Of a stretch of 64,000 nt of DNA, positions 1-64,000 are shown one piece after another. The notes below the pieces were generated by a model. The model was not told the origin of the DNA, made no database searches, and worked only from the letters and a program-made list of their open reading frames with translations. Every line of letters starts with the position of its first letter. The stretch's first letter is position 1. This DNA comes from Pseudogymnoascus verrucosus (Eukaryota). The DNA lies in NCBI GenBank assembly GCA_001662655.1, contig KV460227.1, one strand, 5' to 3'. The translations under genes were made by a program, and so were the position numbers.

Positions 1-1584
1 TCGGCCAAAAATTAGCAGTGATCTTAGCTTAGTGTAGCTCCCTGTGGCTTGTCGTCGGTTAGTGAAGCTCATGTCGCTATACCGAAAGAGAAAGTGCCGT
101 GGTGGTATTTCGGCCATATCCCGCAGGAGACACTACAGCTAAATAGGAAATTCGCCGTAGTTTACCCCGCAAACAAACTTCCAACTTCCACAACTTACCA
201 ACCTAGCCTCAGTTTAGCCGCTGTCGCCGATATCCCACAAATTTCTCCAATTCACATGTCTTACCGACCTTTTTATCTCTGCAGCTGTCAAGATGCAAAG
301 AAATCTAGCTGTCTAGAGAACATGTCCCTAGGTTTGCAGGTCTGAGACTTGGCAGCTGCATAACTGACACATCTATAGACAAAGCCAGGCAAGGGCAAGC
401 TCACTCATCAACATCACGGAATCACAGTGCGCCAACAACGCTGTCAGCCACTTGCCCCCCGCGCCTTCCGTTCGCCAAACGAAAATAAGATCGTCGCCAG
501 CCTCCAACTTCCCCTCCTGCCCCAGGCAACTCCCCAACTCCACCCCCTGTCCCGTCCCCAAACGGCCCGAAAATATTCAAATTCGCCCGACGACAGGAAC
601 TGGGCCCATCCAGGGACCCGTCTTCTGAGCCGTCCATGGAAAGAAAAAACGTTTCTCCGTCCACACGTACGTGCGTACCTGTCAGAGATCCCCCGTCTTA
701 TTTCTAGGTTCGTCGAAATAGGGCCACGGGATCGACGAATAGGGCGCCTTACCGTCTAATGTCTATGTTGACGCTCCTTGCGTCGGCTGGTGGCCGAGGC
801 ATCCGCGCCGCAGGTCGACCTCGTGTTTGTTACCCCTGCGCCACGAGGGTTGAGTCTCGCCGCGGTTCTGATGATGATGTCGTAGGCCCAGCTTTGTGGC
901 TTCGCAGGTCTGCTAGTTGCCTGTGTGAAATTTCCCTGTCAATATCCACATTAGCACCGTAGACACCGAGAGTGAGTGAGTTTGTGGGTTTTTAATATTA
1001 CATGATCTTTTCGTTGAGGCTGAGCTTCAACCGTAAGGTTTATCCCTCGGTTCGCTTGAAGTCGGTCTCTGCAAATGCGAAAAGATATGTTGCAAGGCAC
1101 GTTCTTGTGCGGACCTAAATGTCCGAGGAAGCATCCGAGGGGTCGTGAAATTGTTGGAACTGCTCATCTATTCGTTACGAGCCTTACAGAGCAACTACAC
1201 GCGCAGATTAATACGGCGTGCACTATGCGCTGTAATTATTCGCTGTAATTATTACCCCCGGCATTTGGATCGACAACCAGCTTAGAAACTAACCAAAACC
1301 GAGAATCTCACCGCCTACAATCGTAAATATCATTTGTTTACCAAGCACGATCTAGCTACAACCTCGTCGTCGTCAGGGACATAGCCAATAGGTGATCTTA
1401 CGCCCATAAATTAATATATAACTTATGACCCCTACTTTTAAGAAAACAGACTTTATCATCATATCAATTTCTACCTTCTGTGACACTCATAATTTCCATC
1501 CTCAACAAGCCCATTGTGTAATTCGCTGGTAGTCACCCACCTGACTACTAATCCACTGACCTTGAGCTTTCAATAGATTCATAC

Positions 1585-1886
1585 TCAATAAGGTACGGTG
1601 AAAAATAAGCCAGTGGTCGTCGCAGCTTTATTCTTGTAGAAGCCAATGACAGACCACTCGCAAGCGGCGACAGAACATTTCCATGGTCGTTCATGGTGCT
1701 TGATATGCTTGTCTCGGTCTGACATCGACTTGAGACGACTATACGAACAAGAGGGATAAGTGAATTTGTAAAGACGAGATCCATAGTGCCGCGGCAGGGC
1801 AGCGGCACGCATTTGCTTTTGCAGCCGCCTGCCCCATGCTCGAATTTACCGCACAATAAAGCGTCGAAGCATCCGTAGACTGGCAC
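1585..1886 (-). pseudogene. Degraded C2H2 zinc-finger-containing gene fragment (resembles C-terminal finger region of some fungal NACHT proteins)
   Basis: Frame reads RHYGSRLYKFTYPSC..DRDKHIKHHERPWKCSVAACEWSVIGF: two C2H2-like units with the first Cys replaced by Phe. No start codon or continuous frame. Confidence 0.35.
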
Positions 1887-2323
1887 TAGCTTTTGTGAAG
1901 TGGTCCCTCCATAAAATAATCAAGCGTATATCCACTGGACTAGGACGGGGTCAGTGCTTCAATAAGCTTCTTTGGCTTGTATGACATAGCTAGTTGGTTG
2001 AAGATCGACTCATTCCACGAAATTCTCAAAATATCCATGTTGTATTTGGTGGTATACTACAATTAATGATTAAATATATAATGAAATACATAACTCCTCC
2101 GCCGGTTCTTCTAAGATCGATCAAGATGGTAACGTGGTTCATACCATTCGGAACCCCAGTCCTCTGTTTGCAGTATGGGATGAATAACCCAACATACCCT
2201 CCAAAATAGCGAGAGACTTATGAGAAGTGACCCCACACGAAGTCCATTAATATATAGTATATCGTCCCCAATGGCCAGTTTGGGTGAACAGTGAACAAGC
2301 AAACAATATATGCAAGGATATCA

Positions 2324-3382
2324 TTACAAGGCCATCCACATCAATACAGCCGCGCCTATAGCCAATGGATTGGTGAGCGACAGGCCGGCAGCCGCAGAAT
2401 TCGTGGTGGTAGTGGCTGGGGCCGCAGCGGTTTCAGTGCCATTGGATTTCGTACCAGTGCCATTAGAGTTCGTACCAGAGCTATTGGTTGAGCTCCCAGT
2501 ATTGCCTGTGGTCTCGGTGCCAGTAGAGCTCGTAGCAGCGCCATCGGCTGAGCCCGTAGTATCGCCTGTAGTTCCACCAGAGCCACCAGAGCCATGAGAG
2601 CCCGTCGTAGCGCTTGCAGTTTCAGTGCCACTGGAGTGTGCCGTAGCAGATGATGCAAGGGAGGACGACGTAGGCGATGGCTTGGGACACACGTTGTCCA
2701 AGTTGTTATACACAAACTGGTCAGGAGAGCCAGTACAAGCGGTGGCAAGCCCAGGGTTAAATTTTCCCTCCGTATAGATCCAGCAATTGCCGGCGGAATA
2801 TGGCGACTTGCTTTCGCTCATCGCTTTAAAGATGGCGTAGTTGCAGGAATCGGCCTTTGCACAGATACTCAAGCAGTGCGCTGAACCGCTACTAGCATAA
2901 CAACTGCTTTGGCAGTTATCAGGCGGCGTCGGGTACCCGCAGACCGAGGCAACAGCAGAGGGAGACGCGGTGGCGGCGCAGGCGCCAGCAGTAGTGGTTG
3001 CGCTCCCGCCAGCACACACAGGCTTGTCATAGACGGACAGGGAAGGGTTGCCGCAATCCGTACTACCTTTGCTCGCATCGAAGTTTTCACCGGGGTACAG
3101 CAAGCAGGCGCCACTGCCTGTGTAGGGGTTGCCAGCGGAGAAGATGGCGAAATTGCAGGGAGGGTGGTCGTTGCAATATTCCCAGCAGGAGGCCCTGCTG
3201 CTGATGGCGACGGAAAACTCTGGGCCAGCACTCGGGTAGTCGCAGAGACTGGTGATGAGGGAAGCTGTACAGCTTGGTGCTGCGGCGGTAGCTGAAGAGT
3301 CGGCGGGGGCCGCTAGAGCCCGTGGAACTAATAGGGCGATAGAGACCCAGAAAGGAGCGGCGGTGTTCATGGTGGCGAGCAT
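2324..3382 (-). CDS. Secreted, probably GPI-anchored Cys-rich cell-surface protein with two PAN/apple-like repeats and a Ser/Thr/Gly-rich stalk
   Basis: Intronless ORF; ATG at 3382 or 3370. Hydrophobic signal peptide (FWVSIALLVPRALA), two repeats (SCWEYCNDHPPCNFAIF / HCLSICAKADSCNYAIF), S/T/G-rich tail, omega-like NSAA then hydrophobic C-terminus. Confidence 0.8.
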   Translation of the reverse strand: MLATMNTAAPFWVSIALLVPRALAAPADSSATAAAPSCTASLITSLCDYPSAGPEFSVAISSRASCWEYCNDHPPCNFAIFSAGNPYTGSGACLLYPGENFDASKGSTDCGNPSLSVYDKPVCAGGSATTTAGACAATASPSAVASVCGYPTPPDNCQSSCYASSGSAHCLSICAKADSCNYAIFKAMSESKSPYSAGNCWIYTEGKFNPGLATACTGSPDQFVYNNLDNVCPKPSPTSSSLASSATAHSSGTETASATTGSHGSGGSGGTTGDTTGSADGAATSSTGTETTGNTGSSTNSSGTNSNGTGTKSNGTETAAAPATTTTNSAAAGLSLTNPLAIGAAVLMWMAL

Positions 3383-4265
3383 GATAGCGAGCGTGGGTGA
3401 GGAAATGACCGTAAGTGAGGAAATAAACGCGTCCAAAACTGCAAATGCAAAACTGGGGGAATTATTGATATTTAAGCAGGAGAAGGCAGTCGCGACCAGG
3501 AACGGACCTGCCCATTTATCCCTAAGATTAGATAGAAAATGGTGACAGGTGACAGGCCCTGTCTCTGTTGGATTTCAATATAAAAGCTTGGCCAAATGCT
3601 CGTTAGGCAGGCGGTGAGGCGCAGCAACAACTCCAACTCACACTTAGTGCGATGCCACAAGAGAGTAAATAGTCATCGCCATTCGTTACTATTTCAGAAT
3701 TGTTAATAGGATATGCAATATGCCAGTGTATAACACCTATTTAGCCTTCCACCCATTCCCAATTCGCAAGTCGTGCTTATGTGTTGCCATTGTTTTACAC
3801 CCCTAATCTAAGCTTGACTCTCCATCTTCAGGAACACGGGCTACAAATCCGGGGATGCCGATCCACTAGCGGATATTTCGTGGCGTCAGCCGCCGTCAGC
3901 CACGCTCAGACACTAGACTCGAGATCTACCGACGACATGACCACAAGTCGACTTCTACCAGCGGTCGCAAACACGGCAAACCTGCAGCAGTTGCAGATCA
4001 TTGCGAAAGGAAGGTGAAGATGAGGGGAAGTTGGGAAGTTTAAATTGATGACATTGAAGATCAATTCCTAACCCGCGATATTGAGCCCGCGAGGCCCTCA
4101 TACTTGAAACGCTGTCGGCTGAATCCCAAGTCAACGTAGTTATCATACGATTATAAAAGAAGGCTTATAACCCCCAACTAACCTTCCCCCATCAGTCCAT
4201 TATCTCAAAACACAGACAGCAACTACTCAAACCCACAATCCCAACAAATCAATCCACCACCCATC

Positions 4266-4721
4266 ATGCACCCCAAAGCCCTCCTCGCCCTCGCCCTCTC
4301 CCTCCCCCTCGCCGCCACCGCCCTCAAAGCCTCCTTCACCGAATACGGTGCTGGCGACTCCATGGGCTCCCCTAACTGCGCCACCTCCATCAATGCCTGC
4401 GGCGAGCCCGGAGGCGGCTACACCGCCGCGCTGAGCCAATCTCAATTCGGCGCTGGCCCCGGCGACGGCGCGGGTCCTGCATGTGGGACCTGCTACAAGT
4501 TGACTGTGACGACGGATCTGAGCGGGCAGGCGGTGACGGAGAATAGTGTTACGGTGCGGGTCAATAATCTGTGTCCGACGGATGGGAATCCGATTTGTAG
4601 CGTGCCGAATCAATATGGGGCCGAGATACACTTTGATTTGTGTAGGGATTCGGGGGCGACGGCGAATTTCTTTACGAGTAGTCAGGCAGGAATTGGGACG
4701 GCGGAGCAGGTAAGCTGTTAA
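4266..4721 (+). CDS. Secreted double-psi beta-barrel protein, GH45 subfamily C (PcCel45A-like) / expansin-like endoglucanase
   Basis: Signal peptide; motifs ASFTEY, TAALSQSQFGAGPGDGAGPACGTCY, VNNLCP, GN, HFDLC, EQVSC; TATAAAA at about 4152. Confidence 0.8.
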   Translation: MHPKALLALALSLPLAATALKASFTEYGAGDSMGSPNCATSINACGEPGGGYTAALSQSQFGAGPGDGAGPACGTCYKLTVTTDLSGQAVTENSVTVRVNNLCPTDGNPICSVPNQYGAEIHFDLCRDSGATANFFTSSQAGIGTAEQVSC

Positions 4722-4942
4722 ATGGGTGAAGGGGATGGAGAGGATAGGATGATATGAGATTGTATATAGCAGGGAATCTTCGGAAATAAAATAAAATCAG
4801 AGCGGAGACTGCCCAACACAGATAAACTTCGTTATAGTTCTAAAACTTTTCGTAAATGCATTAAGCCACCCAAGAATCGAATGTATCACTTCCAGATATT
4901 GTAGATCTCTTCCAGCGGCGGAAATCTAGCCGTATGCCCAGA

Positions 4943-7900
4943 TCAATAGTAGTCCGACCTATTATCAGTCCATCCTGGACGCAAATAGTCCGCCTCAAAG
5001 CCCGGATCGAACGCGGACTCAACGACACCAAGTACAGTCCAATCAACAGTCAGGCTTGCGCCTGCGGCATCCTGGGCCCAGAGACTGACGGCAATTGTGT
5101 TGTCGCCGTGGTAATCCAAAATTCCTGGGAAGACTGTTTCAAAAGTCAGCAAAGGTGTAGACAAAACAGTGGATTAAGGGATACTGGCCTGGAAACGTGA
5201 TCTGATTGCCGATATGTGGGATGTACTTTCCAAACATATAACCGTTCACATAAACCTGTGCACGCAAATGCAATCCAGTCGGCGAGCTGAGCTTAAGACC
5301 AAGAGACACATCGATGCCCTTCGGAATATCAAGGGGCACGACTGTACGGTAGAAGTTGGCTCCATCGGTGCTGAGTCCCGTATCCGGTGTACCCTTCTTC
5401 CAAGCCGCGTCATTGAAGCCGGGTAAATGCCATCCCAGACGTTCAGCGTGCAGGCCACCCTCGGCATATACCCCACGCACAGGATCGATGTTATCTTCTC
5501 CGCCTGCAGTTCCAGTGAGTTTCCAAGACGAGAATTTGCCTCCCCCGACGAGAGTTGCGTTGTAGATTCCACGTGCGATGGTTGCGCCGCCTCTCAGGTC
5601 TTTGCCCATGTGGTCTTGGATGACGAAGAGGACGTTTTCGGAGTCGGTGTTGAGAGTTGCGTTGGCGAAGGAGAGTTCGAGGGCGCCGTTGGAGTCTTTG
5701 TTGCCGACCCAGGAACCGATATACTTGTCATTCAGATACGCGCTCCATCCGCTGTATATCAATTAGCAATGAGGGGACTCAAATCAAAGAGAGTCTCATA
5801 CCTAAATGCTCCGCCGATAACGTCAAGGTAAACACCAGTGGCAGCTCCTGAGAATCTACCACGCCAGAGAAGGTTGCCATGATGGAACCCTGTGGTGGTC
5901 AGCTAAGTAGTCTTATACACTGAGCCATGCTTACCGTATTCATCCGAGTAAAGAACAGGATATGTTGCGGGAGCGGTCGGGTTTTGGGTTGTCGTATGGT
6001 CCGCATCTGGGAATATTAGCATCTTCAATATACGCCAAGGAGATTAAAGACTCACCTGTCCACTTCGAGTCATCGTAGGCCGCCTTCCTCTCTGGCAGGC
6101 CATCGTTAACTTTCCAGCTTGTAAGTGCAGGAAGACTGGATTTCACCGAGTCAACGGAATGCGTCGAAGCCTTTAGAGTTCCGATAAGACTGCCATATAA
6201 AGTTTTTCTGGTCTGGACCTTCTTTCCATTGAATGTGATTGAGTTAACTGCTTTCGGGGCAAACACTTCGAGGTCGGTCTTCTCAGACCAGTCTCCAGAA
6301 ATGTCAATTGTCTTCTTTTCAATGGCTACATTTCGCACAAGATATGGGCCCTGGACGACGACTAATTTCTGTTAGCAAAGTAATGACAAGCAAATTCAAA
6401 GGTGCCTTACCTGTTGTATTCTCGTAGGTAAACGGGTTGTTTGACAAGCTGGGCACCCAAGTATCGTAAGCAGCAGACCTATCAAGAAGGACAAACCGAA
6501 TGCCAGTTTCGAATTGCAGAACACAAGATCCCTTGGACTGAGTATAAGAGGTAACGAATCCCTTGCGACCTTGCTTGAACTTGATATTGGAGCAGCCGTC
6601 CTTCTTCAGAACCAAAGGTATCCTTATACAGTCTAAGAGGAACTCTCCACTTTCGCCAGCTGGTAACCAGAGGAAAACAACTGGCTTGCCGTCTTGGATT
6701 GAAACAGTCAAAACCTCTGCCGTAGAATAAATAAGCTTCTCACGCCCGACGCTGAAATCGGTGACGATAATCTTCGATTCTCGGCCATTGAGGACAATAT
6801 TGCCGCCATTCTGGGGGATAGTCAATCTACCTGCTGATGTGGAGACATCCAGCTTGAAAGGGCTTCGATCGGTCGATGGCGAGAATGCGTGAGCAGTAAC
6901 ATAGAAAGCTGCATTAGTGTCGGGGTTGCGAAGCTCTGTTGTCATAATGGCTGAGTTCGAGGCATATGTCGTGCCATTGTTGACGCGGTCGACCTTCGTC
7001 AGGTCTCTGGCGACACGAAGGAATTGTGCAAATAGCTTCGTCTCGGAATACTTGTCACCAACGAATCTAGTCTCGCCTACCAAGGGCGTCAGTTGCAGGC
7101 TCGCACATTATTCTCTGTTTATAGACTTACTAATAGGCGCGCTGTAGTCATAACTGGTTCCAACACCTGGGAAGGGGATTCCGGCTATTTCGAGTCAGTA
7201 TTAACTCTCCTGGGCTTTAGAGCGGATGACATACCCCTGTTCACGAGTTAGTTGTTGTTGTCAAAAGTTTCAGAGAGAATCCTTACCAACTAGTTCCTCC
7301 AAACGCCATGTACACATTCACAGCTGTAATCTTTTGGGCGACATTGTGTCTATAGAAGACATTAACCCAATCAGGGCCAGTGTTATTCACACTAAACATT
7401 GTCAGCCAACTATCAATAGCATATGCTAGAGGCGGGATAAAATCTCACCAGCCTCCTTCAGGGCCTCCCCAGGGCAAGTAGCTCCCGCCTTGAAACTCAG
7501 CCAAGAAAGATGGCTGCGTTGGAGCGACATCTTGGAACGATGTGTAGTATTCAAACGTGGTGAAGTCGGGGACATTGCCATTGGTCCCAGTGCACTCCGT
7601 TAAGTCACAGCTCCAGCATGAAGGGTAATGATCCGCGGAATAAATATCCACATTCCCTCCCTCGTTGCTATAATCCTTGGACCACGACTTGGTGTTCATG
7701 TTTGGGTTGTTGTGAATGAGGGGGACATCGATTCCGTTCCTTCTTGCAGATGACTCCATGAGTTCCATATAATCGATGGCCACGAGATCAGGAATTTTCT
7801 TCACGCGGTCGAGCCATTGGTTTCCGAATTCATTTTCGATTTGGTAGATGAAAACATTACCGCCGTTGGTGACTTGGTGCTTGGCAATTATCTGTGACAT

Positions 7901-8615
7901 CCGGTCCATGTATGGCGTCCAAGCATCGGTGTACCGAGTGTCATTGTTGCGCAGCTCACCGTATGCACCAGTCGTAACCCATCCTGGAAAGCCGCCAGCA
8001 GTAGCTTCGGCGTTGACGTATGGTCCGGGGCGGAAGAGGACGTACAGGCCAACCTCCTTTGCAATCTCGAAGAGGCGTTCAAAGTTGTGCGCACCATTCT
8101 CAAAGTCCAGGGATCCGTTCTTTGCATTGTGGTATCCTAGTAACAGTTAGGGTCTAGGTGCCCACCGGGTGTTCTGACAAGGTCTCACCCCAGTTTCCGT
8201 AGAAGCTAATTGTGTTGAAGCTATTCCCGTCAGAGTGTGGTCAGTAATATGATAAATGTGGCATATCTTACCCAGCTGCCTTCACTTTTTGAAGAATGTC
8301 AATCCACATCTCGGGAACTGGGGCTCTCCAGTAGTGCATCTATATTATGACAATCAGATTAATTCAATTGGCAGACAGTGAAGTCCCATACCTCCCCAGA
8401 CCAAATGAATAACCGCTCTCCATTGATTTTGAAACTGTAATGGTCCCTTTGGAGCCGTTAGCCCCTTCAATTCAACAAGCTATATTCAGAGGGTTATTTC
8501 ACCATTCGACGACCTTATTAAGGCCATCATCGTGCAACGGCCATTGTTTGCTCGAAACTACATTCACAGCCAAGCTCTGAACGAGCAGACACGACAGGAA
8601 GCTGGTCAACCTCAT
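4943..8615 (-). CDS. lacB: Secreted GH35 beta-galactosidase (LacB-type), multi-intron
   Basis: Start [47 protein letters not shown], catalytic QIENE and AEFQGG motifs; C-terminal jelly-roll exons ([34 protein letters not shown]). Confidence 0.92.
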
Positions 8616-9185
8616 GGCGACGCGTAAAAAAGACGGGATAGCAAAAGGTAAACAGCATGATGGCAGCTTGATCTTGTCTTATACCAAAAAAATATTAATT
8701 GACATTAGCAGTGGTGGATAAATAGCTACCCCATCTGCAAGCATTTATAAGATGATCCATATAACGGATTAATTTAAACCGTTGTGGTTCGCTGGTTGGT
8801 GCTTAATCGACGGACTATCAAGGTCCGACCAGCCAGCGTAGAGCTGCCGAAGCCAAAAAGCGCCAGGGGCGAATTGGCGTTCCAGTGGGGTAGTGCGGGG
8901 TAGGATGCAACGGCTGCGGAATGAATTTCTTATATAAGCATGAGCAGCTATAATTAAAGGTCACCTGACTATCTGAGGTTATAATCGATTTTATCTCCTT
9001 TCTCTCTCTCTTGACGACTCAAAAGTGAAGCTCAAGATAGTTAAGATTAGTTAAGATTTGGGAGGTGATATATCTACAAGCTCGACGTGACTATTCTTGC
9101 GCTAAAGTGCGCTGGTTTAGAAAGTGAAGCTCACAATTTAGGTAATAGATGGATGATTGAACTTCGACTGCCAGGAGTGATCAAA

Positions 9186-10473
9186 TCAGCTCAAAATTAA
9201 AACAACAACATCGACTCCCTCTTTCCCAGCCAGCATCAGTCCACATTTGAAGCAACACCGCTTATCCCTGCCCAAAACCACGGCATTCGTCCCATTCTCC
9301 GAACGCCACGCTCTTGCAACTGCCTGTCCCCATCGCATTGATCACCGTGATCTCTCCCGCCTTGATCTCCACCTCGTCAAGCTGTGACACATCGTAGATA
9401 GTCCGGTTGTATAACCCAGTATATTGTGCATCTATCTTGTGCGTTCCGTTCCACGGCGGCGCGGCAACGAAGACGCTATTGGTGTAGAGGGTCAAGGAAA
9501 TGGCCTTGTTGGCCTTTGACAGGAAGAAGTCTAGCTTCGCGCGATACGGCGTCAGTGAATTGACCTCGTCTGGGTTAAGTTCCTCAGCGTTGACAGTGAG
9601 CATGCGCAATTTCCTAAGCACGCAAATCTCTTCCGAGTCAGGTGGAAACACAGCATCGTCCCACATCAAACTCCCATCTGATGGGGTGTATGGAGGGTCC
9701 CCACCCGCATAACCTTTCAAATTCATGTCTGGGGCGCCTGTGTGCACTTTCACGAGCGCGCAGGCGTTGGGTAAGTTTCAAGGCCACCGGCCGCTATGCA
9801 TGGCCCCACCCAACCGCCTATTTCGTGAAGATCCGAGAGAACGGCGAGGACCTTTCTAATAATGGACCGACTGCGCCGTTATGAGACTTGGTTGAAAACC
9901 ATGCCGAAGTTTGCGTGGCGAAGCTGAACTTTTCCAGCTGGGGCTGTCTTTTTCAGCGATGGGCATGCTTGGTGGAGGCCGAACATCAGTGTCAAGGGGA
10001 ACATTGATCCAGGGAGTGCCATGCCCGCGACCCAGTCCCAGGTGCGTATGTCGACCAGTGTGCCCACCATATTTTTTGTAGGTTCTCCAGAAAGTAAATC
10101 CAACCAGCAGATAATGGGAACTCCCTGGCCCCTGATTCACACGCTGAACAAGTCCATATCGGTCCTTCAACTTCTCGGAGTCCTCAAATATTTTGATAAA
10201 GCAATTCAACAGCAGCCCCGACACCGCCGTTCTCAGATACTCCCCACCCAGCGCCACGTTAAGCGCATCATCCCGCTTTTCTGGCGACCCATCCAAACCA
10301 ACCGACTGTCCCCAGATGATAAGTCGCACCTTTTCAACCTCGGTCTTGACTCGCTGTACCTCGTCTATCTCGCTGAATTGCGCAGCAGACTGGATGTCGC
10401 TAAAAATCTCAGGCGCAGTGGTAAACAGAAGCGAGACGCCGCCGGCGTGGTCGGCTGCATTGGGGACTTCCAT
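9186..10473 (-). pseudogene. Disrupted gene: N-terminal HeLo (prion-inhibition)-like domain fused to an uncharacterised fungal C-terminal domain
   Basis: HeLo-like KTEVEKVRLIIWGQSVGL...LNCFIKIFEDSEKLKDRYGL. Downstream segments (KVLAVLSDLHEIGGWLGPC; YRAKLDF..LTLYTNSVFVAAPP; VINAMG; ARAWRSENGTNAVV..CCFKC) lie in different frames separated by stops or frameshifts. Confidence 0.6.
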
Positions 10474-11863
10474 TGTGCGTGTCAGTTGACGATAGTTAGG
10501 GGGTTTGGGTTTCGTAAACGCATGGTGATACGTAAATTTACAAGGCAACTAGATAGAAGTATATTTAGACTTGTGTTCTGTAAGGTGTTTTCATTGTGAG
10601 TTCTTGTAAGTAAGCATGTTGTTTTGACCGAGTGGCAGCTAGGCACAGCCCCTGCCAAGACGGGGCAATAGATGAGAGATGATCGACCCTCGCCCACGAA
10701 TACCAGGTTGAGAACCAGGGAGGAACTCATTGACAGTAATGGGGGTAGATGAACTTAGATTCCTAAGATAGTGGCCTGCAACTCTAAAAGACCTCCAAGT
10801 CAAGCTAGAGCTCCCCGTTCCAAGGACCAGGAAATCCGCGACCCCGTACATTATTTGCGATATCAAATCCAAGGTCCCCAACAGTGTCGCATACCACCGC
10901 AAGCAAGCAAGCATCAAATTATGCATTCCCAAAAAGGTATACCCTAACGCCATGAATCATCACCGAGCGCACCCAGCACATTATTCTCTCCCACCGCCAA
11001 ACTTCAGTCTCCGTCGAGTGATGGCTCAGTCGTACGTAACGCGGCCCTTGCTACCGAAGGCCAAGCTCCATTTCTTCATGCCCCAGCGGCGCACATAGAG
11101 AACGTGTGGGATGACCGTGTACTGGTGCATCCTGCGCGTGTGGTTGTAGTGGAAACCCATGTCGAGATATTGTTGTTTATGTTAGGATGATTGGTTGGTG
11201 GAAGATTATATCTGCAGGCCAATGTTAGTTCCATTCTTACGCGCGATAGAGGCGCGAGCAGCTCACAGTTTGGTTTATCTCTGAGGAATCGTAAATCTGA
11301 ATTTAACAGAGAGGTGTTGTCGAAGGGGGATTTTTTGTCTATTTATTTGTCTCAAATCAAGACTTGGAATGTCGGGCGCCTATCACGTATGCCAAGTATT
11401 TGCGTTAGGTGGTTTTGCGGGGCAGGAGTGGCGTTGGTGTGTGTGGCTGGACAGAGCTCTAAGCCACGATTCGCGGAAGTCGTGTCTTCTGACTCGCTTG
11501 TTAGAGATTCCGTTATAGGAGGCGAGCCATTTCTGTGTGAACACAACCATGGAGATACACGTCTCAACCTTTTTAATATTTACGCCTCTTGGTAACCTTA
11601 TCCTAAGTCGATTTTTTCTATGTTTAGATGTATGTCAAGCGTGCCTGCGAAGGACAGCGAAGCTAGAATTGAGGTCGCGATCTAGTGGGCCAGGCTGAGG
11701 AATGTCTTGCGGGTTCCTCATTGCCATGTGCCATTGCTGAAAGGTTAAGCTGGCTCAGAATACCCCACACGTTGGCCATGTTGTGACTGAAGTTTGACAC
11801 AAGATATCATAAGCCTCATACCTAAATATTAACATAAATTCTATCAACTGCGCACGAAGTACC

Positions 11864-12256
11864 TCATGCCCGGACCAAGCAACTGACCCCCAGCCCCTGC
11901 CCCCTCGCCATCTTCACTGAGCTGGCAAAGCAAGCATCACTCCCCTTTCTCACAACCGCATGTTGAGCATTCTCCGAACACCACGCCCTCGCAACAAGTT
12001 CGCCACCATCGCAGGTCGCATTGACAATAAGCACCTCGCCAGGGATCCAATGGACGTTCTTCAAGTCCCGAATGGTGCAAACATGCTGCCCATATCATTC
12101 GAATGCTGAAAATGGGGCCCATTTATACAAGGATGCGATGCGATAAACGAGGGCTTGTTGAAAAGCGTGTATGTAACCGGCTTCTCTTCCACGTTGAAAT
12201 CAATGCTGGCTCTGTACTCCTGATCCTGCGCCTCACCCCGCCTTCCACTTTTCGTG
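11864..12256 (-). pseudogene. 3' remnant of a paralogue of the 9.2-10.5 kb gene (same C-terminal domain)
   Basis: YRASIDF..VTYTLFNKPSFIASHPCINGPH, then a frameshift, then IVNATCDGGELVARAWCSENAQHAVVRKGSDACF. Aligns by eye to the 9186-9550 segment; no 5' part. Confidence 0.6.
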
Positions 12257-13481
12257 CTAAGCCTCAATTACGACCTTTACCACTACATTTCCCTCCTCAT
12301 CCTTTCCATTTTTTGCCAAAATAAAAGCCTCCTCCGCCTTGTCTAAACTTCTTTTGTGTGTGACCAGCTTGTGTATCCTTGGTAACTTCCCACTCGAGAT
12401 CAGCGTAATCGCTGTTGGATACGTATTTGCGTATCTGAAAACGCCGATAATGTCGACTTCGCGAAGCGCAGCAGCACCTAGGGGTAAAGTCTGTACTGCT
12501 CTTCCCATACCGATGAGGACGATTTTCCCACCAGGCTTTGACGCAAATATTCCAGTCTGCACACAGCTCGGCACACCAGTACACTCGTAGACTCTGTCGA
12601 ATCCACGCACGCCAGCTACCTCAGCAATCTTCGCCGCAAGGTCCTGGGCATCTTTAAGGACTTCATCGATTTCGGTCTTCATTGGTGCCTGCGGAATTAG
12701 GAACGTCTTTGTGGCCAGGTCGAGGTCTTTTGCGATTGTAAGACGCGCCGAATCGATGTCGGCAACTACTACTTCGCTCATATCGTGTGCTCGTAGAACT
12801 GCAGCAGTGAGCAGCCCGATTGCACCAGCACCAAAGATGAGTGTTTTGCCACCGGCGGGTGCCTGTGAGCGGTTTACGCCGTGTATGGAGACTGAGAGAG
12901 GTTCGATGAGAGCGGCTTGGTCAAAGGTGACATTTTCTGGGATTCTATTTCTGTTAGGTTCTGCCCCATCTTGTTAACGTTGCAGCTGCAACATACCTGT
13001 GGCACAAATCCGCGGGGTGATTGATTAATTCTGCCAAAGTCCCATCGGCATGCGGATAAGTCTTTGCACTACTTTTGAAGAGCATCTCCTCGCAAATATT
13101 ATACCTTCCTCCTCGACACAGCTCGCAGGTTCCACAAGCCATTCCGACTTCCAAGGCTACTCTGTCGCCCACACTCAATGATGTAACCGAGGAACCGATA
13201 ACTGTTACAGTGCCGGCCGACTCGTGGCCCAAACAGAGGGGTGCGAGAACAGCAAAAGCTCCATTGCGAAAGTCGCTGTAGTAGTGGAGATCTGATCCAC
13301 AGATCCCAGTGCTGTGGACGGCGACTTGGACTTCGTTGGGCAGAGGACTTTGAATAGAGCGTGTTTCCTAGAGGGTTATTAGTTAAAAATGGCGAGTTGA
13401 CTGTTGATGCGCGGTAAATACCAGCCGGAGATCCTTGGATCCATGGAGCATGAGGATCTTGTTGGGGACCGTAGTGACCAT
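12257..13481 (-). CDS. Zn-dependent medium-chain polyol/sugar-acid dehydrogenase (sorbitol DH family); candidate L-idonate 5-dehydrogenase (GluE-like)
   Basis: Three exons; GICGSDLHYY, GHESAG, structural-Zn CGTCELC..RYNIC, GAGAIG, ECTG, GVFRYANTYP. Substrate is inferred from cluster context. Confidence 0.88.
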
Positions 13482-14134
13482 TTTGCAGCCTTTTCACAGA
13501 ACAACAGGGAGTTAAGAATAAGAAGTGAGAGATCAATTATTGAGAAAGCGCTGGACGTGATCCCACGGATATTCAAAATTTAGATGACCTTTATGAATGT
13601 TTGTTTTATAAATCACCAATTGTTGGGAGTTCTCTGAAATCAGCGTATGTTCAATATTCGGCCTTTGAATCGTCATTATTTATTAGCACATTTGACAATT
13701 ACCGCCGGTAATTGCCAAATATGGCTAATATTGCTCTCTGTTTCGTTTTCGATCTCTTGGATCGGTGCCTGTGACAGGTTTCCCACCAACAGAATCTCTG
13801 ACAAGAAGGCGATCATTGCTAAATGTGGGCGATGACGAGGGTGGTGTGGGGTTCATTCCACCATCGGCTATTGAAATATTACCAACTCGGGTACTGTACA
13901 ACCCCCACCATCGTCACGATCTCACTATATCCGATTGTTAAGGAAATGAAAGTCCGTCCCTTACATTTTACGTTACCCAATGAGAATAAATTAATCGCAG
14001 CGCCATACTTCTCCCTCCGTTGTATTACTATCTTTTGTGCCTTCTTGCCCGCCTTTCTCTAGACCCAGGCATTAGGATCTCAAACTCCAAGAGCAAACCC
14101 AAATCAAGTCTGACTTAACCCTTAAAATATTAAA

Positions 14135-14974
14135 ATGTCATATTTAGAAGGCTTGTTTGGTCTAGAGGGCCAAAAGGCTCTTGTTACGGGCGGTACAAGA
14201 GGAATCGGGCAGACCATGGCCCTCGCCCTCGCACGAGCAGGCGCAGACATCCTCCTGGTTCAAGTTCGTATTGATATAGATCCTCCTTACCCAAACCAGC
14301 TTCTGACTTCTTCGCAGCGAGACACCACCAACAAAGCGACACACGATCAAATCATAGCACTGGGACGTAAATGCACGATATACACTGCAGATCTTGCATC
14401 GCAGGAGTCGGTAGCAGGTATTCTTCCAAAAATCCTTGCTGACGACCACAAAATCACTATTCTCCTCAACTGCGCCGGCATACAGCGTAGACACCCATCT
14501 GAGAAATTCCCATCGAATGACTGGGATGAGGTTCTGCAAGTCAACTTAACAACCGTCTTCACCTTGTGCCGTGATGTGGGCGCGCATATGCTCTCGAATG
14601 AACCTGATTCCGCCAACCGTCGCGGATCTATCATCAACATTGCATCGCTCCTCTCCTTTCAGGGTGGGCTTACAGTGCCAGCCTACGCAGCTTCCAAAGG
14701 TGGAATTACACAACTCACAAAAGCTCTTTCTAACGAATGGGCATCAAAGGGCATCGCTGTGAATGCAATTGCTCCGGGATACATTGCTACTGAAATGAAC
14801 ACTGCGTTGATTGATGATGAGAACCGAGCAGCAAGTATTTTGGCAAGAATTCCAGCAGGGAGGTGGGGGAAACCGGAGGATTTTGAGGGAGCTGTGCTCT
14901 TTCTGGCAAGTAGAGCGAGTATGTATGTAAGTGGAGAGGTGTTGACTGTTGACGGGGGGTGGATGGGAAGGTAA
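14135..14974 (+). CDS. Short-chain dehydrogenase/reductase, KduD/IdnO-like; candidate 5-keto-D-gluconate reductase (GluF-like)
   Basis: [53 protein letters not shown]. One in-frame 54-nt GT-AG intron at about 14264-14317. Confidence 0.9.
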
Positions 14975-15328
14975 ATCAAAATAAATAAAAACATGGTGGA
15001 ATCAATCTCAAAAGAAACCTAAGAAGAAAACATAATTGATCATCGATTCTCTTCCAGGCAACCTTCGCCTCCATAACTGCCATCCCCACCTCCGGAGCCC
15101 GCACTTTATTCCTCGAAGACTCCCATCTTTAATAATTACAAGTTACTATGAGATATTTCCAGATTGCAAATGGCAACAATTGCAGCATGTTGCCACAGCA
15201 TTCGATCCCGTCGACGAGGACAACGCCCTTTAGGTTTCATGCATCATGATTGAGGGCCTAGCGATAGGACAATATAGTCCTTTCTTTCTTTCCACTTGAG
15301 CGAAAGCTCGAGGATAGATTCTCCGTGT

Positions 15329-18116
15329 TTAAAAGAATCGATTCAAATCATCATCTAGCCAACCAAGATCGTTCCAAGATAAGCTTCCGCGCCTTGATGG
15401 TTGGGTAAACTGCTGTGCGTTATTGTTGCTAAAGTTCAAATCTATTGGATCTGGCTCTCTGGTCAAAAACTCGCCTACTGCTTGTAGATCAAGCCATGAG
15501 AATTCGTCTGGTGCGTTAATGGGCGGTCGTTGCACCATTAATGCTGGATGAGGATCTGTGACAGAAATGGTTGTTCCATCCCGTTGGGCCACTTCTTCAT
15601 CTGTTTGAAGCCATAATAGTTCCAGCAGTTGAGCGTATCGTAACCCAAATTCGCCTGGCCGTGCACTTCCAGCCCGTAGTCGTGAAATGGAATCTTTAAT
15701 CATCCGTCGAACGCCTACCTTCTCCTGGGATCCTAAAACACCAAGAGACCAAGCTTTGTACAGGAAAACTGCCGCGTTTACACAATACCTATCGCATATT
15801 AGGGAGAGCCAACAAAGACGAGATGTGGAGTTGTGGAAAAATGTTTAGGGTGGAAAGGAGTCCATACAATGAAAATCTCATGGGAAAATGGCGAAGGCTA
15901 GTATCAGGATGGCTGAAGTTGTTTACGACTGTAAGCAAGCATTTGGCGGCGTCGACAGATTCGTATATAAACCTTGCGTCTGGTAGAGCGCCGACAAGAC
16001 CTAGAGCGCTCTCTTCAAGGCCTAAACTGTCCTTTTTTTTGGAAGATATCGTGCGAAATGCTGTTGCTTGAAATGCGTAGGCACTGTTGTATAAGCGGAG
16101 ATACTCGTAGGTCATTTGCAGTGTTATCTTTAGGTTCGGAGAGCCTTAGTGCAAAGAACGGTTAGTCTACTCTGAAAGCAGGCAGTTGAAGTTTATTTAG
16201 ATGGGAAGGATAAGCATTAGCAAAGCAAAGATGACATCCAAAAATCATTTATGGTTTTTATACTAAGCGTCGACTTACAAGTTAATGTTCCCCAAACACT
16301 TTTCCAGCTGTTGATTGCAGCTCTGAAGTCATCAATGTACTTCACGTAATTACCCACTAGCATCATCTTCACGCTGCTGCCCATACCTGAATACAATACG
16401 TCGTGGACGTTTCCGAAAAGTTGGATTAGCTCAAGCATAGCTTGGAAAATACTAGCATGATCTTCATCTGTTGCCGATTCAGGCTGCAGAGTTGGATGTC
16501 TACCTGGGCCAGAAACAGGGCCAGGCCCTCGAGACCAAAATGCTCGTCCAATTCGTACTGAAATTTGTCGGTCTGAAATGTAGCATGCTATGAACGCAGT
16601 CAGTTACGAACCTAATGTACCTAACAAACCCTTATGAAGCCTCGTAAATCATTTATGCCATGGAGAACTCGAAGAAATGTCACCATAAAAGTTGATCAGC
16701 ACTCACCAGCCCAAGCCAACCTACGACGATTATAATGAACCATTCGCTCTTCGTCGTCATTCTTAAAAGATGTCCTATCCAACCTCAAATAGTAACCTAT
16801 TCGAAGGGCTAAGCCAACATGCATCCAAGCCGCCAAGTCCTCTTCTCCACAGCCAACTTCCTTGACATCAGACAGGGCGCTTTGAGGCTCCCACTCAGCT
16901 AGCAACAATAATGCTTCGACTGCTTCGACGTCGCATTTTTTCCCCACGGAAAGTTCGGCTACAAGCTGGTTCATATACTTCGAGCAAATCTCAAAGATCT
17001 TCGTGTCACCTGGTAGATCCTTTGCAGCGATAGTGATCATTGCCGTCAACAGATGCGGTTCATGTTGCGCCGTATCTGCTAGAAAAGCAGTGTTGAGCGA
17101 TCTTTTGGGAGTAATCGGGAGATATGGATGATACAAAGTCGCAAATCTGAATATCTATTAGCCTCAAATGTTGGCGGTATTTAATCAATACATCGGAAGG
17201 ATTACCTGCCAACCAAGTCAATAATTTGATCTTGGCTAAGTAACTGCATGGTAACTAAGTGATAAGGAATGAGGTTCATGCTTGCTGTGTGCTGAGTTCT
17301 GGGCAATTCATGTCCAATATTGCCGCCACCGTCAGATTGAAAAGTGTAGTCTTGATATGGTACTCGTTGGTGGTTCTGAGCAGCAGAATCCTCGGACATT
17401 TGTGCTGCTGCCGCATTCTCTGCAGCTTGGCTCAAGAAGTTGAGGGCCTCGGAGGTGTTATGAAGGTTTGTAGATGCAAATGTATCTTCTATCGCGGCTG
17501 CCATATTGGAGCTCGGCGAATGTAGGCTTTCATTTATCCCATGTTGTTGTTGTCGTTGCTGCTGCTGCTGCGGGTTATTATAACCCGAAGTCGACGGAGT
17601 CTGCCCCAAGTAGCTCTGTTCGTATATTTCCGAGTTCGGGGCATGAGGAGAGGTTTCGTGTGCGTTACTTTGGGCTGGGGAAGTGGCTTCTGGGATGGCT
17701 TTTGATCTTCGTATTCGGCGTCCGCCTCGATTCGAGCTTCCGAGTATGCATTCGACTCCATCCCGTACGCATCGCTGGCAAGGAAGTGCTCCGGCAGGTC
17801 CATGTCCGTCTCTGTAATAGCAATATCTTAGTCTAGGCGATTCTGAGGCCCACAGGTGTCATTTTGTCAAATTCAAACATGTGCAAATCGTGCGCGTGAT
17901 GTATTCCCCATTTAATACTGCAGCATAGTTTCAAGGTCTGAAGCCGTCACTGGGTAAATAGCCACAGCCCACAGGCCAAATTATAACGAGATAAGGCACT
18001 TACAGGTTACATTTGGACTTTCGTTGACGGCATCTCAAGCAGGCCTTCGAAATGCGTTTTTGCGGTTGTGTGCGAATACGACTGGGCCGAGCGTCATCGT
18101 TGGGTGGAGTAGGCAT
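15329..18116 (-). CDS. Zn2Cys6 transcription factor, ARO80-like, with fungal-specific TF middle domain
   Basis: Spliced binuclear cluster KACLRCRQRKSKCNL/DGHGPAGALPCQRCVRDGVEC followed by SNRGGRR; later exons VEALLLLAEWEP, AAWMHVGLALRIGY, YLRLY. Confidence 0.88.
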
Positions 18117-18520
18117 CGGATCTTTTCAAGGGTGATATAAAGCCGTTACACGCCGAAGATAAACATAAGCAGTGTATTCTGTTCATTTCTCCATAATAGA
18201 TAGGTATTTCGCATGAAGAACAGCGTTTCTGATCACCAGATGCGAAATGTCTAAACGTTGAATAGCCGACAGCACGGACCCCTGCAATCTTTCAATAGCC
18301 GACAGTATCGACCCCGCACGGAAGGTGGGGTCGGCAAATCTCACGACCTGTAACCGTGGGGGTTGTAAAAATAGAGGGGACCGGAAAACGGAGGCATATT
18401 TCCGTACAAGGTCTATGAGGACCTTTCTCTCTCTCAGTTACATTTACACGTCGCTCTGTATTCTTCTTCCTCATCCTCTCAAAGTATTCCTAGATACCCA
18501 CCGAATCTCCAGCTTCCATC

Positions 18521-19813
18521 ATGGCGACACCCAGCGCATTGCTCATCGGAGAGATTACCCATGTTAAGAACGAGTGGGAATCTTTGGCGCCTGCCATCGA
18601 CCTCAAGGTATGAAGACTTGGAATTCCTGTTTTAAGCTCGATCTTTGGCATTGACACTTCACTCGTAGGAGTACCCAGAGGGCAGCCGAGAAGAATTCCT
18701 TGAGAACTGCAAGACCGGCAGATACGACTCGGTCAAGGCCATCTACAGGAGCAATGTTTCAACATCAGTGAGTGCTCCCACGGGTTGGTCAAGTTGAAGC
18801 TTGTCTGATTAAGTTATAGATCACTGGGCCTTTTGACGAGGAATTAGTAGCCGCCCTTCCTCCTTCCATAAAGTATATCTGCCACAACGGAGCTGGATAC
18901 GATAACATCGATATCCCTGCCTGCACAAAGAAAGGTGCGGTTCAAAAGCCCCCAAGCCTAACTTCGGGCCTTTAAGTCTACGTTCGAGCTGCTAACGAAG
19001 CACTAGGTATCTCTGTTTCGAGTACGCCGCAAGCCGTCGACAATGCTACTGCAGATGTCGCAACCTGGTTAATGATCGGAGCTTTAAGAAGAATATCAAT
19101 TCCATATTTCGCAATTCAAAACAGTAAGTTTTGGCTGCATATGACCCCAGATATCATTTTTTTACTGTTATCTAGATCAATGGAGAGGTGCGGCAGGCCT
19201 AGGTTATGATCCACAACAGAAGGTCCTTGGCATCCTCGGAATGGGCGGCATTGGAAGAGTGAGCAAGATAGATTCCAGTTTCTATGATATGTACTGATAA
19301 TTTGAAAAGGCCCTGGCACGCAGAGCCCGTGCATTCGACATGAAAATCATCTACCATAATCGAAAGCCGCTTTCCCCTACACTGGCTGGAGATGCAACCT
19401 ACGTCTCATTTGATGAGCTTCTCTCCCAATCAGACGTCATCAGCCTCAATCTCTCCTTGAACGCATCAACTCGGCACATCATTAGTTCAAACGAATTCGA
19501 GAAAATGAAGGATGGAGTTGTCATCGTCAATACTGCAAGAGGCCCACTGATTGATGAGGCTGCTTTGGTAGCTGCACTTGAGTCTGGGAAGGTCTTTTCA
19601 GCTGGTCTTGATGTCTTCGAAGAGGAACCAAAGGTCCATGCTGGACTGTTGAATAATGATAAAGTTGTCATTCTGCCCCATATGGGTACATCTACGTTTG
19701 AGACTCAGGCAAATATGGAGCGTCTTGTGCTTACGAACCTAAAGAAGGCAATCAACGAGGATAAGCTTGTGACCCAGGTATCTGAGCAAGTCGACCCAAA
19801 ATGCAATATATAA
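18521..19813 (+). CDS. D-isomer-specific 2-hydroxyacid dehydrogenase (glyoxylate/2-ketoaldonate reductase); candidate 2-keto-L-gulonate reductase (GluC/GluD-like)
   Basis: Six exons; HNGAGYDNID, ATAD, GILGMGGIG, YHNRK, VNTARG, GLDVFEEEP, LPHMG. Confidence 0.9.
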
Positions 19814-20446
19814 ATGTTGTGTCATCCATGACAAACATAGCTAGATATGTTTTATTATACTTGATAGAGGATTGACCCGTCGAAATGAACCGATATCTCT
19901 TAAAATGATATACCAATTGAGCTCGCTATAGCCTGTGCTCATTCAAGATTAACATAAGTTTGATGTTCCTTCAATCAACATCCCAAGCGCATCACTAAAT
20001 ATTCACTCTATCTCCAAAGCTACAGTCGTATCATATTTGTTGCTGTATAGTATCCCCATATCTACAAGCGTAAATAAACGTCGGTCGATTAAAAATGGCT
20101 GGTCCGAATAGTGTGCTGTGTCAAATACAAAGCTTTATGTTCATTGGTAATGAATCCATCAAGACAAACTACCAAAGACGCTCACAATATGGCGTTATAT
20201 TCCTTACTTATACAACCTTTAGACTTTAGACTTACCCACGCACATTGCCTTTATACAACTAACGGCAGCCATTGCAACTTTAGCTTTAACAGCTTGAGTT
20301 TGCTAAGATTTTACATTTGAATTAACACGATATACAATGCCAGCATTTCCTTCGCTATCCTCGCTGAAGAGAAGTTTCCCCTAGACCAGATAACTCGATG
20401 TAAATATAAGATGTGCCCATATACCACATAACAAACCCTCATATAT

Positions 20447-22519
20447 CTAGGTCTCAGCCTCGCATTTGTTATCCACAACCTCAGCATAGACTCTGTTTTT
20501 CCTTGCCACATCGTCAGCGTTAACTCTGTCGTGAAAAACCTCGTCCATCTGCTCAAGAGTCTTTCTGCTAGTCTCTGGGACGAAGAAAAACGTCCAGAAA
20601 AATGACAACAGACAGAAAACAGCGAAGAAGACGTAGGCTCCATAGCCAGTGTTCTGAACTAACGGAGGAGTAACTAGTCCCTACAATGGTGTTAGCTAAA
20701 GGGAGTTTCAGGTGTGCACTTTAAAAACGTACAATGATGAAGTTGTTCAACCAATCTGGCACTGTTAGTATAGATTCTCCAAAAGCCTGCCTCATGGGTT
20801 ATACTGACTTGAGCAGGTTGAGATTGCAACACCCTTTGCTCGAAGGGACGACGGGAAAATTTCAGCTGGCATAGCCCAAGGGACCGGCCCCCAACTGGCT
20901 CCAAATGATATCATATAGAAGAGCAAAAAAGCAACGCTAGTCCAACCTTCAGGCTTATGGGAGGGCCAGTCATCTGAAAATTTGCCAACAAGAATTGCTA
21001 TGATCAGATGAGAGACGAACATGCACATGCTTCCATAAAGCAAAAGAGTACGGCGGCCAAATCGGTCCATAGTCCAGAGACTGGATACAACACCAAAAAG
21101 CTGTGTAATGTTCAGTACTCCCGACATGATCAGCTGCATTTCATAATCGAGACCCATTGTACTATTTCAGGATTTGATTAGTATTGGCCCAAGACACCAC
21201 AAATAAGGTGGCTTACCCAAATAGCGTTGGCGAATAATAAATTAAAGCGTTAATTCCAACGAACTATGGTCTGTTAGGCTTGTGTTCGATATTGAAAGGA
21301 CACGGCATACCTGTTGGAAAAACATAAGACCAGCACCGACGTGGGTCCTTCTCCAACATCCTGGTTTCAAGCAATCCGTCCAAGAGACGATCTCCAGCTT
21401 CAGCTTGTTCATCTTGGTATTCTCCATAAGATTTGGGTGGCGCTCTGCCATAACCTCCTTGTGGAATCTTGACTCGGCAATTATGTCCATCCACTCCCGC
21501 CGAACTCTGTTATCAGATATGGGCAGTTGTCGTAACTTTGCGAGGCTGACCAGAGCCTCGTCATCTCGCCCTTTGGATGCAAGCCATCGAGGAGAGAATG
21601 GAAGTAGGAATATTCCAGCCCCAAGAATAATGCTAGGAATAATTTGAATGAGAAAAGGCAATCTCCACGACCATTCCGATAGAATCTCTCTTGTCCCATA
21701 TGTGATCCAGAACGAAATTACGATGCCAGCAACGATGCTGAGTTCTTCGAAAACGAGGAGGGTTCCACGGATTTCAGGAGGTGATATTTCTGAAATGTAG
21801 AGCGGAACAACCATACTCATCCTGATAGGTTGTTAGCTCTGCGGAATATTTCCTCGGCGGGAAAACTGACATTCCAATACCAACTCCGCCAATAAACCGT
21901 GCAACGACCAGCATTTCGTAATTCATAGACGCAGTTTGGATTACAGATCCAATAATGAATATAACGCTCGCCACAGCGATTGAATATTTGCGAGAAATCT
22001 TATCAGCAATCCAACCTTGATTTAAGGCACCTGAACAAGTCAGTCATGGTCACTACAGAGATCGGCATAAGCCAGTAAGAATGGTACCAATCAGTGCTCC
22101 GAGCTCGATCATGCCTGTCATGAGGCCTTTGTAAAACCCTGCGCCGGCTGCAGCCTCTGACACTTCTGGGAACCGCTCTAGAAACTGGGGCATTACTAGA
22201 ATGATCGAGACGACGCCCTGGCTAAATAATGGTTAACAAATATATAATCGTTGATCTGTCCCAGGATGCCTTACTCGTATCCAAAGAGCATGCCTCCTAT
22301 CGCGGCGAAGGCAGCACAGAGGGCGACATAACGGGATGCAAAAATTCCTCGAAAGCCTAATATACAGTGAGCATAGGCACAGGTGTAGAGCTGGCCACAC
22401 AACAACATACCTGAGAGCCCGTAGCCTTCTTCTTCCGTCCCACTTAGGGAAGTGTCCTCGATTTGAAGAGGCGCGTCGGCTTCATGTTTTTCACCCTTAG
22501 TGGTATTTATTGTACTCAT
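20447..22519 (-). CDS. MFS sugar porter family transporter
   Basis: GGMLFGY, GWIADKISRK, PLYISEISPPEIRGTL, PFSPRWL, FFQQ, MDRFGRR, WGPVPWAMPAEIFPSSLRAKG, VPETSRKTLEQMD; multi-intron. Confidence 0.92.
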
Positions 22520-23468
22520 GTTCAAGAGATAGATATTAGCAGCTGTTTGATGATGGCAGATGTTGCTATCTTAATGTCGAGGAGATGGGAGGCACTTGGC
22601 CCTTTTGTACAAATTTGCGGAGGCATGTCTGGGATAAGCTGAAGCTAATGACAGCGGGTTAAAACGTCAGGAGGTGAGATTTTCAATTGCTTTATCGCGG
22701 CAGGAGACGATATCCCCAGCTCATTCCCTTCAAATGTGGGGCGAGGATGGGGTAACGGTGCGGGGAACTAGGATGGTCAAAGGCTACTCCCCGCAAACCT
22801 CATCAGAAATGGCTAGAGCGGGTGTGGGGTATGGGGTTGAGAATCACAAAATCGTACAATGCATAAATGGAAGAATGCTAATTGGTCCGGACATCTTTCG
22901 AAAGCGAGAATCGTAGATTAGGTAAGAAAGATGTGGCAGAATATTACTCTTATGGAAATTGGGGAAGTGGTACTAAGGGGAAAATCTCCCCGATAGCACG
23001 GTGTAGAACTAACCGCGGAAATAATTTCCATTAGAGATTCGCGCAAGACATGAATCGTTCAAGGAATGTTTCCCGACACTAGAGATGCTGGTGATATTCT
23101 TCCTCTGAACCCCCTCCTCTCTACATACGACAAATCGTAACGGGAAGGCCCTGCTTCATCGGCCTCGCAATGTCATCTTACCTTTCTCATGTAGAAGCGA
23201 GGGATACAATGCCGATTTTTTTTACACCTCCATGTGGATATTCTGAACGGGAAAATATTCCATGTTAGAGAACTTCCGTAAATGGTCGGCCTATACCGGC
23301 CCACTGGAAATCCAATCCCAATGTTTTCTCATAATTCATTATATCATCAACAGCATCCGTATGCTTTCTTGAGCAATTACTCCTCAGACTTCCCATTCTT
23401 TAGTTGTCATTTACCCTTCCTCTCTTTCTACAACAACACCATCACGATCAAAATAAAATTGAAAGAAG

Positions 23469-24596
23469 ATGGCACCCCCTAGGCTCAGAGTTGGCTGTGC
23501 AGGCCTTGGCCGTATGGGCAAGCGCCATGCTCGTCACTTCCTCGAGCGCACAGCTCGTGCCGAACTGGTCGCTGTGAGCACTCCTGATGAGACCGAGTTC
23601 CAGTGGGCGCGTCAGCATCTCGAACCCTATGGTGTGACAATCTACAAAGACTATGATCAGATGCTCAAGCATGAAGATCTAGAGGCGGTGGTAGTTGCGT
23701 CAGTAACAACGGTGCATGCCGAGCAGGCCATCAAGGCCATTAATGCTAACAAACACGTCCTGTGCGAGAAGCCTCTCTCAACGAGCGTTGAAGTTGTGAG
23801 TTCTCATCTAGCGAGGAGTAATACTGTGCTTTTGCTAATCATGATATTCATGTAGTCCCAAACAGTTGTTGATGCTGCTCGCAAAAGGCCACACCTCAAA
23901 GTCATGTGTGCATTCTCTCGCAGATTCGACGACTCCTACCGCGATGCCTTCAACAAGATGGATGCTGGCCTGATTGGACGCCCATCGATCTTCCGCAGCC
24001 AGACTTGTGATATGCTTGACCCGAGTGGATTCTTCGTGGCCTATGCCGAGTTTTCAGGAGGTATTTTTGTGGATTGTTCGATTCACGACATCGATCTCGC
24101 CCTGTGGTTCTTCGGGCAAGACAGCATGGTTAAGTCAGTTGTGTCTAGCGGAATCACAGCTGTTCAGCCAGCACTTCAGAAGCACAAGGATTGCGATAAC
24201 GCAGTCGGAATTGTCGAGTTTTATGGTGGCAAGATTGCATACATCTACTGCTCTCGCATGATGGCTGCTGGCCAGGAGGATTCGACCGAGATTATTGGTA
24301 CAGAGGGGAAGGTCACAGTCAACACCCAACCAATGTCAAACCTCGTAAACATCTACGAGCCAGGCGGAATCCGTCGCGAGATTCCACAAAACTACTACGG
24401 ACGTTTCGAACAGGCGTTTGTGAATGAGGCGAACGAGTTCACAGCCGCTTGCTTAGATGATCTGAAATTACCAATGAAGCTGACTGGCGCCGTCCAGGCC
24501 GTGAAGATTGGCTGTGCCTTGCAGGAGGCTATGGTCACAGGAAACAAGATTTGGTTCGATGAGACTGGTGTAAGGATAGAGAGGCCACAATTATAA
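23469..24596 (+). CDS. Gfo/Idh/MocA family NAD(P)-dependent oxidoreductase (inositol dehydrogenase-like)
   Basis: GCAGLGRMG Rossmann motif, HVLCEKP, FSRRFD, GGIFVDCSIHDID; one intron at about 23796-23856. Confidence 0.9.
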
Positions 24597-25381
24597 GCAA
24601 AACAATATTTCTAAACAATCGAGGTCAGGCCATGTCGCCGCGCGGGATAGACACATACCCTTTATTAAGTTGTTAGGTATAAATAGCATCGCATTTTTAA
24701 GACTATATAGTTTTAAATATATCACAGATTTAATTCTAATTATTCCATCGTGTTGCGCTATTGAGACTTCGCATTTTCAAAGCCCAAAAGCAGAGACTCG
24801 GAGGTTGCAGGTTGTGATAGCAATGGCAACAAGTTATTAACCGAACAGCGGGAAAAGCTGCCCCTATCGGACTGACTAGAGGACCCGCACGGAGGTAAAC
24901 TAAGTAGCCGACACCAAGGGCAGTTGCCGAACATTTAGTACCCATGGCGTACAGTACACCCCAAGACGTACAGCACACCAAAGAATGAGTTAACAAGTCT
25001 CCGTTATTTTATTCTGTCTGTCAATTCCTACTTGTCCGTCCCCTCCATCTACGCGCCTCTGGTCTGGATCAACTATATTCCTTCTCTGACTAGGCAATAT
25101 CCTCACGACACTTGATACTTAGGCAGCCGAAGTGGGAAACACTGTGGATCTGGTATTCCCAACATAATCACACAAGGACCGGTATGTTGCCATTGGAGGA
25201 AAAATTCGGTATAGTATCGTGAGGTTTCTCTGGGCGATGAGAGATATTCGAAGAGGTACGAGTAAATAGACATTAAAAGCCTTAATATTTCTCAATCTGT
25301 AGTTATTTCACTCTTTGACAAAGGCCAATATTACCTCTAAATCAGCCCAGCCTAGTTCAACTTCTAATACCACCTTACAAT

Positions 25382-27071
25382 ATGACGGATAGAAGTATAA
25401 ATGCTTCTGAGGGTAAGAATTATAGCTTGCAAAGCGTCCCTCCCATGGGTTCTTCAGCAGGATTGAGTACTAAAACGCATACTAGTGCTCAAGCACAATA
25501 CGTCGGAGAGCTGTTGGGTGACATTATATGGCAAAGTGTACGATGTGAGTGACCCTGTTCTCTGTATATGCATAGCGCTTATCTAAATAGGTCACAAACT
25601 TCGTAGATGAACATCCAGGAGGCCGTCAATCCATTATGAGATTGGCAGGTCGAGATGCAACAGAAGACTTTGATCTCGTTCATCCTAAAGGAACACTTGA
25701 ACAGAATCTGCCCGCCGAAGCGTATCTAGGAAGTGTGTTCTTGGATACCCAAGAAGCAACAACTGTAGCGGAAAGCAATTCCTCGGACAGCGCCAGTGAA
25801 ATGGTTCCCCTGGATCAATTATTAAGCATCGCAGATCTCGAGAAACAAGCCTCTAAACAACTGAAAGATAAGGCATGGTCATATTACTACTCAGCGTCCG
25901 ATGATGAGATTTCGAAGAGATTAAACTCCGAGAGCTACAAGGCCATTCTGATGCGCCCTAGAGTCTTTTGCGACGTTGAAACTGTTAGCACCGAAGTAAA
26001 GTTGCTGAATACTCCTTTCAAGCTCCCAATTTTCATAGCCCCGGCCGCCATGGGCCGCCTGGCACACGAGTCGGGTGAATGCGGCATCTCAGACGCCTGT
26101 GGTGCTCATGGCGTGTTGCAAATCATCAGCAACAACGCATCCTATTCACTAGAGAATATTGTGGAGAACTCGGCCCCAGGACAAGTCTATGGCTTTCAAC
26201 TGTACGTGCAAAGCGACAGCCGGAAGAGCGAGGATATGATTCGACGTGTCAACAAACTGAGGCACAAGATTAAATTCATCGTTTTGACGGTCGATGCACC
26301 AACCCCTGGAAAACGAGAGCAAGATGAACGCATCAAGAACAAAGATTATCCGTCCGGGCACGGCGCAAAGCCAACTAAAGCGCCAGAGGCACCCGCCGGA
26401 GGAATAGGGAAGGCTCTATTCGCAGGAACCAGTGGAAGCTTAGTTTGGGGAAAGACTCTCGGCTGGCTAAGAGCTCACACCGATCTGCCTATCGTTATCA
26501 AAGGCATCCAGACTCACGAAGACGCATGTATGGCCGTTCGCTACGCGCCTCAAGTGCAAGGAATAATATTGTCGAATCATGGTGGTCGGGCATGTGATAC
26601 TGCTCCGCCAGCTCTGCACACTCTGTTAGAGATCCGGAAGTATTGTCCCGAAGTTTTGGAGAAGATTGAAGTTTGGATAGACGGAGGGGTGCAGAGAGGG
26701 ACCGACGTCGTGAAGGCACTCGCCCTTGGCGCGCGTGGGGTAGGATTAGGGAGAGCTCCATTGTATGGTTTGAGTGTAGGCGGCGCTGCTGGAGTTTCCA
26801 GAATGATCACGAGTAAGTCCTAGCCCTTCCTAAAAATAATGGAGAGGCTAATGCGATTTTGTTTTACAGTACTCCGAGAGGAAATTGAAACAGCGTTGAG
26901 ACTACTTGGAGTCAACAGCATTGCAGAGCTGAGTCCTAAACATGTATTGTTACCCTTCTCCTAGTATTTAAAGTGTCCTGAGGCTTATGATATGTCTAGG
27001 TCAACACGCGGGCGCTGGAGGCGCTCATATATGCTGGCGGGGCAAATTCGGACTTCACGTCAAAATTATGA
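25382..27071 (+). CDS. Flavocytochrome b2-like FMN-dependent L-2-hydroxyacid dehydrogenase (cytochrome b5 domain + FMN barrel) with C-terminal PTS1 SKL
   Basis: b5 domain [66 protein letters not shown]. Last exon [23 protein letters not shown]; no mitochondrial presequence. Confidence 0.9.
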
Positions 27072-28053
27072 GGGGATTCCGGGGACAAGACCACTATAGA
27101 AATCAAGCATCATGTGGCAGCTTTCACAATTAATTACGTAAAGTAAATTTCTTCAATATCGGGGGCATTTTGCCGTTCAAAATATTTCGTCCGCCATGTA
27201 GCATAGTGTTCAGAATAAACGCTGTATATTAGAATGGGCTGTCAGAGTTAGAATAGTCAGCTAGACAACGAATATCATGTCGGCGACTCAACGTCATTGA
27301 TCAATCCCAAGGAGCCAGTACTATGAGATGGCCCGTGAACTTGTTGAAACTCGCCAACTTTACTTAATTTTCTCGTTCTACCCAATCTACACTCGCGAAT
27401 TGTCACCAACCAACAAGTCCAGAAATTTCGTACAACTACGGTTTAATATTTGGGTAAGGATAGACATGTATATCTAGAGTCGTGAGCTCGGTAGTTCTAA
27501 AAGGTATGACCGAGCGACTCACGTATTTCTGGCATAACTCAGGAGAAGAATCACTAGCGTCGCCACACACATCTTGCCAAACTTATCGTTCCCCACTCTG
27601 TGAGATATTCCGTCCCCATATAACATCTAAATGATGGCTGTACACTCTCCACCCCAGGAACCCCGGAAGACAGCACCCCATTTGGACATAAACATGACTT
27701 TTCTAATAGTAACCGCGGGCAATACATACCCCGATACCCGAGCATCCATTCCATGGCACTTTCCATAACTTCCCAACCCCACGTCTCCGCCGTGGTTCCA
27801 TGTTGAATGTGGGGGTCACAACGGGATAATCTAACAGTTGGAGGGCACAACGGGATAACAGTTGGAGGGGTATAGCGGGGTAGATAGTGGAGAGAAATAT
27901 TTGTCATCTTCGGTCTGTGGACTAACCCATACTATTTACCCATAGACGATACTGTTTCGTTTCTGTAATAAAACATACCCAGTTACATCTTTCTACGAAA
28001 CGTTTACTTCCAATCCGGCACCAGAACAAGTCTTTTAACACACATCAATCACG

Positions 28054-29138
28054 ATGACTGATACCCTTTTCAAGCTCAACACCGGGGCCTCGATACCGGC
28101 TTTAGGTTTAGGTACTACTTCCTACTGAATCCCCGTCTGGTTCAGATAGCTAAACTTTCTAGGGACGTGGCAATCTGCTCCTGGCGATGTCAAGAAATCC
28201 GTCGCTCACGCTCTCGGCGTTGGCTACAAGCACATAGATTGCGCTTATTGTTACGGGAACGAGGACGAGGTCGGTGAAGGCTTAGCTGAAGCGTTCAAGT
28301 CGGGCCAGGTCAAGCGAGAGGATATTTTTGTGACAACCAAGCTGTGGTGCACATATCACACACGCGTGGAGGAGAACCTCGATAAGAGCTTGAAAAGTTT
28401 GGGGTTGGATTATGTTGACCTTTACTTGATGCATTGGCCTTGCCCAATGAACCCAAATGGTACTTTGACTCCTGGAGCTCCTTGGCGATTTGTGGCTAAA
28501 AATGAGACCAGGAAACCACGAGAAATTCCCCAGGCTTGCTGATGGGTCTCGCGATCTCGATAAATCATGGTCGCATGTTGAAACATACAAGACGATGGAA
28601 AAGCTTCTCAAAACCGGCAAGGTGAAGGCGATCGGCGTTGCGAATTACAGTGTTAAATATCTCGAGGAGCTGCTGCCACAGGTCTCCGTTGTTCCAGCTG
28701 TCAACCAAATAGAAAATCACCCATCACTACCGCAACAAGAGATTGTTGATTTCTGCAAAGAGAAGGGCATTCACGTCACGGCATACAGTCCATTTGGAAG
28801 TACCGGAGGCCCAATGTTCAGTGCAGAGTCAGTACTTGAAGTCGCCAAGAGACGTGACGTCTCCGTAGGCTCGGTCCTATTGAGTTATCATAGTATGTAT
28901 TTATTATCCATTTTGATCGTTCACTGCTGATCAGCTTGAAGTCGCTCGAGGAAGCTCCGTGCTTGCCAAGTCCGTTACGCCTTCGCGCATTGAAGAGAAC
29001 AAGAACGTCATCCAGCTTGACGCTACTGATATGGCGATTCTCGACAAATATTCGAACGAATTACAGGCTAATGGAAAGCTAAAGAGATATGTGTATCCCG
29101 ACTTCGGGGTTGACTTTGGATTCCCGGATAAATCTTAA
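28054..29138 (+). CDS. gar1: Aldo-keto reductase, Gar1-type NADPH-dependent hexuronate (D-galacturonate/D-glucuronate) reductase
   Basis: [72 protein letters not shown], terminal [16 protein letters not shown]. Closely matches my recollection of Trichoderma reesei Gar1. Confidence 0.88.
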
Positions 29139-30044
29139 TTGTACTGGATCTTTATAAACACGATGAAAAAAATATAGAATCCATCTTCTGAAACACTTGC
29201 ACTCTAGAATACAAATGATTGCGGCAATTCTGAGCAAAGTAGGGCATCATGTAGTTGTGGTTTTGCAGTCGCTTCTTTTAGATCACTTATTTAAAGTTGC
29301 CTACATTCCATGGGTGTTCTCCATTACGGCTTGAATTTTGGCCACAAAGCGTTTCCTTTTAGGGTGTGAAGGGAGTGTCACCTGAAGCATTGAGCGTTAC
29401 GATGCAGAGCGCCGAGTGCAGACTTCATGTGCTTACCGAGGTGGAACATCACGATATCCCTTATCCTCCGGAAACCTTTCATATTGGAATCCTTGAGTTC
29501 GATCGGCAAAGCTAAGGCTGCGAGATACGTGGTGCTGATGCTTCCTTTAAAACTTAAAGTTTCGTAGGGGAGGGAAATTCTCTCCATGTGCAACAAGCAG
29601 AGACCATCTGACACTGTGGGGTTGGAATTTATCCACTTGAGCTTTGGCGGGGAAATTTTCCCCGGCGAGAATGTTCCCACATTTAATCAATCTAGTTGAA
29701 TTAGGAAATTCTCAGCCACCACCTGATTATTTTTGGTTGCACAATAGTTGGTTCTTAACGCTTTCCACAACAGTCAGAAAAGGCAATATTTCCCGCACAG
29801 CGGAATCCCATGAAGAGGGAAATGGAGGCAAGTCGAGATGCTGTGGCGGGCGGCCATCCTTTGCCTACAGAGCCATGAAGCAATATATCAGAGACCTAGA
29901 TTTAAATACTGGAATGTTTATGTATCTTGCAGGTTTATAAAGGGTCAAGGTTTCGACAGCAAACATTGTCCCACAGAATCTTAATATCATACCATAGCAT
30001 TTATCCATTCCTGCTTCACTTCCTCAACCAAACTCGCAGCCAAA

Positions 30045-31010
30045 ATGGCAGCCATAATGCGTGCACCAGATTCTACCTCTTCAGAGTCATGGAATAGCAA
30101 ATTCCAAGCACTCGAGGACACCTCTGACAACATTGACGCCGTCAACGCCATGAAAGCTGCATCGAAATTCGATGCCGAGAAAGACAAGACGCAGTTCAGA
30201 AAATTTGAAGACGCCTGCGACCGTGTGAAGAACTTCTACCGCGAGCAACACCTTAAGCAGACCGTTGAATATAACCGGCGCGCACGCGAAGAAATGAAGT
30301 CCAAGACCCGCGCAAAGATGACCATCTGGGAAGCGATGGAGACGTTGAACACACTCATCGATAACTCAGACCCGGATACATCCCTCTCGCAGATTGAACA
30401 TCTTATGCAGACGGCCGAGGCGATGAGAAAGGATGGAAAGCCTCGCTGGATGCAGCTTACGGGCTTGGTTCATGACCTGGGTAAACTCCTGTTTTTCTTC
30501 GGAGCTCAGGGCCAATGGGATGTGGTTGGAGATACCTTCCCCGTGGGATGTGCATACTCGGAGAAGATCATTTATCCAGATACCTTTGTCGACAATCCCG
30601 ACTACGGCCATGAGGTGTACAGCACGAAGTATGGAATCTACGAGCCAAGATGCGGACTTGACAACGTCATGCTATCGTGGGGCCATGATGAGTATTTTTA
30701 CCTAATCGCCAAAGATCAGTCGACGCTACCAGATGAAGCATTAGCGATGATTCGATATCACAGTTTCTACCCGTGGCATTCAGGAGGTGCATACATGGAG
30801 CTCATGAACGAGAAGGATGAGAAGATGCTAGAGGCTGTGAGGGCTTTTAATCCGTACGATCTATACAGCAAGAGTGATGATGTTCCAAGCATAGAGGAGT
30901 TGAAGGTAAAGCCCACTGCTCTTGTTTGCAAAACATTACTAATTACCTTATAGCCATACTATATGGAGCTCATCGACGAGTTCTTCCCGGCGAGGATAAT
31001 TAATTGGTGA
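30045..31010 (+). CDS. MIOX: myo-inositol oxygenase (myo-inositol -> D-glucuronate)
   Basis: FYREQH..QT, DNSDPD, QIEHLMQTAE, HDLGK, QWDVVGDTFPVGC, SWGHDEY, IRYHSFYPWH, FNPYDLYSK; short 3' exon PYYMELIDEFFPARIINW*. Confidence 0.96.
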
Positions 31011-31365
31011 AGTCTAGAGTTTTTAGTAGCTGGGCTTAATCGGCCGGCACAGCGTACAGCGATTTGAACTTATGTAGATTTTATCACGTTGAAAGGCAAC
31101 CTGACTTATGGGAATATGTATTGATTCTTTTTCGTGCTCGCCTTTCCTTGAATCCTTCCTGCTTGTGTGCATCCCAACGCCCAAGGCTATGCTGAAATTC
31201 CGAATACTATTTAACGTGAATATTTGCAAATTTAGATCTTGTTTAGTTTGATCGCCCTTGCAAGCAACAGTTCCGTTAGACTAGATAGCAGCTGAAGCTA
31301 TATTCCATTACTACATGTGTACTCAAACCGTGACCCGAACAACTTAATGTCAACTGTATGATACC

Positions 31366-34084
31366 TCATGAATCACACGACCACGCACGCTCCAAGTCCC
31401 TCACAATCGCCCCCGTTGGGCGAGCATACTCGACCTCTAGCTTATGGAGCAGGTCCAGCATACCTATTTGTTGGTCGCGGTCGGTGACGTGCTCACCGCA
31501 AACAGCAATAGCCATCTGTGCAATAAGAAGTGAGGATTCTGATGGGTTGTTTGAGAGCGCAACTCCACATATTCGTAGGACGATCTCTCGAATTTTTGCC
31601 GAAATGCCACGAAGTGCTGCGGCCACACCTGGTCCCAACCGAGGGACGGTTGGGTCATAGGCGATAAGTAGGATACGAGCAAGATCTAGATACAGCAGGC
31701 CGGAGACATGAGTGTCTGCTAGGTACCAGATTTGTGGAAAGATCTCTCCATTGTGGTGGTTAGGTTCTTTGTAGTGGATAGACGAGAATGACAAGGGTTT
31801 GTGGGACTCCCATGAGTCTTCGAAGTCTTTCAGTTCATTCCACCGTTGAACCTTTCCGTTGCTAGATGATATATCTCCCCCAAAACAGAATTGCAACACA
31901 TCGGCACAGAAAACAATAAGGCGGTTTGCCCATACAGTATCATCGGCCTCAGCGAAGGATCTGGGCCAAGACCACGCGTCTGTATGAAGACGAATTGGTC
32001 GTTGTTTCATGAAGGCTGACGTTATCTCTTGCCGAAGTGCAACCCTGAATGAAGCATGTTGGAGTGGCGTAACGTCTACGGTATAGCCATTAATCGCACT
32101 TTCAATGTGAAATGGCGTTGATGTTTGTGTCTCTTGTGAGAAAGTCTTCCGACTTGGTGAAGATACAGCATCGACTTGGCCGTTCATGAAGATCTGAAAT
32201 GTACGTAAAAAGGTCTCTGACTCTTCGCTTGTAACTGAAGTCTGGTGTTCTTCGTAATACTGAAGGATCACTGCTGCTGCAAGCAAATCCTTGTCTCGAA
32301 CATGCTCGGCGTCTTTGGAGAGCTCAATGAGATATGCCAAAACTGCGTTGTGATATTGTATTGCAGTCTCGGAGGTGAGATTGTATAGAGGTATACCCTG
32401 ATACTCTACTACACCAGCTTGGTTCTTGAATCTTGGGGCTTGAGCTAGATGCCTTGCGGACGCTGTGAATATTGCGTTTAATAAAGGCGGACACCGTCTG
32501 GCTCGTTGAGGTACATCAAGAGCAAAATGTCTAGAAGGATCACAAACGTCAAACTAGGTATAAGTTAGTGCATGTTTTAGACACACTGACGCGGCATAGG
32601 ATTGATTGATGAGTAACTTGCCCAAGGTGCAATGAAGTCCACAAAATGCCTCATTAAACATGCACATTGGGTTGTGGTCCACTAAAACGAGTTAGCATAG
32701 TTTATTATCCAATGTTTAAGAAAAGACACACATCGTTAGGCCAGAAAAAGGTCTTCTTCCAGATCTCTGGTTTCAGGAGACCTGATGAGGCACTTGGTAC
32801 AGCAGCTGCAGCCGAGTCTGCAAGACGTTGGCTCTTTGCTATGTTCAAGGTCGAATTTGGACGGAGTGGCGGCAACGATGGAAGAGAAATTGGTGGGAGT
32901 GAAGTCGTCCTCTGCAAGAGGGTAGTTTCGTTTCTAGGAGACTCATAAACGAAGGTTGGGGCTTGTAACGATTGGAATTTGGTAAAGTCTTGCGACTGAT
33001 AAGGGTCTAAAGCGTCGATATCGTCGTTGGTTGTGTCACTCCTAGACGCTTGAATGGACATGGTTGTTTCAAGCGGACTGAAAGCAAAAGGTCTAGAAAA
33101 AGCTTGATCAACTGATGAAGTATTACGGATGGTGTTGTGGATTTCCCTCGGTATTGAGTTTGAGGTCGAGGTTGTCCGAGTGGTTCTGTCATATTCCTTT
33201 ATTGTAACACTGGCTTCTGTTGGAATGTCCTCCTGAGCATAATAATTTTCAAGCTCTGGCCGTTCATCCACAAATTGTAATTTAGCTAAGACGAAATTGC
33301 CACATTAGCTAAAATAGTAAGTTGAACACCTGATATAGAAACTCGAGATGGGTAAGATAAATGAGCTGAGAAATGCATAGATGCTGATGATGAAAATCTT
33401 GTCTTCTAGACTGAAAAATGGTTTGCTCTTCCTCTTTGCCTGCCTTAAGATAGTACAATGGATGGCGGACGTAGAAACACGTCTCTAGAAGATGATCCAT
33501 CCTTCAATATTCCTCCATGCCAACACCGCCAAGCAATGAAGATATCATTCTCCGTCTTGTTGCTTGATCATTCACAATTATAGCTCCCATAATCTAATGA
33601 AGAAAATAAACTTACTATTGCTAGATTGCGTAAACCATGGCTGATCAGTCTTAAATGCAGCATCATATCTCGCAGTCGATCCATGACGGAATTTCAACTT
33701 ATCCTTGTTGCGTACACAAGGCGCATTCAAGCGACGGCACAGCTTGCAGGTGGAATCATTATCATCAGCTGCTCCAAGTCAGTACATTGTGCACGGAAAT
33801 CTTAGGATTGCGCCGAATCTGGTTGTTAGATCGATCGTTAAAGAGGAGCAGAGGTAGCTGCTCTGGAAGAAAATTGATCTTAATGGAGCCTGAAAGTGAG
33901 TGCGAGGTTGCGTGATATTTACTACTCCTCGAAAGATAAATGACCATCGAAGATTAAATGAAAGGAGGAGCTTACTCGTGCATTTTTGATGACGGTCTAA
34001 AAACAATCAGTGGATGCGATACAACGGGGAAATGGTGCATCTCTTGCCTCTACAAATCTCGCAGGGATCCTCAATCTCTGACAT
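31366..34084 (-). CDS. Zn2Cys6 transcription factor with Fungal_trans_2-type C-terminal domain
   Basis: Spliced N-terminus MSEIEDPCEICRDRHQKCT..DSTCKLCRRLNAPC..LKFRHGS; later CLMRHFVDFIAPW/FDVCDPSRHFALDVPQRARRCPPLLNAIFTASARHL, LLAAAVILQYYEE, RQEI, WANR. Confidence 0.85.
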
Positions 34085-35540
34085 AGTACTGGGCGTAAGG
34101 CTAGCCTAATATCAAAGGAAGACGAAGTTTCGAGCCATTTGTACGTATCGACTGCTGGGAGTCTTTGTGGAGATGATGAGGAATCGTATGGAGTGTTGGG
34201 GAAAATATATTGCCAGTGCGAGGGATGGCCCCGTATTTAGTTAGTTGTGGTACAAAAGACCCCCACTCACCCACTCCATACCAGTATTGTTCCCACTAAG
34301 GACGCCATCCCCAGTACAATTGCCGACACTGTGTAGACTACGACCCAGGGTTTACTGTAACCTAACCTGTCTAACTTGATCGTTCAGATACATTATTAAT
34401 GCGCGAATAGAATGCGATTGCGGCGGATATCCTTCGGTCCTTGAGTCGGTCGTCCACCTCTGTTATGAAGGTAGTGTCTAATGCACCTTGATCATCGTTA
34501 GCCAAACCACAAACCAACTGCCTAGCCCCAAATGTAGAGTCTCACTGGCTCTATTCAAGGATCTCTCAATGTCGACAACAGGAGAGCTTGAAGACATTTC
34601 TTCTGCGCCATCGACCAACAGACAGCACCCGCATATCGCCCATGAGCCAAGAGAATTGTAACGGGGTGGCGCCGACCCGACCATTATAGTATATATAGAG
34701 TGTTACGCCTATTCCAGGCCAGTCGGAATACTGTAGTCTTTTTGGCTCACTGGGATGTAGCGCAAGCGTAACCGTACATCATTACAAGAATCCAACATCG
34801 TCGCGGAACATGGTAGTTACAAAGATGTGTTCTTATATTGGCAAAGCATAAGCAGTATGTTGTTGCCGTGCGAATAGTATGCCCACATATCAATTGTTCC
34901 AGATGGGAAAGAGGGGTTGAAAGGTAAGAAGAGCTGTGGTGGAGTTGGTGGCGGAGCGCCCACAGCCTCCAGCGAATGTGAACCCCTGTCCAGTCCAACG
35001 CTATCGCGAATGTTAGATTTCAGAACGTCAACATCTCTCACTTGCATTATCAGACAAATGAAAAGATGGTGGAAAGAAATAGTAGGAGAGGAATAACTTC
35101 ATTCTTGGTTTGTTGAAGGGAATAATCACAAGAAAATTCAGGCTCCTCAACGCCCATCATGTCTATCCCGATGCAAGTCTCCATCCCCCTTGTGCTTCCT
35201 CTTAAGTGTCAAGTTTTATATGACATCGTTTCAAATACCAGATGGAATCCGGGGGAGGTGAGGCTTCATTTCCTGCATCTTGATGTCATTATGAGGCATA
35301 AATTGAATGTTTAATAAAAGAAATACACCAAAAACCGCACTCCAACCGACTTCAACTTCATCGACTCCCAATCCGAGCGCTTCGGCGCCACTCTACAGTT
35401 TGGCCGAATCCTACGCCTGCTGTATGAACATCCCGACTGGTCACAAATCCATGCTTTCTGCAGCAAACGCTACTCCAAGCGGGAAATGTTCTCGAACCGC
35501 TCCGCGCGAGTGCTGAAGCCATCGAAAGAGAGTATATCAT

Positions 35541-36503
35541 GTGGTTACAACTTCAAAGACGCCACCCGTGAACTTCAACACCGACATATCAACAGTCGGT
35601 CTCCCAGAGGACTTCATTGAGCAGCTCAAACAGGCGACTCTCAAATCAGTTGGGCACATGATGGGTCCAGATCCGTTCAATTGCTCCATCGGCCCAGCTG
35701 TCAGTGTTGGCATCGGCGCGGCTTCGTACATGGATCTCATATACGGCGGCAACAGGCCTGGCACTCATGTCGCTCGGCCACCAGGGAGGGGTATTGCGGC
35801 AAGCAAGCAAGGTGGTCGCGGCCGGAATTCCGAGGAGTGGAAGGCGCTGTGGGTGGTGATCGCTGACTGGGTGTACGAGATGGAGGCGGCGTCGATCCTC
35901 AAATTCGCAGGGAGCAATTCTTACAAGCGCGCCCCAACAGCAGCAGAACAGAGGGAAATGTCTCCTTGGGTGAAGATGCCACGGAAGTTTCTCCAGACCG
36001 ATGCAATCCGTGGGGCGGATGCGTTTCGGGATGTGTTTGACCAGTTTATTGACACGCCAACCAAGTTCCATGGGATCGAGTGGGACTTTATGGAGTTGGA
36101 GGCGACAAAATATGTTAATGCTGTGATTTTAGCCAGGTTTAGACCAAAACCGGCTATTGCGAGGATGGCGGATGATATGCTGAGGAGGGTAAGCTTTGGG
36201 AGTCACGACACACTTTCTTACAAAGCGGTCTCTCCAACCCAGCTCAGGCCATGTCCACAAACGTGCAATGGGATTGACTGGGAGAGATGGATACTTTCAA
36301 TTGAAGGCGGATGTATCGTCAGGGTGGATACTATTTTCCAGGTGAGTTCCCGGTGTGTTCCTCTATTTCTCGCTTCTCATTCTGACATTATGAAGGCTCT
36401 GTTGGCGGTGATGCTGTTGACATATCTGCCACTGCATATTAAAATCCTGGACAAAGGCGAAACTTATCCGAAGTTTCCTGATTCAGATTGGGTTTATCTG
36501 TAG
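35541..36503 (+). CDS. Hypothetical protein (5' end uncertain, possibly extends to about 35171; probable 3' intron)
   Basis: 320-codon open frame with protein-like composition; GTGAG donor near 36342; no recognised domain. Confidence 0.45.
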   Translation: MVTTSKTPPVNFNTDISTVGLPEDFIEQLKQATLKSVGHMMGPDPFNCSIGPAVSVGIGAASYMDLIYGGNRPGTHVARPPGRGIAASKQGGRGRNSEEWKALWVVIADWVYEMEAASILKFAGSNSYKRAPTAAEQREMSPWVKMPRKFLQTDAIRGADAFRDVFDQFIDTPTKFHGIEWDFMELEATKYVNAVILARFRPKPAIARMADDMLRRVSFGSHDTLSYKAVSPTQLRPCPQTCNGIDWERWILSIEGGCIVRVDTIFQVSSRCVPLFLASHSDIMKALLAVMLLTYLPLHIKILDKGETYPKFPDSDWVYL

Positions 36504-37514
36504 CGTTTTATTAAGCATAATAAACAGAGTTATGCATTTAATATGCGGGTCCTTGCCTTTCTTGGCTTTGGTATGGTTTTTTCTGTGAAGCTCATCCAAG
36601 AGTATCGATGTTCTGGTCTCCTACTTACATACAGTATTACCGATGGCGGTACGCTTGCTCACTGTTCAAACTCAGGTATACTCAGAAATCCAAACCCGGA
36701 CATATTCTCATAAGTGAAAAAATTGCCGGATTCGGACTCCTATTATCTTCCACAACGAGATTAGATTAGTCAAGCCAATAAATGCCAAGTATATACTCAA
36801 ATCACATGACTATTATTCGTTTTATCTGCATCACGTGATCTCCCTCAATCCGTCCTCGAATCCACTCCAGTCGGACTTGCATCGGACTTGCGTCCGGAAA
36901 ACCGGGACCTCATGCAGACTCACGATCCCGAGTCCATAATAGCTAATCCAGCGATGCTCTGATATCTCAATTGACCTGTACCTGTATGTTGGCACTTTGT
37001 CGGCCCAATTGTAGCCAGATATACGTATCCCTCCTAGTTCTCCCGAAGCCGCTTCCTCCACGTTGGATGCCCTAAGTACCCCAATTTAGCTATGCGGAAG
37101 TGAAGGACCACGATCTCGGCAGTAACAGCGATCCTTTCGTGCGCCCATCGCCCAATTGAGGTTAATAAAGATTATTTTTATATTGCAATGTCCGATTGAT
37201 CCGTATTTACAATGGTTGAGGGAAATTGTAGGTATGATGATGACGGATCGGTTTTTCGGTATCTAGCCGGCAGAACGGACTAGCTGTCAAGAAATTCAAA
37301 TTGTAGAAGGAAGATCACGTATAATATTATAGAAGTGAGCGTAATGCTTCCTTAATTCTACGTACTATACATGGAGAAGAGAATTTTACTACACAACCTA
37401 TCCTATTAGGATCCGATCCGATGGCATTTCTCCTCTCCTCTCCATTCCATCACCCTCCGCCGTCTATCTCCACAAAACACACCCCAATCCACCATGTAAT
37501 TGTAGTAAAGCTTT

Positions 37515-38064
37515 TTACATTGCGAAGAGGATCAAGAAGGAAACCATCAGGGCGAACAGTCCGGTGGCCTCAGCGAAGGCGAAACCGAGAATGGCGTAGG
37601 AGAAAAGCTGTCCACGGAGAGCTGGGTTCCTTGCGACACCGGAGATCAGGGCACCGAACACCGTTCCGATACCAGTTCCGGCACCGATGAGACCGGCAGC
37701 AGCAGCTCCAGCTCCGATGAACTTTCCGGCGCTAAGGACGGCAGCTCCGATGGTGATGGTCTCGGTGACGATACCGCGCGATTGGCCGCGGGTGACGTTG
37801 GAGGCGGTGTTGCGGAGCATGGCGCGGCTCATGAGGAGACCGTTGTTGCGGGTAGCAGTCTGGAAGCGGGAGACGGAGGTGGCTGGGCCTGTTTGAAGTC
37901 GAGAGTTAGCTATGGTTGATGCCGAGGGATTGAATTGAGGTCTTTTAGATGTGCTCAGTTGTCTTTTTTGACGTACCATTTGTGAAAGCTCGGCGAGCGA
38001 TTGAGCTGGCTTGCCCGCCATTGAGGCGTGCGGAGCGGGTGGCGAGCTGGGCAATGGAGTTCAT
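37515..38064 (-). CDS. ATP9: Nuclear-encoded mitochondrial ATP synthase subunit 9 (c) precursor
   Basis: Arg/Ser/Ala-rich presequence [17 protein letters not shown]..., one intron, then [51 protein letters not shown]. Confidence 0.96.
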
Positions 38065-38639
38065 GATGACTGCTGATGAGATTTGATGATGGAGAGTGGA
38101 GTGTTGGATGTTGAGGATGGAGGAGATGGTAAGGTTTGTTGTTGTTGAAAGGAGAGGAAGGAGGTGGAAAACGGGTTCGTTCGGATAAAATTGCTCTCGT
38201 TAAAACAGCTCCACTTATTTATGGCTCCACTTAAAATTGCTGCACGTGCAAACACGCCAAGAGATTTTTGGGAGAGTGTTTGTTTTGTTTATGAGTGATT
38301 TTGAGATTGGAGCTTGGGATTTTAGTAGTACTAGAGAATAACGTCACCAATTGCAAAATATACTGTGATATTGTGGTACATATACTCTATATGTGGTCTG
38401 GAAAAGGGGGTTCTGGTGGTGATGCTTCCAACTGCGCTCTTCGGGGGTTGCCATAGTACCCTGAACTCCCGGACTTTTGTCTACCGTCGGTCCGGTCTGA
38501 TATCGTACGACCGACGAAGTTGCCGTGGCTTTGGCCGCTATGGAAAATGATATTTTCGAGGCCAATGGCACTTTATACAGCTTGATATGCCAGCATAATG
38601 CAGTATATGTACGGAAATATAACAATATTTTAATCTGAG

Positions 38640-38940
38640 GCATCTTATCTGTGATCAAAGGGGGTTGTTCTCCTGTTTGAGTCATTTTCGTGAACGGAGA
38701 CTTCAATTATAGATTTTGCCCATTTACCATCCCCTTTTACAAAATATTATATTATATATACAGGAAAAAGAGTAATATTTCAATCAAGAGGCATATGATC
38801 AGTCATCAAGGAATTTATCGTCCTATTTGAGGCATTTTTGTAATGGTGACTTTAATTATATTATTTTGCCCATTTATTATTTATTCCCCTTATACAAATA
38901 TTAAATATCCACCAGATAAAAAAAATCTCAGGCAAGAGTC
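38640..38940. repeat. Degenerate AT-rich tandem duplication, about 150-bp unit x2, upstream of ATP9
   Basis: ttgagtcattttcgtgaacggagacttcaattatagattttgcccattta (about 38677) versus ttgaggcatttttgtaatggtgactttaattatattattttgcccattta (about 38827); both are followed by ccccttwtacaaa. Confidence 0.65.
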
Positions 38941-39181
38941 TTGGACAATTTTAATCTTATTTGTTTAATTGCAATAATGGCCGAAGATTCAATATTCATT
39001 TCATGCTACATAATATACGTACAACTGCTTTAATCCGTTGTGCACAAGAAATCCGAGGCAATTATCGTTTGCTTGATAGCTTGGCAGCTCATATCCGCAA
39101 ATATATCTACAAGTGCTTCAACCCATTGTGCACCAGAATCCGAGACAATACCACCTAGTTCATAGCCCAGCATTCCATACA

Positions 39182-40529
39182 TTACAAGTGCTTCCATCCA
39201 TTCTGCACCAAGACCTGCATCTCGTTTATCAAGCAGTGCGACCACGCTCCCGGGATTTCCCCGTGCGCCTCGTCCCGTGTCTCGTATCCCCATAACTTCA
39301 TCCTCTTGCCCACCCTATATTCTTGTATGTACCGCGGTATAATCCCCACCAACCGAGCAAATCTATTCATCCATATTCCCACAAACTTCTCCTTCTTTGT
39401 CGGCCAAAGCCCAGTTTCTGCGCGTACGATCTTGTCGGATTCGGGATTGTATGAGACCCTCACGTTCGGATTGAGCCAGACGCCATGGAGCCGAGTGAGC
39501 CGGTTATCCGCGTGGATGAGGCAGCATTCGGACCCTTCCAGATGGCGAAGGGCGAGACTATCTGGTATTCCTCGGAAGCTTAGTGCTTTGTTTCCGTAGA
39601 ATGGTTCTGCCTGGAAGATCACAATGCCATTCCAGCACGATTTCACAGGTACTGGGGTATTCGTGATCATAGCATTTCGTGACGCTCTAGCGAGGAAGAA
39701 GGGCCACGTCTGGGTGGCCGCTTCTTCTCCTGAGACATCGCGGAGGGCAAAGGTGTCGTAGAATTGGGGTGGTTTGGAGAAGTCCATCGAGCAAGCTGCT
39801 GCGTAGTCGCCGTCTCGGGTCGCAATCAAAGTCGTAACGTCTTCGGTCTATTCATCCCAGGCCTTAGCATTTTATACGAAGGAAGTTGACAGCAAAGTAC
39901 AGGGGGGGAATAAATACCGTGAAGACTACATCGTTCAGCCATATAACCTTGTCAAACTCTCTGGGCTCTCGCCCATCTTTCCCCTCAGCAAGATCCTGCA
40001 GCTTCGCCATCACATTATTCCGTATCTCAGCCAAGTATGGTATCCGCCGCAACTCCTTCTTCCCTCTGCTCGTCTGTATCCACCCTGCTTCGTCGGGGCC
40101 CGGTGTACGCTCAATCTCATCTTTATGCGTGATGTCCTTCAGCTCGATGTTCCTCTCCACACCCAGCTTCCCCAGCTCAGCGTCAAGATCTCTCAGGGCG
40201 CCCTTCGTATTATCCCAACTTCCACTCTCCGCGACGGATATATAAACATTTTCCGCGCCAAAGTGCTTCACCAGATCCAACACCGCTGAGCTCCAGTGTG
40301 ATCGTATGATTTGCTCGTTATTCCAATGCATGCTCGCAATGAAAAATCGTTCCTTCTTCGACCCAGAGCCATCCTTAGACGCTGCCGAGGGTGATACCCG
40401 CGAAAGCGGGTAGTTGACAACAACCAATCTCACGTAGTCCACGTACAGTGCCACAACAGCTATGAGGATGGCCAGCCGCAGCCAGGTCCGGCGCAGGCGC
40501 GCACGTCGTCGGAAAGAGCCGAGATGCAT
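39182..40529 (-). CDS. GT69 family alpha-1,3-mannosyltransferase (CAP59/CMT1-like), type II membrane protein
   Basis: N-terminal TM helix; FIASMHWNNE, ESGSWDNTK, RRIPYLAEIRN, WLNDV, AACSMDF, FYDTFALRD, SCWNG, EGSECCLIHAD, NPNVRV. Confidence 0.9.
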
Positions 40530-41709
40530 GGGTCCTGCAATCCCATTGTGGGGGAAGCTAGCTTCGATAAATGTCGGTATTCGGTGTTCGTGGGGGTTGT
40601 TGGAAGATGTTTCCCCGGGTGCCTGCACGCGTTCGTCGAAAGGTCGAAATGCCAAATGTCAGACGGTTATTGTCGAATGAGTGGCCGCCTACCGCCGTAA
40701 GCGACTCCGCGGTTCGGTAGTACCCGCAATTAACGCTGGGGTAGCTGCGAGGTCCCCTTGTTTGACGGACAAGCGCGCGGAAGCTGCGACAACCTCGAAG
40801 ACAAAGATGCGATAATTATAGCCCAAGACGATTAAAACATTTTTATTTGATTCACAGTTGTTGTGAGCACTTCCAGAAGTGATGGGATCTGCGGGCTATT
40901 TCTGGCCTCTTGGTGTCTGTTATGCACGGGCCCGTCTCGGTTTTTCTGGCCACACGAGTTGCTACATGACTCGTCGCGTCACATCAAGTATATGATCTAA
41001 TAAATGAGTTTGTTCTGCTTATTTGTACAATTCGCACGATGGAAGTGTGCGGAACTTACTGCAGAGGAACTCTCAAAATGGGGATACGACGTCTGGGTAG
41101 CCTTGACGTGTCATGACTGTCTTTTTCTCCATTCATTGTCCAACATTTTAACTAAGCGACATTTCAAAAAGTTTATTTATGAGGATGTCAACATAGATGA
41201 TATAATATAATACCTCGCACATCACGGTTATAGAACGTGTTATTTTTGTAGCCACTTTCACAGTCGAACCGCCGCCTCATCCCCGCCCAGATTAAGCTAA
41301 CCCCCACGCGTAAGGGAAACCGAAGAGACTAAAAGTTGGGTTGAGATTTGCCATCGCAACATGAGGTGCAACTCAAATGCCCTTGTATCCCGCCAGGTCT
41401 CCATTGGAGCCAACATTGGCGTCTAAGCGCAAGAATTAAGGACTAGGCCGCTGTGATGCCCCTGTGGCTTCACCGACTGTTTCATCCAACATTTTGCCTC
41501 GGAGCATCTCACCCTGCGGCTCCCCGTCCCTATAATTATCAGAAAGTACAAAATATTGCTAGTTTTAATCTATGAATACTCCCCCCCTTATCGCACACGT
41601 TTTTGCTGGTCATCTGAAGCCAAAGTTTTGTTATATGCACGTGCGGCTTTGGAATCCCCCGTAGTTCTATTGGCTCATTGTAATGACTCCAAAATGGGGA
41701 TATACTGTT

Positions 41710-43286
41710 ATGGACAAGGACGACCTAGTGTGGGAGAAGCTCGAAGACGACCTCGAGAAGTGGGAACTATCGGTAAACAAGGCCGTGATATATCGCGGAG
41801 TTGCCGCGCTCATCCTGAAATACCGACCTGGCGAAGCCGTGGAGCTTCACATGCCGATTAAAGGGGGATATAACGCCTTTTACCGCCTCGAGTATAAAGA
41901 TGGCTCATCGGCTGGGATGAGAATCCCTTGCAAAGGTATAGCGAAATAACAACGCCCTGTGGGCGGCGTATGAGACGTAGCTAAATCCAGAGCAGGCATT
42001 GTCAAGTTCCCCGAAGAGAAATCCGCTACGAGGTAGCCACGATGAAGTATGTAGCTGCGAACACTACTATCCCGGTGCCTAAGATCTACGGCTGGGGCAC
42101 CGCCGAGGAGAACCCCACTGGTCTCGGCCCGTTCATGATAATAGAGTATATCGAGCATTCGCGGACGCTATCCGACGCTCTAAAGGACCCTACCCTTGGG
42201 CCAAAAGAGGAACCCGTCTTAGATCCCAACATCGACGAGCAAAAGCTCTCATTCCTCTACGGCCAAATGGCCAACATCCTCCTCCAGCTCTCTACCCTCA
42301 CCTTCCCCCAAATCAGCTCCCTCGACCAAGACTCCAACGGCAACATCTCGGTTTCCGGTCACCCTATAACAATGAACATGAACAACCTCATCGAGCACAC
42401 CAACATCCCCCCGTCCATCCTCCCGATCCACCCACACAACTACGCCTCCACAACCGCCTGGTACTCCGCCCTCGCAGACATGCACCTCACACAGCTAACA
42501 TTCCAGCACAACGACGCTATCGCGGACGACGACGACGCGCGCGACAAATACATCGCTCGGCAACTCTTCCGGCGTCTCGCGCATGAAGGCCGTCTCAGCC
42601 CCCCTCCCCCCTCCACCGACGCCACCGACCCATCCTCGGAATTCCGCCTCTTCTCCGAAGACCTGCGCCCGTCAAACGTCCTCGTCGACGCCGATGATCG
42701 CATAGTCAGCGTTATAGACTGGGAGTTTGCGTACGTGGCGCCTGCGCAGTATAGTCGCGATCCGCCGTGGTGGCTGTTGCTGAAGATGGGGGATTACTGG
42801 CCTGGTGGGCATGAGGCGTTCGTGGAGGCGTATGGGGTGCGGCTGGAGACGTTTTTGCGGGTGTTGGAGGTGGAGGAGGGGAAGATGAGGGAGGCGGATG
42901 AGGCGAAGAAGCGAGAGGGAGGTGAGACGAAGACGGATGATGAAGATGTGGTAAACGGGATAGCATCACTGTCCCTCTCCACAACTCCCCTATCCCAACA
43001 AATGTGCCAAAGCTACACCTCCAACACCTGGCTTACCAACCTCGCAACACGCGATAGCTGGACCTTTGATTTCCTGTTCTGGCGGTACCTAGACGAGCAG
43101 TTTTTCGGGGACGAGAAAGAGAACGAGGAGCAAGATTACCACGCGCGGTTGGACCTGTTGACGGAGCGAGAGAGGGAGGCGATGGAGGAGTTTGTGCTGG
43201 CGAAGGTGCGGGACAGTGAGGAGAGGGTGGTTGTTGAGTGGGGAGAGGAGGAGGCGAAGGCGAGGTTGGCGGAGGTTATGGTTTAG
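41710..43286 (+). CDS. APH/choline-kinase-like phosphotransferase family protein; apparent -1 frameshift at about 42020
   Basis: GGYNAFYRL, MRIP, EVATMKYV..TTIPVPKIY, GLGPFMIIEYI, DLRPSNVLVD, VIDWEF, PPWWLL. After the intron, GIVKFPEEK and IRYEVATM are in different frames. Confidence 0.8.
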
Positions 43287-43767
43287 GGCGTTATTAGGAC
43301 AGAGGGGCTGGTGGCGGAGGTTTGTTGCCGTAAGGTTGTTTTCGCGTTTTCCGTGGGAGATGGTTTGGATATGCTTCGGTGTCGATTGATCGTGAGACTG
43401 CAGAGGAAACTAGGGGTAGAGGTAGGACTAGATTGAATTCCATCATATGCGATGCGATGCTATGCTATGCATGTACTATACTATATTACATTACCCCTCT
43501 CATCCTCATCCAGGCATCCCTTCGCTGATTCATAATACACACTCATCCTCCCATCCATCATCCATCAAATATACATTATCCCCTCGTCCCAAATCGACCC
43601 AAAAGACAAATGCAACCACCCCCCCAAACGCCCGCCCAAAGAAACCCCCCTTTTCAAAAAACAAGTCAAAAGAAGACGCTCAAACACCCGGGGAAAAAAA
43701 CCCAAAACCCAAAAGCAAAAAGCAAAAAAGGGGTAACAACCCCACAAGCTCAACACATACCGCACGC

Positions 43768-45234
43768 TCAAAGCCTAATACTCTTCCTCCTCCCCCCAAT
43801 CCCCATCCCCATCGCCCCAAAAACCCCACTCTTCCTCCTCCCCAACTTCGGCACCTGCTTCTCTTCCTCCTGTGGCGGCGGCGGCGGCGGCGGCGCATAA
43901 TCCGGCGCCGTCGTCCTCGCCTTCTCCTTCGCCGCCCGCATGATATCCTCATACCTCACCCCCGCCTGCTGCTGCAGTCCCAGCCCCAGCTGCGACGCCG
44001 GGCGCAGACTGAGCTGTGAGGACGAGCGGTGACTAGCTCCTAGCTGAGACGGCGGACGTTGCGAGATAGGGCGCGTGTACGCCTGTGGTTGTGGTAGGGT
44101 ACTCGCGCGCTGCGATAATGGTGTAAGTTGAGGCGGTGTGTCAGCCCGTCGGACACTGCGTGTGCTCCGGATAGAAGCTGTATCGCTCCCTCTCCTCCCC
44201 CTAATCGACGCTGCCATCTCCTCCTGCTGTAGCGCCGAAACCGGCGTCACGCTACCCCCACGCTCGCGCTCGCGCTCACGTTCCTCATCGGCTTTCCACC
44301 CACTAAACCCCAACCGTCCCATACTGGGCCTACGTCTCCCCTTCGCAGCCGCAGCAGCAGCAGCTTCAGCGCCCTTGACGAGGCCGCGACGCACGTCGCC
44401 GAGGCGCTGTTTCAGGCCATCGCGGGAGGTGGAGGTTGTGCTTAGTGCTGGCGATAGCGGGGCGGGGGAAGCGGTCATGCCGGGGGAGGAGGCAGAGAAG
44501 GGGTCTGTTTCGAGGAAAGGAAGGGAGGGGGAGGAGACGGAGGGGAAGAGGGAGGGAAAGCGGGGAGCGGGGGCCGTGGAGAGGCGGAGCGGCGTTGGGC
44601 GGCGGGCTGATGGTGGTGAGGTGGTGGAGATGGGGGGGAGGAAGGAGGAGCGCGAGGTGAGGGCGCTTGTTGTTGAGGCGCGGCGGGGGGCGGAGAGCGG
44701 GCGCGGTTGCGGGATGAGAATTAGAGTTGCTGGACCGACGGCGACGAGCTCGATGGCGCGGGCGACGTCGGGTTGGCTGGAGTGGCGGGAGTGGGTTTGT
44801 GGTCCTTCTGATGAGGGTTCGGGGTGTGCTGTCTTGATGGGGGCGCGCGCTACGGCCTCAGCTATGAAGGCGGGTTCGGATTCGGCATCGGAGTCAGAGG
44901 TTGACCCGTCGCTCTCGTCCTCGTCTTCTTCGGACGAGGCGGAGGAGAGATATGTCTCGTATGGATTTGAAGGTGATAACTCTGGTGTGCTCGCTGGACT
45001 AAGCTGTGTCGTCGTAGGCGCAGGGCGGGGAGGGGGTGAGAGAGCCGTCAGTGAGGTGAGGTCTGTGAACTCGAACAGGCGGGATGCGCGGAGCGAGGAG
45101 CGCGGGGGAAGAGCCGGGAGCATAGGAGTTTGTGAGGTTGTGGTGGTGAGGGTGGACATGGTGGTCCGTTTTGATAGGGAGTCGGCGCGGGTCGTGCGCT
45201 CGGGAGAAGGGAGGGGTGTTGCAAGGAGGGGCAT
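43768..45234 (-). CDS. Pro/Ser-rich, probably disordered hypothetical protein
   Basis: 488-codon ATG-initiated ORF with coding-like GC bias; short conserved-looking motifs LPALPPRSSLRASRL, PYETYLSS, ARAIELVAVGPATLI. Confidence 0.7.
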   Translation of the reverse strand: MPLLATPLPSPERTTRADSLSKRTTMSTLTTTTSQTPMLPALPPRSSLRASRLFEFTDLTSLTALSPPPRPAPTTTQLSPASTPELSPSNPYETYLSSASSEEDEDESDGSTSDSDAESEPAFIAEAVARAPIKTAHPEPSSEGPQTHSRHSSQPDVARAIELVAVGPATLILIPQPRPLSAPRRASTTSALTSRSSFLPPISTTSPPSARRPTPLRLSTAPAPRFPSLFPSVSSPSLPFLETDPFSASSPGMTASPAPLSPALSTTSTSRDGLKQRLGDVRRGLVKGAEAAAAAAAKGRRRPSMGRLGFSGWKADEERERERERGGSVTPVSALQQEEMAASIRGRRGSDTASIRSTRSVRRADTPPQLTPLSQRASTLPQPQAYTRPISQRPPSQLGASHRSSSQLSLRPASQLGLGLQQQAGVRYEDIMRAAKEKARTTAPDYAPPPPPPPQEEEKQVPKLGRRKSGVFGAMGMGIGGRRKSIRL

Positions 45235-48200
45235 TATCGAGGTTGAGTGAGTGGTATGGGTGAGGTTGGTGTTATATGGTATATGGTATAGGTTGTGGTG
45301 CGTATATGATATTTTTTGCTCGAATACAGGATATTCTCAATATGGCGGTGAGCCACCCAGCAGTTCGTCTTTCTTCTTCCTGGTGGCGCACACAATATGA
45401 TTTCGTCCCGTCGATCAGCGCCAAACCCTGTCGTCGTCACAGCAGGAGATATCAGTCGTCTTTCGGCGCCCCAATTCTCTTCGCCAGAAACTTTCTTTCT
45501 ATGCGCCGTTCCGTCGTATCTACAGATCATCGACTCGCGCACACGGTGCCGGGAGCGCCAGGTATATAAATTCCCAACCCCTCTAGTCACCATCCCTCCT
45601 GGCGCCGGGTTCAACACCCACACCACCCACCCACACCCACATCCACAAAATATGCACCACACAGGCACCACAGGAACCACACTTAGTTTTCTCCGTACTC
45701 CGCACCCAAAGTATGCACATACGCCCACCCACCCGAGTGCCCTGCAACAAGACCCAAAGCAGCCGTAGTTGGCGCTGGTCATAGCCAAAAGTGAGCGTGT
45801 GTGCCAAGGGGGAAGTGATGGGAAGGAAGCGACGGCAGGGGATTGGCAGACGGGCGCTAGCAAGGCGCGTTTCAGGTAGAAGGACCCCTGGCGCGGGGTG
45901 TCGATCAGAAGGTTCAGAGACAAAAGAAGTACAGTACTGTACTGACTGAGTACAGGATCTCACAGGTCAAACACACAGAAGCATCCCTTGACTGTTGGAA
46001 GGATGGTTGTAGTTGTACTTGGCGTGGCATGTGTGTGTCTCTGTGTGCCTCGCGTGTTCTGTATGTCGTCTGCATGTCGTCTGTATGTGCTGTTCTAAAT
46101 TATACGTAGTATATACTCTCCCTCGTGTTGTATCATCCCGTCAGTCTGTTTTCCATGTGCTCTGTATTGTACTGTAACGTACCGTACACCCCATAACTAC
46201 CCCGTACTCCCTCCCCCCTCCTCCCTCCACTGTGTTGGATCAAGGAGATGAAAGATGAGATGAAATGAAATGAGATAAAATGGATACAGTACATCTGGAT
46301 AATCGTCAGTGATCGCCACCGCCCGTTATGAATGATACTCACCGCACTCTATCGCAGATTGCAGAAAATGTAACTGTCACTCGATCTCCCCCATCGTCTC
46401 CATCGTGCTCCATTCCTCCCCGAGATATCGAATATCCATAGTTCCATAGTCGAACAAGTTCTCCACGGTCTCGTATATCCTCACTTCCCCCTACCCACCT
46501 CTACCACCCCATAACCCAAGAGGCTCCCCCAGCGTCGGCGACTCGACCCTGAACAGGCAAGGACAGGCCCGCGGAAAGCCTAGCGTAGTGCTTCTCGATG
46601 GCGCCGTGGCGGTCATCGCTCCACTGTACTCCACCCGCTATCGAGTGCACTGGCGCGTCTGCGCGACATTAGATTACTCTCAGACAGAGTTAGAGTATTT
46701 TGCGGCTCAGGAACGCGCACGGGGTCAGGGAGAAAGGGGGGTGATTGGTTGATGGGGGGAGAGGGAGGGTTGCAGTGAGCGACGCGGTGATGTCAGGATT
46801 GATCGTCGTGATGGTCGTGAGACTGGGAGTGGTGGAGCGAGGGCGAATGGTTTGAGGATTGGAGATGGAGGAGTGTTTGGAGTGTGTAGGAGGATATGGA
46901 GATAGGGGGAGGGCGGCGGCTGAGGAGGAGGGGGATGAGGTGGATGGGTGACTAGGAGGACGGGAGAGGAGGATGGATGGTATGGGGACTGTGAGGGTGA
47001 AGGTGGAGGGTAGAGGGGGTCGACGACGAGGGTTTACAGACTAAATGAGGAAAAAAGAGACGGTGAAGGGGAGGATGAAGAAGGGACGACGGGGATAAAA
47101 TTGTCAAAGTGGCAGGTCGCGTCGAGAGGTACATCGCGTTCTTGGAATGTTCCTGGGAATGCCCATGCCAATACACACGAAATACACACACGCTAGGCCC
47201 ACACACTACGTTCCACCGCGTACTTCCCATGTACCTCTCCCATGCATCCCCACCTGCACCCCGTACCTTTTTCGTGGATTCAATATTTTGGCCGAGGAAG
47301 CTAGGAAGAAGGCACGGGAGAAGGAGGGAAGAAGTTTAGTTAGTTAGTTACAAGCACGAGCATGAGCACAAGCAACAACGGCGACTACGACGACGATGGC
47401 GACGATGACCATACTTCAGCATAGGAGGTACAACGCCGTCTGTGCAGTAGCGCGTGGTTAGCCAGGTACCTGCCATGTTGTCGGATTGCCCGATGTTCGC
47501 CGGATGGTCAGGTACCCGTTGTTGGTGTGATGTTGGTGCATGTTGGTGTCGCTGTCGTATCCTCATCCTCGTCGTCGCCGCCGTCGTCGTATCCGGTATG
47601 AACAGATCCTTCCTCCCCTCCTTTCTCATCCCTCTCCTCAATCTCCTACCTGTCAGCTTTTTGAAGCCAAAGAATATCCTCCAATATAACATCACATATA
47701 CCCATTTTACCTCTACCCATGCCCCTGCCCATGCTCATCTCCTCTCCTCCCCCGGTCCCAACCAAACATCCCCCCACCCGCCGCTGCCGCCACCCAGGCC
47801 AGTACAAATCCCCAATCTGAAGCCTCATCCTCATCCTCACAATCCACCCTCATCCCCGTCCGTCCCCCCCATCCCATCCCATCCCATCCCATCTCCATCC
47901 GACCCAACCGGTCATCCTCCCTCACCCTAGCACCCGTCCTAACACACAGACATCTACGCACGCACGCACGAAACATCCCGCGGACACACAAAACCGTACC
48001 GCAAAACGTGGATAAAACGCTGGGAGATGCATAAGATGCATTGCTACCGCATAAAACGCGGTGGCGGCGGTGGCGAGGCAGGGAAGATTCAGATCGCGCG
48101 CGTGCGTGGACGGTGAGGGCGAGGAGGAGGATGATGATGGGGGGGGGTTAAGACGATGAGGGGGTTCTGGTTCTGTTTGTTCTCGCGCGCGCGATGGGAG

Positions 48201-49039
48201 GACTGGAGAGGGGCTGGAGCTTCATCTCCTCTGTTCCCAGGCACTCTATGCCAGAACCGCCAGTCTAATATCTGGAGTATGTATATCCATACCCCCATGC
48301 CCATCCCGATCCCCCCCACGCACCGCTTGGCGCCTACATCTACCCGAAACACGGGGATATAAAGTAGGTAGGCCTCGTAGAGTGGTGAGAGGCACTTTAT
48401 ATAAACATTCTTCTGGAATAATTATATAAGTGCCCACGTGTCCGTGTGTTGTGTTACATGTAGAAAACGGCAGTTGTGGGTAATATGTGCGTGGTATATA
48501 GTCCGGAGGGGGTTTTGGAGATAGAAAGATGGAGAGATGGATGATGACGGCGTGGATAGTGGTACTGTATATCACACCGCGGACTCGTTCGAAATAGGGG
48601 AGTTGCACTCATGAATCCTACCCAGTCAACATCCTATTTCCACTTTTTTCTCCTTCCCCGCCCGCGAGACGCCTCAGCCTGCCACTTGATATCCATGTCA
48701 CAGTATAAATACAGACGTCAGCAACCCAAATCCCCCCAGCAAGCCTGGAATGAATATGAATTCATATCGAAGATAAAGTGTCAAGCTACTTGCAGCACAC
48801 CGCGTGAATGGCCATCAAAAGGGTGGTTCCGTCGCTGTTGAGCAGCGTCGGTGGTTCAGTCACCCACCGAGCCGCCCTCGCTATCAGACTCACCGGCACG
48901 CAGAGACGATACGCTTTTCCTACGAGCGCTTGTTAAGGAGGTCAACCATGACAATGCACTGGACTACCTGATCAAGTCCAAATACGCAGACAAAGAATCT
49001 TGGGATAGAGCCCAACAGCGTTTAGCTGTCATGGCTACG

Positions 49040-49240
49040 ACCTTTCTCACTGCTGCCCGCTGTCACCGCCGAGCCCCTTTTCTCACCACCGCTTCCCTTC
49101 TCACTGCCGCTCCGCTGTTGCCGCCTAGCCCCTTTTTCTCACCACCGCTCCCCTTCTCACTGCCGCTCCGCTGTCACCGCCTAGCCCCTTTTTCTCACCA
49201 CCGCTTCCCTTCTCACTGTCGAGTCACTTTCTCACCATCT
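49040..49240. repeat. Tandem repeat, about 56-bp unit x3
   Basis: Unit ctgtcaccgcctagcccctttttctcaccaccgcttcccttctcactgccgctccg repeated about three times with few substitutions. Confidence 0.8.
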
Positions 49241-49544
49241 CTAATTCTGGGCAGCGCTTCCTGGAAAAGGCGACGGGGGAAGTAATGTCGCCAGAGCAAG
49301 TGAAAGAGATCTTCATCCGAAGATCATCCGTACAAGACATTACGCATACCAGTCAATGTCAGTGAACTCATCGACGAGTATCTCATAAAATTGCCTCTCT
49401 TTTAGGGTGCTGTTAAAGTTGGCAACTCCAGAGGTATCACATCAGAGTCGAAATAATGGAACAGACGAAAGTAATAATAACAAACACTTCCCGTATTCCT
49501 CTTTTCCCCCTTTCCCCCTTTCCCCCTCTACCCATATTACTACT

Positions 49545-50919
49545 TCATACATTAAACCACATTTGGACCACGCGTACTGGTAACTGATACCACACATCGA
49601 AGTAGAATCTCCAGGGGCTCAGAGTAACATGCACCGCCTTGCAGTCCCAGTCGATAGCAACACTTGTTTCGCGACCACGCTGGACTGCGTTTATAGCGAA
49701 ATAAGCTGTGAAAACCATGAGTGCGATACCGAGAAAGGAAAGGCCACAAATAGAGAGCTGGTAGCCAACATCTTTCTTGCGTGCTAGCTCTCTGTATTCT
49801 TTGAGGCTCCCCGGGCCACAAACAGGCAGCCCCAACCATATGAAGAGATAAACCATGATTCTGAGGAGAAATACTGCACTGAGACAGATGAAAATAATGT
49901 AGATACCAGGCTCAGGGTTTTTATTTTGGTCGCTGGAGAGTCCCATAGAGTGAGAATGGAAGAGCAAGTCCCGGGAACAAATCTGGCTTGCTGAGCATGT
50001 CGAGGTCCCAGGCGCAGTCGGAATCTGAGATGCGAGGCAATCGTACGTGGGATAGTCGGAGGTTGCATACTGGGTCCTTTGCAATACGTATGCTGATACC
50101 ACCCACTGAACGAACGAAAACGTGTTTAATGCCCATTTAATAACCTGCGCTACTGTCGGAATGTTGTGGAGGACGCAACTGTAAGGTTGAAAGTCGATTA
50201 AGTAACCATACTTCCAAAGAGATACCCATATGAAAATCCCAGGCATGCGAAATTGTGTCGGCTCATGGAGGTATCGCACAAAATTGATCCACCACCATAT
50301 AATCGCGGCCAGATCCCAGGCCAGAATAATCCAAAGATCCCATTCGATTTTCCTGCACCGTTCTCTTCTGTCACGATTCTGCAGTTTCTTGAATTGCCCA
50401 CATTGCCATAAGGAAGATCATCGCACACCCAGTAGATGTTGTAATGCCTCTCATAAAAAACGCCGTGGGACGTAGTGACGATGGGACGACCTTGAATTCG
50501 TTGAAACAACTCACTACATCGCACCAATTGTAACGATTTTCTGGCAAGCTGCTGCTAAGTATTTCGGTAGACGTCAAGTAGGTAATATTTTGCGCGTGAT
50601 AGTAATCATCCAAAGGATATCTCATCATAGACTTAATGGCAGTGCAGTTGTTGGCGACAGGTGGATGATTGTCCTAACAGTCTTTGAACCTAGAGTTCTT
50701 GTACAGCGCGTATTCGGGGCTGTCTTGGTGGAAGCCGCTGTTGTCTGTTGTAACGGCGAACATGACTATAATAGCAACTGTGATTCCAATCAAAGAAGCT
50801 AAAGCCATAATCCCAACCCATAGAATGCATGTTATTATGCGTCGAGTCGTCTTGCCGTTTTCATTCCCGATGGGTGGATATTTGCAATCATTGACTTCTT
50901 GATGATTAGCTTATGGCAT
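49545..50919 (-). pseudogene. Disrupted multi-pass membrane protein gene
   Basis: Hydrophobic segments run from ATG 50919 to stop 49545 but are interrupted by TAA at codon 3, TAG at 50674-50676 and a frameshift near 50390-50400. Confidence 0.6.
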
Positions 50920-52239
50920 GTCGAGATGTAAGTGAGAAATGAAGGGTATGCTGGTGAGTATATATACTCCACTTTAATGCACGAGGGCCCCATTCTGATA
51001 TTTTGCACCTGGCCCCTCTGAAGAAGCATAAGGTAGAGACCACTGCACCCTTCCGCATCTCCAAGCTTTGACATGATGTCACCAAGTAAATGATACAGTG
51101 AGTGTACTTAGTATTTGCCTACCTGGAGGTATTGTTGGTGTATGCATATGCTACCGTTTAAATATTTACATGGCGAGGGGCAGGAGCAAACACAGGTAAA
51201 AATTCATACAGTCAATACTTATACACAATGTATCAGGCTGTACCAGTATACTGCCATGTGTTAAACTCCCCTGTCTTACACGGCGGCAAACGCTTTGTGT
51301 GACTCGTTAGCCTTGTCCTCCTCCTCGGCCCTGACCCGACCGCCCGGCCCATGGTAAGGCCATCACTCTCACCACTGGTCTGGGACCTCCCCCGGCGTGT
51401 AGACTTAGCACCTTCGTATATGCAGGCGCACTCGCTCTATCGTCATTCCGCTGCAAATTATAGGGAATATATACCAACATATACGCAGTATCTTGGGACC
51501 AAATCAATGCGCGGCGCGCTGCCTGCGAGCCTTGTTGATCTTAACCGCAGGGGGTCGAGCTTTAGTTGGGAACATGACCAAGATTGCAGTAAGCCCGATC
51601 GACTGACTGGCTAGAATTATGCGACCGAGTTTCTTGTCAACTGGTGATTGCTCAGTACGCCAGAGATTGCGAGACCAACATGGTGACTCTTCTTTCTTTT
51701 GTGGCGAAGCGACTTTATATCCTTGGCAGCGGGTATCAGTGCCGCGTCGGGCCGAGCCTTGTGGGTCGCGCTTGTACGGGGGTTTCCTCCTGCGAAACCC
51801 AATGACTTCTGAGATTATCAAGGATGCCTCACGAGCATAACGTTCTCAATTACGTGAGGTGTAGACTTAAAGCGGGTTCGGCTATAGCCATTCTTCGAAC
51901 CCCTCGATAGTTGGGCAAAATCAGAGAATGTTGGGCTTTTAGCATGAAGGGTCCCTTGTTCCATGAACGCAGAGGGTGGCACTCGGCTAAGGCCAGGATA
52001 TTAAAAGTCCAAAAAGGCATACTATATTGAATTAAACACGAAGCTCCTATCTATGAACTAACCATCTACTTATATAGTGGCGTCGTGCCTAATGATCTTA
52101 GATCTCCCTAGGATCAGGATCACATGTTCCTAGTTCCTGCATCCTCCTCTCAGCTAACGAGTGTAGTTTCTCATATGTGGCTCCTCAGCCAATCCCTCGC
52201 CTGACGTTAGTGGTGGGGTGAACCGTAACAATTGGCCTC

Positions 52240-54232
52240 TTAGGCTTCAACATGCGCCACGCTCTCTCTTCTGGTGTCGTCCTCCTCCTTCCCTCCAAAA
52301 TGGATTTGCTTCTCCACAGCCTCAACGGCCTGGTCAGCAAGCGCTTTGTCTTCAAACACTGTGCACACAAGTCAGTAATCAATCCACTTTAAACCCTCGC
52401 CAGTCTTGAGTATCAGGGCAAGGAGGTAAGTAGGCTTACAGAAGGCAAGCTCTTCGAGTGTACGTCCCTGGGTCTCAGGATAGAAGAGGTAGACGAATAT
52501 AAGCTCAAAGCAGATCCAGCCGCAGTAGATTGCAAGGAACTTCCAAGAAATTGCATCTAGGGCTATTGGGTTAACATTGCTAGAGAAGAAGCCGCCGAGT
52601 TTTCCAAAGAGCTGCTCGACTCCGATGCCACGGCTGCGTTCAGCGTAGGGAAAGAGCTCGACAAGGTAAGCTGCTGGGTGTTAGCAGGGTGTTTTGTTTG
52701 AGGCTTAATAATAAGGTAAAGGCTTACTGTATGTAAGTGCGTTATTGCCAATGTTGTAACAGGGCTGGTATGAAAAGTAGAAAACTAGGGCGGCAATCCC
52801 AGCTGCTCCATTCTTAACACCCGCAGCCTTTGCTTCGCCTAACTTTTCGAAACAAACAGTTATTGCTATAAATACGGTACACATAAGCCCCGCAGAAAGC
52901 ATGAACATATAGCGACGCTTGAATCTCGTGATGATCAAGGCAGTGATGGTAGCTGTGAGGAGACTCCAGCAGTTGTTGGCGAGGTTGATTCTAGTCTTCG
53001 CAAAAGTGGACGTATACCCCATCATGCCGAAGAGGAGGCTAGAATAGTATGAGAGCAGTGTGTTGCCGGACATCTGTGTGAACAGACCCATCATCGACGC
53101 GATGAGGACTCGACGACGCATGCCGGGTGTTCTAATCATGTCCCTCCAGGATTGCTTTGAGTGGTCCAGCTCGATTGCGATAGTCGACTTGATTTGAGCC
53201 ATTTCCGCACGGGCGAGTATAGAGTCCGCGTCTCCCTCAGCGTGGTATTTGACCAAGATAGCAAAGGCTTCGTCGTCGCGGTCCTTACTGATCAGCCAAC
53301 GAGGGCTTTCTGGTAGGAAGCTATCTACTAGTCAGTCTATACTCGATATCTTGACGGAAAGCATTCGCAAAACGTACTAGATGAGCGAAATCTGTATTAC
53401 GGACGGGCATATCTGGAGGATAGAAGGCACCCGCCAACTCCAGTCATTTGGGATATCGACAGTTCTAAGCGTGATGGCGGATGCGACGATGGAGCCGATA
53501 AAGTAGGACGAATTAAACAGAGAAGTTAAAATGGATCGCTCTTTAGGGTGACCAAGCTCGCCAATTAAGGCCGATCCAGCAATGATACACAAAACAATGC
53601 CAAATCCGAGAATCATACGAGCAACGATGTACATAGCCACTATAGAGATATTAAAACTCTGGAAAGAATTACTGTGACAGCCCACGTACCGTGTTGAGCG
53701 AAGCATTGTAGAAGCGCTCCAGCGCACATAATAAGAGATCCTGCCATAATTGACCATCGTCGACCAAATCGCTGGTTAAAGTACGGTGCAACTGGGACAC
53801 CGAAAACTGAGCCAAGCTGGTAGCAAGATGAGATGAAGCCTAACATTGATGGCTTAATCGCTAGTTCCCCATCCTTGTTTGTATAGCCATCGCCAAAGTC
53901 TTAAATTTATTAGCCCCTATTCACAGTTTACGCACGCTGTCTGGGTAGGTGAGGGATAATAGGTTGTCACAAACACTTGAGGAATGCTGGCGAAATTTGC
54001 TATAAGAGAGAGTGAGCGTTGAGTTTGATGGGCAAAGGCATAAGTTACCAACCAGCGTATTAATCAATTGAGAGTCAAAACCGCTAGTTATCTCTATTCC
54101 CATGCAGCAGCAGAAGAGAAAGAAGTACATCGTTCTCAGGTTTGGCTTCTTATACCAGGGCACCTTGTCCTCTGCTGCTAGGTGGGTGACGATGGGGTCG
54201 GATGTCCCATCGCTAACAGAAATGATACCCAT
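52240..54232 (-). CDS. MFS sugar porter, lactose permease/cellodextrin transporter (Lac12/CDT-like) clade
   Basis: PWYKKPNLR, TSGFDSQLIN, RFGRR, ELGHPKER, WSWRVPSILQ, PESPRWL, LVKYHAEGD, FTQMSGN, YLVELFPYAERSRG, YPETQGRTLEELAF. Confidence 0.9.
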
Positions 54233-54653
54233 TGCGGCGATAGGTTAGCAAGAGCTAGTTTCTGCGGAGGGACGTAGCGTTCTCTAGTGAAATAGTAGTA
54301 CGCTTGGCCGTTTGAGAGGTTCCATACTGTGTGGGTCGCGGACATCTTTATACGTCGGAATAGCAAATGGTTGATGGCGCTGTTAGACTGCGGAGAGAAG
54401 GAGCTCTCGGAGAAAAATACGGAATTATAGATTACGGAATTATAGATTCCCCAACCTGTAATGATTTCCCCGCGTTGCTCTTTGCAGGGGTGGATGGCAT
54501 TCCTACGATGATCTCCTGAACTTAACTGGCTGCAGAATTTAACCGCTGTTCGTGTTAATAAACGGTAACGAACTACCAAATGAAAGTGAGCCACTAAGCT
54601 AGGATGTCAGGACTGAGGAACAGTCAGATCGGCCCTACTTTTCGGAAAGGCTC

Positions 54654-55108
54654 CTCGAACACCTTGAGGACAACTTCTACAGGGAAGGCCTGGCGAATTC
54701 ACAGCAGCAGTTCGCTAATGCTGGCTACGATGCAACCTTCTATGCTAACGTCTAGAGGCTCTCTAATGATGAGGCAACCCACGTCAAGTTCTCAACTTCG
54801 ACCTTGGGGGGTTAGTTTGTCCCTGAAATTCTTCATAGAGTTTTCGACTGACTGTTCCATAGCCTGCTGGCGCCGCTCTCGTTGCAGAGTGTACGTATGC
54901 CTTCGGCGTCACTAACGTCAACATGTTCGTGGCTACCGCTTCAATATTAGAAGGCGTTGGACTCTCCGCCTACTTCGGTGTAGCTGCCGGCATCATAAGT
55001 AAAGATTATCTCACGGACTCTGGCTCCATTCTCGCGGTCGAGGCTCGTCACCCCTCGTATCTCCGTTCCGCTCTTAAAGAGGCCCTATTTGCCCAACCAT
55101 TCGATACT
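54654..55108 (+). pseudogene. Rds1-like ferritin-like domain gene fragment
   Basis: LEHLEDNFYREGL..FYANV*RLSNDEATHVKF / ECTYAFG..FVATASILEGVGLSAY..GSILAVEARH..AQPFDT. Premature TAG; lacks 5' signal region and 3' end. Confidence 0.75.
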
Positions 55109-55361
55109 AGGCCTGTATTACGTGACTTGCCCTTTTGTCTCATATATGGCAGATCATGGAAAATAAGAGCATTAATCTACTGGATTACAAGCTTTTGTAT
55201 GGCAGATCGGACGGGATGCCCAATCTCTTGGATATATGGTCGTATGTGGGAGATGCAGGCATATCCATGATTTTAAGGTGGGTTGGGCTTGTCTAGGATA
55301 GGGATAACAAGCTGTGACTTTCAAATAAGAAATACTATCTAAACTACTACATAATTTACCC

Positions 55362-56783
55362 CTATCCCTCTCGTGCCTCTCTTAGGTTAGACGCATACAG
55401 CGCCTCCTCCACCCTTCTCCACCCATCTAGCACTCGCACATCTCCAGTCGGCATAAGTTGCGTACCCCACACCATCCCCACCCCTTTCTCCCTATCCACC
55501 ATCCAAAGCATATTCGGCAAGCCGCCCCAGTTCAAGCTCCCCTTATTCCTGCGCTTCCCCTCTCCGCCATTCACACCACCATACACATCTTCCCTACACA
55601 CTGTCCCCCCTAACGCTTGCGTGGTCCTCGCGCCACGCGGCAAACCGGACGAAAAAACAGGTGCCCCGCCGTTATCATAGAGCGTGCTTTCAAAGGTCTG
55701 TTGCACTTCCGGACCCAGTTGCGGCTCGAAGAGTAATTCCATCGTCGCCGGCTTGAGGAGCGCGCCGTCGTTCCGCAGGATCGCGCAGAGCACCTTGGCG
55801 TACTCGCCGGGCGTGATGTACAACCCTGCGCCCCCGGAGTCGAAGGTGCGGTCTTTCCACCAATTTTCAAGAGCCGACGGTACTACCTTTCCGTCTACGT
55901 CGCGCGTTGACATGTCCATAATCTGATCCTGCATGTCTGGGCTGGAGGCGAGGTGGAAGGTCGCCTGGGTGATGCCGAGGGGACCAAAGATGTGTTCCTT
56001 CATGTACGCGCCGAGCGAGGGAGCGCCGCTGATGCGCTCGACAAGGCGTGAGAGTAACTCGAAGTTCGCGCCGTAGATCCAGGAGGTGCCTGGCTGCGCC
56101 ATTAGGGGTTGGATTTGAGATTCCTGCTAGTGTTAGATTTTCTCTCGCGGTCTTGTGCCCCAGGGCTCGGGGAGGAGAGTTACCCAAGAGAGGTTATCAG
56201 GGACGACCTCGCCAGCTGCGGATTTGAGATTGCGTAGCTTTGTGATGTAAGGGTGCACGATGTCATACCCCACGCCGCTCTGGTGGGACATCATCATCCT
56301 CACGGTGATCTCCTTTTCTGGCTTAGTGAACTCCAGGGCACTGGCGGCGTTGAAGCCGGTGAAGACGGAGGGGTCGGATAACTCGGGGAGGAGAGAGGCA
56401 ACGGGAGCGTCAAGGGAGAGGAGTCCGCACTCTATGAGCTGCAGGAGGGAGATGGAGGTGAGGAGCTTAGTGCAGGACGCTACCCACATGACGGTGTCTG
56501 AGGAGATGGGTCTGGAGACGAGAGGGGAGGTGGGACTTTCGGATTGAGTGCCCACGGATTTAGTGTAGATGATTCCTTGTGTTGATTAGCTATTGAATCT
56601 TTATGGTTTCGATTGGTATAACAACGGGGGCATTTTAGGGGTTGACGAGGAGAAGGGGCGAGAGGACATACCATCTTGATCAACAACAATGACAACAGAA
56701 CTCGGGATCTCACGCTCAGGACCTGGCGATGCGGCTTTCTCAAACCACTCCTCGAAAGCAGACATGGACGTTTGGGAAGCCAT
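55362..56783 (-). CDS. Beta-lactamase-fold serine hydrolase / LovD-like acyltransferase-esterase
   Basis: WVASCTKLL (SxxK), ITVRMMMSHQSG, QPGTSWIYG, SGGAGL, WGGLPNMLWMVD; two introns. Confidence 0.88.
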
Positions 56784-57859
56784 TGTTATCAGAATTGTAT
56801 CCACACATATCGCCATTTCCTCTCATCTTATACCGTTTTCCTCACACCCTGACTCTCCCTCCCCACACCATCTCCTCGCCGAGGGAGTCATGTCAGCATT
56901 CCTCCTCCCTTGAAACCTTCCTGCATACATACATGCATTCCTACAATCACAATCGCAATGGCGTGGATAATTAATTGGTCGCCAAACCCCGTGCCCACGC
57001 GTATGGATCGTGAATTGCGACCATGCATGGCCTTACGCGCGTACGGTATTTACGCGACTTTGTGCCGCGGCACGACGACCACCAAGGAATGCGAGGTTGG
57101 TCAGCGCGAAGGAATGAGGTTTAGGCAGCAGCTGTGGGTTTAGTAGGGATTCCCATTTTAATGAGACACTTGGAGATAAGAGGTTTGTAATGATGCATGA
57201 TAGATTTATTCTACATGCTGGAAGGAGCAATCTAAATGCGCTGTGGGAAAGAGCGCCAACTCCTTGTGGGTGGCAGGAGCGATACAACAACTTACTATAA
57301 AATGGCAACCACACTAGATATAAAGTCAATATAAATAGGCAGGCGCGACCAAACGGTTATATAAGGCAGGAACAACTGGGATTTATTGTAAATTGGCAGG
57401 AACGGCCGGCTTATGGGAAGTTGGCAGTTGCGATGATAAGCATAACAAATGGGCAATGACGACTAGCTTCACGCATAGAATAGGACATATCTAGTGCAGG
57501 GACTAGTAAGGATAAACGGAGTAGACGTCACTGATGCCTAGATAAAGGGATTGAACCAAAACAGCTTTTCACTCAGCGTCTCAGAACAGTCTATACGTCC
57601 CCCATATCATCACCAATCCTCCAGTATCTTTAAACGTGCCGTTCAAATTCAGCCAAGACAATATAGAAGGATACAGCCGGCCATGTTCACAATTATACCA
57701 TCAGATTTTGCAGAATAGTGATATTCAAATTTCTATGGGTTAAGAATTGTAAGTGGCCCAATATATCCCACGTCTTGCTCCAAGCACTCCTCCACCTGCT
57801 TCAACGTCTTGCCATATTGCGTGGGCCAAGTTCACCGTCACGCCTGCTGATTTCCTCAT

Positions 57860-58346
57860 CTATGGGCAAGCGCCAGTTCCACCATTGCCCAAGCAGTCAT
57901 GAGTAGCCCAGTTGACAGTGAGCATTCCGTTACGAATATCATTGCTCCCTGGGAATCCGTAAGGCACGCTGCCGCATCGTTTGCAGCCATGGTCGGCAAG
58001 GGCGTGGATGTAAGACTTGGTTTCACGTCCAGTGTTACCGTTGCTTCCCTGCCAGAAAACGCAAAGGGCGCCGGAGAAGAAGTCCGCCCATTCGCAGGCA
58101 ATTTGTTCGCCGTCTTTGTACCAGCGGTTGTCGTCGATGCCATTGACGATGTCAACGAGAGTGCTCAGGCTGAGTCCGTTGTCTGGGGCGGTGTCGCAGT
58201 TGGAGGAGCCGCTGGTGGTGAAGGGTTAGTATAGGGGTTAGAAATATTGTGGTGGGTGAGCATGATACTTACTGGCAGTTGATGCCCTCGGCGGCAATGG
58301 TGCTAGCCAGCATGGCCACAGGGAGAAGGAAGTTCTTGATTTGCAT
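57860..58346 (-). CDS. Secreted KP4 killer-toxin-like protein (141 aa after splicing)
   Basis: Exon 58346-58273 plus exon 58211-57860 (61-nt GT-AG intron) give MQIKNFLLPVAMLASTIAAEGINCHGSSNC...IDDNRWYKDGEQIAC..ALCVF..HGCKRCGSVP..GMLTVN..CP*. Confidence 0.88.
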
Positions 58347-60869
58347 ATTTGCTACTGGTGTTCTTGACGAGACTGATTTACTCGGGGCGAGCTTTGTGTT
58401 GGAATGAGAGCGAGGTAGGGGAAGAGGCGAAGATGTTGAGGGTGATACTTCAAAGGAGCAGAATATCGAGACTCAACGGGGTATTTATATTTCTTCTTGA
58501 GAGCCTCGACAGTATTTTGTTGAGATCACCAAGCACGTTCTCACAACTGTGCCTTAACTGAGAATACAGTAAGACGGATCTTTCGGCACGAAATGGTGAC
58601 CATTGAGCTTTGGAAATCCTTGGCACTTGCTTAATTGAGCTCTTTGGTAACCTGCCCTGCAGCTCAGCTGCGTGAACTTATGTCAAACGTGGGGAGGGTT
58701 CGTATAGGTCCCTCCATGTAGGCGTATAGCAGGGAATTGGAGGTTCTTTGCCAAGGGCTAGCAAAAACAAGGAAATTCAAGCTATGGATTGTGGAGCATA
58801 GTTGGCCTTCAGTGATAAGATTTTGGCCGCCCCTATAATTATGCGTATTTAAGATCAGCTAAAACTAGCACTGTGCTACCCCTGTTGCCACCAGCGCTGC
58901 ACCATGGCGGCTTCTGCCGATTAAAGTTGCTGCTGTCTCTCTCCGAGCCGGCGGATGAAATGCGGTAACAGAATGGGATTCAGTATCATGTTTTTGTTTG
59001 TCGGAGGCAAGACTGTCTAGATTCTGATTACTCTCAAAGAACATCTATCTCATGAACTCAAATAACTGCCGTGCTGAACGGTGATCTGATAATCCGTACG
59101 TAAAAGCTGAACTGACTAGTTTCATGAAAGCGGGCTAGTGATAAACGTAGTTTAGAGCTCTACTATTCCCTGCAATTCTTACAGAGCAAAAACAGCAAAG
59201 ATCTCCATCAGAGCTTAGAAATACAAGAGACGACCTTGCTGGCAGAAACAGGCTGGTGAATGCTATCCCCGAGTCAAACGGGCGCGGTGTTTGGATATCC
59301 GCCGGCGATTGCATGTTCGCCGGCTGCATTGCCGGCATCAGATACCAAGAATAGAAAATCGATAGAATATACATGGTAAGAAATTAAGTAAGACCCCTTG
59401 AGTCAAACGGGTTCCTTACATCCCGCCACCACATCATCAACCCCTCTCATCCCCCATACACCGCACCGTTCTCACATCAAAGCCAACCGCCTGCCGCCTC
59501 ATGTGTCATAGTCGTCCACGGATGTCCTGATTAGGCTAGCTTCGTTCCTGTGCTTACAGCCGCTCCCGCTTGACATATCCCTATTGACCAATCTCTAGTG
59601 CTAATTAGGGTAGGATAAGCACCTTCATAACAGCCTAAAGCTTCTTGATGCGAACCCTGGTGGATATGGTAAGGTAACTGCCGGGGAGGCAAGAGAATAC
59701 GCTTACTATAACCCGCGGAGTCGTGGAATCTACGGAATTAGGTGTTATTTGACAAAATTCAGAGAGAAAGTGTTTGGAGGGGACTGTGTTGAAGCAGTAT
59801 TTTAGGCAGGTGTCGATGCTGCCGTTGACGTTTAACGTTTCCATCAAGCCACACTAACGCCTCCTCCGCACCCTCAACGGCACGAAACCTAATATCCCCC
59901 TTAGCAGCCCCATATATAGTGTCAAGACTTACGTACTCCTCGAGTATATTTCCCGCCTCTACATGCTTGTTTTAAGTAGCGTTGCCAAGGGTGCATTGTT
60001 TATTCTTGGTCGAAGCAATTATGATGATTAGTGAGCGAGTCTGAGCGGCTCACCGTCGGACACCCTGCCTTGCTCTCCCTGATCTCCTTGCTTAGACTTA
60101 GTCACTATTGGTCACTGAGATCATCCAAATCATCCATGGATATCTCAAGGCGCAGTGCGTCGCGTCCATGCCTCTCAATACGAGAGACATATCCTACGTC
60201 GTCGAAGTAGTAGTCATCACGTAACTAAGGGGAAGCAGCCGGATCATCGGGAGGGTATCAAAGACTCGAGGCAGCAACTCTCACCGGATGTTACCGGCTG
60301 AAGATCTCAAGGAAGTGGTTGCTTGGGATCAGTGGGTTGGTAATTGGGTGGGTGAGTGACAGCGGATACCCCACTGTTACATATTTTTCGTTTATATTTC
60401 TACTTAGTTTAGCTTTATGTTCTGGCCTTGGGATGGCTGGGATGATGGGTAGTCCCGGAATTAATCATGCGCCATGTGCGAAGTGTCGGGATTGAGCTTT
60501 ATATCAGACTCCATGAAAGAAGCCTGCTTCATCAGTTCACAGTTAAATGATATACTCGTGTCCAGAATGCTCCCAGGGGAGGGTCTGGGCAAACATTTAC
60601 AGAGGGTCTACCAGAACCAGACCTCAATCTCCAATTACCCCTATCGGATGGACTATTTGCACAAGAAACCCACGAGCAAACTGTGGAGGAGTCATCGATA
60701 GGCAACAAACATTATATTACCTGCGCAGGGCTGGCCATACAGCTCTACTTTTGTCACATACGGTCAAGGGGTTCTAATTTACTGATAGTCCCTGCGCATC
60801 CTCGTGGCACTATCGTTATCCACAAGTGTCAGGCTGCTTTTGCGCGTTCTTCACCTTCTCAGAAATGCA

Positions 60870-60950
60870 TCGGTGGTGAGAGGTTCAGTGGTGAGAAGTG
60901 CGGGCGAGAGAAGTTCGGTGGTGAGAAGTGTGGTGGTGAGAAGCGGCGGT
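60870..60950. repeat. Short tandem repeat, 15-bp unit x5
   Basis: ggtggtgagaggttc/agtggtgagaagtgc/gggcgagagaagttc/ggtggtgagaagtgt/ggtggtgagaagcgg. Confidence 0.7.
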
Positions 60951-61682
60951 AGGAACGTATTAAATGACGGTACGAAAGCGCAGTGACATGCGGTACTGAG
61001 AATATGATGCTGTCATGCATCTTCGGGGATAAACCCCGGCACTGCAGAGGGCGTGGAGGGCGATCACTCTCATGAGCTCGTTCTGGATCCTCGAGGTTGG
61101 TTTTTAGTATACGGAATGTAAAATCCGCAAAGAACTCTCCGTCTGATGTTCCCCGCAATATTTTTTCATCTTGCGTTATAGTATCCGAGTCGAGCCAAAG
61201 GTATCAACAACAAGCCAAACCCTCAAAAGAACACAAGAATCAATTAATAATAATTCATCATAATCTATCTAGGCCCCTTTAACCCCGGCATTACACCGAC
61301 ACCGATACCACCACCATCACTGATACACACGCATTCAGACGTCCACCACCCCGACGTCCAACACGCCCCCGCCCACGTCCGTCCGCTCCATATTCCCATA
61401 CATGCGCCCCCCTTTTAACATCCCCACCGACGCCACATATACGGACAGCCATCTCCTCTCCCCTCTATTCATACCCATACTCATACACCAACCACAGAGA
61501 ACCCACAACGGCAGGAAACCCCCAGGTAAACGCCCCCCTCCAAAATAAAAGCACAAAAGGCCAAAAGAGGGCGTTCCCACAAGCCTCGCCAGGTTCTCCC
61601 GTTCTCATTTTCACTTCAACTCCAGCTTAGTCCTCCCCAACGGCAAACGCAATTGATTCAAAAAAAACCAATTACGCGCCCT

Positions 61683-62879
61683 CTAAGCCTTCCTCGAGCG
61701 GGTGACGCGACCAGGGGTGGCCGCAGCAGCGTTCCCGTTGGCCTTCTTGGCGGGCTGGATCTTGCCCTGGGTGATGGCTGCGATGTCGGGGAGCTCGGCG
61801 TCCTTGAGGGAACGGGCGGCCTTGCGGCCGGTGGGGCGCTTGCCGTCCTTCTTGTATGTGGCGATGTAGAAGGAGATGAAGAGGAGGAGGTAGGAGGAGA
61901 TGATGCCCATTCCGGCGAAGGCGGCGAATTCCTCACCTGCGCATTGGCCGGCGTTTGGCATCCACTTGAAGTAGGTGGAGGTGAAGTAGGTGTAGGATGC
62001 GAAGTAGACGAAGACTGTGGGGGTGGGTTAGTGGGGGTTTGAAGAGGGGAACTGGGGGGTGTTTGAGAGAGCTTACCGAGATCAATAACGAATTGGATGA
62101 TCTGGAGACGGGTGATCCACTCCTTCCACCAGATGCGGATGCCACGGGCGCTCTGGAAGTAGTACCAGTACATAACGACGTGGACCATCAGGTTGAGCGT
62201 GATAGGGACCCAGGAGACGGAGGTGAGGCCGATGAGCTGGGTGTAGCAGAGGAGAGCGGTGGCGCCGTGGTGGTAGCAGTGGAGGAAGGCTGTATGTGGT
62301 TAGTTTTGGCCTGGAAAGAAGAATGAAGTCACGTACTCAATGGCTTCTTCTTCAGGACCAGGAAGACGGTATCGATCAATTCGAGGTACTTGGTGAGGTA
62401 GTTAAGCTGCAATATGTTAGCAATTGCTCCGATTGTACTCCTTTCAGACGACATACATAATACAGGATAACCAGGTGGTTAGTCCATCCACCCTTGACGT
62501 CGCAGATGGCAAAGAAAAGGCCCTTGTTGTACAGAGTTGGGATCAGCTCCTCGGTGAAGAGGGCCAGCAGTATGCCACTGATCGCAGTGAGGTAGAAGTT
62601 GTGGACCATAAAGGGTACATTGAGCTTGAACGCCGGGCGGTTGCGCATCAGCTCGCGGCCGCCGAAAATTACAACGTAGTATGTGAAGATCAGCGCAGCG
62701 GTCTCCTTCATGGTCGACATGGGAGTGACATGGGGCTGGAAGTCGAAGTCCTGCGGGTGGTATCCCTTGATGGCCGTGAAGACCTTGTCGAAGATGGGCC
62801 AGAGGTGGACGCCGAAGGGGCGGTCGATCGTCGGGCGCTGGACGGCCCCGAGGATCTGGTCGATTGGTGAAGCCGACAT
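61683..62879 (-). CDS. Fatty acid elongase, GNS1/SUR4 (Elo2/Fen1-like)
   Basis: [75 protein letters not shown]; three introns. Confidence 0.95.
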
Positions 62880-63599
62880 CTTTAGAAAAAAGGGAGATGT
62901 ATGCGCAAATGCGAGAGGAAGCCGCGAAGGTTCGTTATAGGGCGTGAAGCCAAAGAAAAGGGTTGTCTGTCGAGAGTATCGGAAGTTCGGAGAAAAAGTT
63001 GGTCGAAGTAGGTCGCGCGACTCCTTACGTGAGCTGTTGCCGAATGCGGAAAGATGGGGAGAGAAGGAGGTAAAAAAAGCGTGACAATTTCAATCAAGGA
63101 ATGACGAGAAGTGAAGAAAGGGATTATGATCACCAACAAAGATGACCTCCTGACAAAATACAAAACACAATTGAATGTGGTGATGGGTTGAGGGGGGGGG
63201 AAAGAGAAGGGGGATCGTGTTTATGTGGAGAGAAAAGTAAAGTTGGCGGAAATGGCACCGAGATTAGCGAAAGGGGGAATTCCAAACTGACATCAGGCCG
63301 TGTTAGGGGGGGTGGAACAGTTGGAATTTAGTTATTTACAAGGGTTGTATGGGTTTGTATTTGCTCTAGAATGAACAGGAATTATTGTACGAGGCAATAA
63401 AAATATGACAAAAATCGGCAGGAATGAGAAGAATATTATGAATTTAATTAGATAATTGTAGGGTCAGTGGAAGAATTTTATTTTGAATATTTTGAATAAT
63501 TGGTTAATTGGGAATAAGGGGATGGTAATTGGGTGCAGAATGTTTGGTTGGGTTAGTGGCAGATGTGATGCCAGATATGATTTGATGGGATGGAATTGG

Positions 63600-63955
63600 G
63601 AATGCGCGTCTTTCACATGATAATAAGGGTGAAGAAGCGCTGGGAAAATGGGGAAAATGGGGAATTTTAGGGGATTTTAGGGGGGGTTTTGGGGGGAAAT
63701 TCGGGAAATTAGATGATGTACACGCACGCAGCCTCGGATTTATGGGTAGTCACGTGGAGTAATTGGGCTGTAATGTCACATGATAATAGAGACAGACAGG
63801 GGAGAGAGAGGAGCCATGGGAGAAAATGGGAATTGAGAAATTAGAATACGGTTGGTCACGTGGGGTGATCAACAATAATATCACATGACATATATTTCAT
63901 TTTTGTCACGTGGGGTAATCACATGATTTTGGATTTCATTTTGTCACGTGGTTTC
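63600..63955. promoter_or_regulatory. Cluster of bHLH E-boxes (TCACGTG / TCACATG) with an SRE-like ATCACCCCAC
   Basis: Four GTCACGTGG and four TCACATGA within about 350 bp; GTGGGGTGAT at about 63860. Confidence 0.6.
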
Positions 63956-64000
63956 TAACTTTTTAAGGTTCTTCGTTTCTCCCTTCCGTGTCGTCAATCC

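Follow-up and report, generated by a model that had tools for sequence, protein, structure and literature searches.

Which enzyme of the fungal D-glucuronate pathway oxidizes L-gulonate to 2-keto-L-gulonate, and could it be encoded by the flavocytochrome b2-like gene found here? In Aspergillus niger the gene for this step "has not yet been identified" as of April 2026 (PMC13158570), so the literature gap to which an earlier note on this DNA had drawn attention is real and still standing. The enzyme is called "elusive" in the available text of another paper (PMC5814732), the step has been an orphan since 2016, with its authors stating that published work had no description of the reaction, and a 2026 metabolic model still carries L-gulonate oxidation without a gene. 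Our literature search found no paper that ties cytochrome b2 or FMN enzymes to L-gulonate.

By Fischer configuration, L-gulonate and L-galactonate are 2S and L-idonate is 2R. The FMN alpha-hydroxyacid dehydrogenase family is S-specific, and the sole free (2S)-2-hydroxy acid among the intermediates of the A. niger-type pathway is L-gulonate. GluC and GluD are D-specific (PMC4870679, PMC5306355). The stereochemical argument of the earlier note, which paired an S-specific FMN enzyme with a D-specific reductase to carry 2S L-gulonate to 2R L-idonate, is therefore correct. Below we describe the gene, VE01_05319, within the window, by which we mean the whole 64,000-nucleotide stretch of Pseudogymnoascus verrucosus DNA that was analyzed. 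On the basis of gene position and chemistry, we consider it a credible candidate for the L-gulonate 2-dehydrogenase of a Pseudogymnoascus inositol/glucuronate cluster, a reading whose chances we regard as evenly balanced.

An Intact and Expressed Flavocytochrome b2-like Gene

The gene (Table 1) runs from an ATG at 25382 to a TGA at 27069-27071 and is interrupted by four GT..AG introns of 73, 46, 57 and 56 nt. The spliced product is identical at 485/485 positions to XP_018130364.1 (P0245), which is VE01_05319 of P. verrucosus and is publicly annotated as L-lactate dehydrogenase (cytochrome). Transcript contigs from two studies skip these introns, all four of them in runs X1 and X2 and the first two in run X5. 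The transcript contig begins ∼56 nt 5' of the ATG, and no upstream ATG was found in the ∼56-nt 5' UTR that it delimits. The gene is intact, expressed and spliced. Spliced contigs for the Zn-dependent alcohol dehydrogenase (Zn-ADH), the 2-hydroxyacid dehydrogenase and the aldo-keto reductase (AKR) of the same locus are also present in X1, X2 and X5; spliced contigs for the short-chain dehydrogenase (SDR) occur in X1 and X2, with X5 cover confined to the part of the SDR gene downstream of the intron. The myo-inositol oxygenase (MIOX) gene, the MFS transporter gene and most of the Gfo/Idh/MocA (Gfo) gene have no X1/X2 contig cover. Cluster parts of this kind were left out of the evidence, and the genes were not ranked by depth.

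Table 1. Features of the window, with positions counted from its first letter
Feature	Position	Strand	Basis
Zn-dependent alcohol dehydrogenase, 372 aa, sorbitol-DH-like; candidate L-idonate 5-dehydrogenase (GluE-type family)	12257..13481	-	Pfam ADH_N + ADH_zinc_N
SDR, 261 aa, gluconate-5-DH-like	14135..14974	+	Pfam adh_short
Fungal-specific transcription factor, approximate extent	15332..17858	-	Pfam Fungal_trans / Fungal_trans_2
D-2-hydroxyacid dehydrogenase	18521..19813	+	Pfam; introns and poly(A) end from transcript contigs
MFS sugar transporter, extent estimated from ORF fragments	20314..21832	-	Pfam Sugar_tr on two ORFs
Gfo/Idh/MocA oxidoreductase, 354 aa, VE01_05318, inositol-dehydrogenase-like	23469..24596	+	Pfam
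8-mer GGGACGGA, 340 nt upstream of VE01_05319 ATG	25035..25042	-	k-mer search
Flavocytochrome b2-like gene VE01_05319, CDS including stop	25382..27071	+	spliced model, 485 aa, 5 exons
Exons of VE01_05319	25382-25412, 25486-25544, 25591-26812, 26870-26943, 27000-27071	+	
His38 codon (HPGG), predicted first haem ligand of b5 domain	25612..25614	+	aligned with Cyb2 HPGG histidine
His61 codon, predicted second haem ligand	25681-25683	+	aligned with Cyb2 LH histidine
Asn212 codon (full-length N212), Cyb2 Leu230 position, ISNNAS vs ISTLAS	26134..26136	+	HMMER alignments to 1kbj, 1ltd, 1sze
SNHGGR: His360-Gly-Gly-Arg363, predicted catalytic base and carboxylate-binding Arg (Cyb2 H373, R376)	26578..26589	+	alignment
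C-terminal Ser-Lys-Leu, canonical PTS1 tripeptide	27060..27068	+	spliced model
Aldo-keto reductase, 310 aa, 4 exons; candidate D-glucuronate reductase	28054..29138	+	Pfam Aldo_ket_red; introns from contigs
myo-Inositol oxygenase (MIOX), 302 aa	30045..30953	+	Pfam MIOX 8.5e-119; exact sequence in protein collection
Second fungal-specific transcription factor	31369-33304	-	Pfam Fungal_trans / Fungal_trans_2

The Active Site and the C-Terminus

VE01_05319 belongs to the FMN_dh family. Pfam identifies an FMN_dh domain (9.6e-102), whose match to PF01070 scores 341 bits against a cut-off of 24.9 and covers profile positions 1-349 of 350, and a Cyt-b5 domain (4.5e-22) at residues 8-76, fused N-terminal to the FMN domain as in the flavocytochrome b2 architecture. 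His38 and His61 of the b5 domain align with two Cyb2 histidines, those of its HPGG and LH motifs, which we take from the Cyb2 literature to be the haem ligands, and the His pair is retained in most members of the family representative set. The intact FMN alpha-hydroxyacid dehydrogenase motifs reported in the earlier note are all found in the exon-3 translation, as GFQLYV, LTVDAP, IVIKG and LSNHGGR. The catalytic set is complete: Y128, Y235, D265, R272, K334, H360 and R363 align identically with Tyr143, Tyr254, Asp282, Arg289, Lys349, His373 and Arg376 of Cyb2 (signature YAYDRKHR), the roles of these residues being presumed from the Cyb2 literature.

Ala198 and Leu230 set the substrate specificity of Cyb2. 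VE01_05319 keeps the Ala198 equivalent and has Asn in place of Leu230, and in this does not match the small hydrophobic Ala198/Leu230 pocket that fits L-lactate. HMMER places its QIISNNAS opposite QMISTLAS in the wild-type Cyb2 chains 1kbj and 1ltd and opposite QMISTAAS in 1sze, which bears out the substitution that the earlier note had read from the sequence and confirms, at the level of alignment, that the second Asn of ISNNAS is position 230, the match being far beyond chance. Further distinct Cyb2 chain sequences, 1sze and 1szf, are among the matches, and one has Ala at 230, consistent with the specificity role. A reading of this Asn as a mark of adaptation to L-gulonate found no support. 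The same Asn is found in 120/120 best homologues and is invariant in a 54-sequence alignment; in a set of 150 family representatives, of which 134 aligned here, it is more frequent than any other residue, with 39 cases. Its carriers include a housekeeping-like paralogue that is found throughout the Pezizomycotina, outside such clusters in the two long loci examined. Since Asn212 is family-wide, it is no specific pointer to a sugar acid.

The consensus of PTS1, the peroxisomal targeting signal, is a C-terminal (S/A/C)-(K/R/H)-(L/M), to which the -SKL of VE01_05319 conforms; import itself is predicted. The -SKL end depends on the last intron, which is skipped in X1 and X2 contigs, and the genus orthologues with full models end in -SKL or -AKL. 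A mitochondrial intermembrane-space presequence was not found, with just 7 residues ahead of the b5 domain and -SKL at the C-terminus. Among the six modelled cluster enzymes, VE01_05319 is the only one with a PTS1, and its step would therefore sit in a different compartment from those of its neighbors. We know of no peroxisomal electron acceptor for the b2 haem.

An Inositol/Glucuronate Gene Cluster

The earlier note had invoked a clustered D-specific reductase. Pfam and PDB matches show that the cluster is real and larger than that note implied: within ∼21 kb, VE01_05319 is accompanied by MIOX, AKR, D-2-hydroxyacid dehydrogenase, Zn-ADH, SDR and inositol-dehydrogenase-like genes, a transporter and two regulators, the first of which contains a transcript contig over 16707-17811. 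The top PDB match of the Zn-ADH, whose introns come from transcript contigs, is sorbitol dehydrogenase 1pl6 (1.1e-42). The SDR matches 2-deoxy-D-gluconate 3-dehydrogenase (6.4e-60) and gluconate 5-dehydrogenase (3.2e-50), and the AKR matches Ara1, aldose reductase and aldehyde reductase. The D-2-hydroxyacid dehydrogenase has fungal glyoxylate reductase 3wnv as its top match (3.3e-64) and also matches 6pex, listed as "aldo keto reductase" (5e-25); its closest Aspergillus homologues are 66-70% identical and carry no gene names. The Gfo protein, encoded directly upstream of VE01_05319, has six PDB matches at E ≤ 1e-8 (best 3.1e-33), five named as inositol dehydrogenases and one simply as "Dehydrogenase".

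A family-appropriate gene is present for 5/6 steps from inositol to gluconate, and the inositol-dehydrogenase-like gene is, besides VE01_05319, the sole cluster enzyme gene without an assigned step. The uronate reductase, D-2-hydroxyacid dehydrogenase, Zn-ADH and SDR families of the A. niger-type pathway are all represented, as family-level matches to the descriptions in PMC4870679, PMC5306355 and the available part of PMC5814732. For the galacturonate route, the window yielded neither a dehydratase nor an aldolase. A k-mer search of the promoters gave two 8-mers common to 4/6 cluster promoters; random segment sets, with controls that include coding DNA, gave at least two such 8-mers in 3/500 draws. 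The 8-mer GGGACGGA also occurs at 13953, 22434 and 27609 in other cluster promoters, and has five window matches against 1.53 expected, four of the five in cluster intergenic regions. An upstream 8-mer common to four cluster promoters, that of VE01_05319 included, lends weak support to the grouping.

Distribution within and beyond Pseudogymnoascus

Locus tags place the VE01_05319 orthologue next to or near a D-2-hydroxyacid dehydrogenase in eight further Pseudogymnoascus genomes. The two genes have consecutive tags in 05NY08, 03VT05, WSF 3629 and F-3808, an MFS-Gfo pair lies between them in F-103, F-4519 and F-4281, and the Gfo tag adjoins the flavocytochrome gene in 24MN13. An AKR tag follows the flavocytochrome gene in 6/8 (05NY08, 03VT05, WSF 3629, 24MN13, F-103 and F-4519). 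In strain 23342-1-I1, the 2-hydroxyacid dehydrogenase VE03_09350 and the 310-aa, AKR-sized VE03_09351 have consecutive tags, and the flavocytochrome gene may be missing there or may be unannotated.

In the tree, the window clade consists of Pseudogymnoascus and two further sequences, and the Pezizomycotina-wide paralogue forms a separate clade that follows the species tree (SH-aLRT 99). Pseudogymnoascus also has a conserved-type paralogue, P0106 (F-4517). The branch to the cluster clade is long and well supported, which suggests functional divergence. The window clade differs from the conserved paralogue at just eight diagnostic positions, one of them in an active-site motif (Thr268 vs Val, at the place of Cyb2 S285); none is an obvious specificity switch, and clade-specific active-site changes were dropped as support. 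A metagenome scan for clustered relatives kept 80 of 597 confirmed loci. Eight of these are at ≥47% identity, two of them (L001 and L002) with long flanks, and the other 72 are at ≤40% and were taken as bacterial-type. L001 and L002 are conserved-type copies beside a 6-phosphofructo-2-kinase gene, and no match to MIOX, AKR, 2-Hacid_dh, Zn-ADH or SDR lies in their flanks, which were covered for up to 10 kb in either direction. No second genus with a cluster-type copy was found among the 80 kept loci, with flanks examined in two. With the clade limited to Pseudogymnoascus and two further sequences, other fungi with the pathway must use something else, and VE01_05319, as a genus-restricted paralogue, cannot itself be the A. 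niger enzyme or an orthologue of it.

Proposed Role and Alternatives

We propose that VE01_05319 is an (S)-2-hydroxyacid dehydrogenase of the flavocytochrome b2 type, directed to peroxisomes by its -SKL end, that was recruited as a dedicated paralogue into a cluster serving myo-inositol and D-glucuronate catabolism. MIOX would form D-glucuronate, which the neighboring AKR would reduce to L-gulonate. VE01_05319 would then transfer a hydride or proton from C2 of L-gulonate (2S) to FMN, using the His360/Arg363/Tyr/Lys/Asp set, to give 2-keto-L-gulonate, and the electrons would exit through the b5 haem to an acceptor. The neighboring D-specific 2-hydroxyacid dehydrogenase would convert 2-keto-L-gulonate to L-idonate (2R), and the Zn-ADH and SDR would carry L-idonate through 5-keto-D-gluconate to D-gluconate. 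The substrate, product, acceptor and compartment in this scheme we infer. A high-potential flavin/haem acceptor would allow an otherwise unfavorable hydroxy-acid oxidation to run forward, and the use of such an acceptor rather than NAD(P) would account for the failure of NAD(P)-based A. niger screens to find the step.

The public name of the protein would be apt if VE01_05319 were a general short-chain L-2-hydroxyacid (L-lactate/glycolate) dehydrogenase like the conserved paralogue, present in the cluster by duplication and without a sugar-acid role. Its active-site signature differs from that of the conserved paralogue by the single Thr/Val change, Asn-230 is common to all 120 best homologues, and Cyb2 has been detected in Histoplasma peroxisomes, according to the available part of PMC13343957. 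Against this, the linkage to a 2-hydroxyacid dehydrogenase recurs in the eight further genomes (with the AKR in six) in two different architectures, P0106 could cover the general role within the genus, the long cluster-clade branch suggests divergence, and position 230 differs from the Leu of the lactate enzyme; we consider a general role unlikely. Any (S)-2-hydroxy acid is compatible with the family chemistry, and the substrate might instead be another (2S)-2-hydroxy sugar acid of uronate or inositol use, such as a hexarate, oxidized at its S-configured end, or the L-galactonate (itself 2S) that is formed from D-galacturonate. A. niger GaaA reduces D-glucuronate and D-galacturonate alike, as stated in the available text of PMC5814732. 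However, the product of the MIOX in this cluster is D-glucuronate, three cluster families fit the L-idonate, 5-keto-gluconate and gluconate steps, and the galacturonate-route dehydratase and aldolase were not found within the window; we regard a different sugar-acid substrate of this kind as quite improbable.

The position of the Gfo gene directly upstream, and the confinement of PTS1 to the flavocytochrome among the six modelled enzymes, would suit a scheme in which L-gulonate is oxidized by the Gfo enzyme, or by an unlinked or multi-enzyme route, and the flavocytochrome acts in peroxisomes in an accessory capacity, redox or detoxifying. We give this scheme very little weight: the solved relatives of the Gfo protein are, with one exception, named as inositol dehydrogenases, the Gfo gene is absent between the reductase and the flavocytochrome in four genomes, and joint use of iolT, iolG and MIOX for inositol and pinitol has been reported in a filamentous ascomycete (available part of PMC9788770). 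A broader possibility, which we hold to be unlikely, is that the PTS1-bearing ISNNAS flavocytochrome b2 branch, found Pezizomycotina-wide including the A. niger group, comprises peroxisomal aldonic-acid (L-gulonate-type) 2-dehydrogenases and not lactate dehydrogenases. In that case the enzyme missing from the D-glucuronate pathway since 2016 would be the copy in A. niger, the Pseudogymnoascus cluster copy would be a dedicated duplicate, and biology would offer a way to get from L-gulonate to 2-keto-L-gulonate, the precursor of vitamin C, with a single enzyme.

For the orphan L-gulonate step, the cluster puts forward a specific protein whose stereochemical class fits. If VE01_05319 has the proposed L-gulonate role, it would complete the fungal D-glucuronate pathway and tie MIOX-dependent inositol catabolism to it in a single cluster; it would also provide an enzyme for making 2-keto-L-gulonate, the industrial precursor of vitamin C, from L-gulonate. 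Were that role refuted, the locus would still be a previously undescribed inositol/glucuronate gene cluster, and a large, probably peroxisomal flavocytochrome family without known substrate would still be indicated.

Relationship to Known Systems

Saccharomyces cerevisiae Cyb2 (L-lactate:cytochrome c oxidoreductase; 1FCB, 1KBI, 1LTD) shares with VE01_05319 the b5 haem domain and FMN TIM-barrel, with a full-length alignment at ∼5e-67 and conservation of the catalytic residues, the FMN/carboxylate-binding residues and Ala198. VE01_05319 differs in the Asn for Leu230, the -SKL end, the sugar-acid gene context and the absence of an N-terminal presequence, which in yeast Cyb2 is long and mitochondrial. 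The (S)-2-hydroxyacid oxidases (spinach glycolate oxidase 1GOX, human HAO1 and rat HAO2) share the FMN_dh fold and catalytic set, with E values from 1e-44 to 3e-53. These are PTS1 peroxisomal enzymes that have no haem domain and use O2, and the glycolate oxidase residue at the Leu230-equivalent position is Trp. Histoplasma capsulatum "Cyb2" (G217B_8374), compared here by annotation and not by sequence, is peroxisomal by proximity proteomics and mNG fusions; in the available part of the report, no substrate is studied and the protein is listed without a predicted PTS, unlike VE01_05319 (PMC13343957).

The Pezizomycotina-wide ISNNAS paralogue (among others, P0089 of Aspergillus tubingensis and P0106 of Pseudogymnoascus F-4517) is 54-59% identical to VE01_05319, with the same architecture, Asn and catalytic signature and with C-terminal ends that are mostly -SKL/-AKL. 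It differs in forming a separate clade and in lying outside such a cluster in L001 and L002; our literature searches found no characterized function for it. The A. niger D-glucuronate pathway comprises GaaA, GluC/GurA, GluD/GurB, GluE/IddA and GluF/KgrA, and the window cluster has, at family level only, one member for each downstream enzyme family and a uronate-reductase-type AKR. The cluster SDR has 261 aa and A. niger GluF 265 aa, the latter from the available text of PMC5814732. In A. niger, however, gluD and gluE alone are clustered and L-gulonate oxidation has no known gene, whereas in the window a single cluster brings together MIOX, the transporter, the inositol-dehydrogenase-like gene and the flavocytochrome.

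Gene Model and Active Site

The five-exon gene assembled from the DNA of this fungal window agrees exactly with the coordinates in the earlier note, and its spliced product is identical over 485/485 residues to VE01_05319 (XP_018130364.1, P. verrucosus), with Pseudogymnoascus proteins as the top homologues. All four introns are skipped in contigs from X1 and X2, two sequencing runs of one study, and introns 1 and 2 in an X5 contig from another. Joints 3 and 4 fall a few bases away from the GT..AG boundaries but give equal intron lengths, the contigs coming from 95-99% identical relatives. The runs were classed as RNA by guess only; this reading draws on the absence of introns from the contigs, on a loose poly(A) end of X1 at 19905, and on long contigs of X6, which are unspliced across most intron sites spliced in X1, X2 and X5.

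Removal of the last intron is what yields the C-terminal -SKL; this tripeptide is lost in the GenBank models that overlook the intron, which are 467 aa long and end in -LLPFS or -LLPCS. A transcript contig starts ~56 nt 5' of the ATG, and the DNA of that stretch contains no further ATG, which leaves no space for a presequence. Peroxisomal targeting is predicted for this protein but not for its neighbours: 0/5 of those modelled on contig joints carry a PTS1 end. Other GenBank flavocytochrome models are shortened to 443 aa and lack the N-terminus, and in four Pseudogymnoascus assemblies the counterparts of window 23469-27071 are merged into single Gfo/Idh/MocA (Gfo)-flavocytochrome models of 846-890 aa.

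Pfam places a Cyt-b5 domain at residues 8-76 (4.5e-22) and an FMN_dh domain at 117-464 (9.6e-102). Full-length alignments to yeast flavocytochrome b2 (Cyb2) chains reach ~5e-67, with glycolate and lactate oxidases scoring below them. The motifs listed in the earlier note (GFQLYV, LTVDAP, IVIKG, LSNHGGR) all occur in the exon-3 translation. In the printed alignments, equivalents of Cyb2 Y143, A198, Y254, D282, R289, K349, H373, R376 and both haem histidines are kept, and presumably have the catalytic and haem-ligand roles described for Cyb2. Since QIISNNAS pairs with QMISTLAS in the wild-type chains 1kbj and 1ltd (QMISTAAS in 1sze), Asn212 takes the place of Leu230, as had been read from the sequence.

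The observation of the earlier note stands, and its interpretation stands in part only. The Asn is not specific to this gene. It occupies the Leu230 position in 120/120 best homologues (with the query: SNNAS 109, or 108 without it, SHNAS 6, SQNAS 3, STNAS 2, SYNAS 1) and is invariant in a 54-sequence alignment; for these reasons Asn at 230 is, judged by sequence, the mark not of the window gene but of a large branch of fungal flavocytochromes b2 that awaits characterisation. When 1.84 billion clustered proteins were searched, 134 of the 150 best-matching representatives could be aligned here, and the residue is Asn in 39, Leu 31, Met 10, Ala 9, Ser 8, Tyr 6, Phe 6 and others 25. PTS1-like tripeptides are frequent among both homologues and representatives. 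In fungal-type relatives (P0280-P0429), at least 18 different residues fill this position; such diversity, with the many PTS1-like ends, suggests numerous peroxisomal 2-hydroxyacid dehydrogenase specificities that have yet to be characterised.

The Surrounding Cluster

Pfam was run on 173 stop-to-stop ORFs of at least 90 aa (the flavocytochrome exon-3 ORF separately) together with PDB searches. Beyond about 12-33 kb, the Pfam scan found nothing related to the cluster. Chain 6pex, labelled "aldo keto reductase" in the search output, we take to be grapevine 2-keto-L-gulonate reductase.

Genes of the cluster and their closest matches
Feature	Position	Strand	Evidence
Zn-ADH	12257-13481	-	Best solved relative sorbitol DH, 1.1e-42
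SDR	14135-14974	+	2-deoxy-D-gluconate 3-DH, 6.4e-60; gluconate 5-DH, 3.2e-50
Fungal transcription factor	about 15.3-17.9 kb	-	
D-2-hydroxyacid DH	18521-19813	+	Fungal glyoxylate reductase 3wnv, 3.3e-64; 6pex, 5e-25
MFS sugar transporter	about 20.3-21.8 kb	-	
Gfo	23469-24596	+	5/6 solved relatives (E <= 1e-8) named inositol dehydrogenases, 1/6 just "Dehydrogenase"
Flavocytochrome b2-like CDS	25382-27071	+	5 exons; GT..AG introns 73, 46, 57, 56 nt; X1 + X2 joints 25411>25485, 25544>25591, 26808>26866, 26945>27003 (one extra letter)
Aldo-keto reductase (AKR)	28054-29138	+	PDB search
Myo-inositol oxygenase (MIOX)	30045-30953	+	Pfam, 8.5e-119
Second transcription factor	downstream of MIOX; block end 33304		Pfam

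GluD is a D-isomer-specific 2-hydroxyacid dehydrogenase and GluE an alcohol dehydrogenase, their genes being clustered (PMC5306355), and GluC is likewise a D-isomer-specific 2-hydroxyacid dehydrogenase (PMC4870679). The neighbours match GluC, GluD, GluE and GluF at the family level, and the block 12257-33304, with MIOX, A. niger-type glucuronate pathway genes, a transporter, an inositol-dehydrogenase-like gene and two regulators, reads as one cluster leading from myo-inositol to D-gluconate. PMC9788770 has iolT, iolG and MIOX serving inositol and pinitol use in an ascomycete, which gives the transporter and Gfo gene ordinary roles. No description of a fungal cluster of MIOX with the A. niger-type pathway was found in the literature searched. 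The AKR beside MIOX could be the second D-glucuronate reductase, "still unknown" in A. niger according to PMC5814732. Its sequence-identical RefSeq counterpart in P. verrucosus bears the title "H/ACA snoRNP pseudouridylase subunit", apparently a misannotation.

Four cluster promoters carry the 8-mer GGGACGGA on the minus strand (13953, 22434, 25035, 27609; further copy at 47859), and four carry a second, AATGTGGG. CreA-like GTGGGG-containing 7-mers occur in 5/6 cluster promoters, the flavocytochrome promoter being the exception. At Gfo 24079-24115, X1 and X2 contigs match over 37 nt only, flanked on both sides by unlike GC-rich sequence; these transcripts probably belong to a paralogue or another organism. 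Upstream of the cluster (4182-8146, 9859-10548) lie an expansin-like EXPB1_D1 ORF, a multi-exon GH35 beta-galactosidase and a HeLo-domain ORF. Elsewhere, 42000-46000 is GC-rich (0.56-0.60 vs about 0.47) and holds long overlapping ORFs, 43771-45336 (-) and 44132-45247 (+), neither of which Pfam matches; a GGGAT(G) microsatellite sits around 47835-47866, a Kp4 killer-toxin-like domain (PF09044, 7.2e-30) in ORF 57863-58225 (-), and 62001-64000 has a GC skew of +0.37, far above the remaining window.

Linkage and Phylogeny

Gene order elsewhere was read from NCBI locus tags, AKR and MIOX being assigned by length (310, 305 aa) and presence in a looked-up protein cluster.

Linked loci in Pseudogymnoascus genomes
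Genome	Locus tags	Order
05NY08	VF21_07957, 07956, 07955, 07954	2-hydroxyacid DH, flavocytochrome, AKR-sized (310 aa), MIOX-sized (305 aa)
03VT05	VE02_03105, 03106, 03107, 03108	As in 05NY08
WSF 3629	VE00_02680, 02681, 02682	
F-3808	O988_02035, 02036	
24MN13	VE04_01739, 01738, 01737, 01736	01739 is Gfo
F-103, F-4519		2-hydroxyacid DH, one tag, fused Gfo+flavocytochrome model, AKR, MIOX
F-4281	V493_01218, 01216, 01215	
P. verrucosus (window)	VE01_05316, 05318, 05319	

There are two architectures, with MFS-Gfo present or absent between reductase and flavocytochrome; in both, the flavocytochrome has the D-specific reductase on one side and the AKR on the other. The clustering with a D-specific reductase noted earlier holds in the window and in other Pseudogymnoascus genomes. 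Strain 23342-1-I1 is a possible exception: VE03_09350 (reductase) is followed directly by VE03_09351 (310 aa), and the strain may lack the flavocytochrome, which is not among the 15 members listed out of 27 in one flavocytochrome protein cluster.

In a quickly built ML tree, with 49 sequences hand-picked from 121 and a midpoint root only, the window protein groups with three further Pseudogymnoascus proteins and two assembly-derived proteins (61-64% identity; SH-aLRT 99) on a long branch. The other 43, 50-59% identical, follow the species tree (Dothideomycetes, Eurotiomycetes, Leotiomycetes, Sordariomycetes, lichen fungi) and include a second Pseudogymnoascus paralogue, P0106. The two groups are told apart by just 8 positions of the alignment. 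One of these is in the D-A-P-x-P-G-K-R motif at the place of Cyb2 S285, where the window clade has Thr and the rest have Val. Asn212 and the remaining pocket do not distinguish the window gene from the Pezizomycotina-wide paralogue. Since the window clade is confined to the genus, A. niger must use another protein, possibly this conserved paralogue. Of 597 confirmed metagenome loci 80 were kept, 8 at >= 47% identity, and six of these were scanned. In the two with long flanks (L001, L002), a 6-phosphofructo-2-kinase gene lies upstream of the paralogue, and the flanks have no MIOX, AKR, 2-Hacid_dh, Zn-ADH or SDR match; in L006 and L010 the neighbours are Far11-like and Ras-family. In Toensbergia, the family member (MMC12_002466) and the closest 2-hydroxyacid dehydrogenase homologue (MMC12_005710) have tags far apart.

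A Candidate for L-Gulonate Oxidation

The gene for L-gulonate oxidation "has not yet been identified" as of April 2026 (PMC13158570), so that the gap in the A. niger pathway named in the earlier note persists. The literature searched yielded no paper combining "L-gulonate" and "cytochrome b2", nor one tying FMN enzymes to this acid. Candidates in PMC5306355 were induced oxidoreductases assayed with NAD(P). A flavin/haem-linked activity would be invisible to such assays, and the step may have been missed in this way.

The C2 hydroxyl points left in L-gulonate (2S) and right in L-idonate (2R) in the Fischer configuration, matching the stereochemistry proposed earlier. As L-idonate, D-gluconate and 5-keto-D-gluconate are all 2R, L-gulonate is the sole free (S)-2-hydroxy acid of the route. 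Enzymes of the FMN family are S-specific, those of the GluC/GluD family D-specific. We infer that the flavocytochrome would oxidise L-gulonate and the neighbouring D-specific reductase would reduce the product, inverting C2. For the orphan step in Pseudogymnoascus, the window gene is the strongest candidate so far, a proposal from sequence to which we give about an even chance, and its novelty would be a new putative specificity inside a known enzyme family. Transfer to a flavin/haem acceptor would render favourable an oxidation that is unfavourable with NAD, the same acceptor logic that sets yeast Cyb2 apart from NAD-linked lactate dehydrogenase.
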